Part shown: in pieces, positions 1 through 50,517 of the stretch
Layout of the letters: every line of letters starts with the position of its first letter
Position numbering within the stretch: position 1 is the first letter of the stretch
Assembly: GCA_002378745.1 (NCBI GenBank)
Contig: DFRR01000003.1
Coordinates: forward strand, 1 to 50,517
Reading direction: 5' to 3'
DNA from: Patescibacteria group bacterium UBA3458
GTDB taxonomy: Bacteria; Patescibacteriota; Minisyncoccia; Phycocordibacterales; UBA2100
Length of the DNA: 50,517 bases
The notes under the pieces: generated by a model
Database searches by the model: none
What the model was told of the DNA's origin: nothing
What the model saw: only the letters and a program-made list of their open reading frames with translations
Made by a program: the position numbers and the translations under genes

Positions 1-469
1 GTATGTGGTTGAACGTGGCATTGTACGCTTCTCGCACCTCATCAACACCGGTTCGCAGGAGTTAACACTCGCCATTTCGCGCTCGCTCGGATGGAATTTC
101 GACCGAGCAGAACGTGCCAAGCGTGAGCAAGGACTTATGGTGCGTGAAGGCGCTGATGCGATTCAAGACAAACAGGTAAAAGAGGCTTTGTTATCAACAC
201 TTGGTCGTATTTTTTCAGAAGTGAATCGCGTACTATTAAGTTACGAGAAAAAGTACGGACGCAATGTTTCTCGAGTGGTACTGTCGGGAGGAGGAAGTGG
301 GTTGTACGGACTTTCCGAATACGCAGCTGGGGTCATCAATATCGATGTTGAACGCAGCGCCCCGTTTGAGAAAGTACAAACACCGGCATTCCTTGAAGAC
401 GTACTCGCAGAAGTCGGTCCAGAATTTGCAGTAGCGGTCGGTATCGCGTTGCGACGTATGCAGGGATAA
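1..469 (+). CDS. pilM: Type IV pilus assembly ATPase-like protein PilM, C-terminal part (5' end lies outside the window)
   Basis: The frame is open from the window edge. The actin-like ATPase tail 'VVLSGGGSGLYGLSEYAAGVINIDVERSAPF' is typical of PilM, and the gene heads a pilN/pilO/pilB-type operon. Confidence 0.75.
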   Translation, partial: YVVERGIVRFSHLINTGSQELTLAISRSLGWNFDRAERAKREQGLMVREGADAIQDKQVKEALLSTLGRIFSEVNRVLLSYEKKYGRNVSRVVLSGGGSGLYGLSEYAAGVINIDVERSAPFEKVQTPAFLEDVLAEVGPEFAVAVGIALRRMQG

Positions 470-512
470 ACGAAAAACAAATCGTTCTTTCACATTTTTT
501 TGAACACGAACC

Positions 513-1271
513 ATGGAGTCAAACATTAAAGCATCGTTTATACCAGACAAGCTCCCGACCGAAAACGGGCGTGGAAGACCGACACGAAACTCAAGCGGTA
601 GCGCGGTGGACATTTTAATGTTACTGGCGATCGTAGCGCTTGCTGTAGCGCTTGCACTTGCTGCCGGTGTATTCCTGTACTCAAGCTTCCTCACCTCGAA
701 TGTGCAAAGCAAGAGCGAACAACTCGCTCGTGCGCAGCAGGCGTTTGAGCCAGCACTGGTCGCAGAGCTGGTACGACTCGACGCACGACTCGACGCGGCA
801 AATACGGTACTTGCGCAGCACCTTGCGCCATCGGAAATCTTTAATCTACTCGAAGAGCTCACGTTACAGTCGGTATCATATTCTTCCATGGACTATGCGT
901 TGAGCGAAGACGGTACCATTACACTCAAGTTGCAAGGAAAAGCACGCAGCGTCAACGGCGTTGCATTGCAGGCAAGCGTGTTTGGACAGCATAATGCAAT
1001 CACGAATCCAATCTTTGGCGACCTCGACTTGGTTAGTGACGGTGTGGAGTTTACCGTAACCGCGACAGTGAACCCGGCGGCGTTACGCTACTCGACAGTA
1101 TTTCGACAGTACTCACAGGGTGTACAGACACCAGGCGTACCAACGCAGGAGACACTCCCGACTTCAACACAGCAAACGAATGAGATAACAACCGAAGATG
1201 CTGCAGACAGCGAAGAAGATTTCGGTGAGTTCGGTGGCGCATTACCAGGAGATACTGAAATAGCTCAATAG
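513..1271 (+). CDS. PilN-like bitopic membrane protein of the pilus alignment complex
   Basis: 252 aa with one N-proximal TM helix (ILMLLAIVALAVALALAAGVFLY). It sits between pilM and a PilO-like gene and has an acidic Thr/Gln-rich tail. The call rests on position and topology only. Confidence 0.45.
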   Translation: MESNIKASFIPDKLPTENGRGRPTRNSSGSAVDILMLLAIVALAVALALAAGVFLYSSFLTSNVQSKSEQLARAQQAFEPALVAELVRLDARLDAANTVLAQHLAPSEIFNLLEELTLQSVSYSSMDYALSEDGTITLKLQGKARSVNGVALQASVFGQHNAITNPIFGDLDLVSDGVEFTVTATVNPAALRYSTVFRQYSQGVQTPGVPTQETLPTSTQQTNEITTEDAADSEEDFGEFGGALPGDTEIAQ

Positions 1272-1275
1272 TTGT

Positions 1276-1860
1276 ATGACCAAAGCAATACTTTCAATTA
1301 TCTTCATTGGCGCGTCGATCATGATTTTTTCATTGTATGTACGTCCAACATACGACCAAGTGCAAGATAATCGGCTGGCAGTTGCACGTTTCGATGAGGC
1401 ACTCGCAAAAACTCGTGAAATTCAAGAATTGAAAAGTTCACTACTTTCACGATACAACCTTTTTGCGGGAAACAATCTCGAGCGATTGCAGAAGATGCTC
1501 CCGGATCATGTCGACAATGTGCGCTTGGTGCTCGACATGGACGGCATTGCTTCAAAGTACAACATCCGCATTCAAAACGTAGTGGTGCAAAACACTACCG
1601 ACGGTCGTACTGATCAAAATAGTACCGTCCTTAACGGTGGTGCTGCCGAGAATCGTCCCTACAGGTCACTTAACTTGCAGTTCGAAGTCATTGCAACCTA
1701 TGATGACTTCGTACTACTTATGCGCGACCTTGAAACCAGTCTCCGCATCGTTGACCTCACGTCATTGAGTGTGCGTCCACGAAATGATATTACCGGCGCA
1801 GGTATTGCTGGACCGGTCTATTCATTTGGTGTATCGCTCCGCACCTATTGGTTACCATAG
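1276..1860 (+). CDS. PilO-like pilus biogenesis membrane protein
   Basis: 194 aa with an N-terminal TM helix (ILSIIFIGASIMIFSLYV) followed by a predicted coiled coil. The start is 4 nt after the previous stop, and the operon position matches pilO. Confidence 0.5.
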   Translation: MTKAILSIIFIGASIMIFSLYVRPTYDQVQDNRLAVARFDEALAKTREIQELKSSLLSRYNLFAGNNLERLQKMLPDHVDNVRLVLDMDGIASKYNIRIQNVVVQNTTDGRTDQNSTVLNGGAAENRPYRSLNLQFEVIATYDDFVLLMRDLETSLRIVDLTSLSVRPRNDITGAGIAGPVYSFGVSLRTYWLP

Positions 1861-1869
1861 TATGTTTGT

Positions 1870-2223
1870 ATGTTAGATCTCATTAAACAAAACAAGATAA
1901 TCATCATCGTACTCATTGTTATCATCGGTGGGTTTGCGTGGTTTGGTCTTTCTGACCCGCAGCCAACCAACACATTGTTGAGTAGCCAGTCGCGAGCTAA
2001 CGCTCCCGCTGCAGAACAGGAGATTCTCCGAGTATTGCTTGATATGCGTTCTATTCGTCTCGACAGTTCTATTTTTGAAAATCCCGCATTCAGTTCGCTC
2101 CGAGACTACGGGCGAGAAATACTTCCTGAGCCGGTTGGTCGTACCAATCCGTTCGCACCGGCAACCGGCAACACGCAGCCGACCTCTGTAGATACTACGT
2201 CTGACACGATTCTAACGAGATAA
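1870..2223 (+). CDS. Small membrane-anchored protein of the pilus operon (function unknown)
   Basis: 117 aa with an N-terminal TM helix (IIIIVLIVIIGGFAWFGL). It is tightly packed between the PilO-like gene and pilB. Confidence 0.35.
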   Translation: MLDLIKQNKIIIIVLIVIIGGFAWFGLSDPQPTNTLLSSQSRANAPAAEQEILRVLLDMRSIRLDSSIFENPAFSSLRDYGREILPEPVGRTNPFAPATGNTQPTSVDTTSDTILTR

Positions 2224-2229
2224 TGACCT

Positions 2230-4029
2230 ATGGGGAACGATACCCTCATGCAAGGTCTGATACGCAACGGCACTCTCTCGAGAGAGGATGCCCAAATCGT
2301 ATTTGATAGTGCACAGAAAAGAAATATTCCCGTTGAAGAAGCACTTCGGGAAGTTGGTGTTACCCAAGACGCTATTCTTAATGCCAAAGCGGGAAACACC
2401 GGTGTGCCTACTCGAATGCTTGAAGACGAACAGATCCCTTTTTCTATTCTTGAGCATATTCCCGAAGAATCAGCACGACACTATTCGATGGTGCCGCTTG
2501 GTGTTGTTGATGGTGTATTGGAAGTGGGAATGGTTGATCCGGAAAACATGGACGCCGTGGATGCTCTCAACTTCCTTGCGCGCAAAAAAGGACTCCCATA
2601 CAAGATTTTTCTTATCTCAGAAGCTGATTTTCAAGACGTACTTAAAATGTATGACTCGCTCGGCGGCGAAGTCGGGCGAGCGCTCACCGAGTTGGAAAGT
2701 GAGTTCTCTGAAGACCAAAAGAATATCCAGGCAGCTATTGATGAACAAGAGCAAAGCGATGAGACAAACATAAAAGAAGACGCGCCGGTCATTAAGATTG
2801 TCGCCACCATCTTGCGGTATGCGGTTGATGGACGAGCGTCTGACGTACACATTGAGCGCACTGACAAATTGGTAAAAGTACGCTTCCGTGTAGACGGTAT
2901 TTTGCATACGTCCCTCACGCTCCCGGTTAATGTGCATCAAGCAATCGTTGCGCGCATCAAGGTGTTGTCGTCAATGCGACTCGATGAACGCCGGAAACCA
3001 CAGGACGGACGATTTTCTGCCAAGATTGGCGGGCATCGTATCGACTTTCGTGTTTCAACATTCCCGGCGGCAAACGGCGAGAAAATTGTGATGCGTATTC
3101 TTGACCGCGATCGCGGCTTCATTCCGTTGGAGGACATTGGACTCTCTCCTGATAACCTGCAGAAAATTCGTGATGCAATCGCAAAGCCACACGGACTCAT
3201 CTTGATTTCCGGTCCGACCGGTTCGGGTAAGTCGACAACGCTGTACTCGATGCTTGCCGAACTCGACAGAGAAACTAAAAACGTACTTTCACTAGAAGAT
3301 CCGGTTGAATACTTCATTGAGGGCGTGAGTCAATCGCAAGTGCGACCGGAAATCGGATACACTTTTGCAAACGGACTTCGCACCACACTTCGCCAGGACC
3401 CTGACATCATCATGGTGGGGGAGATTCGTGATGCGGAGACTGCAAAGCTCGCGGTGCAGGCCGCACTTACTGGACACCTCGTACTCTCTACTATTCACAC
3501 GAACTCAGCAATCGGTGTGATTCCGCGTTTGGTAGACATGGGTGTTGACCCATTCCTTATTGCGCCAACATTGGTCCTTGCGGTTGCACAACGCTTGGTG
3601 CGCAAGACATGTGATGGTGCACAAGACCCACAACCAATTAACGAAAGTACTCGGGTAATGCTTGAAAAACAGTTTGCTGATTTGCCCGACAAATATCGTC
3701 CGACTATTCCGGATACGTTGTATGAAGCAAAACCAACAGAGGAGTGTCCAAACGGACTACGCGGTCGTCTCGCCGTATTTGAATTATTGCCAATGAATCC
3801 GGAACTTGAGCATCAGGTGTTGACCGACCCAACCGAAGAAAAGGTACAAGAAGTAGCACGACGCAACGGCATGCTTACGATGAAAGAGGATGCAATACTT
3901 AAATCGTTCCAAGGGAAGATTCCATTTACCGAGGCAAACAAGCTCAGTGGTGCACTCTTAGCGGAAGAAGTCGTTGCAGACCTCGCACAGATGAAAAAGG
4001 CAGACGGAGGTACGGAGAAAGGGGTCTAG
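2230..4029 (+). CDS. pilB: Type IV pilus assembly (extension) ATPase PilB / GspE family
   Basis: 599 aa with a GSPII_E N-terminal domain, Walker A 'GPTGSGKSTT', an Asp box and Walker B 'IIMVGEIRD', a His box 'TGHLVLSTIHTN' and a C-terminal Cys motif. Confidence 0.9.
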   Translation: MGNDTLMQGLIRNGTLSREDAQIVFDSAQKRNIPVEEALREVGVTQDAILNAKAGNTGVPTRMLEDEQIPFSILEHIPEESARHYSMVPLGVVDGVLEVGMVDPENMDAVDALNFLARKKGLPYKIFLISEADFQDVLKMYDSLGGEVGRALTELESEFSEDQKNIQAAIDEQEQSDETNIKEDAPVIKIVATILRYAVDGRASDVHIERTDKLVKVRFRVDGILHTSLTLPVNVHQAIVARIKVLSSMRLDERRKPQDGRFSAKIGGHRIDFRVSTFPAANGEKIVMRILDRDRGFIPLEDIGLSPDNLQKIRDAIAKPHGLILISGPTGSGKSTTLYSMLAELDRETKNVLSLEDPVEYFIEGVSQSQVRPEIGYTFANGLRTTLRQDPDIIMVGEIRDAETAKLAVQAALTGHLVLSTIHTNSAIGVIPRLVDMGVDPFLIAPTLVLAVAQRLVRKTCDGAQDPQPINESTRVMLEKQFADLPDKYRPTIPDTLYEAKPTEECPNGLRGRLAVFELLPMNPELEHQVLTDPTEEKVQEVARRNGMLTMKEDAILKSFQGKIPFTEANKLSGALLAEEVVADLAQMKKADGGTEKGV

Positions 4030-4065
4030 GGGAGTGCGTATAAATATGCTACGCTAACGAGAATC

Positions 4066-4467
4066 ATGGTAGACGATACGAAATACAACATTTTGTTTGT
4101 TGACGACGACGAGTTTCTCGTAGATATGTACTCACTAAAATTCTCTCAGGCAGGGCACCATATTCAGGCCGTGCGCAGTGCCGAGGCCGCCCTTGAGCGA
4201 CTACATGAGGAGGGTTATACGCCCGATGCGGTAGTATTTGACCTCGTCATGCCAAAAATGGATGGCTTCGACTTGCTGAAAGAGATTCAAAAACAACAAC
4301 TTGCGAAAGGTGCTGCACTGATTGTGCTCTCAAACCAAGGTGAAGCTGAAAGCTTGGCAAAAGCAAAAGCACTTGGTGCAACCGGACACATCATAAAAGC
4401 AAACGCGATTCCTTCTGAGGTCTTAAAGTTGGTTGAAAATATCATACGCACCAATCGGAACGTATAA
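4066..4467 (+). CDS. Single-domain response regulator (CheY-like receiver, PilH-like position)
   Basis: 133 aa. The acidic pocket is 'ILFVDDDEF', the phospho-acceptor context is 'VVFDLVMPKMDGFDLL', and a conserved Lys sits in 'GHIIKA'. There is no output domain. Confidence 0.85.
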   Translation: MVDDTKYNILFVDDDEFLVDMYSLKFSQAGHHIQAVRSAEAALERLHEEGYTPDAVVFDLVMPKMDGFDLLKEIQKQQLAKGAALIVLSNQGEAESLAKAKALGATGHIIKANAIPSEVLKLVENIIRTNRNV

Positions 4468-4552
4468 CGCGGTTTGATTGCTCGTGTTCTACACACATAC
4501 GCGTGTACCTTTGCATAGAGTATGCGCTACAATGTATACATCATAATGTTGT

Positions 4553-5614
4553 ATGGATCCTGATCGTTCATTAAAAAAGTTTATCAATATTCTCATAAAC
4601 GAAGGAGGTTCAGACCTGCACCTCACGGCTGAGTCGCATCCAACCATTCGTGTCGCTGGCTCACTTATTTCGCTCACTAAGGAGCCTATTCTTACCGGGA
4701 AAGAAACCATGGCGCTTTTGGGCACGATGATTACCAAAGATGAGCAAGAGGCGTTCATCGAGCAAAAGGAAATAGACTTTTCATATCAACTCGAAGATGG
4801 TAACCGATTCCGCTGCAATGCATTCTTCCAACGTGGTGCAGTCGGTGTCGCGATGCGTCTTATTCCTCGTGAGATCCGTACGGTTTCTGAGCTCGGACTA
4901 CCACCGATCCTTGAGAGCTTTGCTCGTCGCACACAAGGGTTCTTTCTCGTTGTCGGACCAGTCGGGCAGGGTAAAACGACGACTTTGGCATCATTGATAG
5001 AGCTTATTAATCAGGAGCGAGCAGAGCATATCGTTACCATCGAAGACCCAATCGAATACATATTCGAACCAAAGCGCTCACTCATCGATCAGCGAGAAGT
5101 AAAAATTGATACAAAGAACTTTGCATCCGCTTTGCAGGGGGCATTCCGGCAGGACATCGACGTACTGCTCATCGGTGAAATGCGCGGGCCGGAAACCATG
5201 GCTGCAGCGGTAACGGCTGCAGAAACAGGACACCTCGTATTCTCAACGCTACACACAAACAATGCTCCACAGACGGTAAACCGTATCATCGATTCATTCC
5301 CAGGAGACCAGCAAAACCAAATTCGGTTGCAGCTCGCATCATCGCTTGCTGGCATCTTCTCACAGCGTCTTATTCCTCGCATTGGCGGTGGAGTCGTACC
5401 CGCATATGAGTTGCTTGTGGCAAACAAAGCAGTTGCCAACCTCATTCGTGAAAAGCGAACACATGAACTTGGTACGGTTATTGAGACCGGTGCGCAGGAA
5501 GGAATGATTGATATGAACCGCTCACTCGCAGAGCTTGTTGCACGCGGTGAGATTAGCGCTGACAGCGCGTACCAATACTCGCTGAATCCACAAGTTCTTG
5601 ACCGTTTGTTGTAA
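4553..5614 (+). CDS. pilT: Type IV pilus retraction ATPase PilT
   Basis: 353 aa with Walker A 'GPVGQGKTTT', 'LLIGEMRGPET', 'TGHLVFSTLHTNNA' and the PilT-type C-terminal 'AxxLIRE' motif ('AVANLIREKRTHEL'). Confidence 0.9.
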   Translation: MDPDRSLKKFINILINEGGSDLHLTAESHPTIRVAGSLISLTKEPILTGKETMALLGTMITKDEQEAFIEQKEIDFSYQLEDGNRFRCNAFFQRGAVGVAMRLIPREIRTVSELGLPPILESFARRTQGFFLVVGPVGQGKTTTLASLIELINQERAEHIVTIEDPIEYIFEPKRSLIDQREVKIDTKNFASALQGAFRQDIDVLLIGEMRGPETMAAAVTAAETGHLVFSTLHTNNAPQTVNRIIDSFPGDQQNQIRLQLASSLAGIFSQRLIPRIGGGVVPAYELLVANKAVANLIREKRTHELGTVIETGAQEGMIDMNRSLAELVARGEISADSAYQYSLNPQVLDRLL

Positions 5615-5623
5615 TATCTTTCT

Positions 5624-6832
5624 ATGGCACTTTTTTACTACACCGCAATTGATGCAGAAGGCAAAGAACGCAAAGGAAGTATTGATGCAATCAATAAGGA
5701 CGTTGCAGTCACTGCCTTGCAGCGCCGTGGACTGACGCTTTCGTCAATCACGCCGGCCGAATCGAACTCGTTCTTTCAAATGCGCCTCAGTTTTTTTGAG
5801 CGCGTCAAAAACAAAGATATCGTTATTTTGTCACGTCAAATAACTACGCTGTTTGAAGCGCAGGTATCTGCACTTCGGGCGTTTCGTTTGCTTGCTGCGG
5901 AAAGCGGAAGCCCGCTCTTACAAGACAAACTTAATGAAATTGCGAACGACATCCAGAGCGGTTCAACGATTGCTGATGCGTTAGGCAAGCACCCGAAAGT
6001 ATTCAGTGATTTCTACGTTGCCATGGTGCGTGCAGGTGAAGAGACAGGACGACTGGATGAGGCGTTCGCGTTTCTCGCCGACTATCTCGACAGAACATAT
6101 GAAGTTACCTCTAAAGCACGAAACGCACTTATTTATCCAGCGTTTGTTATCATCACTTTTATTTCAGTAATGGTGCTGATGCTCACAACTGTTATCCCGC
6201 GACTTGCGGATATTTTACTTGAGAGTGGGCAGGAGGTGCCAATATACACCAAAATAGTTATTGGGCTCGCACAGTTCCTCACCAACTATTCATGGTTGCT
6301 CGGCATTGCGTTGGTATTCGGTGGAGTCCTTGTGTATCGATTTATCCAAACCGAATCAGGAAAGAAACGTCTCGCACATGCGCGTTTGGGTGTGCCCTAC
6401 GTCGGTGATTTATACCGGAAACTCTACATGTCTCGCATTGCGGACAGTTTGAGTACTACACTCTCAAGTGGTATTCAACTCGTGCGTGGCATGGAAATTA
6501 GTGCCGCCGTCGTTGGTGATCCTGCGTATCGAGAAATCTTGCTTCAAATCGCACAAGAAATCCAAAGTGGACGACCGGCGTCTGAAGTGTTTGCAAACTA
6601 TGACGAATTCCCTGGCATTGTTATTGCCATGATTAAAGTGGGAGAAGAAACAGGAGACCTCAGTAATATCTTGAAAACAATGGCAAAGTTTTACCAACGA
6701 GAAGTTTCAAACGCTGTTGATACGCTCGTGTCCCTCATTGAGCCGCTCATGATTGTTCTTATGGGTGTTGGCGTTGGTTTGCTTTTGGCGTCGGTATTGG
6801 TGCCAATATACAATATCTCTGCCGGGTTGTAG
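5624..6832 (+). CDS. pilC: Type IV pilus platform protein PilC (GspF family)
   Basis: 402 aa with two GspF repeats ('LSRQITTLFEAQVS...', 'MIKVGEETGDL') and three TM segments. Confidence 0.9.
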   Translation: MALFYYTAIDAEGKERKGSIDAINKDVAVTALQRRGLTLSSITPAESNSFFQMRLSFFERVKNKDIVILSRQITTLFEAQVSALRAFRLLAAESGSPLLQDKLNEIANDIQSGSTIADALGKHPKVFSDFYVAMVRAGEETGRLDEAFAFLADYLDRTYEVTSKARNALIYPAFVIITFISVMVLMLTTVIPRLADILLESGQEVPIYTKIVIGLAQFLTNYSWLLGIALVFGGVLVYRFIQTESGKKRLAHARLGVPYVGDLYRKLYMSRIADSLSTTLSSGIQLVRGMEISAAVVGDPAYREILLQIAQEIQSGRPASEVFANYDEFPGIVIAMIKVGEETGDLSNILKTMAKFYQREVSNAVDTLVSLIEPLMIVLMGVGVGLLLASVLVPIYNISAGL

Positions 6833-7054
6833 GCTGTACTCTAAGACACTCCTTAACGAGGGGAGTGCGGGAACGGATTGCCGTGATACAATGTTATCCA
6901 CATAGCGACGCAAATATACAGCCTTGGTGTCGCTATAATGTCAGTATACAAGGCAGAGGACTGGTCGTTCATGGTCTTGGAGCTGCACGAAAGCGTTTAC
7001 AAGCATTAGTGTACAAGGTCACATATTCTTATAATTAAATTTTAGAACCATTTT

Positions 7055-7480
7055 ATGAATCTTTTTAGTAACAAAAATCGCGGTTTCACTCTTATTGAGC
7101 TCTTGGTGGTAATCGCCATCATCGGAATTCTCTCGTCTGTGGTGCTTGCATCACTTAACAGCGCTCGTCAGAAGTCACGAGATGCGCGTCGTATCGGTGA
7201 CATAAAACAACTGCAGCTTGCGCTCGAGATGTACTACGACTCAAACAGTGGATACCCATCGTCAACTGCGGCATTGGTGCCTGACTATATTCCAGTGCAG
7301 CCAGCTGACCCACAAACTGACGCTGCGTACACATATGCAGTAAGTGGTACCTCAAACTACGTACTTCGTGCAACACTCGAATCAGAGCACAGTGCCCTTG
7401 GTTCAGACATCGATGGTACCGTCTTCTCAGTAGACTGTACTGATGACTCAGCTCCGTACTACTACTGTGTGCAACCGTAA
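7055..7480 (+). CDS. Major type IV pilin (prepilin with class III signal peptide)
   Basis: The N-terminus is 'MNLFSNKNRG|FTLIELLVVIAIIGILSSVVLASLNSARQKSRDARR', a prepilin cleavage/methylation motif with Glu at +5. A strong terminator follows the gene. Confidence 0.85.
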   Translation: MNLFSNKNRGFTLIELLVVIAIIGILSSVVLASLNSARQKSRDARRIGDIKQLQLALEMYYDSNSGYPSSTAALVPDYIPVQPADPQTDAAYTYAVSGTSNYVLRATLESEHSALGSDIDGTVFSVDCTDDSAPYYYCVQP

Positions 7481-7501
7481 TACGGTTTAGCATACACATT
7501 A

Positions 7502-7529
7502 CAAAAAGCGCCTATAGGCGCTTTTTGTA
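7502..7529 (+). terminator. Rho-independent terminator after the pilin gene
   Basis: Perfect hairpin 'aaaaagcgcc tat aggcgcttttt', flanked by an A-run and a T-run (bidirectional shape). Confidence 0.75.
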
Positions 7530-7552
7530 TTGGCACTTCTGTACAGTCTTCA

Positions 7553-8413
7553 ATGGGTATGTGCGTAGTGCTCGTGTATACTTTACGTATGATATATGCC
7601 GAACTTGTCGTTATTGCCACACTCGGCGCAATCGTAGGAAGTTTTCTTAATGTATGTATTTTACGATTGCACACCGGTCGCTCAACTTCTGGAAGAAGCG
7701 GCTGCATGTGTTGCGGGACGCAACTTACTTGGAAAGAACTCATTCCCGTCTTCTCGTTCCTAAAACAGCGTGGTCGTTGTGTATCGTGTGGTAGCCGTAT
7801 ATCGAACCAATACTGGATTGTTGAGCTTCTCACTGCCATATTGTTTGTTCTCGTATGGCTTCAGTACATACCGCTGCTGGCTACACTCGTTGGGTGGGCG
7901 ATGGTAGGAACCTTGGTAGTTATTGCGATTTACGATATTAAACATACGATTGTTCCAAACAGCGCCGTTTATACATTCATTGGTCTTGCCGCACTAGCCA
8001 ATATTCCACTACTGGGCACATTTATGCCCGCTGAGCTTTCGATGCATGTATTGTTCGTACTGATAAGTGGCATTCTTGTTGCACTCCCGCTGTTTCTTTT
8101 GTGGCTCGTGTCGAGCGGCCGCTGGATGGGATTTGGGGATGTGAAGCTTGCAGTCGGATTTGGGTTAGCGCTTGGTGCGTATGATGGGCTCATGGCATTG
8201 ATATTCGGGTTTATTGTCGGAGCAATTGTTGGAGTAGCGTTGATGTATGCTCAGAAAGTTATAAAGCGACTACCATTGAGCACACATATAACGCGTCTTA
8301 CAATGAGTAGCGAGATTCCGTTCGCGCCATTTCTCATAACGGGTTTCTTTCTCGTTTGGTTTTTCGATGCAGATCTCATCGCACTGATACAGCTCTTTTA
8401 TGACTCTATTTAA
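7553..8413 (+). CDS. pilD: Prepilin peptidase / N-methyltransferase PilD (A24 family)
   Basis: The N-terminus has 'GAIVGSFLNVCILRL', the zinc motif is 'CMCCGTQL...CVSCG', there are multiple TM helices, and 'GFGDVKL' provides the catalytic Asp context. The true start may be the internal Met at 7589. Confidence 0.85.
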   Translation: MGMCVVLVYTLRMIYAELVVIATLGAIVGSFLNVCILRLHTGRSTSGRSGCMCCGTQLTWKELIPVFSFLKQRGRCVSCGSRISNQYWIVELLTAILFVLVWLQYIPLLATLVGWAMVGTLVVIAIYDIKHTIVPNSAVYTFIGLAALANIPLLGTFMPAELSMHVLFVLISGILVALPLFLLWLVSSGRWMGFGDVKLAVGFGLALGAYDGLMALIFGFIVGAIVGVALMYAQKVIKRLPLSTHITRLTMSSEIPFAPFLITGFFLVWFFDADLIALIQLFYDSI

Positions 8414-9011
8414 AAAATACACGCGCTCGATTTCACCATATTCAGCACATGCTGGCTTCACGCTCATTGAGCTTATTGTAGTTGTTGGTATTCTTGCCGT
8501 TATTTCAGGAATCACGCTCACGAGTTATTCGAGGTTTGGTGGGCAGGTATTGTTACGAAACCTTGCATATGACGTCGCGCTCTCAATTCGACAAGCACAG
8601 GTATATGGAATCTCGGCACGAAGTTTTCTTGGGTCACAGTTTAGTTCTGGACATGGTGTTTATTTCAGTTTTTTGGAAGGGAATGATCAATTTTTCATGT
8701 ATGCTGATGTTGACGGGAATAATTTTTTTACTAGCATCGCAACTGAATGGATAGAGACCTATGCTATCGGGCGTGGGTATACGATTGAAAGTTTGTGCGT
8801 ACCAAGTGGTGCGACAACAGAGGACTGTACGGTTACAAAGCTCGACATCTTGTTCAAACGCCCTGAGCCAGATGCGATTATTCGTGCTTCATTTGGTTCA
8901 GCATTTAATCAGTATGATCGTGCGCGTATCGTGATACGCTCCCCACAAGGACAGCGTTTGAGCATTTTTGTAGAAACAACCGGTCAGATTTCTGTACAGC
9001 GATATGAATAA
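8400..9011 (+). CDS. Minor pilin / pseudopilin (GspH/FimT-like)
   Basis: Contains the prepilin motif 'AHAG|FTLIELIVVVGILAVISG' and overlaps the pilD stop. Confidence 0.7.
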   Translation: MTLFKKYTRSISPYSAHAGFTLIELIVVVGILAVISGITLTSYSRFGGQVLLRNLAYDVALSIRQAQVYGISARSFLGSQFSSGHGVYFSFLEGNDQFFMYADVDGNNFFTSIATEWIETYAIGRGYTIESLCVPSGATTEDCTVTKLDILFKRPEPDAIIRASFGSAFNQYDRARIVIRSPQGQRLSIFVETTGQISVQRYE

Positions 9012-9663
9012 TAACCATATGTATATCCAGAATACACAGCACTATACGCAACACGGACAACGAGGATTCACGCTCGTTGAGATGATGGTGGCGGTTTCCT
9101 TATTTGCTATCGTCATGACGGTGAGTGTCGGTGCACTACTCTCAATGGTTGATGCAAACAGGAAAGCACAAGCATTACAATCTGTGATGAATAACCTCAA
9201 CGTCGCGCTCGACGGGATGGTGCGAAACATCCGCATGGGAAATGGCTATCACTGCGGTAGTGCTGACGAGACAAGTAAGCCAGGGCTCAGTACACGAAGA
9301 GATTGTGTCAGTGGTGGAGAATTACTCGCGTTTGAAGCCTTTGGTAACTCAGCAAACGACACCGGCGACCAGTGGGTATATTGGTTTGAAAACGGACGTA
9401 TTTATAAGTCGGAAGATGGACGTTCAACTGGTTTGCCAATTACTGCGCCCGAAATCCAAATCGATTACTTCCAAGTGTTTGTTACTGGAGCGGAGAATAC
9501 ACTCAATGATGGGGGAGACACGACTCAACCGAAAGTCGTCCTTACGATACAAGGAACTGCAGGAGCAGAAGGAAATGCTTTCGGTGTTATTGGGGATGAT
9601 GAGAATGTGCGTACCACATTTAATATTCAGGCAGTTGCATCTCAGCGTTTACTTGACCTATGA
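9004..9663 (+). CDS. Minor pilin (PilW/GspJ-like)
   Basis: Contains the prepilin motif 'GQRG|FTLVEMMVAVSLFAIVM' and overlaps the previous gene by 8 nt. Confidence 0.7.
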   Translation: MNNNHMYIQNTQHYTQHGQRGFTLVEMMVAVSLFAIVMTVSVGALLSMVDANRKAQALQSVMNNLNVALDGMVRNIRMGNGYHCGSADETSKPGLSTRRDCVSGGELLAFEAFGNSANDTGDQWVYWFENGRIYKSEDGRSTGLPITAPEIQIDYFQVFVTGAENTLNDGGDTTQPKVVLTIQGTAGAEGNAFGVIGDDENVRTTFNIQAVASQRLLDL

Positions 9664-10796
9664 GTACAAACAGTAGTTTACAATGGATAGTTAGAGGTTT
9701 ACGGACGCACGTTGGCGACCGAATTTTTTCAAGGCTATCAACTCACCGCGCTGCGCAGCAGCGTGGCTTCACTCTTATCGAGACTATGGTAGCAATCTCA
9801 GTACTGGTGGTTGCAGTCTCAGCACCACTGACACTTGCGTCGCAAAGCTTGTTTGCTGCGCTGTACGCAAAAGACCAAACAACTGCGTTCTACCTCGCAC
9901 AGGAGGCGGTTGAGCTCGTGCGAAACAAACGAGATAACAACATGCTGCGGATTCTTAGTGGACAAGAAGTCGGGTGGCTCGATGGTATTCCGCTGGATTC
10001 GAATTTTCATGTCGATATTCCGAATGACACCATTGAGGAATGTGGCTCAGATTGTTTATCTACGAAACTTCGCAATGATGGAATATTTTATAACTATGAA
10101 TCTGGAAACACGAGCCGGTTTGGACGCAGTGTCCGTGTAACGGAAAATCAAGACTTACCTGATGAGGCAGTCATCAGTGTTGTTGTTGAATGGCAAACAG
10201 GCGCATTTAGAGAACGCTCAATTACGCTTGAAGAACGTATTTATAACTGGGTACCACGCAGTGGTGATGTTCGTGAGCCTGTTGGTGACGGAGGCGGTGC
10301 TCCGATTCCGCAATGTGCTGACGGTATTGATAACGATGGTGATTTGTTGATCGATATGCTCGATCCGGGATGTGCAAATCCTGATGATCCGGAAGAGCTC
10401 GACGCAGCACTTCCTGTCGGAGGAGGGACCGTTATTTGTACTGAGCTCTACAACCAAGGTTTGCTCACGCAAGACATATACGAGGCAGATGCTGCGTTTG
10501 GCGCAACACTATCACCACTTACTATGCGCGGATACCACCTATGGGCAGCACCGGTTGTTTCGCTTATGCAACGCTCTCAAACAGCGACACGTGTAGTTGC
10601 ATTCATTGCTGAACCATGGACGGAAGAAATGGCATATCAGATGGGGGTCCGGTCAGAACGGAATGTTATTGGTGCGGCAATGATGTTTGTGGGAATCCCA
10701 TTCTCTTGGGCTATTGGTGCCGTTGATGCAGGACTTACCACACTCGCAACCGTTGTCTTTAGCACCGTAGAGTCCGTACGCAACTTCAGCAATTAA
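9660..10796 (+). CDS. Minor pilin (PilV/GspI-like N-terminus) with a long atypical C-terminal extension
   Basis: The prepilin motif is 'AAQQRG|FTLIETMVAISVLVV'. The C-terminal half carries 'CADGIDNDGDLLIDMLDPGC' and a terminal hydrophobic segment 'VIGAAMMFVGIPFSWAIGAV'. Confidence 0.7.
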   Translation: MSTNSSLQWIVRGLRTHVGDRIFSRLSTHRAAQQRGFTLIETMVAISVLVVAVSAPLTLASQSLFAALYAKDQTTAFYLAQEAVELVRNKRDNNMLRILSGQEVGWLDGIPLDSNFHVDIPNDTIEECGSDCLSTKLRNDGIFYNYESGNTSRFGRSVRVTENQDLPDEAVISVVVEWQTGAFRERSITLEERIYNWVPRSGDVREPVGDGGGAPIPQCADGIDNDGDLLIDMLDPGCANPDDPEELDAALPVGGGTVICTELYNQGLLTQDIYEADAAFGATLSPLTMRGYHLWAAPVVSLMQRSQTATRVVAFIAEPWTEEMAYQMGVRSERNVIGAAMMFVGIPFSWAIGAVDAGLTTLATVVFSTVESVRNFSN

Positions 10797-10798
10797 CC

Positions 10799-11389
10799 AT
10801 GAGTATGAAACGTTTACAAAAGATTTTTTCGCAGAGACATAACGACAGTGGTGTTGATGCGCTATCAACTAGCAACTATCAACTATCACCTCGTCGCGTT
10901 GCGCAGCAGCGTGGCTTCACATTAATACTTGCGGCGCTCGTTGCGTCACTGCTTACTTCGCTCGGCCTAGCTATGTTCTCGATAGCAAAGAAAGAAGTGG
11001 TGCTCTCGTCACTCGGACGTGATTCACAACTTGCGTTTTATGCGGCAGACACCGGTGCCGAGTGCGCACTCTTTTGGGATTTCCGATACAACGCATTTGC
11101 GACGTCTAGCGTATTTGATCGAGAAGGAGTAAATCCGACTTGTGCCGGGCAACCATTGCAAGACTTTCCAACTCCATACGAGGAAGGTATTCCTGACGGT
11201 GTAACCGGACTTGGTGGCACTAATACATCAACCTTTTGGTTTGAGCCGGAAGGAAAGTGTGTGTACGTGACGGTACAAAAGCGCAATACGCATCCACATA
11301 CGGTAGTTGAGGCGCTTGGATACAGCACGCCATGTAGTGAGCCCGAACATACCCGACGACTTGAACGTGCCGTCCGCTCAACATTCTAG
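10799..11389 (+). CDS. Minor pilin (PilX-like)
   Basis: Contains a prepilin-like motif 'VAQQRG|FTLILAALVASLL', but it has no Glu at +5. The downstream 'AFYAADTGAECALFW' resembles the PilX N-terminal region. Confidence 0.6.
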   Translation: MSMKRLQKIFSQRHNDSGVDALSTSNYQLSPRRVAQQRGFTLILAALVASLLTSLGLAMFSIAKKEVVLSSLGRDSQLAFYAADTGAECALFWDFRYNAFATSSVFDREGVNPTCAGQPLQDFPTPYEEGIPDGVTGLGGTNTSTFWFEPEGKCVYVTVQKRNTHPHTVVEALGYSTPCSEPEHTRRLERAVRSTF

Positions 11390-11399
11390 GGACCTATAG

Positions 11400-13726
<2,327 letters not shown>

Positions 13727-13727
13727 C

Positions 13728-15143
13728 ATGGAACTACAGACACTCACAATTGTCGACGCACGGAAGATGCTTGATACAGGAGAAGTGACCGCTGTGGAGC
13801 TTGCCGAAGAGTACGTTGCGGCTGCACGCGAAATGAACACACAACTCAATGCGTATCTTGAGATATTTGAGGATGTGCACGAACAGGCACAAAAGGCTGA
13901 CGAAATGATTGCGGCAGGAAACATCTTTCCAATGACCGGAATCCCAATTGCCATAAAAGACAACATTCTTATCAAAGGGCGCGTGAGTAGTGGAGCGTCA
14001 AAGATTTTGGAGAACTACGTTGCAACGTACGATGCGTACGTTATTGAGAAGCTCAAAGCAGAAGGCGCGGTCTTTCTCGGTCGTACCAACATGGATGAAT
14101 TCGCGATGGGTGGTTCAACTGAGAACTCGGCATTTGGTCCTACCAAAAATCCACACGATATAGCACGTATTCCCGGTGGGTCTTCTGGTGGTTCAGCTGC
14201 AGTGGTTGCAGCACATATGGCACTTGCCTCGCTCGGTACTGACACCGGAGGTTCGATTCGGCAGCCGGCTGCACTGTGTGGCGTAGTCGGATTCAAACCA
14301 ACCTACGGTGCGGTCTCGCGTTTTGGCACTATGGCAATGGGTTCATCTCTCGATCAAATCGGGCCGATTACAAAAACCGTTACCGACGCCGAGCTGCTTT
14401 TCGGCACAATTCGCGGACACGATTCGCGCGATGCTACTTCACGTCCTGATGCGTATTTTTCGGAATCTCAACAAGGTAAAAGAATAGGTGTACCGCGACA
14501 CTTCTTGAAAGAGGGGACTGATGAAGATGTACTTGAGGCGTTCAATGAGTCACTCAAAAAACTGGAAGCACACGGATATGAGATTGTTGATATAGAGTTG
14601 CCAAACATTCAATACGCGCTTGCAACGTATTACATTATTATGCCGGCAGAAGTTTCTACCAACCTTGCACGTTATGACGGTATTCGCTATGGGGTGCACC
14701 ACGATGGGGAGACGCTCTTGGGGGACTATATGCAGACACGTGGGAAGGGCTTTGGTGCCGAAGCACGCCGTCGAATTCTACTCGGCACTTTCGTACTCTC
14801 GTCCGGATATGTTGATGCGTACTATCGCAAAGCAACTGCAGTACGAAACCAATTGAAAAAAGAATTTGAAAAGGTATTTGCTGGTGTTGATTTTATCGTG
14901 ACTCCAACAAGCCCGACACCTGCGTTTAAAATTGGCGAGAAAGTAAATGATCCAGTCGCCATGTACGCAGCTGATATCTTTACGGTCCCGGTAAATATGA
15001 CGGGTGTACCAGCACTTTCTGTTCCAATGGGAACCGTGGTACGAGACGGGAGTACACTACCTATTGGTATACAATTCATTGCGAAGCACGGAGCTGACAC
15101 TGCACTCTTTGCTATTGGCAAAGACTTTGAGAAAATGAAGTAA
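13728..15143 (+). CDS. gatA: Glu/Asp-tRNA amidotransferase subunit A (amidase signature)
   Basis: 471 aa with the amidase signature 'GGSSGGSAAVVAA...GTDTGGSIRQPA'. Confidence 0.95.
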   Translation: MELQTLTIVDARKMLDTGEVTAVELAEEYVAAAREMNTQLNAYLEIFEDVHEQAQKADEMIAAGNIFPMTGIPIAIKDNILIKGRVSSGASKILENYVATYDAYVIEKLKAEGAVFLGRTNMDEFAMGGSTENSAFGPTKNPHDIARIPGGSSGGSAAVVAAHMALASLGTDTGGSIRQPAALCGVVGFKPTYGAVSRFGTMAMGSSLDQIGPITKTVTDAELLFGTIRGHDSRDATSRPDAYFSESQQGKRIGVPRHFLKEGTDEDVLEAFNESLKKLEAHGYEIVDIELPNIQYALATYYIIMPAEVSTNLARYDGIRYGVHHDGETLLGDYMQTRGKGFGAEARRRILLGTFVLSSGYVDAYYRKATAVRNQLKKEFEKVFAGVDFIVTPTSPTPAFKIGEKVNDPVAMYAADIFTVPVNMTGVPALSVPMGTVVRDGSTLPIGIQFIAKHGADTALFAIGKDFEKMK

Positions 15144-15151
15144 CTACGCAC

Positions 15152-15787
15152 ATGCCACGTTCAAACACAGTAACACCACCTCGTTTCGATGATTTTGAAG
15201 AAGGCGCAACAACCTTCACGCAGACACCGTCTTTGTTTGAAGGGAACACACTTGCCGAAACTATTCTCACGAGCGATATATGGGGGAGTATCTTTACCGT
15301 TGCATTAACGCTCTCAATTATTCTTATTGCAGGCATCATCTATTCGCGGATGCGCATATATCAGATTCGTAAGGCTGAAAAAGAATACTACATGAACCAA
15401 CCACCTTCGTTGGCGGCACGAAAAACATTTGGCATACAAGGCAGTGCTTCTACTTCAGGTTCTGTGCAAGAAGCGCGTTGGCGCAGTGTTATAGAGCATG
15501 TCTCGTCGGAGAATCCAAACGACTGGCGACAGGCAATTCTTGAAGCGGACGTGATGCTCGACGATGCAATCAGTAGTCGCGGATACACGGGAGACGGACT
15601 GGGAGAAAAGATGAAACAAGTACATCGAAGTGATATCAATAGTATTGATGATGCATGGGAGGCACACAAACTACGAAACCGTGTGGCTCACGAAGGGAGT
15701 AGCTATGATTTAACGCAGCGCGAAGCGAAGCGCGGTATTAATTTGTACGAAAAAGTTTTTCGTGAGCTTGGTTATATCGGAAAATAA
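15152..15787 (+). CDS. Membrane-anchored hypothetical protein with a C-terminal helical domain (possible HEPN-like Rx4H motif)
   Basis: 211 aa with one TM helix (IFTVALTLSIILIAGIIY). The C-terminal 'AHKLRNRVAHEG' contains an R-x4-H pattern. Confidence 0.5.
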   Translation: MPRSNTVTPPRFDDFEEGATTFTQTPSLFEGNTLAETILTSDIWGSIFTVALTLSIILIAGIIYSRMRIYQIRKAEKEYYMNQPPSLAARKTFGIQGSASTSGSVQEARWRSVIEHVSSENPNDWRQAILEADVMLDDAISSRGYTGDGLGEKMKQVHRSDINSIDDAWEAHKLRNRVAHEGSSYDLTQREAKRGINLYEKVFRELGYIGK

Positions 15788-15828
15788 ATTGTTTGGTCAG
15801 AGGTCCCTTTTGTGTTATGCTACTCCGC

Positions 15829-15899
15829 AGCGGGGTGGAGAAGAAGTATCTCGCGGGGCTCATAACCCCGAGCCGTCGGTGCAATTCCGGCCCCCGCAA
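15829..15899 (+). tRNA. Initiator-type tRNA-Met (anticodon CAT) with atypical D- and T-loops; could be a tRNA-like element or pseudogene
   Basis: Hand-folded cloverleaf. The acceptor is AGCGGGG/CCCCGCA with a 1:72 A-A mismatch. The D stem is GAGA/TCTC with a 7-nt loop lacking GG. The anticodon stem-loop is CGGGG-CTCATAA-CCCCG with consecutive G:C pairs next to the loop. The T arm is GTCGG-TGCAATT-CCGGC. Overall it collinearly resembles E. coli tRNA-fMet. No CCA is encoded. Confidence 0.55.
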
Positions 15900-15909
15900 C
15901 AAGCTAAAA

Positions 15910-15940
15910 GAAAATGCCTGCATCGTATGCAGGCATTTTC
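15910..15940 (+). terminator. Rho-independent terminator directly after the initiator-like tRNA
   Basis: Hairpin 'gaaaatgcctgcat cgt atgcaggcattttc', a 14-bp perfect stem followed by TTTC. Confidence 0.65.
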
Positions 15941-16230
15941 TTTCATGCTTTTGCGTAGGACACGGGCAAACTGCTTTGCCCGTGTCCGGAATTGCAAGGC
16001 GGAGCCATGTCTGAGTGAAGCGAAGACAGGCGAGCCTGGGCAGGAGCCACTTAGTGTTTCTGAGTGCGTAGCCCGGAGAAATACTTAGTGAGCTGACGCC
16101 AATGGAGGTCTTCTACAACACGTTAGCAAAAGAGCGCTTGGGCGCTCTTTTCCATTGAAAGCGAGCAAATATCTTGCTATTCTTCCGAGCACGTCGGGTC
16201 GGAGTGCGACCAGAGAAATATGGCGTATAT

Positions 16231-16304
16231 GTCGGGGTAGCTCAGTTGGTTAGAGCGTAGGACTCATAAACCTAAGGTCGGCAGTTCAATTCTGCCCCCC
16301 GACA
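16231..16304 (+). tRNA. tRNA-Met (CAT), elongator type (tRNA-Ile2/lysidine cannot be excluded)
   Basis: Canonical cloverleaf. The acceptor is GTCGGGG/CCCCGAC, the D loop is AGTTGGTTA, the anticodon loop is CTCATAA and the T loop is TTCAATT. Confidence 0.85.
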
Positions 16305-16367
16305 CTAGAGATAACCAAAAATGGAGCGATGAGCTCCATTTTTGCGTTGCGAGGAGGAGGTGCCGTA

Positions 16368-16637
16368 CTAGCGCAGGCGCGAAAGAAAATTCACGACTTG
16401 TTTGCCACGAGGGGTGAGTGTGTGGAGGATGTAATATCCGTCCTCCTCCTTTTCGATGAGTTCAGCAATATGCAATTTGCGCAGATGTTCAGACACCGCT
16501 TTGTAGCCTAAATCGAGTCGTTCAGATACGGCTTCAACATCAAGCCCCGGTTGTTTGCTGAGCAAATTAAGAATTGCAATCCGGCGCTTACTTGCAAAAC
16601 CTTTCGTAATTAATTCCAGTTTTTCAATATTTCGCAT
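16368..16637 (-). CDS. ArsR/SmtB-family winged-helix transcriptional regulator
   Basis: 89 aa. 'KRRIAILNLLSKQPGLDVEAVSERLDLGYKAVSEHLRKLHIAELI' has the ArsR HTH pattern. Confidence 0.8.
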   Translation of the reverse strand: MRNIEKLELITKGFASKRRIAILNLLSKQPGLDVEAVSERLDLGYKAVSEHLRKLHIAELIEKEEDGYYILHTLTPRGKQVVNFLSRLR

Positions 16638-16728
16638 AGTTTGATGATAAGAATTTCAAAAGTAATGGATGAATACACGATGTATCTTTCAGTGCAATAT
16701 AAAAATACCTATATAATCATTACCTTAC

Positions 16729-16760
16729 TTATTCTATCATTCTACAGAATGATAGAATAA
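16729..16760. promoter_or_regulatory. 32-bp perfect palindrome, candidate operator in the divergent ArsR / histone-like intergenic region
   Basis: 'ttattctatcattct ac agaatgatagaataa' has 15-bp perfect arms and a 2-bp spacer. It lies in an AT-rich region between divergent genes. Confidence 0.5.
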
Positions 16761-16873
16761 AAGATATACACACTTGTACACACTTTTGTGTTGCATTATC
16801 AATGCAAAAGAAAATTACACGTTATACTTTATATAGGTCGAGCACATTACAACTCCAAACCATATATATTTTT

Positions 16874-17038
16874 ATGGCAAAAAAGAAAGTTGCAAAAAAG
16901 AAAGTAGCTAAGAAAAAGCCAGCTGCAAAGAAGAAAGCAGTTCGCAAAGTAGCTAAGAAGAAAACTGCAGCAAAGAAGACAACCAAGCGCAAGACAGCTA
17001 AGAAGGCTGCAAAGAAGACCACACGTCGAAAGCGCTAA
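16874..17038 (+). CDS. Lysine/alanine-rich histone H1-like basic protein
   Basis: 54 aa, 'MAKKKVAKKKVAKKKPAAKKKAVRKVAKKKTAAKKTTKRKTAKKAAKKTTRRKR', with ATG at 16874. A hairpin at 17061-17082 plus a T-run follows. The ORF-track start at 16802 is probably an artefactual extension. Confidence 0.6.
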   Translation: MAKKKVAKKKVAKKKPAAKKKAVRKVAKKKTAAKKTTKRKTAKKAAKKTTRRKR

Positions 17039-17097
17039 AAGACGATGTGCTCAACAAAAAACGCCCTCATTATTGATGGGCGTTTTTTGTTTTTGGG

Positions 17098-17171
17098 CGC
17101 GAACGACGGGACTTGAACCCGCAACCTCCCGCGTGACAGGCGGGTGCTCTAACCAGTTGAGCTACGTCCGC
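17098..17171 (-). tRNA. tRNA-Asp (GTC)
   Basis: The reverse complement folds canonically. The acceptor is GCGGACG/CGTTCGC, the D loop is AACTGGTTA, the anticodon loop is CTGTCAC and the T loop is TTCAAGT. Confidence 0.9.
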
Positions 17172-17209
17172 AGCAGGAGCCATTCTAGCAGGATATCCCA
17201 AATTTTCCA

Positions 17210-18496
17210 CTATTTGAGCCTTTCAATGATGTCGTGTGCTGCGACCCAGGCAGTCGTCCAGCAGAGCTGTAGTGAAAATCCACCCGATGGACGATTTACA
17301 TGGAGCATATCACCGAGTATGTACAAATTGGAAAAGAGGCGTGACGCCATGGTTGTAAAGTCTACTTCCTCAAGTGCAACACCACCATCAGCGATAACGG
17401 CTCGTTCAAATCCCATGGTGCCGGTAATAGGGAAGCCGAGTGACTGCATCGTCCTCGCGAGCTTCCTTCTATTTTCTTTTAATATTGAGTGCACACTCAA
17501 TTCTCCGAGTGATGGGTTGGTTAGGTAAATTACGGCGTGCGCCACACTCTTTGGCATGAGCTCTGGCAATACGTTACGCAACTTCTTATTCTTGTGTGCA
17601 TCAAAGGTTTGTACAAGCAGTGCATCAAGTTCTGCCTCGTTCAAATCAGGAAACAAGTTCACTGATGCATGTACAGCACCACGCTTAAGTAATTCACGCA
17701 CTTCGAAGGAGCTGTTAAGAATAAGTGGACCTGAAATACCAAAGTGCGTGAAAAGAATTCGCCCTTTCTTTTTGAGTTGCACTTTTCCGTTCTGACTAAA
17801 GCGCACTTCGACATTCGAGCATGTGGTCCCCATAAGTCGGTGAACCCACGTGCTATTGGTTTTCAGAGGAACAATGTTTGGGCTTGCGTCGGCAATAGTG
17901 TGTCCAATCGCACGGAGCATACGAAACCCATCACCAGTTGAGCCGGTCTCGGGCGCGGCTACGCCCCCTGTTGCAAGCACGATGTAACGCGCAGTGAATG
18001 TTTCACCTTGGTGTGTGGTTACACTTGCAACTCGTGGGCCGTCTGTGGTGTCTGTAGTGAGTGCACGTACTTCGGTGCCCGTAAGGACTTTCACATTGTG
18101 CGTGCGCAAATCCTTTTCGAGTACTGCAACAACATCAGCTGCACGCTCAGACTTCGGGAATACCCGTTTTCGCGCTTGTGTTACCAGTGGAAGCCCGCGT
18201 TGTTCGAAGAAGGTGAAGGTGTCCGCTGATGAAAATTTCGAAAATGGCGAAAAGAGAAACTTGCCTGCCTGCGGAAAGTGTGAGAGGAACGTCCGCACAT
18301 CCGGTTCATTATTAGTGATGTTACACCGTTTGCCACCCGTTATGCTGAGCTTCTTCCCAAGTTCACGGTTTTTCTCAAGCAAGAGCACGCGAGCACCGGA
18401 CGACGCAACAATGCCCGCACACATCATGCCGGAGGCACCGCCGCCTATTACGATGATGTCATATGTATCACTAGAATGCATGCAGCAAGTATCCAC
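17210..18496 (-). CDS. HI0933/BaiN-family FAD-dependent flavoprotein
   Basis: The N-terminal dinucleotide fold is 'YDIIVIGGGASGMMCAG...LLLEKN..LGKKLSITGGKRCNITN'. The length and the C-terminal 'GGFSLQ' motif fit the family. The start may be the Met 5 codons downstream. Confidence 0.85.
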   Translation of the reverse strand: MDTCCMHSSDTYDIIVIGGGASGMMCAGIVASSGARVLLLEKNRELGKKLSITGGKRCNITNNEPDVRTFLSHFPQAGKFLFSPFSKFSSADTFTFFEQRGLPLVTQARKRVFPKSERAADVVAVLEKDLRTHNVKVLTGTEVRALTTDTTDGPRVASVTTHQGETFTARYIVLATGGVAAPETGSTGDGFRMLRAIGHTIADASPNIVPLKTNSTWVHRLMGTTCSNVEVRFSQNGKVQLKKKGRILFTHFGISGPLILNSSFEVRELLKRGAVHASVNLFPDLNEAELDALLVQTFDAHKNKKLRNVLPELMPKSVAHAVIYLTNPSLGELSVHSILKENRRKLARTMQSLGFPITGTMGFERAVIADGGVALEEVDFTTMASRLFSNLYILGDMLHVNRPSGGFSLQLCWTTAWVAAHDIIERLK

Positions 18497-18688
18497 GTAT
18501 ACGTGAAATGGTCAATATTATAGTGCGCTGCAAGGTGGTACTATCTATACATATGGATATCGCAGCTTTTTTGAATAATGTAGTAGCACTTGCAATACAA
18601 GCATTCACGTTGTTTTTACAATTTCTTATTGCATTGTTCACGTTGTTTATCAATTTCCTGTCGGGGTTACTCAATCTCCTCTAGCTAT

Positions 18689-19300
18689 ATGAAATACTTC
18701 GCGTTCACTCGGCAACAGTGGATACTCTTTTGCTTCTCTCTGCTGTATGTAGCAGGGTTTACCACATATTATCTTGCAAGCGCAAACTATGAATTCCTCT
18801 GGTACGTTGCCGTGCTCGTATTTTTCTTTGTATTGCTTGTCGTAACGCTGCCGGCATCTCGCTTCTCAACCACGATTCTTTGGGGACTCTCACTCTGGGG
18901 GCTCATGCACATGGCAGGAGGTAGTATTCCGGTAGGTGATGGCGTGCTCTACGGCGTACAGTTAGTTGATATCGCGCACGACGGTGAGTTCACGCTCATT
19001 AAATACGATCAGCTCGTGCACGCATTTGGCTTTGGTGTGGCAACGATGGTTGCACACCACTTGCTCGCGCCGCGCTGGAAAGAAGGAGCTTCAAAAGCCC
19101 TTTTGTACACGCTTGCAGTTTGTATTGGTATGGGACTCGGAGCGGTGAATGAGATTGTCGAATTTCTTGCGGTACTTTCGTTTCCCGAGACAGGAGTAGG
19201 TGGCTACTTTAATACCAGCCTCGATCTTGTGTTCAACACAATCGGTGCCGTGAGTGCAGTTATCGTACTTGCATTTCAAGAGCGGAAAAAGCGCCGGTGA
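18689..19300 (+). CDS. Polytopic membrane protein, DUF2238/YjdF-like
   Basis: Starts 'MKYFAFTRQQW' at 18689. It has 5-6 TM helices and the motifs 'YDQLVHAFGFG', 'NEIVEF' and 'DLVFNTIGA'. The ORF-track start at 18590 seems too far upstream. Confidence 0.5.
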   Translation: MKYFAFTRQQWILFCFSLLYVAGFTTYYLASANYEFLWYVAVLVFFFVLLVVTLPASRFSTTILWGLSLWGLMHMAGGSIPVGDGVLYGVQLVDIAHDGEFTLIKYDQLVHAFGFGVATMVAHHLLAPRWKEGASKALLYTLAVCIGMGLGAVNEIVEFLAVLSFPETGVGGYFNTSLDLVFNTIGAVSAVIVLAFQERKKRR

Positions 19301-19365
19301 TTTGCGCTCGTTCTCAAACATTGTAAGATACACCAGCGTGCACTTTGCACGCATGGCGTATATAC

Positions 19366-19438
19366 GCCGGGATAGCTCAGTCGGTAGAGCGCATCCATGG
19401 TAAGGATGAGGTCACGGGTTCGAATCCCGTTCCTGGCT
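19366..19438 (+). tRNA. tRNA-Thr (GGT)
   Basis: Canonical cloverleaf. The acceptor is GCCGGGA/TCCTGGC, the anticodon loop is ATGGTAA and the T loop is TTCGAAT. Confidence 0.9.
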
Positions 19439-19472
19439 CACGTAGGCGATAAGCCAGAAAATGTATTAAGAA

Positions 19473-19515
19473 AATCGGCGACCACCGAAATATCATGCAT
19501 AGGTCGTCGATTTGT
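19473..19515 (+). terminator. Hairpin terminator after tRNA-Thr(GGT)
   Basis: An 11-bp stem 'aatcggcgacc ... ggtcgtcgatt' with one G-T pair, followed by TTG. Confidence 0.5.
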
Positions 19516-19534
19516 AGTATTATGGTAAATATCT

Positions 19535-19996
19535 ATGGCGAAAAGGAAAACACGAACCTTTTGCAAAACATGTGGTGCGGAGCCGGTTCGTGCAAGCTAC
19601 GTTTATTGCAGTAACAGCTGTCAACAAGAGTACCAATATAATTCTTATATTGAAAACTGGAAACGAGGTAACGAACTAGGTCTGCAGTCCGGTGGGGTTG
19701 TCTCACGGTATATAAAAAGATATTTGCGTGAGAAATACAAAAATAAATGCCTCCTTTGCGGCTGGGGAAAAGTGAATAAGGTGACTGGAATAGTTCCACT
19801 CATTGCCGATCACATTGACGGAGACTGGAAAAATAACAATGAAAATAATTTGCGACTACTATGCCCTAATTGTGACTCCCTCCAGTCAACCTATGCAGCT
19901 CTTAACAAGGGGAGAGGTAGAGAAGGGAGGGTTACAAGCAAGAGGCTAAAAGAATCAAAACTATTTTTAGCAAAGCAGCGGTCGCAAAAGGGTTGA
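19535..19996 (+). CDS. Free-standing HNH endonuclease with an N-terminal Cys4 zinc finger
   Basis: The HNH core is 'IADHIDGDWKNNNENNLRLLCPNCDS' and the N-terminus is 'CKTCG...CSNSC'. The gene is sandwiched between two tRNA-Thr genes. Confidence 0.8.
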   Translation: MAKRKTRTFCKTCGAEPVRASYVYCSNSCQQEYQYNSYIENWKRGNELGLQSGGVVSRYIKRYLREKYKNKCLLCGWGKVNKVTGIVPLIADHIDGDWKNNNENNLRLLCPNCDSLQSTYAALNKGRGREGRVTSKRLKESKLFLAKQRSQKG

Positions 19997-20019
19997 TGAG
20001 TTGATATAGTATGCGCCAC

Positions 20020-20092
20020 GCCGACCTAGCTCAATCGGTAGAGCAACGGTATCGTAAACCGTAGGTTCGGGGTTCAAGTCCCCGGGTCGGCT
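20020..20092 (+). tRNA. tRNA-Thr (CGT)
   Basis: Canonical cloverleaf. The acceptor is GCCGACC/GGTCGGC, the anticodon loop is ATCGTAA and the T loop is TTCAAGT. Confidence 0.9.
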
Positions 20093-20258
20093 CACTCGTT
20101 TTCTAGTTGCTTTTTAAAGGTGCTAAATATATTGTTCTCTGCGAGACCAGCTTCACCTCCTGGTCGCCTACGCCGTCTGGTGTGCAGAGTAATTGGGTAA
20201 GATTCCTACTCAGTCAGGGAAATGACCGTACTCTCTCTGCACGCTGGGCGGTTTTTCT

Positions 20259-21137
20259 TTGGTATACTCACTCATTACGAACCAACAACAAGAGGTACGT
20301 ATTGCAGACATAGAAGCGGCGATGAATCGTGCGGACTTTTGGAATGACCCTGTAGCGGCGCAGAAAATGATAAAAGAATTACAAGAGCTTAAAGATGCGC
20401 AGGCTGGCATTGGCAAATACGACAAAGGCGCAGCGCTCATTAGTATTCTCTCGGGTGCCGGAGGTGACGATGCCGAAGATTTTGCGGCGATGCTCTTTCA
20501 TATGTATCGGAAGTTTATTGAGAATAAAGGCTGGCAGGCTACCGTTCTCGATGAGAACGTGAGCTCAGCTGGATATAAAAGCGTGACATTTGAAGTAAGT
20601 GGTAAACACGCCTATGGCACACTTAAAAATGAATCCGGTGTACACCGCTTGGTGCGCATTAGTCCATTCAACGCGCAGGGAAAGCGACAAACCAGCTTTG
20701 CACTAGTGGAAGTGCTACCAAAACTACCCGAACTTGAAGAAATCCAGATTCTTGAGAGCGAACTCGATATCTCATTTGCCCGCTCAGGTGGTGCCGGAGG
20801 GCAAAATGTGAACAAAGTTGAAACTGCGGTGCGTATTACACACATGCCGACGGGCATTACCGTGAAGTGTACGGCAGAGCGTAGCCAGGAGCGTAATCGT
20901 GAGAAGGCACTCGAAATGCTTCGTGGTAAGCTCTATAAGAAGAAAGAAGAAGACAGAGAAAAAGAAGAACAGGGACTCTCTGTATCATCGGATGTGAAGA
21001 TTGAATGGGGAAGCCAAATCCGCTCATACGTGCTACATCCATACAAAAAAGTGAAGGACCACCGTACTGACGTAGAGACGTCTGACGCTGAGGGCGTGCT
21101 CAATGGTGATTTGTCACTGTTTGTAGAGCGCACTTAA
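20259..21137 (+). CDS. prfB: Peptide chain release factor 2, short form (start uncertain: TTG 20259 or ATG 20322)
   Basis: Carries the SPF tripeptide ('[15 protein letters not shown]'), the GGQ motif ('[20 protein letters not shown]') and '[13 protein letters not shown]'. It is only about 292 aa against about 365 in E. coli. Confidence 0.9.
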
Positions 21138-21204
21138 CCACACTTGTGAGTGAGGGAGTTTGTTGCATTCGAGAGTCCCTGTATAATGATTCCTGTACAC
21201 GAAA

Positions 21205-21894
21205 ATGACACCCATGATTTATTTCGACAAGGTAACTAAATTTTACAACGGCGGTTTGGCAGCATTGGATGACGTGACGATAACCATTGAACCGGGAGAG
21301 TTTGTCTCTATCGTTGGGCACTCCGGTGCAGGCAAGTCAACGTTGTTGAAGATGATTTTTGCTGAGGAGCTGCCTACTGAAGGCACGGTGTATTTTGAAT
21401 CAAACAACATCGCACACTTCCGCAAGAAAGATCTCAATATGCTCCGTCGCAAGATTGGAACAGTGTTCCAAGACTTCCGTTTGCTCCCTACGAAGACAGT
21501 ATATGAAAACATCGCCTTTGCGATGGAGGCAGCCGGGCAGCGCAATGAAGACATTGCCGCTGACGTGCCGCACGTGCTCGACCTCGTAGACCTTTCAGAA
21601 AAGATGGACAGTTTTCCACGAGAACTTTCTGGTGGTGAGCAGCAGCGTGTGGCGCTTGCTCGAGCAATCGTAAACCAACCGGACGTAGTAGTGGCAGACG
21701 AGCCGACAGGAAATCTCGACCCAATCAGTACCTACGAAATCGTGCAGATTTTGAAGAAGATTAACGATTTGGGTACTACCGTAATTCTCACTACGCACAA
21801 CAAGGGTGTTATCGACTCGCTCGGTAGAAGAGTGATTACGATGGATGAAGGCCGCGTTATTCGTGATGATAAGAGTGGGCAGTACGTGCTCTAA
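21205..21894 (+). CDS. ftsE: Cell-division ABC ATPase FtsE
   Basis: Has Walker A 'GHSGAGKST', the signature 'LSGGEQQRVALARA' and Walker B 'VVVADEPTGNLD'. It is followed by ftsX. Confidence 0.9.
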   Translation: MTPMIYFDKVTKFYNGGLAALDDVTITIEPGEFVSIVGHSGAGKSTLLKMIFAEELPTEGTVYFESNNIAHFRKKDLNMLRRKIGTVFQDFRLLPTKTVYENIAFAMEAAGQRNEDIAADVPHVLDLVDLSEKMDSFPRELSGGEQQRVALARAIVNQPDVVVADEPTGNLDPISTYEIVQILKKINDLGTTVILTTHNKGVIDSLGRRVITMDEGRVIRDDKSGQYVL

Positions 21895-21906
21895 TATAAT
21901 TTTCTT

Positions 21907-22839
21907 TTGCTTATGGCGTTATGGACAAATATACAACGAGTATCGCGTGCAGGATTCATCGGTTTCTTGCGTAATGGGTTTGTTTCGTTTACTACGGTCC
22001 TCATTATGGCAATTGTGTTGTTTGTTATCGGCTCACTCATTACCGCCGGCGCTGCACTCGACGCAACGCTCGTGCAGTTGCAGGAGAAAGTAGACATAAA
22101 CGTGTACTTCCTCACTGATGCGCCGGAGAACGAAATACTGGCGATGCGCGACATCGTTGCCGAGCTACCGGAAGTAGCGAGTGTTGAATACATTTCGCGC
22201 GAGGAGGCACTCGAGGCGTTCCGCGAACGACACCGTGATGACCAGTTAACGCTGCAAGCACTTGAAGAGCTCGACGACAACCCACTCGGGGCGTCGCTCG
22301 CCATTCGCGCAAAAGAAACAAGTCAGTACGAAGGCATTGCCAACTTCCTTGAGAACGAAACTGCGGTAGGTGGTGGCGCACAGATTATTGAAAAAGTGAA
22401 CTACTTCCAAAACCGAGCAGCCATCAACAAGCTCTCGAGCATTATTGATGCATCTGAGCGATTCGGGTTCTTCGTCACGTTGTTCCTTGTTGCGGTGTCA
22501 GCGTTTATCGTGTTTAACACCATTCGCCTTGCTATCTACACAAACCGCGAAGAAATCGGTGTCATGCAGCTCGTAGGAGCCTCAGACTGGTATGTACAGG
22601 GACCATTTATCGTTGAGGGCGCACTGTATGGCTTTGCTGGTGGAGTGTTGGCGCTCTTGGCGCTGTATCCGGTGGCGCTATGGATAGGGCCGGCATCGCA
22701 AACATTCCTCGGCTCATTCAATGTACTGTCGTACTACGGTAATAATGTCGGTATGCTCTTCTTCGTGCTCGTTGGCACCGGTGTGGTACTCGGCGTATTC
22801 TCAAGTTTCTTCGCGGTACGTCGATACTTGAACTTATAA
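21907..22839 (+). CDS. ftsX: Cell-division permease-like protein FtsX
   Basis: 310 aa with one N-terminal TM helix, a periplasmic domain and three C-terminal TM helices. It is adjacent to ftsE. Confidence 0.85.
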   Translation: MLMALWTNIQRVSRAGFIGFLRNGFVSFTTVLIMAIVLFVIGSLITAGAALDATLVQLQEKVDINVYFLTDAPENEILAMRDIVAELPEVASVEYISREEALEAFRERHRDDQLTLQALEELDDNPLGASLAIRAKETSQYEGIANFLENETAVGGGAQIIEKVNYFQNRAAINKLSSIIDASERFGFFVTLFLVAVSAFIVFNTIRLAIYTNREEIGVMQLVGASDWYVQGPFIVEGALYGFAGGVLALLALYPVALWIGPASQTFLGSFNVLSYYGNNVGMLFFVLVGTGVVLGVFSSFFAVRRYLNL

Positions 22840-22894
22840 GTTATTCACTTGCAAAGCCTTCTACATTAGCTAGACTTCAAAACATTTAGTGCGC

Positions 22895-24541
22895 ATGGCG
22901 AAAAAGGGACACAAATACATCTTTGTCATAGGGGGAGTAATGTCTGGAGTAGGCAAGGGTGTGGCAACCGCTTCTATCGGAAAGGTTTTGCAGTCAAACG
23001 GGTATAAGGTCAACTTGGTTAAAGTTGACCCGTATTTAAATGTGGACGCCGGTACCATGAACCCGACCGAGCATGGAGAAACCTTTGTGCTTCGCAGTGG
23101 GCTTGAGACCGACCAAGACATGGGAAACTACGAGCGGTTCCTCAACCGCGACCTTCCCGAAGAGAACTATGTGACCAGCGGTATGGTGTATCGCGCAGTC
23201 ATCGAGCGCGAGCGCAACCTCGAGTACGACGGTAATTGTGTTGAGGCAATACCACACATTCGTGATGAAATCGTTGAGCGATTTGAAAAAGCCGCATCAA
23301 TAAACGGTTCGCAAATAAGTGTTATCGAAATCGGTGGCACCGTCGGTGACTACCAGAACATTATGTTCATCGAGGCGGCACGTGTGATGAAGGCGCGCAA
23401 TCCGGACGATGTGCTCTTCATTATGGTGACGTACCTGCCGGTGCCGTCAAAAGTTGGTGAGATGAAAACGAAGCCGACACAAAACGCCATTCGTCAGCTC
23501 AATTCATACGGTGTACAGCCGGACTTCGTCATCGGGCGTTCAGAAGAAGTACTCGATGCACGACGTAAAGGTAAAATTGCCGAGCAATGTAACATTCGAC
23601 CCGACCATGTTATCTCAGCACCAGACATCGACAGCATTTACGATGTGCCACTGAACTTTGAACGCGACAATCTCTCGGGGCTCATCTTGAAGCAGCTCAA
23701 GCTCAAGAAAAAAGAGAAGCAGGTAGCGATGGCGCAATGGGCGTCATTCGTGCAGAAGGTACATAACCCGAAGAAAGAGGTGCACATTGCGATTGTTGGT
23801 AAATATTTCGACACGGGTGACTTTGTGCTCTCAGACGCATATATCTCAGTCATTGAGGCGATAAAATTCTCAGCCTACACGCTTGGCGCAAAGCCGGTGC
23901 TTACGTGGATTTCTTCGCAGAGCTTTGAAAACGGCAAGCGAAAGGTAAGTGAACTCAAGAAGTACGACGGTGTGATTGTGCCGGGTGGTTTTGGTTCAAC
24001 GGGTATTCCAGGAAAGCTTAAAGCTATCAAATTCATCCGTGAGAACAAGATTCCATACTTCGGTTTGTGCTATGGTATGCAGCTTGCGGTGGTGGAGTAC
24101 GCACAAAACGTACTCGGGCTGAAAGATGCGGCAACACGAGAAATGCACAAAGACGGCAAGCACTTGGTGATTGACATCATGGAAGACCAGAAAGAGAAGC
24201 TTCGCAACAAAAACTATGGCGGCACGATGCGTTTAGGTGCGTACCCGGCACACTTGAAGAAGGGAACCATTGCACGCGCTGCGTACGATCAAGAAATGGT
24301 AGAAGAACGACACCGTCACCGATATGAAGTGAATCCGGAATACATTTCGCAATTTGAAGAAGCAGGGTTGGTATTTTCAGGAACGTCACCAGACAAGACA
24401 CTGATGGAAATTATCGAACTTCCGAAGAAAGTACACCCATTTTTTCTTGGCACTCAATTTCATCCAGAGCTACAAGCGCGCCCGCTTGCGCCGCATCCTC
24501 TGTTTACAGAGTTTGTGAAGGCCTGTTTGAAGAAAAAATAA
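22895..24541 (+). CDS. pyrG: CTP synthase PyrG
   Basis: Starts 'KYIFVIGGVMSGVGKG', has the glutamine amidotransferase 'GLCYGMQ' Cys and 'HRHRYEVN'. ATG at 22895 is preferred over GTG at 22889. Confidence 0.95.
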   Translation: MAKKGHKYIFVIGGVMSGVGKGVATASIGKVLQSNGYKVNLVKVDPYLNVDAGTMNPTEHGETFVLRSGLETDQDMGNYERFLNRDLPEENYVTSGMVYRAVIERERNLEYDGNCVEAIPHIRDEIVERFEKAASINGSQISVIEIGGTVGDYQNIMFIEAARVMKARNPDDVLFIMVTYLPVPSKVGEMKTKPTQNAIRQLNSYGVQPDFVIGRSEEVLDARRKGKIAEQCNIRPDHVISAPDIDSIYDVPLNFERDNLSGLILKQLKLKKKEKQVAMAQWASFVQKVHNPKKEVHIAIVGKYFDTGDFVLSDAYISVIEAIKFSAYTLGAKPVLTWISSQSFENGKRKVSELKKYDGVIVPGGFGSTGIPGKLKAIKFIRENKIPYFGLCYGMQLAVVEYAQNVLGLKDAATREMHKDGKHLVIDIMEDQKEKLRNKNYGGTMRLGAYPAHLKKGTIARAAYDQEMVEERHRHRYEVNPEYISQFEEAGLVFSGTSPDKTLMEIIELPKKVHPFFLGTQFHPELQARPLAPHPLFTEFVKACLKKK

Positions 24542-24576
24542 ACCCATTAGGGATTACTACATAATTTTGTTTACCC

Positions 24577-25098
24577 ATGTTTTTAATGAAACATCGATCA
24601 TATCTGCCTGAATTCGTATACGGCAGCATGGACGGACTCGTGACCACGTTCGCCATTGTTACCGGTGCCGTTGGTGCCGGATTACCGGCAGGCGTCATTC
24701 TTATTCTTGGTTTCGCGAACGTCTTTGCAGATGGTTTTTCTATGGGTTCATCAAGTTACCTTTCTGCACTTTCAGAGCAACCACTACATGAGCACTACAT
24801 AGAGAAAGACCCGCTAAACAAAGCGCTCGTGACGTTCTCGTCATTCGTACTCATTGGTATTATTCCCATCTTGCCATTCGTTGTATCTTTCGTGAAGCCA
24901 GAGTTCTATACCTTTGCTATTGCTACATCAGTAATCACTACACTCATCGCGTTTGCATGTGTTGGAGCATTTTCTGGGGCAGTGCTTAATGAAAACAAAT
25001 TACGCAACGCAGCGCGTAACGTGCTTATTGGTGGTCTCGCTGCAGCTATCTCCTACGGAGTTGGGTTTGGGTTGGCGCAGGTATTTGGAGTCTATTAA
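24577..25098 (+). CDS. VIT1/CCC1-family (iron/manganese) transporter-like membrane protein
   Basis: The N-terminal motif is 'YLPEFVYGSMDGLVTTFAIVTGAVGAGL'. It has multiple TM helices and is 173 aa. Confidence 0.7.
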   Translation: MFLMKHRSYLPEFVYGSMDGLVTTFAIVTGAVGAGLPAGVILILGFANVFADGFSMGSSSYLSALSEQPLHEHYIEKDPLNKALVTFSSFVLIGIIPILPFVVSFVKPEFYTFAIATSVITTLIAFACVGAFSGAVLNENKLRNAARNVLIGGLAAAISYGVGFGLAQVFGVY

Positions 25099-25982
25099 TA
25101 TTCGATCAACATTTCCACGGGGTTGTGGTCTGAATGGGTGAACTCAAGGTCTACCGTCGTCACACGCTCTACTGAGATGTCAGGCGAGCAGATAAAGCCA
25201 TCTACCACTGCGGTGGTAGATTTTCCTTTTACATAGGGGCGATTCGATGCACGGAGCGTTGGTGTATCAGCGCAAAAGTGTGCACTCCAACCATCCTTGA
25301 GTAGATTATGTGGGAAGCTATGCAAATACTTTTGATAGCGTGCCTCGTCTTTTTCAAAGAAGTTAATATTGCCAGTGTGCATGTTCCAGTCAGCACCGAT
25401 AACCACTGCACAACCGTTTTGTGCGAGTCTTTTTACATACGTAATTAAGTCAAGGAACTGAGACATGCGTAGCACGCCGCGCGTATCAAATGAAGAAAGG
25501 TGTGTATTTACGAACGCAATGCATTTACCATCTTTAAGCTTCACGAATGTCGTGAGCGCGAAATCCCATCGTGGTATGAGGCGGTAGTAGTATTCGTGAA
25601 CAGTAAAAGGGCGCGTCTGTCTTCGGTAGACATCAAAGTCACCAGGTACGAACGTGCTCATGCCATGCTCGTTGCGTAGTAGGTCAAAAAACAATGGGAG
25701 GGAAAAGTTCGAAACTCGTGACTGCATGTGCTCAGGAAGTGCCTCTTGTACTGCTTTGCGGAGATTCTGCCAACGGTTGAGTAAGCTACCCGTTGAAAGC
25801 TCTTGCAACAGATATACGTCTGCGTGCATATCTCGTAGTGTTTGCTGAATACCTCGTATGTTTCGCTTAACGGCTTCTTTGGAAGAAGGAATAAAGCGAC
25901 GACCGCCTTCAAATGAGATATCGGCATCCGCGCCCATCGCGCCGTAGCCAAGGTTCCACGTGACGACTTTGAGTTTTGTCAT
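25095..25982 (-). CDS. Endonuclease/exonuclease/phosphatase (EEP) family protein
   Basis: Starts 'MTKLKVVTWNLGYG' at 25982. 'VYLLQE', 'GADWN' and the C-terminal 'SDHNPV' are EEP catalytic motifs. The ORF-track N-terminal extension to 26171 crosses tRNA-Gln and is rejected. Confidence 0.75.
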   Translation of the reverse strand: MTKLKVVTWNLGYGAMGADADISFEGGRRFIPSSKEAVKRNIRGIQQTLRDMHADVYLLQELSTGSLLNRWQNLRKAVQEALPEHMQSRVSNFSLPLFFDLLRNEHGMSTFVPGDFDVYRRQTRPFTVHEYYYRLIPRWDFALTTFVKLKDGKCIAFVNTHLSSFDTRGVLRMSQFLDLITYVKRLAQNGCAVVIGADWNMHTGNINFFEKDEARYQKYLHSFPHNLLKDGWSAHFCADTPTLRASNRPYVKGKSTTAVVDGFICSPDISVERVTTVDLEFTHSDHNPVEMLIEY

Positions 25983-26077
25983 TCGTGCATCATAGCAGGC
26001 CGCGCATTGAGCAGCGAGTATTTTTATGTATGATAGTGGGTATTGCGTTTCGTCCCGGCGGGGACGTTTCCGCATTT

Positions 26078-26148
26078 TGCCGGATCGTCTAATGGTAGGA
26101 CATCGCCCTCTGGAGGCGAGTATCTTGGTTCGAGTCCAAGTCCGGCAG
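26078..26148 (+). tRNA. tRNA-Gln (CTG)
   Basis: The acceptor is TGCCGGA/TCCGGCA with the Gln-typical U1:A72 pair. The D arm is GTCT-AATGGTA-GGAC, the anticodon loop is CTCTGGA, the T arm is CTTGG-TTCGAGT-CCAAG and the discriminator is G. Confidence 0.85.
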
Positions 26149-27840
26149 CAAACGTGAATTATCAGAGTCAATCTGACCAGAATAGCCTTGTTTCAACTGG
26201 GCTATTTTTGGTTCGAGCGTGATTTTCTGAGACCTGCTGAAATCGTAGGTGCTTCTGAGACCCAAAAGCGGAGAAGCGACTGAAATACTAAGTTTTTTGT
26301 CTTTCAGTGTGAGGTTCGAGCCGAGCGACTGCAATATCTCTCGCTTAGTGTCATTATCGCCATTTTTAAACTTGTCACGGGCTGTTTTAGCAGCGTGTAT
26401 GTAGTTATCAGCTATGCCCACCCAATCAACTGCGCGCTCGTGTAAGACGCGAATATTCTTACGTACATCAGATAGTTCAGACTCGACCGCCTCTTTTGAG
26501 TTGTGGAGCTGTTCTTTTGAGATCTCTTCGTTGGCTCGCATCATTACCAAGTTATCAAGCTTTTGAAGAAGCTCGGTTTCTCGTTTTCTGTTTTGCGCCG
26601 TGATGTTTTCTTGGTCGTATATCTCATTACGGTGCAAATACTTGATTGCTTCAAGTGCCCAAAGATAGAAGTCCTTAGGGATTGAAACAGAGGAGATCAC
26701 GCTGTCTATTTGTTTTTCGAGATCTTTCTCTTCAACATATTTCTGTGAACATTTTCCACGCTTCTTAGTGCAACGGTAGTATGTTTTGTCTATGATCGTT
26801 GGATTTTCTATCTCACTTACATCAAGCTTACACCGCGGGCAGCTAGAACTTGTCTTGATGGAGAACTTTCTCTTGCACGTAGTGCATCGAGCTTGGATCT
26901 TCCGTTCAGCTGTCACTGCGCATCCACACTCACCACAGAAAATTGATCCACGGAGAGCAAAGTCAGACTTATTGATCTTGGTAGGTCGACCACGCTTTCC
27001 GAGAAGAGTTTGCATTTTATCAAACTCATCTTCTGTGATCATCGTCTTGTGTTTTCCAGTAAAACTTTCTTTAACACCATCCTCGTTATTCCATTCAAAA
27101 GATCCGTAGTAAAAGGGGTGGGTAAACATATGCCAATACGCATTTAGTGAGTACCCCCGCCCATTTTTGTTTTTGAGACCTATCTTATCACCTTCGCGTT
27201 TGATGTCGGATACAGAGTAGTTTCCAGTAAGCATTTTTCGCCAAAGCGATTTCACGAGATCAAATCTCTCTGGATCAAGAACGATCTCATCCTCTCCAAC
27301 TCGATAATCTTTATTGTGCGTATACCCGATAGGGAGAACCGATGCGGGGTACCAACCTCGTGCAGCTTTTCTGCGCTGGCTTCGTTTTACGTCAACGCTG
27401 AGGTCGTTGCTGTATTGGTTGGACATACCAAGCTCAACCGCCATTAGCAGGACGTTGTCCCACGGGTTGTAGTCGCGGGAATATGTTTGAATTCTTTTGA
27501 TAACACCCTGCTGAAGCAGCCAACTTATTTGCCCACCATCAACAGGATTACGGGACAGACGATTTAATTTCCAACACAAGATGCCAGACGCTTCTTTATT
27601 TTGAATGCGCTCAAGCATTGTGTTGAAACCCTTGCGCATTCCAGGATACTTTGCTGACTGTGACTCAGTAATTGTGTCCACAATCTCCAGTCCTAGGCGC
27701 TCAGCTATCTTATGCATCTCAGCTAATTGATCCTCTATGGATGCCATTTGTTTGTCTTCGACATCGGTAGATTTTCTGACATAGAGGAAATATTTGATGT
27801 CTGATGGAGTTTGTATCTTCATAGTAGTTTGATTATACAA
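26089..27840 (-). CDS. Large serine recombinase (integrase) of the adjacent island
   Basis: 583 aa. The N-terminal resolvase catalytic domain is 'YVRKSTDVEDKQMASIEDQ'. It also has a recombinase domain, the zinc-ribbon cysteines 'CGECGC...CTTCKRKF...CPRCK' and a coiled-coil region. The last 19 codons plus the stop are antisense to tRNA-Gln. Confidence 0.9.
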   Translation of the reverse strand: MYNQTTMKIQTPSDIKYFLYVRKSTDVEDKQMASIEDQLAEMHKIAERLGLEIVDTITESQSAKYPGMRKGFNTMLERIQNKEASGILCWKLNRLSRNPVDGGQISWLLQQGVIKRIQTYSRDYNPWDNVLLMAVELGMSNQYSNDLSVDVKRSQRRKAARGWYPASVLPIGYTHNKDYRVGEDEIVLDPERFDLVKSLWRKMLTGNYSVSDIKREGDKIGLKNKNGRGYSLNAYWHMFTHPFYYGSFEWNNEDGVKESFTGKHKTMITEDEFDKMQTLLGKRGRPTKINKSDFALRGSIFCGECGCAVTAERKIQARCTTCKRKFSIKTSSSCPRCKLDVSEIENPTIIDKTYYRCTKKRGKCSQKYVEEKDLEKQIDSVISSVSIPKDFYLWALEAIKYLHRNEIYDQENITAQNRKRETELLQKLDNLVMMRANEEISKEQLHNSKEAVESELSDVRKNIRVLHERAVDWVGIADNYIHAAKTARDKFKNGDNDTKREILQSLGSNLTLKDKKLSISVASPLLGLRSTYDFSRSQKITLEPKIAQLKQGYSGQIDSDNSRLLPDLDSNQDTRLQRAMSYH

Positions 27841-27843
27841 TTT

Positions 27844-28125
27844 TTAAGAATTTTCGTATTCTTGGATAATTTCCTCAATACGACAGATGAACTCCAAGAG
27901 AAGACCTTGATCAATGATTTTGTCCTGGATTTCCCCAATCTCTTCGTCGCTAAGATTTCTACCAATGTGTTCATTTGCAATCTCTTGAAAGAATTCTTCA
28001 TCTAATATGAATGGTGGTTCTAAGTACATATGTTGAGTTTTATTTTGTAAGTTCACTTCCTTCATTTTGTTCATTTTTGATCTCAAAACGCCTCTGCGCT
28101 TCTTTAAGAGCGTTTTCATTTCCAA
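27844..28125 (-). CDS. Small acidic hypothetical protein (start probably internal, e.g. 28029)
   Basis: The ORF lies directly upstream of the recombinase gene. The longest form overlaps the preceding gene by 86 nt. There are no recognisable motifs. Confidence 0.35.
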   Translation of the reverse strand: MEMKTLLKKRRGVLRSKMNKMKEVNLQNKTQHMYLEPPFILDEEFFQEIANEHIGRNLSDEEIGEIQDKIIDQGLLLEFICRIEEIIQEYENS

Positions 28126-29329
28126 GAATAGGTACTATGTACCCATTACCTGTACGGTGTGTTTTAAGGTGTAGTTTTCTGCGGAGTATTTGCCCGATAG
28201 CCTTGCTGTGTATCCCTAAGCCGCAGTGGTGTGCAATTTCGTGCACAGTTGGTTTGTCTTTCTTTTTCTGAAGCTCTAGGAGCGCTGAAAGCACTACGTA
28301 TTCATCAGTTTCCTTGAATGTTTCAATTACTCGTCGATGGTGAGAGAAAGCTGCATTTACAAGGAAAGACTGTTCTTGCATCGTAGGGGCGATATTCATA
28401 AGCGGGAAGAACACCTGCCGTATACGTGGATGCACATCTTCACTTATTGCTAATCGACTCTTGGAGAGCACTTCTTTTGTGAAGGAGAATCGGTAAGCAA
28501 GGAGCATATTTCTTAATTCCAACGCTTCTTTTTCGAAACAATCGGGAAGAGTTGTTGGGACTTCATTGCGCGCCCCTGTTCCCACTACAACTTCAGATAA
28601 GCAACGACTCTCCAGTGCGTCATCTTGAAAACGCTCTCGAGTCGCAAGTAGCTTTGGTCCGTAGACCCAGAATGATTTCGGGTTAAATATGCCGTTCTTG
28701 CCATCTACACGCATAACAGGGAATCGTCTAGAATATCCCTGGTTAAGTATTTGAGCGATAGGGGTAGTCATATCAGAGAAGGCATAGTTCGCTTCATCAA
28801 GCACCATTGTGCCTCTCACTTGATCAACAATACGGAGAATGGATGCTGAAGTTGTTGAACCTCCTGCAAATGTTGCTTTGTAGCAAATTGACCCCACGAC
28901 TTCTAAGAAGCGTGTCTTTCCGCTTCCTGGATTTCCCAAAACACGAAGGTATGGGACTTCACTAAAGAAGTCATACACCCACGTAAGAAGGACATAATGC
29001 GCGACTATATTCTCGTATTCAGGAGACACTGCCACATACCTGTGTATATACTCCTGAACTCGCTTAAGGAGTGCCGAATCACTCTCATAGTTGCCAACCT
29101 CGCTTGGGAGGAGAATGACCCGATCCTCAAGGAGTTTGTTATGACCGCTTATGGGTTTGTAGACCATATCGTCGATCGGAAGGGATTTCTTTGTGTCCAT
29201 TTTGCCCTCTCGTTTTACACAGAAGAAGCTCTGACAATCCTTTTTGTTGTAGACAGACTCCGCTATCACGTTTCCGTGTTTGATGGATAGTATTTCCACT
29301 ACCTTCTTCTTATTTTTATCGGTGTTCAT
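28040..29329 (-). CDS. P-loop NTPase, DUF3631-like (mobile-element replication/primase-associated type)
   Basis: Has Walker A 'GNPGSGKT' and Walker B 'MVLDEA'. The segment 'ILNQGYSRRFPVMRVDG...FWVYGPKLLATRE...ALESRC' is recalled as the DUF3631 pattern found in integrative elements. The C-terminus is wHTH-like. Confidence 0.55.
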   Translation of the reverse strand: MNTDKNKKKVVEILSIKHGNVIAESVYNKKDCQSFFCVKREGKMDTKKSLPIDDMVYKPISGHNKLLEDRVILLPSEVGNYESDSALLKRVQEYIHRYVAVSPEYENIVAHYVLLTWVYDFFSEVPYLRVLGNPGSGKTRFLEVVGSICYKATFAGGSTTSASILRIVDQVRGTMVLDEANYAFSDMTTPIAQILNQGYSRRFPVMRVDGKNGIFNPKSFWVYGPKLLATRERFQDDALESRCLSEVVVGTGARNEVPTTLPDCFEKEALELRNMLLAYRFSFTKEVLSKSRLAISEDVHPRIRQVFFPLMNIAPTMQEQSFLVNAAFSHHRRVIETFKETDEYVVLSALLELQKKKDKPTVHEIAHHCGLGIHSKAIGQILRRKLHLKTHRTGNGYIVPILGNENALKEAQRRFEIKNEQNEGSELTK

Positions 29330-29342
29330 GTCGTTTTTTGTT

Positions 29343-29588
29343 TTAGAAATCTTCGTACTCTGTTGGGAGTTTTGAGAAAGAGTTTTGCACGTTCATAAGC
29401 ATTTTAGGCTCGACCTTTGTTTTACCTTCGAAGTATGCAATGACGTTATCTTCAATCTCTTTACTTGCTCCAAAAGAGAAATATGGGTTTAGTTTATTTC
29501 CTCTTCCGTACATCACTTTTGGGTACTCTTCCATAATGATGTATAGAGTCGCTGCAAGCGTGATGTCGTTCGTTATGTAATTTTTCAT
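29343..29588 (-). CDS. Small hypothetical protein, paralogue of 29741-29968
   Basis: 81 aa. It shares the N-terminal 'D(I/F)(T/A)LAATL' motif with its neighbour and resembles small phage/plasmid proteins. Confidence 0.45.
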   Translation of the reverse strand: MKNYITNDITLAATLYIIMEEYPKVMYGRGNKLNPYFSFGASKEIEDNVIAYFEGKTKVEPKMLMNVQNSFSKLPTEYEDF

Positions 29589-29739
29589 AGTTGTGTAAGT
29601 TATTTAGATTGTTGGTAGCTGCGACGAAGCGAATCAACTCGGCACTCTCGGTGAGTGCTTGTGCTTTTGTTATCTCCTTTCCGTAATGCCGTTTGTACAG
29701 CTCTTGGAAGGTAGTTAAGAGTTGATCCGAAAGTTGCAT
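29494..29739 (-). CDS. Small helical hypothetical protein
   Basis: 81 aa, 'LLTTFQELYKRHYGKEITKAQALTESAELIRFV'. The 3' end overlaps the next gene by about 95 nt, so the C-terminal extent is doubtful. Confidence 0.35.
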   Translation of the reverse strand: MQLSDQLLTTFQELYKRHYGKEITKAQALTESAELIRFVAATNNLNNLHNYEKLHNERHHACSDSIHHYGRVPKSDVRKRK

Positions 29740-29740
29740 A

Positions 29741-29968
29741 CTATCCAGCGTGAATAATCGATTTTAGAAACTTCTGGGAATACAGAAATTTCTGTGGGCT
29801 GATACAGATTTCGTCTCTGTAGTAAGCGGGCACCACTCGTTCTACGTCCTCGGTTTTTTCAAAACGAAAAACAAACTTGTTACCAAGCTTTCGTTCGTGT
29901 TCAAGATATTTAGCTCCTAGGGCGTGGAGAGTAGCAGCGAGGGCGAAGTCTTCAGTTTCGTAGATCAT
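29741..29968 (-). CDS. Small hypothetical protein, paralogue of 29343-29588
   Basis: 75 aa, 'MIYETEDFALAATLHALGAKYL'. It is the first gene of the leftward small-gene string. Confidence 0.45.
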   Translation of the reverse strand: MIYETEDFALAATLHALGAKYLEHERKLGNKFVFRFEKTEDVERVVPAYYRDEICISPQKFLYSQKFLKSIIHAG

Positions 29969-30079
29969 ATTCTGTTTATGTAATGCTCATAAATTTTTAT
30001 CGACCAATAACCAAACAGTAAGAAAAAGAAAAAGCTGAAAAAATGACGAAAGCATATTTTTGACACACTAAAAATCCCT

Positions 30080-30104
30080 GCTGGTGCAGGGTTTTATGAG
30101 TTTT
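30080..30104 (-). terminator. Bidirectional hairpin terminator downstream of the 238-aa gene
   Basis: 'aaaaatccctgc tggt gcagggtttt' has a 6-bp GC-rich stem flanked by an A-run and a T-run. Confidence 0.6.
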
Positions 30105-30121
30105 CCACTTTTTAAGCTTTC

Positions 30122-30838
30122 TTAAGTTTTGTTTTTGCGTTGAACGTATGCTTTCTCACTGATCGAGTCTATCTGTATGGCGGGGCATAGCTCGCTTCCT
30201 TCTTGTCGAACTATTGTAGATATGGGCAAACGGGTCTGTGTGTACAGACGATTATTTTTGTTGGAGTTGAGGTAGTCTAGTACTTTCTTTTGGTACAGGG
30301 CATAACCTTTTGTTGCAATCTCGTATAGAGAACTCCAAGTAGGCTTAGCTCGGTCACCCATTATTGGATTTTGGTAATCATCATTAACAACCATCAAAAA
30401 CTTATTTCCGCCGTCTTTTGGTTTTATGCAGGTGATTTTGTATATGGAGTTGTCCGACTTTAGGCTCGGTTTCTTAGGAATTACTTTCTCAACCGATCGA
30501 AGATACGCCAGCCGTTCAGTGGCTGCTGTGCGTATGTTCTTGAGGAGTTGTTGTGACTCTTTGCTCTCTATGTATGAATATTCAAGTCCGCCTTTAAGAA
30601 AGGGAACGTTATCTGCTTCGAGAAAATATAAAGCACCTTTTTCGTTGTTGATCGATAAAAAGAAATCCCTAACCGCCTCCTTCCATAGATGATAGTCACG
30701 AAAAGTGTCGTGCATTTTTTCGACAGGATTGTCCGCATATAAAATATCGCCCTCGTGGGCGCTGTGTGTGATGAGAATTCCTTTGCGAACTAACTCGTCG
30801 AAAGTATCTCTTATAGCCGCCTGGTTCTTAATACTCAT
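30122..30838 (-). CDS. Hypothetical protein (238 aa), island-encoded
   Basis: A long ORF with normal amino-acid composition, an own terminator and a divergent promoter region. No motif was recognised. Confidence 0.5.
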   Translation of the reverse strand: MSIKNQAAIRDTFDELVRKGILITHSAHEGDILYADNPVEKMHDTFRDYHLWKEAVRDFFLSINNEKGALYFLEADNVPFLKGGLEYSYIESKESQQLLKNIRTAATERLAYLRSVEKVIPKKPSLKSDNSIYKITCIKPKDGGNKFLMVVNDDYQNPIMGDRAKPTWSSLYEIATKGYALYQKKVLDYLNSNKNNRLYTQTRLPISTIVRQEGSELCPAIQIDSISEKAYVQRKNKT

Positions 30839-30843
30839 ATTTA

Positions 30844-30852
30844 TGGTATAAT
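30844..30852 (+). promoter_or_regulatory. Extended -10 promoter element (TGGTATAAT) facing the 31043 gene
   Basis: A perfect TGnTATAAT lies about 190 nt upstream of the ATG at 31043. On the other strand it overlaps a TATGAT-type box 8-12 nt upstream of the divergent 30838 start. Confidence 0.4.
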
Positions 30853-31042
30853 CATACTACAACTGAATAAGAAATGACCTAACCCTTCGGCTTTTGCTGG
30901 AGATATGGTCGAAAATCGTAGACCACAGAAAACCCATCATTAGGGCGTGGTCTACGTTATAGGGGGAAACTCCTATAGGAGCTTCGGCTCTCCTAGTGGT
31001 GGGCTTTTTGTACCCACCCGCTTAGTAGCTTTCTGAATCAAT

Positions 31043-31990
31043 ATGAAAACTAATCGGGGCTTTATTTCAATATTTGCAGCAGTACTTATTGTCCTTGGTG
31101 TTACTGCGGTTGCAGGAGGAGGGTATGTCGCGACCCAATATGCGTTACGGGATAATACGCATCAGCAACCCATTGCTGAAGAAGAGAGAATTGCAACTTC
31201 AAGCACTCACACACAAACGAGTGTGCCCCAGGAAGAACAGAAGGACACAGAAAAACCACCCCTTAATCTCGACGACTACAAAATAGAAAGTGAACAGACA
31301 GAGCCCTCACATCCAGAGGACTTGGCAGACTCTATGCTCGCCGATATTGAGCGCCTCACATATGTCGATACTCTCGAACAAGACATCGTCGATTTCAGGA
31401 GGCTATTAAATGCGATTTCTAAGAACGAAGCACTCTACATAAAGTTTGCACAAGATGCAGGTAATGATAGAGCTGACGCACTTGATAGTTTGACTTCACT
31501 AACGACGAACGCGGAACTCAAACAGCTTATCTCAAGCTCTGCTACAGATTTTCGTGGGCACGCAACAAATGCGGCAGATGAACTTAGTGAACCTTATGAA
31601 CTTGTAGCAAGCGAAGTCAAAAAGTATCTTGCAGCAACAGAAGCAGCGAAACGTGCAATCGAGCAAGGAGCACCTTACAATGACGCAGAAGGGGTTATTG
31701 CTGAGAATAAACAACAATTTGAACGGCTGGTTAGTTTGTTGGAGTCTGCAGATAGTGCGGTGCGCAATGTTGAGAACGCAAAAGCAGATATCTATTCAGA
31801 AACACTATCATCTATACGTGACATACTTGCAGTGCAGAGTGTATCGTTTAGTCTGAGTGCTCAGTTGGCGAATATCGAGCAAGAAGCGCTTGAGAATACC
31901 TTGCCGCAAACTGAAATACAGTGCTGGGCAACTACTGAATACAGTGGTGGGTTGAATGGCTCATCATACACGACGGTCAGATGTGAGTAG
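31043..31990 (+). CDS. Membrane-anchored / secreted coiled-coil protein, function unknown
   Basis: 315 aa with an N-terminal hydrophobic anchor 'GFISIFAAVLIVLGVTAVAGGG', followed by an acidic, Ala/Glu-rich helical region. Confidence 0.5.
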   Translation: MKTNRGFISIFAAVLIVLGVTAVAGGGYVATQYALRDNTHQQPIAEEERIATSSTHTQTSVPQEEQKDTEKPPLNLDDYKIESEQTEPSHPEDLADSMLADIERLTYVDTLEQDIVDFRRLLNAISKNEALYIKFAQDAGNDRADALDSLTSLTTNAELKQLISSSATDFRGHATNAADELSEPYELVASEVKKYLAATEAAKRAIEQGAPYNDAEGVIAENKQQFERLVSLLESADSAVRNVENAKADIYSETLSSIRDILAVQSVSFSLSAQLANIEQEALENTLPQTEIQCWATTEYSGGLNGSSYTTVRCE

Positions 31991-31992
31991 AT

Positions 31993-32292
31993 ATGAAAAT
32001 ACAAATTCCAAAAGAATACGAAGAACACTTCCGAGATGACGTTGTGTATGTGACAAGATGGAAATCGCCGAGCTTACTTTTGATGAACGAAGCAGAGCAC
32101 GATAGTTTCCAGAAAATTCTTGAAGGCTCTCGGGTGGATTGTAAAGATGGGATGCTACGCTTCATTCGGGCTGGAATTCTTGATCTCAAAATTGAGGATG
32201 GGGCTATAGATATCCCCAATGGTGTGGGTAGCTTCCTACAAGGTGAAAACAGGGCATTTCATAGGGGAAAAGCAGGAATTGCGCTCTCCTAG
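31993..32292 (+). CDS. Small hypothetical protein (weak MraZ/AbrB-like two-repeat impression)
   Basis: 99 aa, starting 2 nt after the previous stop. It contains 'KIQIPKEY' and a second 'AIDIPNGV' repeat. The assignment is speculative. Confidence 0.35.
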   Translation: MKIQIPKEYEEHFRDDVVYVTRWKSPSLLLMNEAEHDSFQKILEGSRVDCKDGMLRFIRAGILDLKIEDGAIDIPNGVGSFLQGENRAFHRGKAGIALS

Positions 32293-32316
32293 GGATAGGT
32301 TTGATTTGAATTGGGG

Positions 32317-32372
32317 TTGACATATTCAAACTTAGCGTATAAACTCTGAATATACCTTTTGGTATTCAGAAT
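32317..32372 (+). promoter_or_regulatory. Candidate promoter plus an inverted repeat upstream of the Fic / R-M array
   Basis: TTGACA (32317-32322) and TATAAA (32338-32343) are separated by a short 15-nt spacer. An imperfect inverted repeat 'tctgaata(ta)cc tttt ggtattcaga' (32345-32370) abuts the ATG at 32373. Confidence 0.35.
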
Positions 32373-33515
32373 ATGGCTAAGAAAAAGCAGTGGAAATCTG
32401 GCACATATCGCCAGCAATATGAATACAAGAGCTTTCTCCCCGAGAAGGTGAATGTTCCATTTGAGTGGGAGGATCCTCGCATTGACCTTCTCTTGAGTGA
32501 TGCAATGCGCTACCTGGGCGAGCTTAATGCTTATTCCACACTCGTGCCTGATGTCGACTTCTTCATCCAGATGCACATCTCAAAAGAAGCAACTGTCTCA
32601 AGTCGCATTGAGGGTACGGAGACTAACCTTGATGAGGCGCTTTTGTCTGAAGATGAAATTGACCCAGAAGATCGTGATGACTGGGGTGAGGTGCAGAACT
32701 ATATCAAGGCAATCAACTTTTCAGTTGAGAAACTTTCCGAACTGCCATTGTCTACACGCCTGGTGAAGGACACACACAAAGTGCTCCTCTCTGGGGTGCG
32801 TGGATACAGCAAGTTGCCAGGAGAGATTCGTACAAGCCAAAACTGGATTGGAGGGTCTTCACTTACGGATGCGGCTTTCATTCCACCGCACCACACTGAT
32901 GTTGCTGACCTTCTCGATGATCTGCAGAAGTTTTGGCACAACAAGCAGCTTCAAGTACCCGAATTGGTACGGATTGCTTTGACCCACTATCAGTTTGAGA
33001 CAATCCACCCGTTCCTTGATGGAAACGGGCGTATTGGACGTTTGCTCATCACGTTGCAACTTATCGACCTCGGCATCCTTCAGAAGCCAACGCTCTACAT
33101 CTCTGACTTCTTTGAGCGCAATCGATCGAAATACTACGACTCTCTTTCACGAGTACGCGAGAGTAATGACATTGAGCACTGGGTTCGCTTTTTCTTGCAG
33201 GGCGTCGTTGAGACTGCAAAGAAAGGGAAAGAAACATTCGAGAAGATCATTGCCCTTCGTGCAAAGTATGAGCAGATCATTGAGGAGCGAATGGGAGTGA
33301 AGCGGCAGAAGCTCGCAAAACAGCTTCTACTCAAACTCTTCTCCAAACCCGTCGTAACGGTGAATGACATCGCTGAGATGCTCAACGTGACCTTCCAGAC
33401 GGCAAACACACTCGCCAAAGAGTTTGAAGACGCGGGGCTCTTTGAGGAGAAAACAGGCTTTTCTAAGAACCGCATCTTTTATTTGCGAGAGTACCTAAAA
33501 CTCTTTAACCACTAA
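32373..33515 (+). CDS. Fic/DOC-family protein (AMPylase type) with an N-terminal inhibitory helix and a C-terminal wHTH
   Basis: The Fic motif is '[12 protein letters not shown]' and the inhibitory motif (S/T)xxxE(G/N) appears as 'SSRIEG'. At 380 aa it fits the Fic_N + Fic + HTH architecture. Confidence 0.9.
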
Positions 33516-33519
33516 ACGT

Positions 33520-35505
33520 ATGAACGACTTCAGCAAAAAAGCAGCCCTTATATGGAACATCGCGGACATTCTCCGTGGTGGCTGGAAGCAGCACGAATAT
33601 CAGGATGTAATCCTGCCGCTTTTAGTGTTGAAGCGTTTGGACGCTATTCTCTCTGATTCGAAAGAGAAGGTGCTTGATAAGTACAACGAATACAAAGGGA
33701 AAGTAGATGTCGATCCGATCTTGAAGAAAACGTCAGGTGTTGGCTTCTACAATGTATCACCGTACGACTTCAAAAAGCTCACTGAAGATCACACGCATAT
33801 CGTTAAGAACTTCCACAACTACCTCAACGGCTACAGCGATAACATTCGTGACATCTTCGACAAATTCAACTTCGATAAGCAGCTCGAGCGTCTTGAGGGT
33901 GGCAATATGCTCTACCTCATCATCCAAGAGTTCAACAAGGTAGACCTTCACCCAGACAGTGTTGATAACCATCAAATGGGACTTATCTTCGAGGAATTGC
34001 TCCGAAAATTCTCAGAAATGTCCAATGAGACTGCGGGAGAGCACTACACGCCCCGTGATGTGATTCGGCTTATGGTCGAGGTTCTCTTCACTCCTGATGA
34101 GAAGCTACTCAAGAAGCCGCACGTGATTAAAACAGTGTACGATCCTGCGTGTGGTACAGGCGGGATGCTCACTATCGCTAAGGATTACATCCTCAACGAG
34201 ATCAACAAAGACGCATCAGTGTATCTGCACGGACAAGAACTCAACTCGGTCACATACGCTATTGCGAAGTCCGATATGCTTATCAAGGGTGAGGATCCAG
34301 AGTTGATTCGTGGTGGAGAAAAAAATCACACTAAAGCAAGCACGCTCTCAAATGACCAGTTCTTTGGGGAGAGCTTTGATTACGGGCTTTCAAATCCACC
34401 ATATGGCGTTGATTGGAAAAAAGATAAGGATGCAGTTGAGAAAGAAGCGACCCGTGGATTTGCGGGGCGGTTTGGTGCAGGCACGCCTCGTATCTCAGAC
34501 GGACAGCTTCTTTTCCTCCAACACTTGGTTTCTAAAATGCGACCCACAAAAGACGGTGGATCTCGTGTTGGTATTGTCCACAACGGCTCACCGCTCTTTA
34601 CAGGTGATGCTGGAAGCGGAGAAAGTGAAATTCGTCGTTGGCTTCTTGAGAAGGATTATCTCGAGGCAATCATCGCACTCCCAGATCAGCTTTTCTACAA
34701 CACAGGCATCAACACATACCTGTGGTTTGTGAGTAACCGCAAATCACCTGAACGCCAGGGCAAAGTGCAGCTTATTGATGGACGTGAGTTCTATGGGAAG
34801 CTACGTAAAACGCTTGGCGCAAAGCGTAAAGAAGTAGATGAGGAAGGACGTAAGCAGATTATGAAGCTCTACACCGACTTCAAGGAAAATGAGCATTCTA
34901 AAATATTCGACACTACGGACTTTGCATATCGCCAAGTTACGATTGAGCGTCCCTTGCGGCTCAACTTCCAGGTATCACCAGAGCGCAGTGAGCTTGTAAA
35001 AGAAGAGAAAGTGTTCCAACGCCAAAAGCCAACAATCCAAGAAGAAATTCTTGGGGCACTATCTAATTTTCCAGACAAAAAGCTGTTTACTGACCGAGAG
35101 AAGTTCCTAAAGGTTTTCAATTCGCATATGAAGGAGCTAAAACTTGGCGCCCCATTGAAGAAAGCAATCCTCAACGGTTTGTCTGAGCAGGATGAAAATG
35201 CAGAGATTTGTCGTGACAGCAAGGGTAATCCAGAACCAGACGGCAACTTGCGAGACCAAGAAAACGTACCGTGGGGCGTAAGTGTCGAAGAGTACTTCAA
35301 AAAAGAGGTACAGCCATACGTTGAGGATGCGTGGCTCAATGAAGAGGTGCGAGATCATAAGGACAACCAGGTTGGGAAGGTTGGCTACGAGATTCCGTTC
35401 ACACGATACTTCTACACGTATGAACCACCACGTGATCTTGAGGAAATCGAAAAGGATATTGAAGGTGTGGAGAATGAACTCCTCACGCTTTTGAAGCAAC
35501 TATAA
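33520..35505 (+). CDS. hsdM: Type I restriction-modification methyltransferase subunit HsdM
   Basis: The N-terminal HsdM_N region is 'IWNIADILRG', the AdoMet motif is 'DPACGTGGML' and the catalytic motif is 'NPPYG'. Confidence 0.95.
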   Translation: MNDFSKKAALIWNIADILRGGWKQHEYQDVILPLLVLKRLDAILSDSKEKVLDKYNEYKGKVDVDPILKKTSGVGFYNVSPYDFKKLTEDHTHIVKNFHNYLNGYSDNIRDIFDKFNFDKQLERLEGGNMLYLIIQEFNKVDLHPDSVDNHQMGLIFEELLRKFSEMSNETAGEHYTPRDVIRLMVEVLFTPDEKLLKKPHVIKTVYDPACGTGGMLTIAKDYILNEINKDASVYLHGQELNSVTYAIAKSDMLIKGEDPELIRGGEKNHTKASTLSNDQFFGESFDYGLSNPPYGVDWKKDKDAVEKEATRGFAGRFGAGTPRISDGQLLFLQHLVSKMRPTKDGGSRVGIVHNGSPLFTGDAGSGESEIRRWLLEKDYLEAIIALPDQLFYNTGINTYLWFVSNRKSPERQGKVQLIDGREFYGKLRKTLGAKRKEVDEEGRKQIMKLYTDFKENEHSKIFDTTDFAYRQVTIERPLRLNFQVSPERSELVKEEKVFQRQKPTIQEEILGALSNFPDKKLFTDREKFLKVFNSHMKELKLGAPLKKAILNGLSEQDENAEICRDSKGNPEPDGNLRDQENVPWGVSVEEYFKKEVQPYVEDAWLNEEVRDHKDNQVGKVGYEIPFTRYFYTYEPPRDLEEIEKDIEGVENELLTLLKQL

Positions 35506-35507
35506 CT

Positions 35508-36800
35508 ATGTCGAAATTAACGCTTACAAAAAAATACGGTGTGTATCCAAATTACAAGGACTCTGAAATTGATTGGATTGGACTCACTCCTACTGACTGG
35601 CAAGCACTGCCTCTTCGAGCGGCTCTCGTGGAGAGAAAAGAAAAAAATAGATCTCTAGTTTCTGACAATATCCTTTCCGTAATGAAGGACGTTGGAGTAA
35701 TCCGTTATGCTGACAAAGGAGATATTGGAAATAAAAGTTCTACTCGTCCTGAGAACTACAAGATAGTTCACCCTGGCGACATTGTTATCAATAGTATGAA
35801 CCTTGTGATCGGTTCAGTAGGTCAATCGCGGGAATTTGGTGTAACGAGTTCCGTGTATATCATCTACGCGCCTAGGACTGAGGACATAAACGCAACATAC
35901 TACTCATATATTTTCCGAAACAGAAGTTTCCAAAAACATATGGCTCGCTTCGGTAAGGGAATAATGGAACTTCGAGAATCAATAAAACCAATTGATCTAA
36001 AAAATCAGATCTTGCCTATCCCACCCAAAGATACGCAGGATAAAATTGTAGAATTTTTGGACGAAAAAACGGCGACAATCGACCGCATTATTGAGAAAAA
36101 GCAGCGGCAGATTGAGTTGCTCAAAGAAAAGCGAGCGGCAGTAATCAATCACACTGTTACAAAAGGTCTCGATCCAAAAGCGAAACTCGTCGACTCTGGT
36201 GTGGAGTGGATGGGAGAGATTCCTTCAGATTGGGATAAAGAAAAACTGAAGTTTGTTGCGCCACTTCGTAACACTAAGGCTAATAAAGAAAAGGTTGATC
36301 TGCCGTATGTAGGTCTTGAACACATTGAAAGTGCAACTGGTCGGCTATTGAAGAGTGAAGAAAAGGCGGAGCCTGAGAGCGTTGTGAATCTGTTTGAGAA
36401 AGGCGATGTCCTCTTTTCAAAGCTACGCCCAAATTTAGCTAAGGTATTACTCCCTGAATTTGATGGTATGTCTACAGGAGAGCTGCTTGCACTAACCCCA
36501 AATACAACGAAGATAATTCCATCATATCTTTTCTACAAACTGATCAGTAGAGATTTTATTAACAAGGTTTGTGACTCTGTTTATGGAGCAAAAATGCCGC
36601 GAGCAAACTGGAATTTGATTGGCAGTCTATACATTACATACCCATCAATTTCTGAGCAGAAAAAAATAGTAGACCATATAAACAAAAAGGTTGAAAAAAT
36701 TGATGCCGCATTGGAGTTAATTCAAGATTCCATAAAAACATTGCAGGAATTCAAATCATCGCTGATTTCACACGCTGTAACTGGAAAAATAAAAGTATGA
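35508..36800 (+). CDS. hsdS: Type I R-M specificity subunit HsdS (two target-recognition domains)
   Basis: 430 aa. The central and C-terminal conserved helices are 'IIEKKQRQIELLKEKRAAVINHTVTKG' and 'IKTLQEFKSSLISHAVTGKI'. It lies between hsdM and hsdR. Confidence 0.9.
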   Translation: MSKLTLTKKYGVYPNYKDSEIDWIGLTPTDWQALPLRAALVERKEKNRSLVSDNILSVMKDVGVIRYADKGDIGNKSSTRPENYKIVHPGDIVINSMNLVIGSVGQSREFGVTSSVYIIYAPRTEDINATYYSYIFRNRSFQKHMARFGKGIMELRESIKPIDLKNQILPIPPKDTQDKIVEFLDEKTATIDRIIEKKQRQIELLKEKRAAVINHTVTKGLDPKAKLVDSGVEWMGEIPSDWDKEKLKFVAPLRNTKANKEKVDLPYVGLEHIESATGRLLKSEEKAEPESVVNLFEKGDVLFSKLRPNLAKVLLPEFDGMSTGELLALTPNTTKIIPSYLFYKLISRDFINKVCDSVYGAKMPRANWNLIGSLYITYPSISEQKKIVDHINKKVEKIDAALELIQDSIKTLQEFKSSLISHAVTGKIKV

Positions 36801-39748
36801 TTAAAACAAACACAAAAGAAATAGGTTTTGAAGAGCTGATCGAAAAACAGCTCTCAAAACTCCACAAGTATCGGGTTCGTACTGCGAGCGACTTCGATAA
36901 GGAGCTTGCGATGGACAAAGCACTTGTAGTTGAGTTCGTGCAGACCTCTCAGCCAGAAGCGTGGGAGAAGCTCGTCGAGCAATACGGAGCGGATGTGGAG
37001 TCAGAATTTTTGAAGCGTCTTGATGCGGAAATTGCGTCCCGCGGGCTTTTGGATGTATTTCGCGATGGCATTAGTGATCGTGGTGTCAAAGTCAGCCTGG
37101 CTTTTTGGAAGCCACAGAGTCACCTTAATGAAGAGGTATGGCAGGACTATGAACACAACATTCTCAGTGTGATGCGGCAGGTGAAGTACAGTACCAAGAA
37201 TGAAAACTCTATCGACCTGGCGATTTTCCTCAATGGTCTTCCGATATTTACTGTTGAGCTCAAAAATCAGCTCACTAAACAAACTGCTCGTGATGCAATC
37301 CGCCAGTATAAAACCGACCGCGATCCTCGAGAAAAGCTCCTTTCCTTCAAACGCTGCTTAACACACTTCGCGGTAGACACTGAGCAGGTGTATATGACAA
37401 CGCAGCTTAAGGGGCTTGCGACGCGCTTCTTGCCATTCAATAAGGGGTACAAGAACTCGTCAGGCAATCCTCCTGTTGAGGGTAAATACAAGACGCACTA
37501 CCTTTGGGAAGATGTGTGGGCTAAGGACAGTGTCCTTGACTTAGTTGGCAATTTTATTCACCTGCAAGTTCAGGAGAAGGAAGATAAGAATGGGAAGAAA
37601 ACCAAAGAGGAAGTACTTCTTTTCCCACGCTACCACCAACTTGATGCCGTACGCCGTATTATTGGTGATACCCAAGAACAAGGATCAGGAAAGAATTACC
37701 TCATTCAGCACAGTGCGGGTTCAGGAAAGAGTAATACGATTGCGTGGTCTGCACACCGACTTTCAGAGCTTCATAATGAGAATGATGAAAAAGTATTCGA
37801 CTCCATCATTGTCATTACCGACCGCCGCATTCTTGATAAACAGCTCTCAGACACGGTTGAGAGCTTCTCACAGGTACGTGGTGTCGTTAAGCACGTGGAG
37901 AGCTCTGCAGAGCTTCGTGAGGCGCTTGAGAACGGTGTAAAAGTGATTACGAGTACTCTCCAGAAGTTCCCTGTAATTGTGGATGCGATTGATCAAGTTC
38001 AGGGAAACAAGTTTGCGGTATTGATTGATGAGGCGCACTCGTCACAAACGGGTGAAGCTGCCGCTGACCTCCGCCAGGTACTTACCTTGGAGGATGCCGA
38101 AAAGCAAGCGCAGAAGGAAACAAAAGCATTCAAGACCTCAGAGGATCTTATTATCGAGCGAATGAAGGCACGTAAGGTGAAGACACCAAACGTGAGCTTT
38201 ATTGCCTTTACTGCAACACCTAAACAAAAAACACTTGAGTTGTTTGGAGTAGAGGATCCAATTTCGGGAAAGTTCATTCCATTTTCGCTTTACTCAATGC
38301 GACAAGCGATCGAGGAAGGATTTATTCTTGATGTACTCAAGAACTACACTACATATCAAACGTACTTCGAGCTTCTGAAGACCATTGAGGATGATCCAGA
38401 GTATGACAAGGCAAAAGCACAACGTCTCCTTATCGGATACGTGGAGAAACACGAGCACGCTATTGAGCGTAAAACGCAGATTATGGTGGAGCACTTTGAA
38501 GAGAAAATAGCTCCACTTATCTACGGGCAAGCAAAGGCAATTATTGTCACCAAGTCACGCCTTCACGCGGTGAAGTACAAGCAAGCGTTTGATAAGTACC
38601 TCCAGGAGAAAGGATACCCACACAAGGCACTTGTGGCGTTTTCGGGAACGGTTCGCGATGGAAAACTCGACTACACAGAAACACAGATGAACGATGGTAT
38701 CCCCGAGAAGCAAACCGCAGAGGAGTTTAAGAAGGACGACTACAAATTCCTCATTGTTGCAGAGAAGTTTCAGACTGGTTTTGACCAGCCACTTCTCTCG
38801 GTGATGTATGTCGACAAGAAACTTAGTGGTGTAAATGCGGTACAGACACTCTCGCGGCTAAATCGCACCACAGCGGGAAAGAGTGATGTGTTTGTGCTTG
38901 ATTTTGTGAACGAGGCTGATGACATCAAAGAAGCATTCCAGCCGTACTACACAACTACCGTGCTCTCACAGGCAACTGATCCGAACATTTTGCACGACCT
39001 TGAGCGGGATGTGTTCCAATTCAAGCTTTTCAGTCTCAATGAGATAGAAGGGTTTGTAGAAGAGTATATGAACGGTGCATCGCCCGACACACTCAACGCG
39101 ATGCTTGATGAGGTAGTGGAGCGTTCTATGTCGCTTCTGGACGAGGAGCGAGACGATTTCAAGTCGAAAGCGCAGGACTATATCCGCAAGTATGCCTTCA
39201 TTTCTCAAATCGTCACCTTCGAAGATCCAAAACTCGAACGCTTGTATATTTTCTTGAAGTTCCTTGTGCGCAAACTACCAACTCGGGTAGAGCCGCTACC
39301 ATACGAGGTGTTGGAGTCCGTAGATATGGACTCGTACAAGGTTCAGAAGATCGCTGACACAAAGATTCGCTTGGATAATGATACTGAGGAGCTTGAACCA
39401 ATGGGCTCGGGAGATAGTGGCACAAAGAAACTTGATGAGCTTGATCCGCTCTCCAAAATAGTCAAAGAAATCAACGATCGCTTCGGTACGGTATTTACTG
39501 ATAAAGACAAGGTGATTTTGAACTCACTGAGCGCAAAGTTGTTGGAGGACAAGAATCTTGAAGGATCAATTAAGAACAACACCCGTAATGCGGCAAAGAT
39601 CAAGTTCAATAAGATGTTCAATGATGAGCTCGTTGAGATGCTCAACAGTCACTTCGACCTTTACAAGAAGTTGGACTCAAGTCCAGAGCTTAAGGAATTT
39701 GTGAACGATCGCATCTTCGAGTTCGTGCTCAAAAAAACTAAGAAATAA
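36797..39748 (+). CDS. hsdR: Type I restriction enzyme endonuclease/translocase subunit HsdR
   Basis: 983 aa. It has an N-terminal PD-(D/E)xK region ('DLAIFLNGLPIFTVELK'), helicase motif I 'SAGSGKSNT', motif II 'DEAHSSQ' and 'QTGFDQP'. It overlaps the hsdS stop by 4 nt. Confidence 0.95.
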   Translation: MIKTNTKEIGFEELIEKQLSKLHKYRVRTASDFDKELAMDKALVVEFVQTSQPEAWEKLVEQYGADVESEFLKRLDAEIASRGLLDVFRDGISDRGVKVSLAFWKPQSHLNEEVWQDYEHNILSVMRQVKYSTKNENSIDLAIFLNGLPIFTVELKNQLTKQTARDAIRQYKTDRDPREKLLSFKRCLTHFAVDTEQVYMTTQLKGLATRFLPFNKGYKNSSGNPPVEGKYKTHYLWEDVWAKDSVLDLVGNFIHLQVQEKEDKNGKKTKEEVLLFPRYHQLDAVRRIIGDTQEQGSGKNYLIQHSAGSGKSNTIAWSAHRLSELHNENDEKVFDSIIVITDRRILDKQLSDTVESFSQVRGVVKHVESSAELREALENGVKVITSTLQKFPVIVDAIDQVQGNKFAVLIDEAHSSQTGEAAADLRQVLTLEDAEKQAQKETKAFKTSEDLIIERMKARKVKTPNVSFIAFTATPKQKTLELFGVEDPISGKFIPFSLYSMRQAIEEGFILDVLKNYTTYQTYFELLKTIEDDPEYDKAKAQRLLIGYVEKHEHAIERKTQIMVEHFEEKIAPLIYGQAKAIIVTKSRLHAVKYKQAFDKYLQEKGYPHKALVAFSGTVRDGKLDYTETQMNDGIPEKQTAEEFKKDDYKFLIVAEKFQTGFDQPLLSVMYVDKKLSGVNAVQTLSRLNRTTAGKSDVFVLDFVNEADDIKEAFQPYYTTTVLSQATDPNILHDLERDVFQFKLFSLNEIEGFVEEYMNGASPDTLNAMLDEVVERSMSLLDEERDDFKSKAQDYIRKYAFISQIVTFEDPKLERLYIFLKFLVRKLPTRVEPLPYEVLESVDMDSYKVQKIADTKIRLDNDTEELEPMGSGDSGTKKLDELDPLSKIVKEINDRFGTVFTDKDKVILNSLSAKLLEDKNLEGSIKNNTRNAAKIKFNKMFNDELVEMLNSHFDLYKKLDSSPELKEFVNDRIFEFVLKKTKK

Positions 39749-39752
39749 ACCT

Positions 39753-41111
39753 ATGCAAGCTGCCTTTAAAAAATTTCTCACGAACATAAAACTCACCGTT
39801 CCTCAAAAAGAGGACGCAAAGACAAAAACGAGAAGTGTTTGTAAGGCACTCCACGCTAAGTACTATCCGAACACCGAGTATAACGGCAGCACCAAATTCT
39901 TGGTTGGTTCTTATGGTAAACACACAAATATTCGTCCACCGAAGGATATAGACGTGATTTTCAAGTTACCTCCAGAGTTATATGAGCAATACAGTTCGGG
40001 TAATAAACAGTCGCAGCTATTACAGGATGTCCGAGCAGTTTTGAAAGATACCTTCACTACCACTGAGAAAATCAGCGCTTTCGGTAAGGTGATAGTAATT
40101 AACTTCAGCGAGGGTACTCATTCGGTTGAATTACTACCTGGTTGGGAGTTAGAGTCTGGGTCATTTCGCATTCCTAACACGGAGAACGGGGGATCTTGGG
40201 ATGTGTGGAATCCGCTTGCAGAAGATAAAAATATAGATGTCTCAAGTGTGGCGACAAAAAAGACCCGATCTCTTATACGGATGATGAAAGCGTGGGTGAA
40301 TAATTGCGGCGTACCACTCAAATCATTCGTGTTAGAGATATTGGTAGTTGATTATTTGCACGAGCAATACAATAACAACGTGACGGTTGAGTATCCAGAA
40401 CTTGTTCAGGGATTCTTTGACTTTCTTAAGAATAAAAAGCACGGTTCTATATATCTACCTGCTTCTGGTACGCATATGAATTTAGGGGAGGATTGGTACT
40501 CACGAGCTGAAAGTGCGTACAATCGCGCCACAAAAGCTATTGAATACGAACAGGCGGATAAATTGCGGGATAGCTCTCTTGAGTGGAAGAAAATTTTTGG
40601 TGATGACTTCCCATTGGTAGACGCTAAAGAAGCCGCCGTAGCTACTGTTGGTTCAAGTTTTGAACTGAAAATAGAAGAGTTGACCCAAAGGTATCCTTCG
40701 CCAGCTGAGGAAGATATCACTGAACAATACGGGATTCCTGTTCGTCTCGTCTCTGGGTATCAAATTGAGATTGACGCTGAGGTAACACAGAAAGGTTTTA
40801 GGAAAGGAATGCTATCGGACTTCATAGCGAAGCGATTTCCTCTGTTGAAAGGTAAAAAGCTTCTTTTCTCTGTAAAGCATTGCAACATACCGCCTCAGTA
40901 TGAAGTGATGTGGAAGGTCAGAAACTTTGGAGAGGAAGCACAGCGGGCGGAAGGTCTACGGGGAGAGATAAATCGAGACAGTGGATTCAAGCAACGTGAA
41001 GAAAGTACGCTTTATCACGGCGAACACTATGTTGAATGCTACGCCATCAAAGATGGTGTTTGTGTTGCGGTTGGGAAAATATTAGTACCTATTGGAACAA
41101 GTTATGAATAA
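39753..41111 (+). CDS. CD-NTase / SMODS-type nucleotidyltransferase with an AGS-C-like C-terminal domain
   Basis: 452 aa. The pol-beta NTase core is 'FLVGSYGKHTNIRPPKDIDVIF' (G52-S53, D65-x-D67). The third acidic position lies in 'HSVELLPG' (E126). The C-terminal beta-rich domain has 'YEVMWKVRNFGEEAQRAEGLRGEI'. The gene starts 4 nt after the hsdR stop. Confidence 0.7.
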   Translation: MQAAFKKFLTNIKLTVPQKEDAKTKTRSVCKALHAKYYPNTEYNGSTKFLVGSYGKHTNIRPPKDIDVIFKLPPELYEQYSSGNKQSQLLQDVRAVLKDTFTTTEKISAFGKVIVINFSEGTHSVELLPGWELESGSFRIPNTENGGSWDVWNPLAEDKNIDVSSVATKKTRSLIRMMKAWVNNCGVPLKSFVLEILVVDYLHEQYNNNVTVEYPELVQGFFDFLKNKKHGSIYLPASGTHMNLGEDWYSRAESAYNRATKAIEYEQADKLRDSSLEWKKIFGDDFPLVDAKEAAVATVGSSFELKIEELTQRYPSPAEEDITEQYGIPVRLVSGYQIEIDAEVTQKGFRKGMLSDFIAKRFPLLKGKKLLFSVKHCNIPPQYEVMWKVRNFGEEAQRAEGLRGEINRDSGFKQREESTLYHGEHYVECYAIKDGVCVAVGKILVPIGTSYE

Positions 41112-41568
41112 AACTGAAATATTAAAAAACGAATGCAAGACAATAGAGGACAATGCTCGTCATACAGCAGAAGCTCATTATCTGATTGCAGCAAAGAGTA
41201 AACGTACTGCAATCATCCTCGAAGTTATCCCTGCTCTTATCGCCGCTTCCTCAGGTCTGTTGGTTGTGGGTGAGATTATCCCAATTTGGTGGGGATGGTT
41301 GACTGTGGTTTCGGCATCCGTCACAGCAACCAGTAGTATCATAAGCCCCCATAAATCCTATTATGAAAATTTGAATGCAGGAAAAGCTTTTACGGTGGTA
41401 AAGAATCGAGCAAAGTCTCTGAATGAAACTTTTGCAAACCTCAGTGCCGAAGAGGAATTGTGCAAGGAAGTGAAAGCGCTTTCAGAGTACTACAACCAAC
41501 TTGTGCTTTTAACACCACCAACGCAGGAATGGGCGTATAAAAAAGCAGAAAGGAAATTATCAAAATGA
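41104..41568 (+). CDS. SLATT-like 2-TM effector protein
   Basis: About 154 aa. After the N-terminal helix 'ARHTAEAHYLIAAKSKR' come two adjacent TM helices (AIILEVIPALIAASSGLLVVG and IPIWWGWLTVVSASVTATSSII) and then a C-terminal helical region. The start ATG at 41104 overlaps the NTase stop (ATGAATAA). Confidence 0.6.
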   Translation: MNKTEILKNECKTIEDNARHTAEAHYLIAAKSKRTAIILEVIPALIAASSGLLVVGEIIPIWWGWLTVVSASVTATSSIISPHKSYYENLNAGKAFTVVKNRAKSLNETFANLSAEEELCKEVKALSEYYNQLVLLTPPTQEWAYKKAERKLSK

Positions 41569-42635
41569 AATATTTATACGATCAAAGTCATTACGAAGAT
41601 CTTTACGATCGAGCCACTGTGTCTCGTTGCCGTTGGATAGAAGACTTTCATACACGGTACGATCCAAAACAAAAACCAAAGACTAAAGAAGAGAAAGCTA
41701 TGTTAGATGCAGCTCAAAAGATGGCGCTTCATTATGACCTTCTTTTTACTACTGGCGAGCGTTATTTAGAGCGAGACACTACGATACGAGAGTGGGTTGA
41801 GCGAGATACTAACAGGCAAGAAATGTATGACAACGCCGAAGCGCCTGGAGGTGTACTGTGCCCGACGTGTGGAACAAGAATGGATGCAACCTTCAAGATG
41901 CTCTACGACCTTGATAAGGAAAAAGACGAGAGAGTTCTCTTTATGTATGACTGTCCAGAAGGTTGTATGCCGCGACGCTCATTCTTTCAAGATGGCGAGG
42001 AATGGGTTGCGCAACATAAATCTTGTAAGGAATGTGGAGGCGAGATAAAGGTAGAAGATAAAAGTACTAAAAAGAAATCAATCATCACGTCTACGTGCAC
42101 TGAATGCGGCTTGGTTGATGTGAGTGAACACGAATTTGAGACAGAGAAAGACGACGAGAAATTTGAGGAAGATCGAAAAAGATTTTGTTTGTCGCAAGAA
42201 AAAGGTCAAGAGTACATCGAAACTAAGCAGTGGTTTAAAGATGTAGAAGTTTTGATGGATGAATTAAAAGAGCGAGAAGAAAAGAAAGACGAATATGATG
42301 CGGTAAAGAAGCTATCAAAACTCACCGTATCTCAACTTGAAAAGAAACTCGCAGAAGCAATGTCAAAGGATGGATACTCCCGCCTAACATTTGATAAGCC
42401 CGAGATCGGAACTGACGTTCGGATCGGCTTTACCGTAAACGATGACAGCAGTGAAGTGGACGAATATACAAGCCGAAACAAACTAAAGAAACTTATTAGT
42501 AAGACGCTCGAGGATACAAATTGGCGACTTATGACGGAAGGCATATCGTACCGTCTCGGTATTCTCACAGGACGATTGCGAGGCTACGAAAGCGAAGCAG
42601 ATTTACTGAAGCTCGTGAGTTCGGGGCGTAAATAG
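41565..42635 (+). CDS. Double zinc-ribbon / coiled-coil protein, function unknown
   Basis: 356 aa with two CxxC...CxxxC/CxxC pairs ('CPTCG..CPEGC' and 'CKECGG..CTECG'), a Glu/Lys-rich coiled coil and a C-terminal globular domain. It overlaps the upstream stop by 4 nt (ATGA). Confidence 0.6.
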   Translation: MKYLYDQSHYEDLYDRATVSRCRWIEDFHTRYDPKQKPKTKEEKAMLDAAQKMALHYDLLFTTGERYLERDTTIREWVERDTNRQEMYDNAEAPGGVLCPTCGTRMDATFKMLYDLDKEKDERVLFMYDCPEGCMPRRSFFQDGEEWVAQHKSCKECGGEIKVEDKSTKKKSIITSTCTECGLVDVSEHEFETEKDDEKFEEDRKRFCLSQEKGQEYIETKQWFKDVEVLMDELKEREEKKDEYDAVKKLSKLTVSQLEKKLAEAMSKDGYSRLTFDKPEIGTDVRIGFTVNDDSSEVDEYTSRNKLKKLISKTLEDTNWRLMTEGISYRLGILTGRLRGYESEADLLKLVSSGRK

Positions 42636-42650
42636 GTATAATTACATTAT

Positions 42651-43577
42651 ATGGCGGATCTATCACGATTAAAAAAAGTAGACCTCAGAGAAGCTTGGAA
42701 GCACGAAGCTATTGATTTTACGAACTGGCTGGCTCAAGAGGAGAATCTCACGTTACTTGGCGATGAGATTGGTTTTGATATTGAATTAACGCAAACAGAA
42801 GCTGCTGTCGGGAGTTTCAATGTTGATATTCTTGCCGAGGAAGCAAACACAGGTAAAAAGATAATTATCGAAAATCAGCTCGAGATGACTGATCACGATC
42901 ATCTTGGAAAGATAATTACTTATGCCTCTGGATATGATGCCAGGGTGATTGTGTGGGTTGTGCGTGACGCAAGAGAAGAGCATAGGAATGCGGTTGATTG
43001 GTTGAACGAACACACTGATGAAGATATGGAGTTTTATCTGGTGCGTATTGAAGTATGGCAGATTGAAAGTTCTCCGCTTGCTCCAAAGTTTGAAATACTC
43101 TCACGTCCGAATGATTGGGCAAAGGCGGTTAAGGAGTCAACAACCCGAACAGCACTTACAGATACTAAGCTTAAGCAGCTTGAATTTTGGACTCAGTTCA
43201 AAGAATACGCGAAAGAGAACAATACCCCTCTGCGTTTTCAAAAGGCATATCCGCAGCATTGGACTAACATAAGTATTGGGCACAGCAATCTCCACGTTGC
43301 TCTTACTATCAACTCAAGGGATAAGCAGTTTGGTGTGGAGGTTTATATACCAGATAACAAGGAGCTATTTGCGACGTTGTTTGAGCATAAGGCGCAGATA
43401 GAGTCTGAGGCAGGAAGTGAACTTGAATGGATGGAATTACCTGAAAAGAAAGCGAGTCGAATCAAATTATCTCTCGCAGGGGATTTTGAGGACGAGAGCA
43501 ATTGGGAGCAGTACTTTGAATGGCTCTTGAGACAGGCGGAAAAGTTCAAAGAGGTCTTCCCGAAATATTGGGGCTAA
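42651..43577 (+). CDS. PD-(D/E)xK-type nuclease-fold protein with a DUF4268-like C-terminal domain
   Basis: 308 aa. 'FNVDILAEE...KKIIIENQLEMTDHDHLGKIITYA' matches a D...E-x-Q/K restriction-endonuclease-like core. The C-terminal 'FWTQFKEYA...' half resembles DUF4268. Confidence 0.6.
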   Translation: MADLSRLKKVDLREAWKHEAIDFTNWLAQEENLTLLGDEIGFDIELTQTEAAVGSFNVDILAEEANTGKKIIIENQLEMTDHDHLGKIITYASGYDARVIVWVVRDAREEHRNAVDWLNEHTDEDMEFYLVRIEVWQIESSPLAPKFEILSRPNDWAKAVKESTTRTALTDTKLKQLEFWTQFKEYAKENNTPLRFQKAYPQHWTNISIGHSNLHVALTINSRDKQFGVEVYIPDNKELFATLFEHKAQIESEAGSELEWMELPEKKASRIKLSLAGDFEDESNWEQYFEWLLRQAEKFKEVFPKYWG

Positions 43578-43607
43578 AAAGACAGAATTTTAGTATAATT
43601 ATGGGTA

Positions 43608-44207
43608 ATGGATACTAATTACCCACTACAAAATAACGAAGAAAAAGTTGTTCAACGATCAGATACCGCACTAACGGAAGAAATTGTTCGTGCAATAGTT
43701 CAACGTATTCGGAACGGCAAACCTATAACAAAAAGAGGAAGAAAAACTCTTCTTCTTGATTATGCACCAGGGCAGCAACCCGTGAGTGTCTCAACGTACA
43801 CTTCTTGGCTGAGGAGAGGAACCACACCGCTTAACAGTAAGGAGAATCGCTCTTTGAGGGATATTGTAGACGAAGCCCGAATTGAAGGAAGACAGCGACT
43901 ACACGAGGAAATGTTGCGCAAGGCAGAAGAAGTACTTGGTTCTCATTTGGAACTTAAAACTGGAGAGAAAATAGTGCACAAACGCATCAACAAAGACGGG
44001 AAAGTAGAGTTGTATAACAGTACGCGACTTGTACCAAAGCTGGTTGATACTAAGCAGCGAGCTGCTGAGTTTGTAGCTAAGAAGCTCGATCCACAAACCT
44101 ACGGAGATTCAGTAAAAACTGATAACCGACACTTGATCTTTTCTTTATCTGAACTTCGCCGATATCAAGAGGAAAAGGACAGATTGAATCAGACACAATC
44201 ACAATAA
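43608..44207 (+). CDS. Hypothetical basic/helical protein at the island end (terminase-small-subunit/HTH-like impression; possible directionality factor)
   Basis: 199 aa. 'RAAEFVAKKLDPQTYGD' resembles small-terminase/HTH proteins. It is the last gene of the co-directional array. Confidence 0.4.
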   Translation: MDTNYPLQNNEEKVVQRSDTALTEEIVRAIVQRIRNGKPITKRGRKTLLLDYAPGQQPVSVSTYTSWLRRGTTPLNSKENRSLRDIVDEARIEGRQRLHEEMLRKAEEVLGSHLELKTGEKIVHKRINKDGKVELYNSTRLVPKLVDTKQRAAEFVAKKLDPQTYGDSVKTDNRHLIFSLSELRRYQEEKDRLNQTQSQ

Positions 44208-44230
44208 TGAACATAATGAACATAATGAAC
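44204..44230. repeat. Perfect 3 x 9-bp tandem repeat (ATAATGAAC)
   Basis: 'ataatgaac ataatgaac ataatgaac' overlaps the stop codon of the 43608-44207 gene. Confidence 0.9.
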
Positions 44231-44243
44231 TTTATGTACGTCT

Positions 44244-44381
44244 ATGAAAGGTAATAAGGAGATTAAAATAACTTATTGTGAGTTGGAGGATGTCGATCAA
44301 AAGCAGGTTGATGCCGCGTTCGACATTCTTTTTAACGAGGTAATTTGTCTAGATAACTTGGGAAAAAGTGCATCTGAGTAG
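44244..44381 (+). CDS. Very small ORF (45 aa), possibly a gene remnant
   Basis: 'MKGNKEIKITYCELEDVDQKQVDAAFDILFNEVICLDNLGKSASE'. It falls below the ORF-track cutoff and lies in the 250-bp gap at the presumed island boundary. Confidence 0.2.
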   Translation: MKGNKEIKITYCELEDVDQKQVDAAFDILFNEVICLDNLGKSASE

Positions 44382-44460
44382 CCATAATTGAGGTTCTAAC
44401 TTTCTTAAGTTCTGTCAGCTAGCTTGAAGTAATAGTTCCTTGGTGTCATAGTAAAGATAT

Positions 44461-44679
44461 ATGGAAATTTTCATTCAATACCTTATAACGTTTGGGTGGG
44501 CCCTTACCGCGGCTATTTCTATGGCTGTTGCCATGAGCATCGGTCTTACAATCTTTACGTGGATTTCTCCGCTGAATGAGTGGGAAGAGGTGCGCAATGG
44601 AAACATGGGTATGGCCATCATTCTTGCTGCGGCAGTAATCGCAATGGCTATCGTGGTTGCGTTTGCTATCACTGGCTAG
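44461..44679 (+). CDS. DUF350-like small membrane protein
   Basis: 72 aa with two or three TM helices. '[27 protein letters not shown]' fits the DUF350 pattern. Confidence 0.6.
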
Positions 44680-44681
44680 TC

Positions 44682-45014
44682 ATGAAGCGCGTTTACACAG
44701 GACTTTTGGTACTTAGTATCATTCTCTTTCCAGGAGTTTCTTTGGCGCATTCCGGTCGTACTGACGCGAATGGGTGCCACACAAATCACAAGACAGGGGA
44801 TTACCACTGCCACAGTAAGAAGACAAAAACCACTGCTCGTACGACTGCACGAGTTGAAAGCCGCTCAGAGTATAATGATAAGAATTGCGCAGATTTTACT
44901 ACACAGCAAGAGGCGCAGGAGTTTTATATACGAAATGGCGGTCCGATAATTGACCCACATGACCTTGATAGAGACAGCGACGGTATCGCGTGTGAAACGC
45001 TACCATCACGCTAA
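44682..45014 (+). CDS. Secreted protein with an N-terminal YHYH-type Cys/His motif and a C-terminal Excalibur calcium-binding domain
   Basis: The signal peptide is '[17 protein letters not shown]'. It carries '[14 protein letters not shown]' and the Excalibur motif '[14 protein letters not shown]...[15 protein letters not shown]'. ATG at 44682. Confidence 0.75.
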
Positions 45015-45016
45015 GG

Positions 45017-45373
45017 TTGTATATGATGAAACATAAAATCTATACAATGGCTGTTGCGAAGGTGTACCCGATGTACATTGCGAAGGCAGAGAAGAAAGGG
45101 CGCACAAAGCAAGAAGTGGATACGGTTATAAAATGGCTTACGGGGTATACGCAACGGCAACTGGATTCTGTAGTGAAAAAGGAGGTGGACTTTGAAACGT
45201 TCTTTAAACAAGCGCCAAAGCTGAATCCGGCACGAAAGTTAATTACCGGCAAAGTGTGCGGTGTTCAGGTAGAAGACATTACAGAGAAAACCATGCGCGA
45301 AATTCGCTATCTCGATAAGCTCGTTGATGAGCTGGCAAAAGGGAAGGCGATGGAGAAAATATTGCGAAAGTAG
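45017..45373 (+). CDS. DUF2200-like protein
   Basis: 118 aa. '[37 protein letters not shown]' is recalled as the DUF2200 pattern. Confidence 0.6.
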
Positions 45374-45442
45374 CATGTCTATTTAAGTATGCACACATAC
45401 ACTTTTGTATGTAGAGTGCAGATTTTTGTGTATACTCATTGC

Positions 45443-46225
45443 ATGATTAAAGGTATCACCAAAGTACTGTTAGCCGCAGGTATCCTTGGGGCAGGTGCGT
45501 ATGGGCTTGCCGCTGTGGGCGCGATGCCACAAGAAGCATATTCTCGTGGACTTGGCTTCGTCGTTGCGCTACAGGAAGGTTCTGGACCTTTTGATGGTAC
45601 GTGGGTGGCTCATGCAGATGCAGATATTGCAGAGACGGACGAAGCGTTTTGCGGAACAGCAACTGGACAATTTGTCGTGCAGGGAAGTCGCATGTATGGA
45701 AGCGTAGAAAACGAGTTTGGGGATACATTTATGGTGACAGCGAATGTTGACGGGGGTGGAGATATGAGCGGAGGAATGGCATTAGGAATTGAAAACGTCG
45801 CCCACTTTACCGGCACGCTCCTTGATAGCAATGGTGTGGGCACCTGGAGCGATGAACTCGGATGTTATGGTGACGTTACCTTTCAACGAATAACTGCGGT
45901 TGGTTCCCACGATCCGCGGTATATACGAGAAATAGCAGGTAGAGCATTCGTCGTTCGCGGCATACGGACTATTCCAGCTGCACCCGGTCTCGTATTGCAC
46001 CCCGGAGATGTAGTTGCGGTAGAGGAGTCCTCGCAGGTAATACTTGCTATCGGTTCGGATGTGTTACGAATCTCTGAAAAGACAAAGTTTGAAATTCCTG
46101 CGGAGGAGACAGATGTGCAAGAGTCTACCGTTACCGACCGAATATGGACCTCTTTGAAGTATTTAATACAGGGTCCGTCGTTTGAAATTAAAACACCAAC
46201 GGCTGTTGCGGGTGTGCGGGGTTGA
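45443..46225 (+). CDS. Membrane-anchored protein ending in a FecR-like domain that appears C-terminally truncated
   Basis: Starts 'MIKGITKVLLAAGILGAGAYGLAA' (ATG 45443). The C-terminus 'VVAVEESSQVILAIGSDVLRISEKTKFEI...TPTAVAGVRG*' stops at the point where FecR domains normally continue (GVRGTxF...). Confidence 0.45.
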   Translation: MIKGITKVLLAAGILGAGAYGLAAVGAMPQEAYSRGLGFVVALQEGSGPFDGTWVAHADADIAETDEAFCGTATGQFVVQGSRMYGSVENEFGDTFMVTANVDGGGDMSGGMALGIENVAHFTGTLLDSNGVGTWSDELGCYGDVTFQRITAVGSHDPRYIREIAGRAFVVRGIRTIPAAPGLVLHPGDVVAVEESSQVILAIGSDVLRISEKTKFEIPAEETDVQESTVTDRIWTSLKYLIQGPSFEIKTPTAVAGVRG

Positions 46226-46270
46226 TGTCTGCGTGCACGTAGTGTGTAGCACTTCTCGAAAAAAAGAAAA

Positions 46271-46385
46271 CCACTTCCGGAGAAGTGGCGGGGTGGATGC
46301 CCGGGCAGCAGCGGGCTCGTTTCACGATACAAGCGGCATTCCTCAGCGGCGACCCTAGGGTCAACCAGAGTGTGCCCGAGCATCC
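46271..46385 (-). ncRNA. Candidate structured small RNA (about 91-nt core) with its own rho-independent terminator
   Basis: On the minus strand, a 13-bp closing helix pairs 46385-46373 (GGAUGCUCGGGCA) with 46307-46295 (UGCCCGGGCAUCC). Internal hairpins are GACC-CUAG-GGUC and UCGU-GAA-ACGA. A terminator follows: CCACUUC-UCCG-GAAGUGG (46288-46271) plus UUUUCUUUUUUUU. A TATAGT box lies 7 nt upstream. The identity is unknown. Confidence 0.4.
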
Positions 46386-46499
46386 AGTCAGACTATAGTT
46401 TGTTTTGTGTTAGTCGTCCAGCTCGGTCGGATTATGTTGCACAATGTGTATCCGGGCGTACACTCACGGGGTTGTTCTCTAGAAAGAAGGAGTGAATAC

Positions 46500-46772
46500 A
46501 TGAGTGATGTAATTCGCTGTGCAATTCTGCCACCGAGACCTCGTGAGTTACTCGGCATGGATTCGGCTGGGATCGGGCATTCGGCGGAGTGTTTGCGAGT
46601 GTTTGCGCACTTGGGACCGCACGTGCTCAAACATCCCGACGGTAGCTACATTGCTTGGGAGAATGATTACGAGTGTGAATGCTGCGATCCTGAAGATCCC
46701 TACGACCATTGCTATGTGCACTGGAAGCTCGACGAAGTAGAAGCACTTGAACTTATAGAAAGGCAGACTTAA
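46500..46772 (+). CDS. Small Cys-rich hypothetical protein
   Basis: 90 aa starting 'MSDVIRCAIL', with a strong RBS GAAGGAG at 46486-46492. It contains 'YECECCDPEDPYDHCYVHW'. The ORF-track start at 46407 was not used. Confidence 0.5.
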   Translation: MSDVIRCAILPPRPRELLGMDSAGIGHSAECLRVFAHLGPHVLKHPDGSYIAWENDYECECCDPEDPYDHCYVHWKLDEVEALELIERQT

Positions 46773-46807
46773 CCGTCCGCCTTTTTCTTTTTGCTATACT
46801 TACGAGT

Positions 46808-47092
46808 ATGAAAGCGCGGACGGCAAAAGAGGTACAAAAATTCACTGATATACCAAATGTGGGGAAGCGGATAGCTGCTGATTTTCAGGCGTTGGGTATT
46901 GCGAAACCGCAGGATTTGAAGAAACACAAAGCGTTCATGTTGTACACGAAACTCTCGAAAATGACCGGTGTTCGGCAAGACCCCTGCGTTTTGGACACAT
47001 TCATCGCAGTCGTTGATTTTATGAATGGTGCACCTGCTCGTCCATGGTGGTGGTATACTGCAGAGCGGAAGAAGCAGTTTCCTAATATATAA
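46808..47092 (+). CDS. Helix-hairpin-helix domain protein (Cdd1/pathogenicity-locus-like)
   Basis: 94 aa. 'FTDIPNVGKRIAADFQALGIAKPQDL' is an HhH motif and the C-terminus is 'PWWWY'. Confidence 0.55.
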   Translation: MKARTAKEVQKFTDIPNVGKRIAADFQALGIAKPQDLKKHKAFMLYTKLSKMTGVRQDPCVLDTFIAVVDFMNGAPARPWWWYTAERKKQFPNI

Positions 47093-47103
47093 TTTTCATC
47101 ATT

Positions 47104-47691
47104 ATGAACACGTATACAACACGCACCATTATTGGTATAGCTGTCGCTATTATTTGTGCCGGGGCTTTTTTCTATCTATACACTCCAGGTACTTATGTTA
47201 CAGACGAAGGCATTACTGCTGATTATAAAAACGCGAGCTATAGTATCGATGGCGTGCAAGTGCAGCTAAACAATGGTGTTGCTGAAACACCTGCAGCACC
47301 GGAGTCAGCAGCACGCGTTGTGACACAATACTTCGGGAACGAACTAGTAACTGATTTGAATGGTGACGGGCGTAATGACGTAGTCTTCTTGGTCACTCAA
47401 GAGACAGGTGGTTCAGGAACGTTCTTTTACGTGGTTGCAGCACTTAACACTGAAGACGGATACGTTGGCTCAGACGGATACTTCCTTGGCGACCGCATTG
47501 CGCCACAGAGTATTAACGAGAGTACCAATCCGCGACATAAGTACGTTATTGTCGCAAATTACGCCGATCGCGCTGAGGACGAACCGATGACCGCACAACC
47601 ATCGGTAGGAAAAAGTGCATATTTGAAACTTGATACCGAGCACATGCAATGGGGCATTGTGGTGCCTGACTTTGAGGGGGAATCGCGGTAA
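47104..47691 (+). CDS. Membrane-anchored hypothetical protein with an FG-GAP/VCBS-like 'DLNGDGRNDVVF' motif
   Basis: 195 aa with an N-terminal TM helix 'IIGIAVAIICAGAFFYLY'. Confidence 0.5.
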   Translation: MNTYTTRTIIGIAVAIICAGAFFYLYTPGTYVTDEGITADYKNASYSIDGVQVQLNNGVAETPAAPESAARVVTQYFGNELVTDLNGDGRNDVVFLVTQETGGSGTFFYVVAALNTEDGYVGSDGYFLGDRIAPQSINESTNPRHKYVIVANYADRAEDEPMTAQPSVGKSAYLKLDTEHMQWGIVVPDFEGESR

Positions 47692-47720
47692 CTACCGTGA
47701 ATATGGTACAGTAGGTACCT

Positions 47721-48182
47721 ATGAAAAAGATTTTGCTATTTATTGGAGTACCTCTTTTGGTGCTTATATTACTCATCTGGGGAAGAACGTTGGACACGAC
47801 GCTCGTGATGGTGGAGGGCACGAACGTTGCCTGTTTGCCGAATGGTCACCAGCAACTTGCCATACATATTCATCCGGAGCTCACCATTACCGTCGACGGT
47901 GAAAACGAAGTGATTCCTGCAAATGTTGGTATCGTTGGTACGTGTATGGCAGAGCTGCACACGCACGACACTACAGGAACGATACATGTTGAGACAGCGA
48001 CTCAAGAACGGTTTGCACAAATTGCCTTCGCAGACTTCTTTGATGTATGGGGTCGCTCAGTAGAGCGCGAAGGGTATGAGCTGGAGATTCGCTACGACGG
48101 AGAGGTGGTAGAGAGCATAACTGACGTGCCACTTGAAGACCATGGACAGATAGAGCTCATCTACACCAGTATTGAAGAATAG
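47721..48182 (+). CDS. Membrane-anchored hypothetical protein ('HTHD..GTIHVE' motif)
   Basis: 153 aa with an N-terminal TM helix 'ILLFIGVPLLVLILLIW' and the His-rich motifs 'HIHPEL' and 'LHTHDTTGTIHVE'. Confidence 0.5.
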   Translation: MKKILLFIGVPLLVLILLIWGRTLDTTLVMVEGTNVACLPNGHQQLAIHIHPELTITVDGENEVIPANVGIVGTCMAELHTHDTTGTIHVETATQERFAQIAFADFFDVWGRSVEREGYELEIRYDGEVVESITDVPLEDHGQIELIYTSIEE

Positions 48183-48190
48183 AGACTTGT

Positions 48191-48370
48191 ATGGGGAAGG
48201 AACCAGAGAAAACAAACTACACGGCGCTTGGCATTGCGCTAGGAATTTCGATAGGAAGTGGTCTTGGTGTGGCATTCGACAATATTGGTATCGGTATTGG
48301 ATTGGGCACTGCGCTTGGCGTGGCTATCGGTGCGGCGTTAGATGAACAGCACCAAAAGGATAACGAATAA
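48191..48370 (+). CDS. Small glycine-zipper membrane protein (59 aa; below the ORF-track cutoff)
   Basis: 'YTALGIALGISIGSGLGVAFDNIGIGIGLGTALGVAIGAAL' has a GxxxG-rich pattern. It is preferred over the antisense 48217-48405 ORF. Confidence 0.4.
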   Translation: MGKEPEKTNYTALGIALGISIGSGLGVAFDNIGIGIGLGTALGVAIGAALDEQHQKDNE

Positions 48371-48445
48371 GAGTCAGGGCTGTTGTTCATTAACCGAATC
48401 TCCATTAGTATACAGCTACTGTTACTACCTAATTAAGATAGAAAT

Positions 48446-48982
48446 ATGACTTCAAAAGAAGAAACAAAGGTACCGGATGTGGTGTTTAAAACACGCGTTC
48501 GTGACGAATCTATCGGCGGGGAAAACCCCTACCGATGGGAAGACAAAACGAGTGAGCAAATCTTTGGAGGAAAGAAAATCGTGCTCTTTGCACTCCCTGG
48601 CGCGTTTACACCGACGTGTTCATCAACACATGCTCCCGGGTATGAAGAAAAGTACGACGAGTTTAAAGAGCTTGGCGTTGACGAAGTGATTTGTCTCTCA
48701 GTAAACGATGCATTCGTTATGAAGAAGTGGGCAGACAACCTTGGCATCAAAAAAGTCTACATGCTTCCGGATGGAAACGCTGAGTTTACACAGGAAATGG
48801 GTATGCTCGTAGACAAGAGCAACCTTGGCTTTGGTGACCGCTCATGGCGCTACTCAATGTACGTCGAAGATGGTGTTATCAAAAAAGTATTTAGCGAACC
48901 GGGATTTGCAGATAATTGCCCAACTGACCCATTCGAAGTGTCTGACGCTGACACCATGCTTGCATACTTGCGAGGGCGGTAG
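48446..48982 (+). CDS. Peroxiredoxin, Prx5-like (AhpC/TSA family)
   Basis: 178 aa with the peroxidatic Cys context 'LPGAFTPTCS', plus 'VICLSVNDAFVMKKW'. Confidence 0.9.
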   Translation: MTSKEETKVPDVVFKTRVRDESIGGENPYRWEDKTSEQIFGGKKIVLFALPGAFTPTCSSTHAPGYEEKYDEFKELGVDEVICLSVNDAFVMKKWADNLGIKKVYMLPDGNAEFTQEMGMLVDKSNLGFGDRSWRYSMYVEDGVIKKVFSEPGFADNCPTDPFEVSDADTMLAYLRGR

Positions 48983-49010
48983 GTAGAGAACGATATTGTG
49001 GAATAAAAAA

Positions 49011-49042
49011 GAGTCCTGTGCCGATTAATCGACACAGGACTC
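49011..49042. terminator. Bidirectional terminator between convergent genes
   Basis: The stem 'gagtcctgtg ... cacaggactc' is preceded by AAAAAA, which is a T-run on the minus strand. Confidence 0.65.
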
Positions 49043-49049
49043 CGTCATT

Positions 49050-49442
49050 TCAGCAGTCCGCAGATGCGAGCGTGCCGTCCTGATTGTGCACCTGAAGCAC
49101 GTGTATGTCTTTTGGTCTCGGCGGTGTGCCGACGACACCACCGCAGCAGTTGATGAAGGTCAGCTGCTGCCCGTGACAGAAATGCTCTGTCACGATCGGG
49201 CGAAGCGAGTCAGAGGCATGCAGCCGAATGAGCTGCTTGCCGATCTCGGAGTTCGGGTCCTGGGTCCATTCGGCGAAACCATGCTCCTTTGCCTCGTGCG
49301 CCTTCTCGTGCAAGAACGCAACGGCCAAAGGCATATCGGCGCGAAGCGCCTCGACCAAAACCTGCTCTGCCTGTTCAGCGTTGAGCGTGGCAGAGTTGTA
49401 GCCGAGTTCCTCGATCACCTTCGGGATGGACGGAAGTGACAT
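49050..49442 (-). CDS. Hypothetical protein (130 aa) in a visibly GC-rich patch
   Basis: The ORF has a terminator downstream. No motif was recognised. An equally long antisense ORF (49086-49439) is a typical high-GC shadow. Confidence 0.5.
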   Translation of the reverse strand: MSLPSIPKVIEELGYNSATLNAEQAEQVLVEALRADMPLAVAFLHEKAHEAKEHGFAEWTQDPNSEIGKQLIRLHASDSLRPIVTEHFCHGQQLTFINCCGGVVGTPPRPKDIHVLQVHNQDGTLASADC

Positions 49443-49527
49443 GTCTGTTCCTCTTGTGCTTTTGTTAGTTACACCATTGCAACCAACAACAAATGTATGC
49501 GTCTAGTCACACTTGTTGTTGGCGGCA

Positions 49528-50487
49528 CTACATGTTTTCTACATATCGTGCAAGAGAGAAATTAGGGTCTATTTGTTCCAACAAGTTTTTTCCTACAGCA
49601 TCATTACCCCAACTTTCCGCGTTTTTTGTATGAAAGATGAGTGCTTGTGCATAGAATTTGTCCCAATCCTTTGCTTGTGCATCGACATGAGACTGTATCG
49701 TCGCAAGCGCTTCAATATTCTTTGTTTCTAACGCCATGTTTGCTTTCACTACGCCTCGATCAACAGCTTTTACAAATGGTGATGCAGAGAGTGTTGCTAC
49801 AAGGTCATCACCGATAGCTTCTTTGAGATACGCTTCATCCTCGGGACTTTCTATTTTGTTACCGATGACACGTATGTGCACGCCGTATTCTGCAGCATAC
49901 TGTTTATACTGCGTGTAGACACTTATTGATTTACGGGTCGGCTCAACAACAAGAAACGTGACGTCAAAGCGAGTAAAGAGTCCGGACGCAAAGGCATCTG
50001 CCCCGGCTGTCATATCGACAATGACATACTCGTTTTTGTGATCGATGAGATGGTTAAGAATCAATTCAACTGCACCTGTTTTAGAGTGGTAACAACGAAC
50101 CCCGAGGTCATCTTCGGTGAACGCGCCAACACGAAGAAAGCGAACTCCATTTTTTGAGTGCGAAAAGTACTGATACAACTCATTGTCTTCGGACACAGAA
50201 AGAAGGCGTGAACCGGTACCAGGTGGGGTAGTCTTTATCATTTCTGTCGCACTACCAATTCGTTGGTTTGAACCGCGGAGGTGCTCTTTCACCAGCGAAA
50301 TCTCCAATCCGAGCTGAGGAACCGCTTCGACTTCTTCATCTGAGAAGCCGAGCATGACCCCTAGATGTTGATTGATATCAGCATCTATCACAAGGGTAGG
50401 GAACCCTTTTTCTCCTAGGTATTGACTTAGCAACATACTGACTGTTGTTTTGCCGCTCCCGCCTTTTCCAACGAATGCTATTTTCAT
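49528..50487 (-). CDS. MinD/ParA/CooC-like P-loop ATPase
   Basis: The deviant Walker A is 'KIAFVGKGGSGKTT' and 'VIDADINQHLG' follows. 319 aa. Confidence 0.8.
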   Translation of the reverse strand: MKIAFVGKGGSGKTTVSMLLSQYLGEKGFPTLVIDADINQHLGVMLGFSDEEVEAVPQLGLEISLVKEHLRGSNQRIGSATEMIKTTPPGTGSRLLSVSEDNELYQYFSHSKNGVRFLRVGAFTEDDLGVRCYHSKTGAVELILNHLIDHKNEYVIVDMTAGADAFASGLFTRFDVTFLVVEPTRKSISVYTQYKQYAAEYGVHIRVIGNKIESPEDEAYLKEAIGDDLVATLSASPFVKAVDRGVVKANMALETKNIEALATIQSHVDAQAKDWDKFYAQALIFHTKNAESWGNDAVGKNLLEQIDPNFSLARYVENM

Positions 50488-50517
50488 AGATAGGGAGTAT
50501 ATACCCCTTTGTTACAA

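Follow-up and report, generated by a model that had tools for sequence, protein, structure and literature searches.

Elements of the SSV type target tRNA genes, and in the integration-dependent immunity of BPs-type mycobacteriophages integration changes the C-terminus of the repressor, removing a degradation tag. According to the available text of a review from 2021 (PMC8371274), SSV1, pTN3, and pT26-2 encode suicidal integrases with the attachment site in their own integrase gene, which is fragmented on integration; these are tyrosine recombinases, described there as exclusive to archaea, and their gene is divided into two large pieces, an arrangement believed to rule out excision. BPs-type phages, according to PMC4557955, carry attP inside a gene other than the target. 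Among serine integrases, those of phiC31, Bxb1, and Listeria A118 (LI integrase) share the domain order resolvase, recombinase, zinc ribbon, together with a very short shared core. According to PMC3783163, the zinc-ribbon motif of LI integrase occupies attP positions 16-24 and lies 5 bp closer to the center in attB, such that in integrases of this type the recognition motif is 5 bp further out in attP. Finally, a paper from 2014 (PMC4383910) holds, in the part available, that no serine integrases are known to target tRNA genes, and that islands of the Islander/TIGER type are marked by a displaced piece of the tRNA, which forms a direct repeat.

The window analyzed here, a stretch of 50,517 nt, belongs to a host genome of 699 kb (17 contigs, 94.7% complete) and contains an 18.27-kb defense island (26150-44419) adjacent to tRNA-Gln(CTG). 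We put at roughly 85% the probability that the overlap between the large serine recombinase (LSR) gene and this tRNA is the attL of an island that the LSR itself inserted at the tRNA 3′ end, that the LSR gene spans its own attP, and that the tRNA-derived tail is incidental. A preliminary description of the same DNA had a 583-aa serine recombinase ORF running antisense into tRNA-Gln, and the minus-strand translation of 26089-26220 agreed, ending in LEPKIAQLKQGYSGQIDSDNSRLLPDLDSNQDTRLQRAMSYH followed by a stop; the final 19 residues (LPDL...SYH, 26092-26148) and the stop were the reverse complement of the tRNA. That description had also correctly named the tRNA gene and its plus strand, but set its end at 26148, while ARAGORN placed it at 26149. 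The ARAGORN call served as the basis of annotation in place of an MFE fold, which, on the single sequence, recovered the acceptor and anticodon stems and not the full cloverleaf. The host genome has one copy of tRNA-Gln(CTG), its tRNA-Gln(TTG) is split over the ends of two contigs, and the order EEP-family gene followed by tRNA-Gln is common to four genomes of the same genus. The mature tRNA sequence is unaltered by integration; the 3′ trailer alone is exchanged. Feature coordinates are collected in Table 1.

Table 1. Features of the island, its junctions, and its right flank, in window coordinates.
Feature	Position	Strand	Basis or remark
tRNA-Gln(CTG), chromosomal target	26078-26149	+	ARAGORN; intact post-integration; without encoded CCA
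LSR gene in integrated state, 583 aa	26089-27840	-	ORF and Pfam domains
LSR stop codon, integrated form	26089-26091	-	within tRNA D-loop
Junction-derived tail, 18 codons, PDLDSNQDTRLQRAMSYH	26092-26145	-	antisense tRNA translation
B-arm motif, T-loop GGTTCGAG	26127-26134	+	GGTTC begins 19 nt before core
attL core CAGC	26146-26149	.	tRNA nt 71-73 and first trailer base; only block common to both junctions
P′ arm of attP, in LSR coding sequence (...DSDNSRLL)	26150-26175	.	adjoins core
Second T-loop-like motif TTGGTTCGAG	26208-26217	+	encodes family-conserved LEPK; 60 nt from core
Island cargo overall	27844-44207	.	Pfam, PHROGs, PADLOC scans; includes unknown genes
SoFic	32373-33515		cargo scan
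Type I R-M hsdM/S/R	33520-39748		cargo scan
CBASS-like cyclase and 2TM effector	39753-41568		cargo scan
PDC-S11/DUF4268	42651-43577		cargo scan
199-aa unknown protein	43608-44207		cargo scan
Native LSR tail piece, 27 codons TELKKVRTSIMATQMHFFPSYLDKLPR and stop	44332-44415 (codons 44335-44415)	-	in frame with core codon CTG
P-arm motif GGTTCTAAC, candidate T-loop mimic	44392-44400	+	encodes V-R-T on minus strand; GGTTC begins 24 nt before core
attR core CAGC	44416-44419	.	junction comparison
B′ flank and further variable segment	44420-45017	.	X2-strain similarity back only from 45018
Small membrane-protein ORF	44461-44679		right flank; Excalibur-domain ORF also in segment

The LSR carried the Pfam domains Resolvase, Recombinase, and Zn_ribbon_recom, each above its curated cut-off. 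Specifically, PF00239, the resolvase-type catalytic domain, scored 58 bits (cut-off 23.3) over residues 18-162, PF07508 scored 36.5 bits (cut-off 21.1), and PF13408 scored 28 bits (cut-off 25.3); the protein showed serine-recombinase domains only and no tyrosine recombinase fold. Across 25 aligned homologues, R22 and S24, the latter of which we take to be the nucleophile, were invariant, as were eight cysteines (C302, C305, C319, C322, C334, C337, C357, and C364). The model of a homologue (P0083), as distinct from the window protein, placed long paired helices at 382-499 between the strands of the zinc ribbon, a candidate for the coiled coil that large serine integrases have within this domain. 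Homologues numbered 2070 at E ≤ 0.001 among 8000 scored. Integrases of cultured phages and plasmids were only distantly related (identity up to about 27%), and the four related loci in IMG/VR were 20-24% identical; neither these sources nor IMG/VR provided a relative in the attP form.

The preliminary description had put the crossover at the tRNA 3′ region, which fits the CAGC block shared by 26146-26149 and 44416-44419; the crossover dinucleotide would lie inside this block. The left boundary falls between 26149 and 26150, and not well to the right of 26220, a position that the same description had counted against its own proposal. Its far end of about 44.2-44.3 kb had to be moved, to 44.42 kb. 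No long direct repeat of the 3′ part of the tRNA was found at the right end of the island, a blank that arose because the core is only 4 nt. In a possible source run of the assembly, each island junction was spanned by one contig, which does not amount to independent support, and the contigs of run X1 contained neither an excised circle nor an empty-site joint from the window's own population; those of runs X6 and X7 did not map to the window. The GC content of the island was 0.41-0.46, and that outside about 0.47-0.50.

A strain in run X2, about 93% identical, had the identical tRNA without the island. The sequence directly after this tRNA resembled the flank that follows attR in G008, a complete genome of the same genus, at 24 of 30 positions by hand count; X2 stretches without cover were not taken as evidence. 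By this comparison of sequences, the X2 strain shows the empty site, and the insertion boundary is thus at 26149. The LSR probably performed the insertion (attP × attB), a catalytic role inferred from the comparison of the empty with the occupied sites. Two further genomes (G004 and G007) had tRNA-Gln(CTG) with the same left flank and no LSR; they were not counted as clean empty sites, since what follows the tRNA in them bears a loose resemblance to the LSR 3′ end. In G002, a DUF2200 gene after tRNA-Gln was likewise rejected as an empty site, the tRNA being the TTG isoacceptor.

In 82 of 133 related loci (45 of 74 from genomes and 37 of 59 from metagenomes, two sets that overlap by at least one contig, L088 being L111), the LSR ORF ended in or beyond an antisense tRNA, which it always entered by at least 10 nt, while none of the 133 had a tRNA on the same strand as the LSR. 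At least 15 anticodons were targeted across the family. This recurrence bears on the idea that the overlap is a chance read-through, with the tRNA borne by the island or the island inserted by another enzyme. An antisense tRNA is poor in stops in some frames, and the assembly is a MAG; yet the arrangement is widespread and never reversed, G004, G007, and the X2 strain have tRNA-Gln with the same left flank and no LSR, the tRNA is the only tRNA-Gln(CTG) of the genome, and scans of the island ORFs (Pfam and PHROGs, short ORFs left out) revealed no other recombinase family. We therefore consider a chance origin highly improbable.

Beyond attR, the right flank of the window (44420 onward) matched the attB flank of G008 and X2 in its first 3 bases only, which speaks against the proposed insertion. 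A tblastx comparison with the 20 kb that follow tRNA-Gln in G008, G004, and G014 gave no match to the window's right flank, and the flank after attR in G008 was absent from the window's genome.

At attR, on the minus strand, the frame running from 44418 downward read L-TELKKVRTSIM...PR and then a stop; a stop also stood immediately before this frame, and therefore the similarity to the family begins exactly at the core. Among 29 intact homologues, the corresponding region followed the pattern ...EPK...L..VRT[S/C][I/L][I/L], with the same spacing as in the joined reading of the window. These 29 made up the tail profile and were what remained of 34 proteins matching a 'VRT' regex after the exclusion of three false matches (P0021, P0093, and P0106) and two that end at VRT (P0076 and P0087). 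Six-frame translation of the whole genome gave 31,005 pieces, among which a profile of the 14 aa after the junction ranked the 44418 piece first; its tail-profile score was 17.2 bits (E 0.0041), with the runner-up at 10.9 bits. With the C-terminal profile, the excised reading, joined in silico and 592 aa long by coordinates, scored 88.6 bits, the present ORF 72.7, and the common part alone 68.5, the native tail piece thus adding 20 bits. The att site therefore lies within the integrase gene, which integration has partitioned, and the in-frame native tail at 44335-44415 on the minus strand bears out the earlier proposal that the integrated recombinase has one C-terminus and the excised form another.

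G008 showed the same layout, with an LSR after tRNA-Gln, a GCTG block at both junctions that is the core of the window, and a far end 8.56 kb away reading stop-LAELRKVRTTILVEN-stop, with cargo unrelated to that of the window island. In the window and in G008 alike, the native tail piece at attR kept an open reading in the right frame. The T-stem of G008 has CTAGG, and its LSR frame stops after ...LLSD. A comparison of homologue C-termini had been suggested at the outset, and among the 10 closest, six ended in ...SYH and four in LL[P/S]D, because one T-stem base pair differs.

We also weighed whether 44335-44415 is the relic of another, decayed recombinase from an older tandem element, in which case the attP of the present LSR would lie beyond its stop and its C-terminus would never have changed. 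Tandem arrays and relics do occur: in G008, another attR-like remnant follows 1.7 kb later, one locus (L025) has two fragments with LSR-like residues before them, and another (L068) has two LSRs in series. However, in the window and in G008 similarity starts precisely at the core, after a stop and unrelated or attB-flank sequence, and joining at the core restores the exact EPK-to-VRT spacing of intact homologues. In addition, the present ORF is without a VRT-type ending of its own, and the X2 empty site sets the boundary at 26149. A relic is, in our judgment, unlikely.

Tail fragments at the far end were recovered in a minority of loci, as would be expected if the elements outrun the 10-kb flank. 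Upstream of the LSR in the 82 loci, tail-profile matches of at least 10 bits fell nine times on the LSR strand and once on the opposite strand, and matching junction residues with in-frame cores were present in L056, L078, L058, L087, and L116. The fragment of L085 was dropped as doubtful for want of a consistent core, and regex matches in L060, L064, L079, L084, and L094, which had CGG or AGG arginine codons, were taken as chance. The metagenome scan gave nothing with the single LSR protein and 80 loci with alignment A4; none of the 39 whole-contig loci tested had the terminal repeats of a circular form. LSRs with an intact tail were also seen within large chromosomal contigs, and therefore an unrecombined attP-like site can be chromosomal. 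For example, one Bacteroidia genome had two intact-tail copies separated by 41 kb; the sequence downstream of them was conserved, and neither had a tRNA close by. The intact-tail members from Bacteroidota likewise showed no antisense tRNA in their surroundings. Some of the intact-tail cases are accounted for by tandem arrays, as in L068.

The preliminary description had further noted a recurring 10-mer, and the window contains exactly two copies of TTGGTTCGAG (26125-26134 and 26208-26217), with about 0.06 matches expected and two reached in 0 of 100 shuffles. The second copy was rejected as a mark of the crossover; it encodes the conserved LEP motif 60 nt off, and the codons preferred at [FL]EP suggest a motif in the DNA itself, TT[CA]GAACC. 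The GGTTC spacings of 19 nt in the tRNA arm and 24 nt in the P arm were the same in G008, the latter also in the second remnant there, and in seven of eight parsed pairs the distance from the core to GAACC was 5 bp greater in the P arm than on the tRNA side. The LSR thus has both a short att core and a 5-bp offset, with the motif visible in one arm per site only; no symmetric motif was recognized by eye in the P′ and B′ arms. This offset fits the known attP/attB rule for the zinc ribbon of LSRs, and by analogy the T-loop GGTTC is probably the motif of the zinc-ribbon domain.

In the mechanism we propose, the LSR gene would run across the attP of the island, with crossover in the 4-nt core CAGC. 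In the free circle, the core would lie 27 codons upstream of the natural LSR stop; integration would carry these codons to attR, and the integrated ORF would be extended through antisense tRNA sequence to a stop that the D-loop happens to provide. Site choice would most likely depend on recognition of the B-arm T-loop of the tRNA (GGTTCGA) by the zinc-ribbon domain, and the V-R-T conserved in the native tail would be encoded by the attP mimic of the T-loop, 5 bp further out. The tRNA-encoded tail would be a functionless by-product: across relatives, integrated-form tails range from 3 to >70 residues with no sequence in common, which argues that the tail itself is incidental.

With the same architecture and a difference in function alone, integration could instead act as an isoform switch. 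The native tail would then be a functional peptide, such as a degron or an autoinhibitory or partner-binding element, and its loss would alter stability, activity, or directionality, such that the island senses its own state. The residues after VRT keep a pattern of small, hydrophobic, hydrophobic with differing codons, a hint that the peptide is under selection and a point against a pure by-product reading. The ORF also spans attP in every tRNA-type member, in several phyla, the native tail persists open and in frame in the window and G008, and precedents are available in integration-dependent immunity (PMC4557955) and the archaeal suicidal integrases (PMC8371274), as far as the consulted portions of these sources describe them. 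On the other hand, structure prediction for an intact homologue gives a disordered tail (pLDDT <50, residues 534-571), much of the tail conservation can be put down to the DNA, with V-R-T nearly always [GA]TT [AC]GA ACC, and this DNA motif recurs at [FL]EP in another reading frame. Integrated tails have nothing in common, and the catalytic and DNA-binding domains are all intact after integration. On balance, a switch is conceivable but not what we expect. We are similarly tentative, and rather doubtful, about its extension to a widespread bacterial LSR clade (CPR/Patescibacteria, Bacteroidota, and others) that would use the split gene as a state sensor, with the VRT tail in the free form and a meaningless tRNA tail in the integrated form setting stability or directionality. 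If true, it would offer directionality control in streamlined genomes without a separate factor, a parallel to the archaeal 'suicidal' integrases among the serine recombinases of bacteria, and, in the same clade, a natural set of T-loop-reading serine integrases that target tRNA genes.

Returning to insertion by the LSR with an incidental tail, several consequences follow. These islands leave a repeat of 4-10 nt only, so island finders based on tRNA fragments should miss them, and the VRT-type fragment is a new handle for locating the far ends in CPR genomes, whose mobile elements have been little mapped. Many 'recombinase family proteins' in databases owe their final 3 to ≥70 residues to antisense tRNA and not to protein evolution. 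Should the T-loop/zinc-ribbon reading be true, the clade would supply a natural set of integrases for at least 15 tRNA genes, by anticodon, under one recognition logic, which would bear on integrase specificity and tool design. The clade, common by the count of homologues above, appears to break two textbook statements, that tRNA genes are not a known target of serine integrases (PMC4383910) and that disruption of the integrase's own gene is exclusive to archaea (PMC8371274), both as worded in the parts of those sources available. No report of a serine integrase with attP in its own gene, or aimed at tRNA genes, was found in the literature searched (few subscription journals and no supplements).

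Compared with the described systems, the window LSR is like the phiC31, Bxb1, and A118-type integrases in domain order, very short core, and the 5-bp offset, and unlike them in having the 3′ end of a tRNA gene as target. Like Islander/TIGER-type islands, the window has an intact tRNA upstream, an integrase by the tRNA 3′ end, and accessory or defense cargo; unlike them, its repeat is 4 nt. As in BPs-type immunity, the gene that contains attP is not the target gene, but there the repressor gene is split, the integrase is a tyrosine recombinase, and the consequence is proven by experiment. In the window, the split gene is the recombinase, and no repressor-type gene was present among the island ORFs scanned; the parallel to integration-dependent immunity drawn in the preliminary description thus holds for the architecture and stops there. 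Finally, the SSV-type integrases share with the window LSR a site in their own gene, yet the LSR is bacterial, a serine recombinase, and loses its last 27 codons only, with every recognized domain kept; it is not a member of the SSV type and only works alike.

The open reading frame (ORF) running into tRNA-Gln(CTG) from the right carried Resolvase, Recombinase, and Zn_ribbon_recom domains, all exceeding their Pfam cut-offs, and it therefore encodes a large serine recombinase (LSR), by its domain content a large serine integrase. Its final 44 residues were TLEPKIAQLKQGYSGQIDSDNSRLLPDLDSNQDTRLQRAMSYH, followed by a stop, and both the last 19 of these (LPDL to SYH) and the stop codon are encoded by the tRNA read in reverse complement. 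The preliminary description had reported the tRNA, a recombinase frame ending antisense within it with its last 19 codons tRNA-encoded, and a T-arm 10-mer recurring inside the recombinase gene. ARAGORN placed the tRNA at this site, translation bore out the overlap, and the 10-mer, TTGGTTCGAG, occurred twice in the window (starts 26125 and 26208; 0.06 copies expected), such that the observation is confirmed. The closest named homologue among the relatives listed bears the source label Candidatus Kaiserbacteria. Unknown genes and then defence genes lay to the right of the LSR, and this region, with a GC content below that of its flanks, is a defence island adjoining the tRNA.

Features of the recombinase, its target tRNA and the adjoining island (window positions)
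Feature	Position	Strand	Content or source
tRNA-Gln(ctg)	26078-26149	+	ARAGORN
LSR ORF	27840 to 26089	-	583 aa; Resolvase + Recombinase + Zn_ribbon_recom
Defence cargo	32373-43577		SoFic; complete type I R-M (hsdM, hsdS, hsdR); CBASS-like SMODS/AGS-C cyclase + SLATT/2TM effector; PDC-S11 (DUF4268)
356-aa unknown	41565-42635		Between 2TM effector and PDC-S11
Variable segment	44420-45017		Small membrane-protein ORF (44461-44679) + Excalibur-domain ORF; between attR and DUF2200 gene

No long repeat of the tRNA was present anywhere in the window, and the far end of the island was recognized through homologues of the LSR. Many of 120 listed relatives have C-terminal peptides that match translated antisense tRNA (DSNQ, DSNL, GFEP, and similar), while about 30 carry in that place a conserved ...EPK...KQG...L..VRT[S/C][I/L][I/L] tail. 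Minus-strand translation of 44424-44332 gave S, a stop codon, LTELKKVRTSIMATQMHFFPSYLDKLPR, and a second stop, that is, the VRT-type tail motif with a stop immediately before it. The left junction (26149/26150) reads ...GGCAGC/AAAC... and the right (44419/44420) ...GTCAGC/TAGC..., with CAGC the only sequence common to both. On the minus strand, the CAG of this core gives an identical in-frame CTG (Leu) codon at either junction, and hence the LSR read over the circle joint of the excised form would pass from ...SRLL (to 26146) into TELKKVRTSIM... (from 44415) with the frame kept and with the EPK-to-VRT spacing of intact homologues such as P0083. The residues past the junction in 29 intact homologues were made into a 14-aa tail profile; among all 31,005 pieces of the six-frame translation of the genome, it ranked the piece starting at 44418 first (17.2 bits, E 0.0041; runner-up 10.9 bits). 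With a longer C-terminal profile, the scores were 88.6 bits for the excised-form reading, 72.7 for the present ORF, and 68.5 for the part common to both. Based on the junction sequences and the LSR tail fragment at the far end, the island is 26150-44419 (18,270 bp).

Within the 699-kb, 17-contig CPR genome (94.7% complete), of which the window is contig C3, tRNA-Gln(CTG) was present as a single copy. The TTG isoacceptor was broken over two contig ends (C13:1-24 and C17:1-68), in a 13-nt D-arm stretch common to tRNA-Gln(CTG); we considered this split as a second island junction and rejected it as an assembly break.

The same arrangement was found across the family. Among 80 loci from species-representative genomes, the ORF ended inside the locus in 74, and 45 of these had an antisense tRNA at the ORF end, with 40 ORFs stopping inside it and five reading right through. 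Penetration was always at least 10 nt, and no same-strand tRNA was found within 200 nt in these loci. A metagenome set of 80 loci, which shares at least one contig with the genome set (L088 = L111), had the arrangement in 37 of 59 classable loci. Several of the 'other' loci end at a contig edge or continue into a T-loop-like sequence uncalled by ARAGORN. The target tRNAs include Asn, His, Gly, Trp, Tyr, Gln, Lys, Ile, Val, Glu, Thr, Arg, Ser, Ala, and Leu. In the sequence upstream of the LSR (554 kb over the 82 tRNA-type loci), tail-profile matches of at least 10 bits numbered nine on the LSR strand and one on the other, within a 10-kb flank beyond which longer elements fall; a looser regular expression gave 19 versus 7. 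In six loci (L056, L078, L058, L087, L116, and L088), the residues preceding the fragment were the last pre-tRNA residues of the LSR (WGG, VCA, WR, LR), with in-frame 5-10-nt cores at the tRNA 3′ end. The structural proposal of the preliminary description, that crossover occurs at the tRNA 3′ end and that integration alters the C-terminus, is thus supported in the window by the CAGC core and the in-frame native tail at 44418, and reaches beyond it to a family-wide rule.

G008, a genome that is complete and belongs to the same genus, repeated the order of EEP gene (left neighbour of the tRNA), tRNA-Gln, and LSR, with 69.6% identity to the window over 23615-27627 and unrelated cargo. Its far end, 8.56 kb off, reads LAELRKVRTTILVEN between two stops, after which the flank starts TAGGCACAGA. 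In an unrelated seawater metagenome run (X2), a strain whose EEP gene is ~93% identical to that of the window had an identical tRNA and diverged exactly after 26149. Of the 30 unaligned letters that followed, 24 agreed with the G008 post-attR flank (counted by hand), from which this locus is, by sequence, the unoccupied site of the G008 element. The flank to the right of attR in the window has only TAG in common with it. Similarity between X2 and the window returned only from 45018, and 44420-45017 is therefore a separate variable segment; it is missing here in the X2 relative and lies on other contigs in two further genomes, G004 and G007. The window's DUF2200 homologue sits just past this region behind tRNA-Gln(CTG), and in L020 (G002:C5, 1353-1853) a DUF2200 gene follows tRNA-Gln(TTG) after 75 nt.

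In L013 (G008:C1:656000-675999), a second attR-like remnant at ~10470-10545, 1.7 kb past the first, had GGTTCTAAT 24 nt before ACAGC and LLNEIRTYLAR between two stops on the minus strand, which suggests that the same site was used repeatedly and that older elements decayed. In two LSR-less loci of the same genus, L005 (G004, 2538-2600) and L004 (G007, 60-125), the sequence after tRNA-Gln(CTG) loosely resembles the LSR 3′ end (AAAT...TTCAGAG) and may be what remains of an element since lost.

Members with an intact tail were also found within large chromosomal contigs. One way in which this can come about is seen in L068: beyond an LSR with an intact VRT-type tail (413-2077), at a distance of 7 kb, lies a second (9473-11073; 24% identical to the query) that ends in tRNA-Asn, and for this reason the locus looks like a tandem array in which the far end of the neighbouring element completes the inner LSR tail. 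Two intact-tail copies in a Bacteroidia genome, G042 (C5:83571-85112 and 126451-127974; L188 and L030), lie 41 kb apart on the same strand, are near-identical past the stop, and have no tRNA that we could find nearby; the split-gene model does not simply explain this pair.

The junctions also point to how the site may be recognized. Parsed by eye in LSR-sense orientation, the antisense T-loop word GAACC followed the core at 14 nt on the tRNA side and 19 nt on the far-end side in both the window and G008, and at 11 and 16 (L056), 10 and 15 (L078), 13 and 18 (L087), 12 and 17 (L058), and 9 and 14 nt (L025), an offset of +5 bp in seven of eight pairs, the eighth (L085) being without a clear core. 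The zinc ribbon domain of the Listeria LI integrase recognizes a 9-bp motif at attP half-site positions 16-24, and in attB the same motif lies 5 bp nearer the centre (PMC3783163). Counted from the core in the window, the nine V-R-T-encoding bases are at positions 16-24, and ACTCGAACC of the tRNA is at 11-19. From this agreement and the +5 offset, we infer by analogy that the T-loop would serve as the B-arm zinc-ribbon motif and that a mimic of it would be present in attP, which would explain why V-R-T is nearly always encoded by [GA]TT [AC]GA ACC. The crossover dinucleotide is probably at tRNA nt 71-73, since the cores of different tRNAs overlap there.

The second TTGGTTCGAG copy (26208-26217), 60 nt from the core, codes for LEPK, and equivalent [FL]EP codons were found across L024-L103. 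The [FL]EP motif was present in 48 of 74 loci, where F was TTC in 19 and TTT in 3 (background in the same genes, 545 and 930) and E was GAA in 46 and GAG in 2 (background, 2238 and 1128). This skew indicates that a DNA word, TT[CA]GAACC, is conserved in a reading frame unlike that of VRT. It is a third T-loop-like word, beyond the 25-bp attP half-site, and could be an accessory binding site or the fossil of an older tRNA junction.

Whether the tRNA-encoded tail matters to the protein was weighed against the C-terminal ends of homologues, to which the preliminary description had pointed. Six of the ten closest proteins end in ...SYH and four in LL[P/S]D; in G008, the T-stem is CTAGG/CCTAG as against CTTGG/CCAAG, the same frame meets TAG, and the protein ends ...LLSD. 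As T-stem bases decide between the two endings, the tRNA sequence sets how far the ORF runs and the tail appears to be incidental, and we rank this by-product reading first. That the tail swap is a real functional switch seems unlikely, although attP falls within the ORF in all members of the tRNA type and the three residues following VRT keep a small-hydrophobic-hydrophobic pattern with differing codons. Against a switch, much of the tail conservation is explained by the DNA motif, integration leaves all LSR domains intact, and an AlphaFold model of intact P0083 (30-sequence alignment, mean pLDDT 80.7) predicted residues 534-571, the whole EPK-to-VRTSIIDS tail, at pLDDT below 50.

In the literature that could be searched, we found neither a serine integrase whose attP lies within its own ORF nor one aimed at tRNA genes. 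According to a 2014 paper, tyrosine-family integrases alone were known to target tRNA genes (PMC4383910), whereas the enzyme at the tRNA end here is a large serine integrase. Archaeal tyrosine enzymes whose integration splits their own gene are termed 'suicidal integrases' in PMC8371274, which describes them as exclusive to archaea; the LSR likewise has an att site in its own gene but belongs to the serine family. In mycobacteriophage integration-dependent immunity, attP lies in the repressor gene (PMC4557955), whereas here it lies in that of the recombinase. Two features, a tRNA-gene target and an attP within its own gene, thus set this LSR apart among large serine integrases.

Follow-up and report, generated by a model that had tools for sequence, protein, structure and literature searches.

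Introduction

In about 40% of type I CBASS the CD-NTase is fused to an AGS-C domain, and AGS-C operons that encode a SLATT effector (EcCdnF04/F05-SLATT6) were shown to protect E. coli (10.1101/2023.05.21.541620). The presence of AGS-C correlates with the phage families that are restricted, and escape mutations lie in virion assembly proteins (10.1101/2023.05.21.541620). The lactococcal plasmid pUCCL631 carries a pair of NTase/AGS-C and SLATT (PF18186) genes that has already been catalogued as type I CBASS (PMC11381338). In RefSeq, plasmids of Klebsiella and Aliivibrio are annotated with a "nucleotidyltransferase + SLATT domain-containing protein" pair. These systems all consist of two genes, the cyclase followed by the effector.

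Here we describe a pair of the same gene order in the window, the whole 50,517-nt stretch of DNA that was analysed. A 452-aa cyclase and a 154-aa SLATT_4 protein very probably constitute a type I CBASS. With the known AGS-C/SLATT systems the pair shares a SMODS core, an Ig-like AGS-C tail and a SLATT 2-TM effector, as well as the lack of Cap2, Cap3 and HORMA genes and a setting in a defence island or mobile element. It differs from them in its CPR/Paceibacteria-like host, and it shares no more than 30-33% identity with the copies on the Klebsiella and Aliivibrio plasmids.

Results

The cyclase and its catalytic residues

The upstream gene of the pair (39753-41111, + strand) is a 452-aa ORF that a sequence-only reading of this DNA had interpreted as a SMODS/CD-NTase fused to AGS-C; Pfam, PADLOC and Foldseek agree with that assignment. 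Pfam SMODS (PF18144) matched residues 2-161 (4.4e-25, 89.2 bits against a cut-off of 26.5), and the PADLOC Cyclase model PDLC00796 matched residues 2-448, which is the full length (1.2e-118). Against the NCBIfam equivalogs CBASS_cyclase_a and CBASS_cyclase_b (NF041116 and NF041117), the protein scored 117.1 and 57.9 bits, below their 200-bit cut-off. Judged by these profiles, the protein is a CD-NTase, yet one outside the two narrow NCBIfam models. With profile E-values of 1e-16 to 1e-118 for cyclase and effector, the features of the pair are not due to chance. In a phage collection, three partial matches were the only hits, and a full-length homologue was not found.

P. aeruginosa CdnD (PaCdnD; 6P82/6P8J/6P8U) was the best PDB sequence match of the cyclase (E 4.5e-14), and the nucleotidyltransferase core, residues 1-290 (39753-40622, + strand), aligned with PaCdnD residues 6-299. 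The catalytic motifs named in the sequence-only reading are present: G52-S53 in "VGSYGKHT" (V51-G52-S53-Y54; codons 39906-39911, + strand) and D65-x-D67 in "KDIDVIF" (K64-D65-I66-D67; 39945-39953). In phmmer alignments to 6p8u, 6p82 and 6p8j, D65 and D67 fall opposite the residues mutated in the deposited PaCdnD D62N/D64N structure. That reading had also recognised Glu at the third acidic position, and E126 in "HSVELLPG" (40128-40130) indeed aligns with the Asp of "SVDAVPAF" in PaCdnD.

In a set of 35 cyclase homologues, G52, D65 and D67 do not vary, and conservation of S53 and E126 is 90% or higher. A wider set of 82 homologues, which extends to about 30% identity and takes in the plasmid copies from Klebsiella and Aliivibrio as well as relatives that lack AGS-C, has Glu at the third acidic position without exception. 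Glu at this position is the norm of the clade and no peculiarity of this gene.

ORFs on the minus strand inside both genes, such as 40406-40720 (104 aa), overlap well-supported coding sequence and are regarded as chance ORFs.

Predicted structure of the cyclase and its AGS-C tail

The AlphaFold2 model of the cyclase (pLDDT 91.2) is predicted to adopt a cGAS/DncV-like fold. In a Foldseek search of the PDB all top 50 matches were CD-NTases (best E 3e-17), with PaCdnD, BfCdnB, DwCdnB, CdnD02, CdnC, DncV and CdnE at the top. The best structural matches, PaCdnD and B. fragilis CdnB (BfCdnB; 7LJO), gave TM scores (target) of 0.72-0.77 and have the GS, DxD and acidic triad in register with the window's cyclase, although sequence identity to the two is only 17-22%. 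Their solved chains of about 290-300 residues correspond to the NTase core and not to the AGS-C tail. PaCdnD also differs in having been crystallised with a HORMA protein (6p8u, "CdnD:HORMA2:Peptide 1 complex"). In the model, a helix (residues 291-313) connects the core to AGS-C, with a short low-confidence stretch at residues 297-299.

The distinct C-terminal domain proposed earlier is borne out by a Pfam AGS_C match (PF18134; 3.9e-39, 134 bits against a cut-off of 26.7) over profile positions 4-128 of 129, within which the segment MWKVRNFGEEAQRAEGLRGEI (residues 386-406) falls. The domain comprises residues 319-447 (40707-41093, + strand) and, modelled alone, reached a pLDDT of 94.1 and a pTM of 0.87. 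The best PDB fold match of the isolated tail was 9ARD, "EcPycC cyclase immunoglobulin-like AGS-C domain" (E 9e-4, TM 0.54-0.56), followed by PKD, FN3 and Ig domains. The model thus carries a predicted Ig-like AGS-C fold, a beta-sandwich with a putative sensor or regulatory role, at the cyclase C-terminus. Among CD-NTases, clades B, F, G and H include members with AGS-C. EcPycC AGS-C belongs to the same Pfam family and has the same Ig-like beta-sandwich, but its fusion partner is a pyrimidine cyclase (Pycsar) in place of a CD-NTase, and the two tails share 16% identity at a TM of about 0.55.

The predicted SLATT_4-type effector

The downstream gene (41104-41568, + strand) encodes 154 aa from the ATG at 41104, or 158 aa if translation starts at an upstream TTG. 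It had been read as a SLATT-like partner, and NCBIfam assigns it to family 4: SLATT_4 (NF033632) scored 62.9 bits, above the cut-off of 55. Pfam SLATT_4 (PF18186) gave 13.7 bits, under its gathering threshold of 27. PADLOC matched the protein to the CBASS "2TM Effector" (PDLC00712, 1e-16) and to an RT-associated SLATT model (1.1e-19). In hhalign, it aligned with long SLATT_4 orthologues over 139 columns with 89.5% probability (E 2e-6).

Residues 35-81 (41206-41346, + strand) form an unbroken hydrophobic block of about 46 residues with a G55-E56...P60 turn, consistent with a two-helix hairpin between polar helical regions. The earlier claim of exactly two adjacent TM helices is consistent with this hydropathy profile.

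In an alignment of the window's effector with the ORF directly downstream of the cyclase in 27 relatives (alignment A2), 26 of the 28 proteins had a Pfam SLATT_4 match; among close effector homologues, a precomputed PF18186 match exists for 2 of 34. Most orthologues end in an "EELTFSDxEIDxFLP" tail (the one in L003 is an example of a long-tailed protein) that is absent from the window's effector, and its mode of signal recognition could therefore differ. Relative to other SLATT_4 proteins, its hydrophobic region is also 7 residues shorter. The protein is best described, on these comparisons, as a member of a divergent short SLATT_4 sub-branch (154-168 aa). The 31 sequences of this subtype have a mean column identity of 72% and 38 invariant columns, a conservation that points to purifying selection. 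The subtype co-occurs with the closest cyclases: for at least 12 of 34 clusters, the longest contig is exactly the size of a contig with a close cyclase homologue.

Gene junctions, conserved pairing and accessory genes

As the sequence-only reading had noted, the cyclase stop overlaps the effector start. Direct reading of the sequence gives an 8-nt overlap, ATGAATAA (41104-41111, + strand), within junction DNA that reads agttATGAATAAaact, in which the effector ATG begins at 41104 and the TAA of the cyclase occupies 41109-41111; the overlap suggests translational coupling. Upstream, the hsdR stop (39746-39748) lies 4 nt from the cyclase ATG, and downstream the effector stop overlaps the start of zn356, a Zn-ribbon gene, as ATGA (41565-41568).

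In most close relatives, cyclase and effector genes overlap or are separated by about 30 nt or less. Nearly all of the related loci L001-L034 have, downstream of the cyclase, an ORF of 150-210 aa whose product contains hydrophobic (TM-like) segments; together with the RefSeq plasmids, this shows that the two genes are conserved as neighbours.

Promoter and terminator counts in a scan of 31000-45500 were at shuffle expectation, and within that interval there was no convincing promoter before the cyclase and no terminator between the genes. Expression of the cyclase and effector may depend on the R-M operon. The sole nearby + strand terminator-like site, at 41041-41059, falls within the coding sequence of the cyclase and probably arose by chance.

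The neighbours of the pair are R-M subunits, the Zn-ribbon protein, DUF4268/PDC-S11 and a 199-aa protein. No Cap2 (E1/E2), Cap3 (JAB), HORMA/TRIP13 or other CBASS accessory gene was detected when the three downstream genes were scanned with Pfam, PADLOC and NCBIfam, and hsdS and hsdR with Pfam and PADLOC, in agreement with the earlier statement that Cap2- and Cap3-like genes are lacking. Close relatives without AGS-C offer a contrast (L025, L030, L031, L036 and L037). Their NTase cores are 41-50% identical to that of the window and have the same Glu, but their cyclases end at about 300 aa, whereas the window's cyclase has the AGS-C fusion and no E2 gene beside it. In these relatives, a separate ORF of about 190-210 aa that resembles the E2 of L031 and L036 precedes the effector (PADLOC E2 6e-35 for L031), and in L031 the effector that follows is SLATT_4, as in the window. 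This stand-alone-E2 layout is, we presume, the one called "type II short".

A variable cassette in a defence island

On one side of the pair is a type I R-M operon (with Fic), and on the other the PADLOC defence candidate PDC-S11. A related contig, L089, defines the limits of the variable segment: blastn HSPs cover 36784-39749 and 41722-44418 of the window, so that DNA homology ends at 39749 and restarts at 41722. In L089, the gap is filled by a 777-aa AAA_16/STAND ATPase where the window has the CBASS pair, and HsdR and DUF4268 on either side share 88-89% identity between the two. The pair is a self-contained 1.8-kb cassette in a variable slot between the R-M operon and a conserved Zn-ribbon/DUF4268 block. 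The direct "fusion" to an R-M operon had been counted as a novelty, but L089 keeps hsdR and the downstream genes while the STAND ATPase replaces the pair; the adjacency is defence-island packing.

The proposal of a mobile island fared less clearly. A tRNA-Gln gene beside a serine recombinase and a GC dip in the window speak for it, but a blastn-short comparison of the tRNA-Gln region (26040-26200) with the window returned no att repeat and no match longer than 11 nt; together, these features weakly support mobility. The CPR-like host fits the homology data, in which the taxon-labelled closest relatives of the cyclase and of zn356 are nearly all Patescibacteria/CPR MAGs. The cyclase/effector pair itself is patchily distributed across phyla and on plasmids.

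Discussion

A model for the pair

From the family to which the pair belongs, we infer a role in defence through signal synthesis, membrane killing and AGS-C sensing. The 452-aa protein would act as a cGAS/DncV-like nucleotidyltransferase, with the Ig-like AGS-C tail as a likely infection-sensing or autoregulatory module. Upon phage infection, the cyclase may convert NTPs into a cyclic di- or oligonucleotide by means of G52-S53, D65, D67 and E126. The co-translated SLATT_4 protein, a putative membrane hairpin with cytoplasmic helical flanks, would bind this signal; direct binding is assumed, as for all SLATT effectors, since the 154-aa protein has no recognisable nucleotide-binding domain. The signal-bound protein would then oligomerise and permeabilise the cytoplasmic membrane, leading to cell death or arrest before the release of phage progeny, that is, to abortive infection.

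The high novelty once claimed for the pair does not stand, given the prevalence of AGS-C in type I CBASS and the AGS-C plus SLATT operons that defend E. coli. The pair is an ordinary two-gene type I CBASS and no new kind of system, and standard defence annotation tools would label it as such. Its CD-NTase-AGS-C plus SLATT architecture is common, annotated in RefSeq and experimentally validated in other hosts. As a defence system, the pair adds little, and its value is modest and comparative. It documents CBASS with a distinct short SLATT_4 sub-branch in a Paceibacteria-like genome, shows a clean natural exchange of a CBASS and a STAND ATPase cassette at one hotspot reaching from hsdR to the conserved Zn-ribbon gene, and reveals the third catalytic Glu as a fixed trait across a large CD-NTase clade.

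Alternative explanations

The pair could be read as a decayed or altered remnant, with Glu as the sign of an enzyme that has lost its activity or been re-purposed, and with a truncated SLATT protein that no longer functions. Solved CD-NTases such as PaCdnD usually have Asp as the third acidic residue, and the effector is shorter than most of its orthologues and under the Pfam threshold. However, both ORFs are intact, Glu retains the carboxylate chemistry of the position, and the short effector subtype appears to be under purifying selection. Because every one of the 82 homologues has Glu, plasmid-borne copies of cultured bacteria among them, we reject E126 as an inactivating substitution and, against the sequence-only reading, as a novel one. 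We consider decay extremely unlikely. Hardly any weight, likewise, falls to a non-defence second-messenger module, for example one for housekeeping membrane regulation in an episymbiont. The position between the R-M operon and PDC-S11, the STAND ATPase in place of the pair in the syntenic relative, the patchy distribution and the protection of E. coli by homologous operon types all argue for defence.

A larger system is another reading, in which the 356-aa Zn-ribbon protein zn356 (41565-42635, + strand), and perhaps DUF4268/PDC-S11 (42651-43577) downstream of it, are accessory or regulatory parts of a new CBASS subtype. The ATGA overlap couples zn356 to the effector gene, and three relatives of the cyclase have a zn356 homologue nearby (L004, L031 and, right behind the SLATT gene, L016). 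Moreover, zn356 may co-vary with the cassette, because its versions in the window and L089 share only 61% identity, against the 88-89% of the flanks. Wider sampling argues otherwise: zn356 lies within 6 kb of a cyclase at only 3 of 80 loci, the Klebsiella and Aliivibrio plasmid pairs have no zn356-like gene, and the PADLOC CBASS accessory models find no match in it. In seven other contexts, zn356 directly follows a KAP NTPase (L083, L095), the AAA_16 STAND ATPase (L089), an uncharacterised 813-aa protein (L093), a gene truncated at the end of its contig (L094) or a gene with no relation to CBASS. A new subtype is therefore very unlikely, and on the sampled contexts we rejected zn356 as a CBASS-specific accessory gene; the preferred reading remains a two-gene type I CBASS.

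Beside that two-gene system, zn356 may have a role of its own. Its loci span more than 350 clusters. It gave nothing significant in Pfam, NCBIfam or PHROGs, and in every case a variable defence gene on the same strand precedes it by 0-50 nt; the sensors found upstream are CBASS (the window and L016), KAP NTPases and a STAND ATPase. Owing to this spacing, the faster divergence of zn356 and its lack of a known domain, we keep in view, as a slim chance, that a CPR-wide zn356 serves as the shared downstream partner (a common regulator, adaptor or second effector) of different infection sensors. If so, the window's CBASS would be one of several systems that feed into a modular defence hub specific to Paceibacteria.

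The cyclase and its active site

The 452-aa cyclase ORF (39753-41111, + strand) contains a SMODS core (Pfam, 4.4e-25, residues 2-161) and a C-terminal AGS_C domain (Pfam, 3.9e-39, residues 319-447), and the PADLOC CBASS cyclase model matches it end to end (1.2e-118). The motifs 'VGSYGKHT' (G52-S53), 'KDIDVIF' (D65/D67) and 'HSVELLPG' (E126), as well as the C-terminal MWKVRNFGEEAQRAEGLRGEI, were found where the sequence-only reading had placed them. By sequence, the closest solved relative is P. aeruginosa CdnD (E 4.5e-14). In the alignment, D65 and D67 correspond to the residues mutated in the deposited CdnD D62N/D64N structure, and E126 corresponds to the third catalytic Asp of that enzyme.

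An AlphaFold2 model built from 35 homologues was confident (pLDDT 91.2); its lower pTM of 0.65 is consistent with two domains joined by a helix. This linker helix spans residues 291-313 and includes a short low-confidence stretch (residues 297-299). When the full model was compared with the PDB by Foldseek, the best 50 matches were all CD-NTases, including PaCdnD, BfCdnB, DwCdnB, CdnD02, CdnC, DncV, CdnE and CdnG, with best scores of E 3e-17 and TM on target of 0.72-0.77. The AGS-C tail modelled alone is a beta-sandwich (pLDDT 94.1). In the PDB it best matches the 'immunoglobulin-like AGS-C domain' of EcPycC, a Pycsar cyclase (9ARD); PKD, FN3 and Ig domains come next. The structural neighbours of the full model include DncV and CdnG, the enzyme types proposed for comparison.

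The Glu at the third acidic position had been thought to add novelty. A set of 35 cyclase homologues (47-85% identity) shows no variation at G52, D65 or D67 and at least 90% conservation at S53 and E126. A wider set of 80 genome loci, reaching down to ~30% identity, plus two plasmid copies covered Patescibacteria, Bacteroidota, Firmicutes, Proteobacteria and archaeal MAGs and took in cyclases both bearing and lacking AGS-C; the third acidic column was Glu in 82/82 sequences. This uniformity makes Glu the norm of a large CD-NTase clade, and it rules out Glu126 both as an oddity specific to this gene and as a mark of inactivation.

The AGS-C tail alone also finds a match in the record of Enterococcus phage Efs 1-1-1 (OR846606.1, 39743-40135; hit H18), over cyclase residues 321-448 with 36.8% identity and E 5e-17. 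The NTase core has no match in that stretch, which might encode AGS-C on its own or joined to another enzyme in a Pycsar/CBASS-type fusion.

The SLATT_4-type putative effector

The effector ORF (41104-41568, + strand; alternative start at 41092) encodes 154 aa from the ATG at 41104. The predicted overlap with the cyclase gene can be read directly from the junction sequence, agttATGAATAAaact, in which the two genes share the 8 nt from the effector ATG to the end of the cyclase stop (41109-41111). In the protein, a single hydrophobic stretch of ~46 residues (35-81), broken centrally by a G-E...P turn, lies between polar, helix-prone segments. The protein scores 62.9 bits against NCBIfam SLATT_4, above the cut-off of 55, and matches the PADLOC models for the CBASS '2TM effector' (1e-16) and for RT-associated SLATT (1.1e-19). 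Its Pfam SLATT_4 score, 13.7 bits, falls under the threshold of 27.

In nearly all of L001-L034, the close relatives among the 80 related genome loci, an ORF of 150-210 aa with hydrophobic (TM-like) segments overlaps or closely follows the cyclase. An alignment brought together the window effector and, from each of 27 relatives, the ORF that comes directly after the cyclase; Pfam SLATT_4 was matched by 26 of the 28 proteins. The pair is thus conserved as neighbours in nearly all of these loci, and also on Klebsiella and Aliivibrio plasmids.

Two forms of SLATT_4 were distinguished. The common long form (~182-200 aa) ends in a conserved EELTFSDxEIDxFLP tail; the short form, carried by the window, L001, L002, L004 and L006, has no such tail, and its hydrophobic region is shorter by 7 residues. 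The alternation of the two forms among closely related cyclases indicates effector exchange. L003, L005 and most other loci of L001-L034 carry the long tailed form. The short-form proteins make up a closely knit family of 34 clusters, and a 31-sequence alignment of them shows a mean column identity of 72% and 38 invariant columns. For at least 12 of the clusters, the longest contig is exactly as long as one bearing a close cyclase homologue, so the short-form effector and close cyclases travel together. Profile-profile comparison of the short and long forms gave 89.5% probability (E 2e-6), collinear across 139 columns, and we file the effector as a putative divergent short sub-branch of SLATT_4.

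System type and predicted mechanism

Scans of the three downstream genes (Pfam, PADLOC and NCBIfam) and of hsdS and hsdR (Pfam and PADLOC) detected no Cap2/E1-E2, Cap3/JAB, HORMA or TRIP13 domain, in line with the earlier statement that Cap2/Cap3-like accessory genes are missing; the layout is that of a two-gene type I CBASS. Close relatives of the cyclase without AGS-C (L025, L030, L031, L036 and L037) are ~300 aa long, with cores 41-50% identical to that of the window's cyclase, and each is followed by a separate ORF of ~190-210 aa. PADLOC E2 models match this ORF in L031 (6e-35), where a SLATT_4 effector comes after it, and in L036 (8e-20). AGS-C fusion and stand-alone E2 hence appear to be alternative accessories within one cyclase clade.

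By analogy with the family, infection would activate the cyclase, with the Ig-like AGS-C tail possibly acting as a sensor or modulator; the activated enzyme would make a cyclic oligonucleotide, and the SLATT hairpin protein would bind it and disrupt the membrane, aborting infection. The effector contains no recognisable nucleotide-binding domain, nor the usual SLATT_4 C-terminal tail.

Systems of the kind to which the pair belongs are already known and widespread and have been validated by experiment. In a library of representatives at 50% identity, 1,952 clusters are related to the cyclase at E<=1e-3, 167 pass E<=1e-30, and full-length matches are frequent; tblastn found 255 matching plasmid records, 89 of which cover at least 80% of the protein. 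RefSeq labels the genes on Klebsiella and Aliivibrio plasmids 'nucleotidyltransferase' and then 'SLATT domain-containing protein'. A screen of type I CBASS reports that ~40% of its CD-NTases carry AGS-C, that operons with AGS-C, EcCdnF04/F05-SLATT6 among them, protect E. coli, and that the phage families restricted correlate with AGS-C presence (bioRxiv 10.1101/2023.05.21.541620). An NTase/AGS-C and SLATT(PF18186) pair on a lactococcal plasmid has been classified as type I CBASS (PMC11381338), and SLATT4/SLATT6 and other membrane proteins are listed as the most abundant CBASS effector class (PMC12480259). CPR defensomes have also been surveyed, and Paceibacteria exceed the other CPR classes in defence-system density (PMC12259885). 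The sequence-only reading identified the genes correctly but overrated their novelty.

A cassette swap at a defence hotspot

The cyclase ATG lies 4 nt after the hsdR stop of an upstream type I R-M operon (hsdM, hsdS, hsdR; + strand), an adjacency previously regarded as a novel direct fusion. Directly upstream of hsdM is a Fic/DOC-family protein with an HTH (32373-33515, + strand), possibly a toxin or regulator linked to R-M. In L089, a syntenic related metagenomic contig, the flanks are kept (HsdR 88%, DUF4268 89% and the 199-aa homologue 73% identical), the last again placed after DUF4268. Nucleotide homology ends exactly at 39749 and restarts at 41722, and the slot of the CBASS pair (39753-41568) is occupied in L089 (3664-5997) by a 777-aa AAA_16/STAND ATPase. 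This natural swap marks the pair as a discrete cassette within a variable slot and its adjacency to the R-M operon as island packing, with no functional fusion.

Downstream, the DUF4268 protein (42651-43577, + strand) matches PADLOC PDC-S11, a single-gene defence candidate (9e-128), and phrog_27742 (4e-70). The 199-aa protein (43608-44207, + strand) weakly matches a terminase small subunit family (phrog_1482, phage terminase small subunit, 5.5e-5; Pfam Sf6_terminase, 0.035) and is possibly a DNA-binding protein left over from a phage or satellite.

The proposed mobile island is weakly supported. A tRNA-Gln (26078-26149, + strand) abuts a large serine recombinase gene (within 26078-27840, - strand; Resolvase, Recombinase and Zn_ribbon_recom), and GC content over 26-31 kb and 35-45 kb is 0.41-0.45, down from ~0.48, which fits an integrated element; no att-like repeat of at least 12 nt for the tRNA-Gln region was found in the window. 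An integrated element or island may be present. The nearest taxon-labelled cyclase relatives are nearly all Paceibacteria/Parcubacteria/Patescibacteria and, with the named members of the zn356 family described below, suggest a CPR affiliation.

The zn356 gene

The 356-aa Zn-ribbon protein zn356 (41565-42635, + strand), whose start overlaps the effector stop as ATGA, is the sole loose thread worth a further look. Its family comprises more than 350 clusters, the taxon-labelled members being almost all CPR (Paceibacteria/Parcubacteria/Patescibacteria), and a Pfam profile scan matched no domain in it. Since zn356 is near just 3 of the 80 cyclase loci, it is rejected as a CBASS component. We located it in the window and in L004, L016, L031, L083, L085, L087, L089, L093, L094 and L095. 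In sampled contexts, it usually lies 0-50 nt 3' of a variable defence-type gene on the same strand: a CBASS pair in the window and in L016, a KAP NTPase in L083 and L095, the STAND ATPase in L089, an 813-aa protein without known identity in L093 or a gene truncated at the contig end in L094. Between the window and L089, zn356 shares 61% identity, evenly along its length, against 88-89% for its flanks. It may serve as an anchor of the hotspot or as a shared partner. The genes 3' of zn356 in these contexts are DUF4268, GmrSD or housekeeping genes; DUF4268 also adjoins it in L089 and in L090.

Follow-up and report, generated by a model that had tools for sequence, protein, structure and literature searches.

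A double zinc-ribbon gene and a Madara-type nuclease gene beside a type I CBASS in a patescibacterial defence island are probably separate modules

In a 50,517-nt stretch of DNA from the Patescibacteria group bacterium UBA3458 (hereafter the window), four contiguous and co-oriented genes encode a CD-NTase, a SLATT protein and two further proteins of 356 and 308 aa, ORF356 and ORF308. Do these genes form one defence system or several that lie side by side? An earlier note, made from the sequence of the window, had observed that ORF356 (41565..42635, + strand) overlaps the SLATT stop codon by 4 nt (ATGA) and that a gap of 15 nt separates the ORF356 stop from the start of ORF308 (42651..43577, + strand). 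It proposed that this direct coupling might reflect a four-gene system, a second independent two-gene module, or an additional nuclease effector. Its sequence-level statements on the two ORFs were all borne out, coordinates included, and both ORFs are real genes, since each belongs to a large family of full-length homologues. The overlap and the 15-nt gap stand, but the functional weight placed on them does not: in these compact genomes same-strand neighbors are separated by a median of 15.5 nt, are 20 nt or less apart in 53% of cases and overlap in 22%, so that this spacing is the genomic norm. We attribute it to the compaction of the genome and to the island being co-transcribed, and not to a functional coupling. 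We consider it probable that ORF356 and ORF308 are unrelated, self-sufficient genes located beside a self-sufficient two-gene CBASS in a mobile defence island of about 18 kb.

The upstream pair has nothing unusual for a type I CBASS of two genes and is a module separate from ORF356. The CD-NTase (39753..41111, + strand) carries the Pfam domains SMODS (4e-25) and AGS_C (4e-39) and matches the PADLOC Cyclase model (1.2e-118). The SLATT protein (41092..41568, + strand) is a two-transmembrane effector according to PADLOC (2TM effector, 3e-17) and NCBIfam (SLATT_4, 62.8 bits for a cut-off of 55). A cyclase and a two-transmembrane effector without ancillary genes are the defining layout of type I CBASS. 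ORF356 and ORF308 were considered as ancillary genes of CBASS types II-IV and rejected on both family membership and cyclase co-occurrence. In Pfam, PADLOC and NCBIfam, neither protein matches a Cap2/Cap3, HORMA/TRIP13 or QueC/OGG-type family, or an effector domain of the SAVED or STING kind that binds a signal; beyond this island lineage, neither gene co-occurs with a cyclase. Both should be kept out of the annotated CBASS and, as the earlier note had recognized, the arrangement corresponds to no described CBASS type.

By its sequence, ORF308 is a predicted single-gene type IV, that is modification-dependent, restriction nuclease of the PDC-S11/Madara family. It matches the PADLOC model PDLC04911 over its full length (9.3e-128; residues 1-306, profile positions 1-311 of 318), three additional PDC-S11 models and phrog_27742 (4e-70), and has homologues in 7103 clusters at E ≤ 1e-10. 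The restriction-endonuclease-like core noticed earlier (VDILAEE...IIIENQLE) lies in an N-terminal NucS-like PD-(D/E)xK nuclease domain (42651..43100, + strand) with the core residues E19, D59, E74-N75-Q76, D81, H82, H84 and K87. Residues E19, D59, E74-N75-Q76, H82 and H84 are invariant both in an alignment of homologues from five phyla and in one of 27 closer relatives; D81 is invariant in just the five-phylum alignment and K87 in just that of the closer relatives. The assignment to PD-(D/E)xK/DUF4268 nucleases is thus upheld, with an intact core. The AF2 model of the protein (pLDDT 78) resembles EndoMS (5gke_A, E 2e-3) and NucS (2vld_A, E 3e-3, rmsd 3.7 Å over 117 columns), both with the highest structural-match probability (1.0) and a modest E-value. 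The C-terminal DUF4268 domain (43176..43568, + strand; PF14088, 4.2e-35, 121 bits for a cut-off of 27, residues 176-306) is presumed to sense modified DNA. In the model, the C-terminal half has a YbjN/secretion-chaperone-like fold (E 6e-4), whereas the Madara authors suggested an EVE-like fold.

Madara (PDC-S11) has been shown experimentally to be a one-gene, modification-dependent restriction nuclease: the Escherichia coli protein alone restricts ghmC-T4 and spares T4(C), and its D63A mutant is dead (bioRxiv 10.64898/2026.09.05.749240; bioRxiv 10.1101/2025.02.28.640651). MdgA and MdgB are additional DUF4268-carrying single-gene nucleases; metagenome-derived MdgA degrades modified T4 DNA in vitro, and its E77A mutant is dead (bioRxiv 10.64898/2026.09.05.749240; bioRxiv 10.1101/2025.02.28.640651). 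By position, and not by direct alignment, D59 of ORF308 would correspond to D63 of Madara and E74 to E77 of MdgA. With Madara, ORF308 shares the full-length HMM match, the NucS-like PD-(D/E)xK N-terminus with its Asp/Glu core, the C-terminal DUF4268, a solitary occurrence with changing neighbors and a site in a defence island beside RM or BREX-type systems. MdgA and MdgB are functional analogues, as DUF4268-carrying single-gene modification-dependent nucleases. ORF308 differs by its patescibacterial source, by an identity below 45% to the sampled plasmid-borne relatives and in that its activity and specificity are predictions. PDC-S11 homologues are also solitary on plasmids of Alphaproteobacteria, Deinococcus, Thermotogota, Actinomycetota and haloarchaea, and their neighbors differ, as on Agrobacterium, Deinococcus, Haladaptatus and Marinitoga plasmids. 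By analogy with Madara and MdgA, DUF4268 would recognize hypermodified phage DNA and the PD-(D/E)xK domain would then cleave it, neither a partner nor a nucleotide signal being required. Because the PDC-S11 family acts as a single gene, the suggestion that ORF308 is an extra CBASS effector is unsupported.

ORF356 is uncharacterized and fast evolving. It has no match above threshold in Pfam, NCBIfam, PHROG or PADLOC, the last in its v2 release of 2023, so that newer named systems could include its family. Weak Pfam matches to DZR (PF12773, 18.1 versus 27.3 bits) and Zn_ribbon_LysW (16.4 versus 27), which fall on the second of the zinc ribbons described below, stay under the gathering thresholds, and all its NCBIfam matches are under the cut-off. 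The two cysteine-pair motifs reported earlier, CPTCG/CPEGC and CKECGG/CTECG, are present and correspond to two zinc ribbons supported by alignment and AF2: the first (41859..41966, + strand) contains C99, C102, C130 and C134, and the second (42024..42107, + strand) C154, C157, C178 and C181. In an alignment of 32 homologues these cysteines are invariant except C134, which is nearly so, and two additional ones, C22 and C208, are likewise conserved. The AF2 model (pLDDT 89) consists of an N-terminal helical hairpin, two three-stranded zinc ribbons (strands 107-114, 123-129 and 138-141, and 160-167, 171-178 and 184-190, respectively), a long helix at about residues 200-249 and a C-terminal alpha/beta domain (42321..42632, + strand). 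This last domain, which had been announced as globular, contains TNWRLM..G..YRLG.L.GR.R.YE, the motif in which conservation across the family is highest. Structure prediction, proposed in the earlier note, shows that the only structures it resembles, and weakly so, are S24e/S6/uL23-type alpha/beta plaits (E ~7e-3). Foldseek searches against PDB and BFVD yielded nothing at E ≤ 1e-3, and ORF356 has no recognizable catalytic or enzymatic motif. Its description as an uncharacterized double zinc-ribbon protein holds, and no curated family or known fold accounts for it. It resembles the TFIIS/Rpb9-, Lar- and LysW-type zinc-ribbon proteins by its two Cys4 three-stranded ribbons, and two of its relatives carry the JGI automatic annotation 'RNA polymerase subunit M/TFIIS'. 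However, matches to these proteins are sub-threshold or limited to the ribbons, and the flanking helical and alpha/beta domains of ORF356 have no counterpart in them.

Homologues of ORF356 fall into 352 clusters at the 90% identity level and into 830 at the 50% level, with relatives in 315 species genomes, by far most of them labelled Patescibacteria; the family is almost confined to these bacteria. Some members bear a C-terminal CxxC/HTH-like extension. We surveyed the neighborhoods of 80 homologue loci within 10 kb, using simple ORF calls on metagenome contigs that are often short. A DUF4268 gene and a SLATT gene were found in none of the 80 loci and a SMODS gene in two; in L074, the one of these two in which the gene was located, it lies at position +4 and is not adjacent. 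The genes at −1 belong to 56 clusters in 76 loci and those at +1 to 72 clusters in 76 loci. Among the neighbors are KAP/QatA-like, HamB, SduA, type I, IIG and III RM, TIR, Mrr, Old/GajA-like, AbiJ and AbiLi defence proteins. At least 33 of the 80 loci have a labelled defence cluster within five genes on either side, a raw count. The survey, which the earlier note had proposed as a check, went against the four-gene system and the two-gene module: in these loci, ORF356 homologues show no conserved linkage to DUF4268 or NTase/SLATT genes.

What carries ORF356 from place to place? In the window, a large serine integrase gene (26089-27822, − strand; Pfam Resolvase, Recombinase and Zn_ribbon_recom) abuts a tRNA-Gln gene (26078-26149, + strand), forming a joint feature (26078..27822) that is probably the left end of the mobile island of about 18 kb. 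From there, the order is tRNA-Gln, serine integrase, and then Fic, type I RM, CBASS, ORF356, ORF308 and ORF199. Family profiles identify the type I RM genes hsdM-hsdS-hsdR (33520..39748, + strand), which are part of the island backbone, and GC content is lower from 26 to 45 kb. The integrase belongs to the same cluster as the integrases found beside ORF356 homologues; genes of a serine integrase-TerS-TerL module (integrase, TerS or TerL) are present in 55 of the 80 loci. In 13 loci, ORF356 is divergent from the integrase gene, with a shared intergenic region of 111-559 bp. Like phage-satellite and prophage defence hotspots (P4-like, P2-like and PICI cargo), these are compact integrative elements combining an integrase, packaging genes and interchangeable immunity cargo, with fixed slots at which related elements have exchanged cassette-like units. 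They are distinguished by a core made of a large serine integrase, often duplicated, a TerS-like HTH protein and TerL, and by their Patescibacteria hosts. The element showed no genes for a capsid, a portal or replication, and our literature search found no description of it. ORF356 is cargo of the element and not a core gene that flanks a hotspot. It was rejected as a core gene of the element, which does without it: only 2 of 80 TerL-centred metagenome loci carry ORF356 (1 of the 33 whose sequence extends 5 kb or more upstream of the integrase).

The linkage to the integrase module and the divergent arrangement would suit a maintenance or regulatory gene of the element, such as a recombination directionality factor or regulator working with the serine integrase, or a transcription factor of the island. 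The zinc-ribbon, helix-rich and probably DNA-binding architecture predicted for ORF356 and the HTH-like tail of some relatives are consistent with such a role. We nevertheless regard it as unlikely, although less so than the other alternatives. Besides its rarity at TerL-centred loci, ORF356 is patchily distributed on the TerL phylogeny, where the TerLs linked to it are interspersed among unlinked ones, and 25 of the 80 loci have no recombinase within 10 kb. Furthermore, ORF356 evolves three to five times faster than its neighbors and the backbone genes, with a dN of 0.30 versus 0.06-0.09 for HsdM, HsdR and ORF308 (dS being saturated). In four comparisons of sister islands, ORF356 is 59-63% identical whereas HsdM, HsdR and, where shared, PDC-S11 are 85-90% identical. 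This fast evolution could be due to relaxed constraint instead of an arms race.

ORF199 (43608..44207, + strand), an HTH protein with a weak resemblance to small terminase subunits (phrog_1482, 5.5e-5), is the last conserved gene of the island lineage and is 64-78% identical in L170, L174 and L177. Homology ends at 44177 with L177 and at 44418 with L170. HsdM and HsdR are 86-90% identical among sister islands and HsdS just 37-38%. ORF356 persists while both flanking slots are swapped. In L170, the CBASS is replaced by a 777-aa AAA_16 ATPase and ORF356 and PDC-S11 are kept; in L174, an 813-aa protein replaces it and ORF356 is kept. Both L174 and L176 lack CBASS and PDC-S11, and a GmrSD enzyme occupies the PDC-S11 slot. 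DUF4268 is a known accessory domain of GmrSD type IV enzymes, and GmrSD and ORF308 are presumably functional analogues against modified DNA, but ORF308 contains neither DUF262 nor DUF1524 and its nuclease is PD-(D/E)xK/NucS-like and not His-Me.

In all members of the lineage examined, the gene after ORF356 encodes a type IV nuclease (PDC-S11 or GmrSD) and the next one is ORF199-like, with distances between ORF356 and the nuclease gene from a 17-nt overlap to a 16-nt gap. This invariable order makes a lineage-specific partnership possible, in which ORF356 and the nuclease would form a two-gene module, with ORF356, possibly helped by ORF199, serving to regulate, target or restrain the nuclease. 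Such a module, akin to the second independent one proposed in the earlier note, appears improbable on the same survey and sister-island evidence. In addition to the lack of DUF4268 neighbors in the 80 other ORF356 loci, GmrSD_N is absent from the 25 recurrent Pfam families listed for the +1 and +2 genes (the best 25 of 125 matched), none of the 80 loci has an ORF199-like gene, and PDC-S11 homologues work as single genes and are solitary in other phyla.

It is just as doubtful that ORF356 is a generic accessory, regulator or chaperone, of whichever defence gene adjoins it upstream. ORF356 often comes last, on the 3' side, in a series of varied defence genes of the same orientation, with a median upstream gap of 10 nt. 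However, the distribution of these gaps is no different from the background (64% versus 53% at 20 nt or less, 24% versus 22% overlapping), the upstream systems are mechanistically unrelated, and the 13 loci in which ORF356 directly adjoins the integrase gene have no upstream defence gene. As for a single CBASS-derived system, in which a sensor or adaptor (ORF356) and a second effector, a nuclease switched on by the signal (ORF308), would be added to the NTase and the SLATT pore, the contiguity, the short spacing and the identical gene order in L177-L180 speak for it, but comparative genomics has largely refuted it and we find it very hard to sustain: that order recurs solely in these islands, which inherited the whole Fic-hsdMSR-...-ORF199 backbone by descent, Fic, hsdMSR and ORF199 being collinear too, and, in the 80 loci surveyed, ORF356 homologues have no SLATT or DUF4268 neighbor and rarely a SMODS one.

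We therefore return to the reading of ORF356 and ORF308 as self-sufficient neighbors of the CBASS. Under it, ORF356 would be autonomous island cargo and an accessory of neither CBASS nor PDC-S11: its family rides the variable, apparently defence-rich flank of serine-integrase/TerS/TerL elements with no constant neighbor. ORF356 is a candidate stand-alone conflict gene. The zinc ribbons, the long helix, the Arg/Tyr-rich alpha/beta plait and the CxxC/HTH-like tail of relatives, together with the lack of a catalytic motif, suggest that it might bind nucleic acid or a phage protein without being an enzyme, acting as a stand-alone immunity or counter-immunity factor, a proposal for which we would claim somewhat less than even chances. 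More speculatively, ORF356 could found a new Patescibacteria-specific family of single-gene anti-phage or anti-defence factors without an enzyme domain, with a previously unseen combination of hairpin, two ribbons and plait, carried as cargo by an undescribed class of compact serine-integrase/TerS/TerL elements that would be the chief carriers of defence islands in these ultra-small bacteria.

On this reading, the locus is a textbook mobile defence island, a succession of type I RM, type I CBASS, ORF356 as an orphan gene, and a type IV nuclease of the Madara type. Taking it as a string of autonomous modules averts its mis-annotation as a new four-gene CBASS type and extends the range of the Madara/PDC-S11 family to the Candidate Phyla Radiation. 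To our knowledge, almost no defence biology of Patescibacteria has been experimentally tested. The serine-integrase/TerS/TerL element that carries such islands may merit its own study. The profile of ORF356, with about 830 clusters largely from Patescibacteria, a confidently predicted but unmatched fold, defence neighbors and fast evolution, is one that has repeatedly been a source of new immunity genes.

The 356-aa double zinc-ribbon protein, ORF356 (41565-42635, + strand), and the 308-aa nuclease-like protein, ORF308 (42651-43577), are encoded near the end of a co-directional run of genes on the forward strand. This run starts with a Fic gene (32373-33515) and continues with hsdM, hsdS, and hsdR (33520-39748), a CD-NTase gene with SMODS and AGS_C domains (39753-41111), a SLATT gene (41092-41568), ORF356, ORF308, and ORF199 (43608-44207), encoding a 199-aa HTH protein. 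On their own, the NTase and SLATT genes make up a complete type I CBASS: PADLOC v2 (dated 2023) recognizes the cyclase (1.2e-118) and a 2TM effector (3e-17), and SLATT_4 scores above its NCBIfam cut-off. As described in the earlier note, the ATG start of ORF356 shares bases with the TGA stop of the SLATT-like ORF (aaaATGAaa), ORF308 starts 15 nt past the ORF356 stop, and we recovered the four CxxC-type pairs and Glu/Lys-rich helix of ORF356 as well as the VDILAEE...IIIENQLE segments of ORF308. The apparent coupling to the NTase-SLATT pair that was read from this tight spacing is nothing unusual: these gaps match the background, same-strand gaps having a median of 15 nt within the window and of 15.5 nt in the surveyed loci, where 53% are ≤20 nt and 22% are overlaps. 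Predicted promoters and terminators across 39-45 kb were no more numerous than in shuffled sequence. A perfect TATAAT (ggTATAATtacattatATG) lies inside the 15-nt spacer ahead of the ORF308 ATG (42636-42650); it might be the promoter of a near-leaderless transcript or a chance occurrence in AT-rich DNA.

Linkage was surveyed in 80 loci encoding ORF356 homologues, with 10-kb flanks, simple ORF calls, and clustering of the proteins. The association with the NTase, SLATT, and nuclease genes proposed in the earlier note is not borne out there: DUF4268 and SLATT are each neighbors in 0/80 loci, SMODS in 2/80, and type I restriction-modification (RM) in 8/80. Position −1 is occupied by 56 different clusters and position +1 by 72, in 76 loci each. 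ORF356 and ORF308 are probably two independent genes. Judged from the families present, the flanks of ORF356 appear rich in defense families: KAP/QatA-like, HamB, SduA, type IIG, TIR, Mrr, DUF2779, and type I/III RM upstream, and, among housekeeping genes, methyltransferases, Old/GajA/AriA-like, AbiJ, AbiLi, and DUF4238 downstream.

The homologues of ORF356, many of them full-length, form 352 clusters at 90% identity and 830 at 50% identity. When one genome per GTDB species was scanned, relatives turned up in 315 genomes, most of them by far labeled as Patescibacteria lineages; the minority with other labels is taken to be binning or labeling noise. A search of 50,697 phage genomes gave no match. 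Searches against Pfam, PADLOC, NCBIfam, and PHROGs gave only sub-threshold zinc-ribbon noise, the sequence profile retrieved nothing below E 0.03 from PDB sequences, and the family was not found described in a literature search. The AF2 model, of high confidence (pLDDT 89), has a helical hairpin (residues 7-90) followed by two Cys4 ribbons of three strands each, then a long helix (200-249) and, at the C-terminus, an alpha/beta domain (253-356) with a weak likeness to S24e/S6-type plaits. Foldseek comparison of this model with PDB and BFVD yielded no match at E ≤ 1e-3. In an alignment of ORF356 with its homologues (n=32), ten cysteines and the motif TNWRLM..G..YRLG.L.GR.R.YE are among the conserved positions, which show no invariant histidine or other recognizable catalytic signature. 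Inspecting this alignment by eye, we rejected a HEPN assignment (Rx4-6H at R23..H29), as H29 varies; an HUH or His-Me finger assignment, no histidine being invariant; and a DksA-like coiled-coil tip, the tip loop being the most variable segment.

A few members of the family (P0328, P0335, P0359, P0375, P0382, and P0381) carry a ~170-aa C-terminal extension with a CxxC..CxxC and an HTH-like segment, which in P0381 takes the place of the alpha/beta domain and in P0328 is followed by an AAA_18 kinase-like domain. Other integrase/TerL loci (L092 1929-2558, L095 4366-4914, L115 20380-21027, and L124 6474-7136) encode this module on its own, in an ORF of 180-220 aa. By its sequence the extension, which no Pfam family confirmed, points to nucleic-acid binding. 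Domain-wise HMM searches revealed no further architecture in the surveyed loci. In the IMG/VR contig L084 (10001-11119), the homologue is broken into ORFs of 73 and 298 aa, probably a frameshift or pseudogene, and adjoins a type I RM system whose subunits share 31-48% identity with their counterparts in the window. Three MAGs have two paralogues on separate contigs (L028/L029, L027/L037, and L072/L080), which fits a mobile, accessory gene. We tentatively prefer a mechanism in which ORF356 would bind nucleic acid or a phage protein, without being an enzyme, and might serve on its own in immunity or counter-immunity.

In 55 of the 80 ORF356 loci, a module encoding a large serine integrase (phrog_95, 7e-59), a TerS-like HTH protein of ~140 aa (phrog_24579, 1e-9), and TerL, the large terminase subunit (phrog_38, 1e-78), lies within 10 kb. 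It is mostly upstream of ORF356 and divergently transcribed, and is directly adjacent in 13 loci. After this first survey we favored a place for ORF356 in the core of the element. For a direct test, metagenomes were scanned with a TerL alignment, and 80 TerL-centered loci were recovered. The integrase-TerS-TerL trio is near-universal in them; ORF356 is present in 2/80, and in 1/33 of those that extend 5 kb or more beyond the integrase on its upstream side. ORF356-linked TerLs are scattered among unlinked ones, the nearest neighbor being ORF356-linked in 4/16 cases. The core-gene reading was thus rejected; this scarcity and interspersion mark ORF356 as accessory cargo carried in the element's variable flank. 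The frequent proximity of ORF356 to the module would suit a role in regulating the element or in setting its recombination directionality, the main rival to the preferred binder; with ORF356 an accessory gene found in 2/80 TerL-centered loci, we consider such a role unlikely.

The module itself, compact and nearly invariant, was seen in hundreds of patescibacterial contigs, with at least 454 TerL relatives. The serine integrase gene is often duplicated in tandem, TerL is ~490 aa long, and a further integrase gene is frequently found just downstream of TerL (examples among L001-L085 and L086-L165 are L033, ~4-10 kb, L091, and L113). The variable, defense-rich flank and the integrase gene are divergently transcribed, and in the surveyed loci TerL is not followed by portal or capsid genes. 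This module looks like an undescribed satellite-like integrative element, which a literature search did not find described. Adjacency to a tRNA gene does not hold as a general trait of these elements. Assignment of ORF199 to the integrase-adjacent TerS-like cluster was likewise rejected, since the HMM did not match it and the window encodes no TerL; a weak PHROG similarity to small terminase subunits is its sole remaining terminase hint.

In the window, a large serine integrase gene (26089-27822, − strand) abuts tRNA-Gln (26078-26149, + strand), which overlaps the 3′ end of the integrase ORF by ~60 nt on the opposite strand, suggesting integration at or into the tRNA gene. The GC content is 0.41-0.46 over ~26-45 kb versus 0.47-0.50 outside, and together these features look like an integrated island of ~18 kb. 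The 3′ half of tRNA-Gln is single-copy in the window, and direct repeats linking positions within 25-46 kb do not exceed chance length, as expected for a serine integrase. The right boundary is therefore bracketed only to 44177-44418, where homology to the sister islands gives out. Between the integrase and Fic genes (28040-32292), six ORFs (429, 81, 75, and 238 aa on the − strand; 315 and 99 aa on the + strand) without Pfam or PHROG match are further uncharacterized island cargo.

Exact-protein look-ups retrieved sister islands of this island. L177-L180 have the gene order of the window, CBASS included. L170-L173 keep Fic, hsdMSR, ORF356, PDC-S11 (the family of ORF308), and ORF199, with a 777-aa AAA_16 ATPase replacing CBASS; L170 has an extra 200-aa gene between hsdS and hsdR. 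L174 retains hsdR, ORF356, and an ORF199-like gene, and its CBASS slot encodes an 813-aa protein of unknown function. In L174 and L176, a GmrSD-type enzyme of 821/822 aa replaces PDC-S11. These swaps (L170 4099-4701 and 7664-9997; L174 1922-4363 and 5432-7897) are cassette-like and concern two fixed slots; both slots flanking ORF356 therefore exchange independently of it. A lineage-specific pairing of ORF356 with a type IV nuclease, be it PDC-S11 or GmrSD, strikes us as improbable, no DUF4268 gene being a neighbor in the 80 surveyed loci. That ORF356 and ORF308 complete a four-gene CBASS, as their position behind the NTase-SLATT pair had suggested, is scarcely credible: ORF356 is kept in sister islands where CBASS is replaced, and no SLATT or DUF4268 occurs in the 80 loci.

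No other conserved gene of the island evolves as fast as ORF356. Between the window and L177 or L170, respectively, identities are 86% and 90% for HsdM, 86% and 88% for HsdR, 87% and 89% for PDC-S11, 78% and 73% for ORF199, and 62.6% and 62% for ORF356; the CD-NTase (71%) and SLATT (80%) of L177 are absent in L170. Across L170, L174, and L177, ORF356 is 59-63% identical, versus 85-90% for HsdM, HsdR, and PDC-S11, and its divergence is evenly distributed along the protein. With dS saturated between sister islands, dN alone is usable; it reaches 0.30 for ORF356 versus 0.06-0.09 for HsdM, HsdR, and PDC-S11, a difference that may reflect positive selection or relaxed constraint. ORF356 is a fast-evolving, apparently autonomous, defense-island-resident protein. 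Two other backbone genes deserve mention. Fic (window 32373-33515; L170 1-780; L177 1-826), directly upstream of hsdM and 93% identical in L170, is conserved in every sister island reaching that far, suggesting a Fic-type I RM association in the island backbone. HsdS (35508-36800) shows only 37-38% identity between islands in which HsdM and HsdR reach 86-90%, which fits specificity-subunit swapping.

ORF308 is a new member of the PDC-S11 type IV nuclease family: it matches this PADLOC single-gene candidate over its full length (9.3e-128), residues 176-306 correspond to Pfam DUF4268 (4e-35), and its homologues, many full-length, form 7103 clusters at E ≤ 1e-10. PDC-S11 was renamed Madara in a September 2026 preprint, in which a single Escherichia coli gene restricts T-even phages with glucosyl-hydroxymethylcytosine, not unmodified T4(C); its product has a NucS-like PD-(D/E)xK domain, and the D63A mutant is dead (bioRxiv 10.64898/2026.09.05.749240). 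Functional metagenomics had in 2025 yielded MdgA and MdgB, DUF4268 nucleases with a Madara-like phenotype; purified MdgA degrades DNA in a modification-dependent manner, and its E77A mutant is dead (bioRxiv 10.1101/2025.02.28.640651). Lack of an intact nuclease site in ORF308 would have spoken against the reading of the earlier note; the site is intact. Homologues from Alphaproteobacteria, Deinococcus, haloarchaea, and Thermotogota, as well as 27 closer relatives, all share D59, E74-N75-Q76, E19, H82, and H84. Plasmid-borne homologues are solitary, with unrelated neighbors, and by analogy with the single-gene systems ORF308 would need no partner. In the AF2 model (m5a0546cceaf3, pLDDT 78), the N-terminal half matches EndoMS/NucS (5gke, E 2e-3; 2vld, E 3e-3; probability 1.0). 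For Madara an EVE-like fold was proposed; the DUF4268 half of ORF308 is instead predicted to resemble YbjN/AmyR and the type III secretion chaperone fold, its best match (E 6e-4, probability 1.0). The nature of the modification sensor may deserve re-examination.
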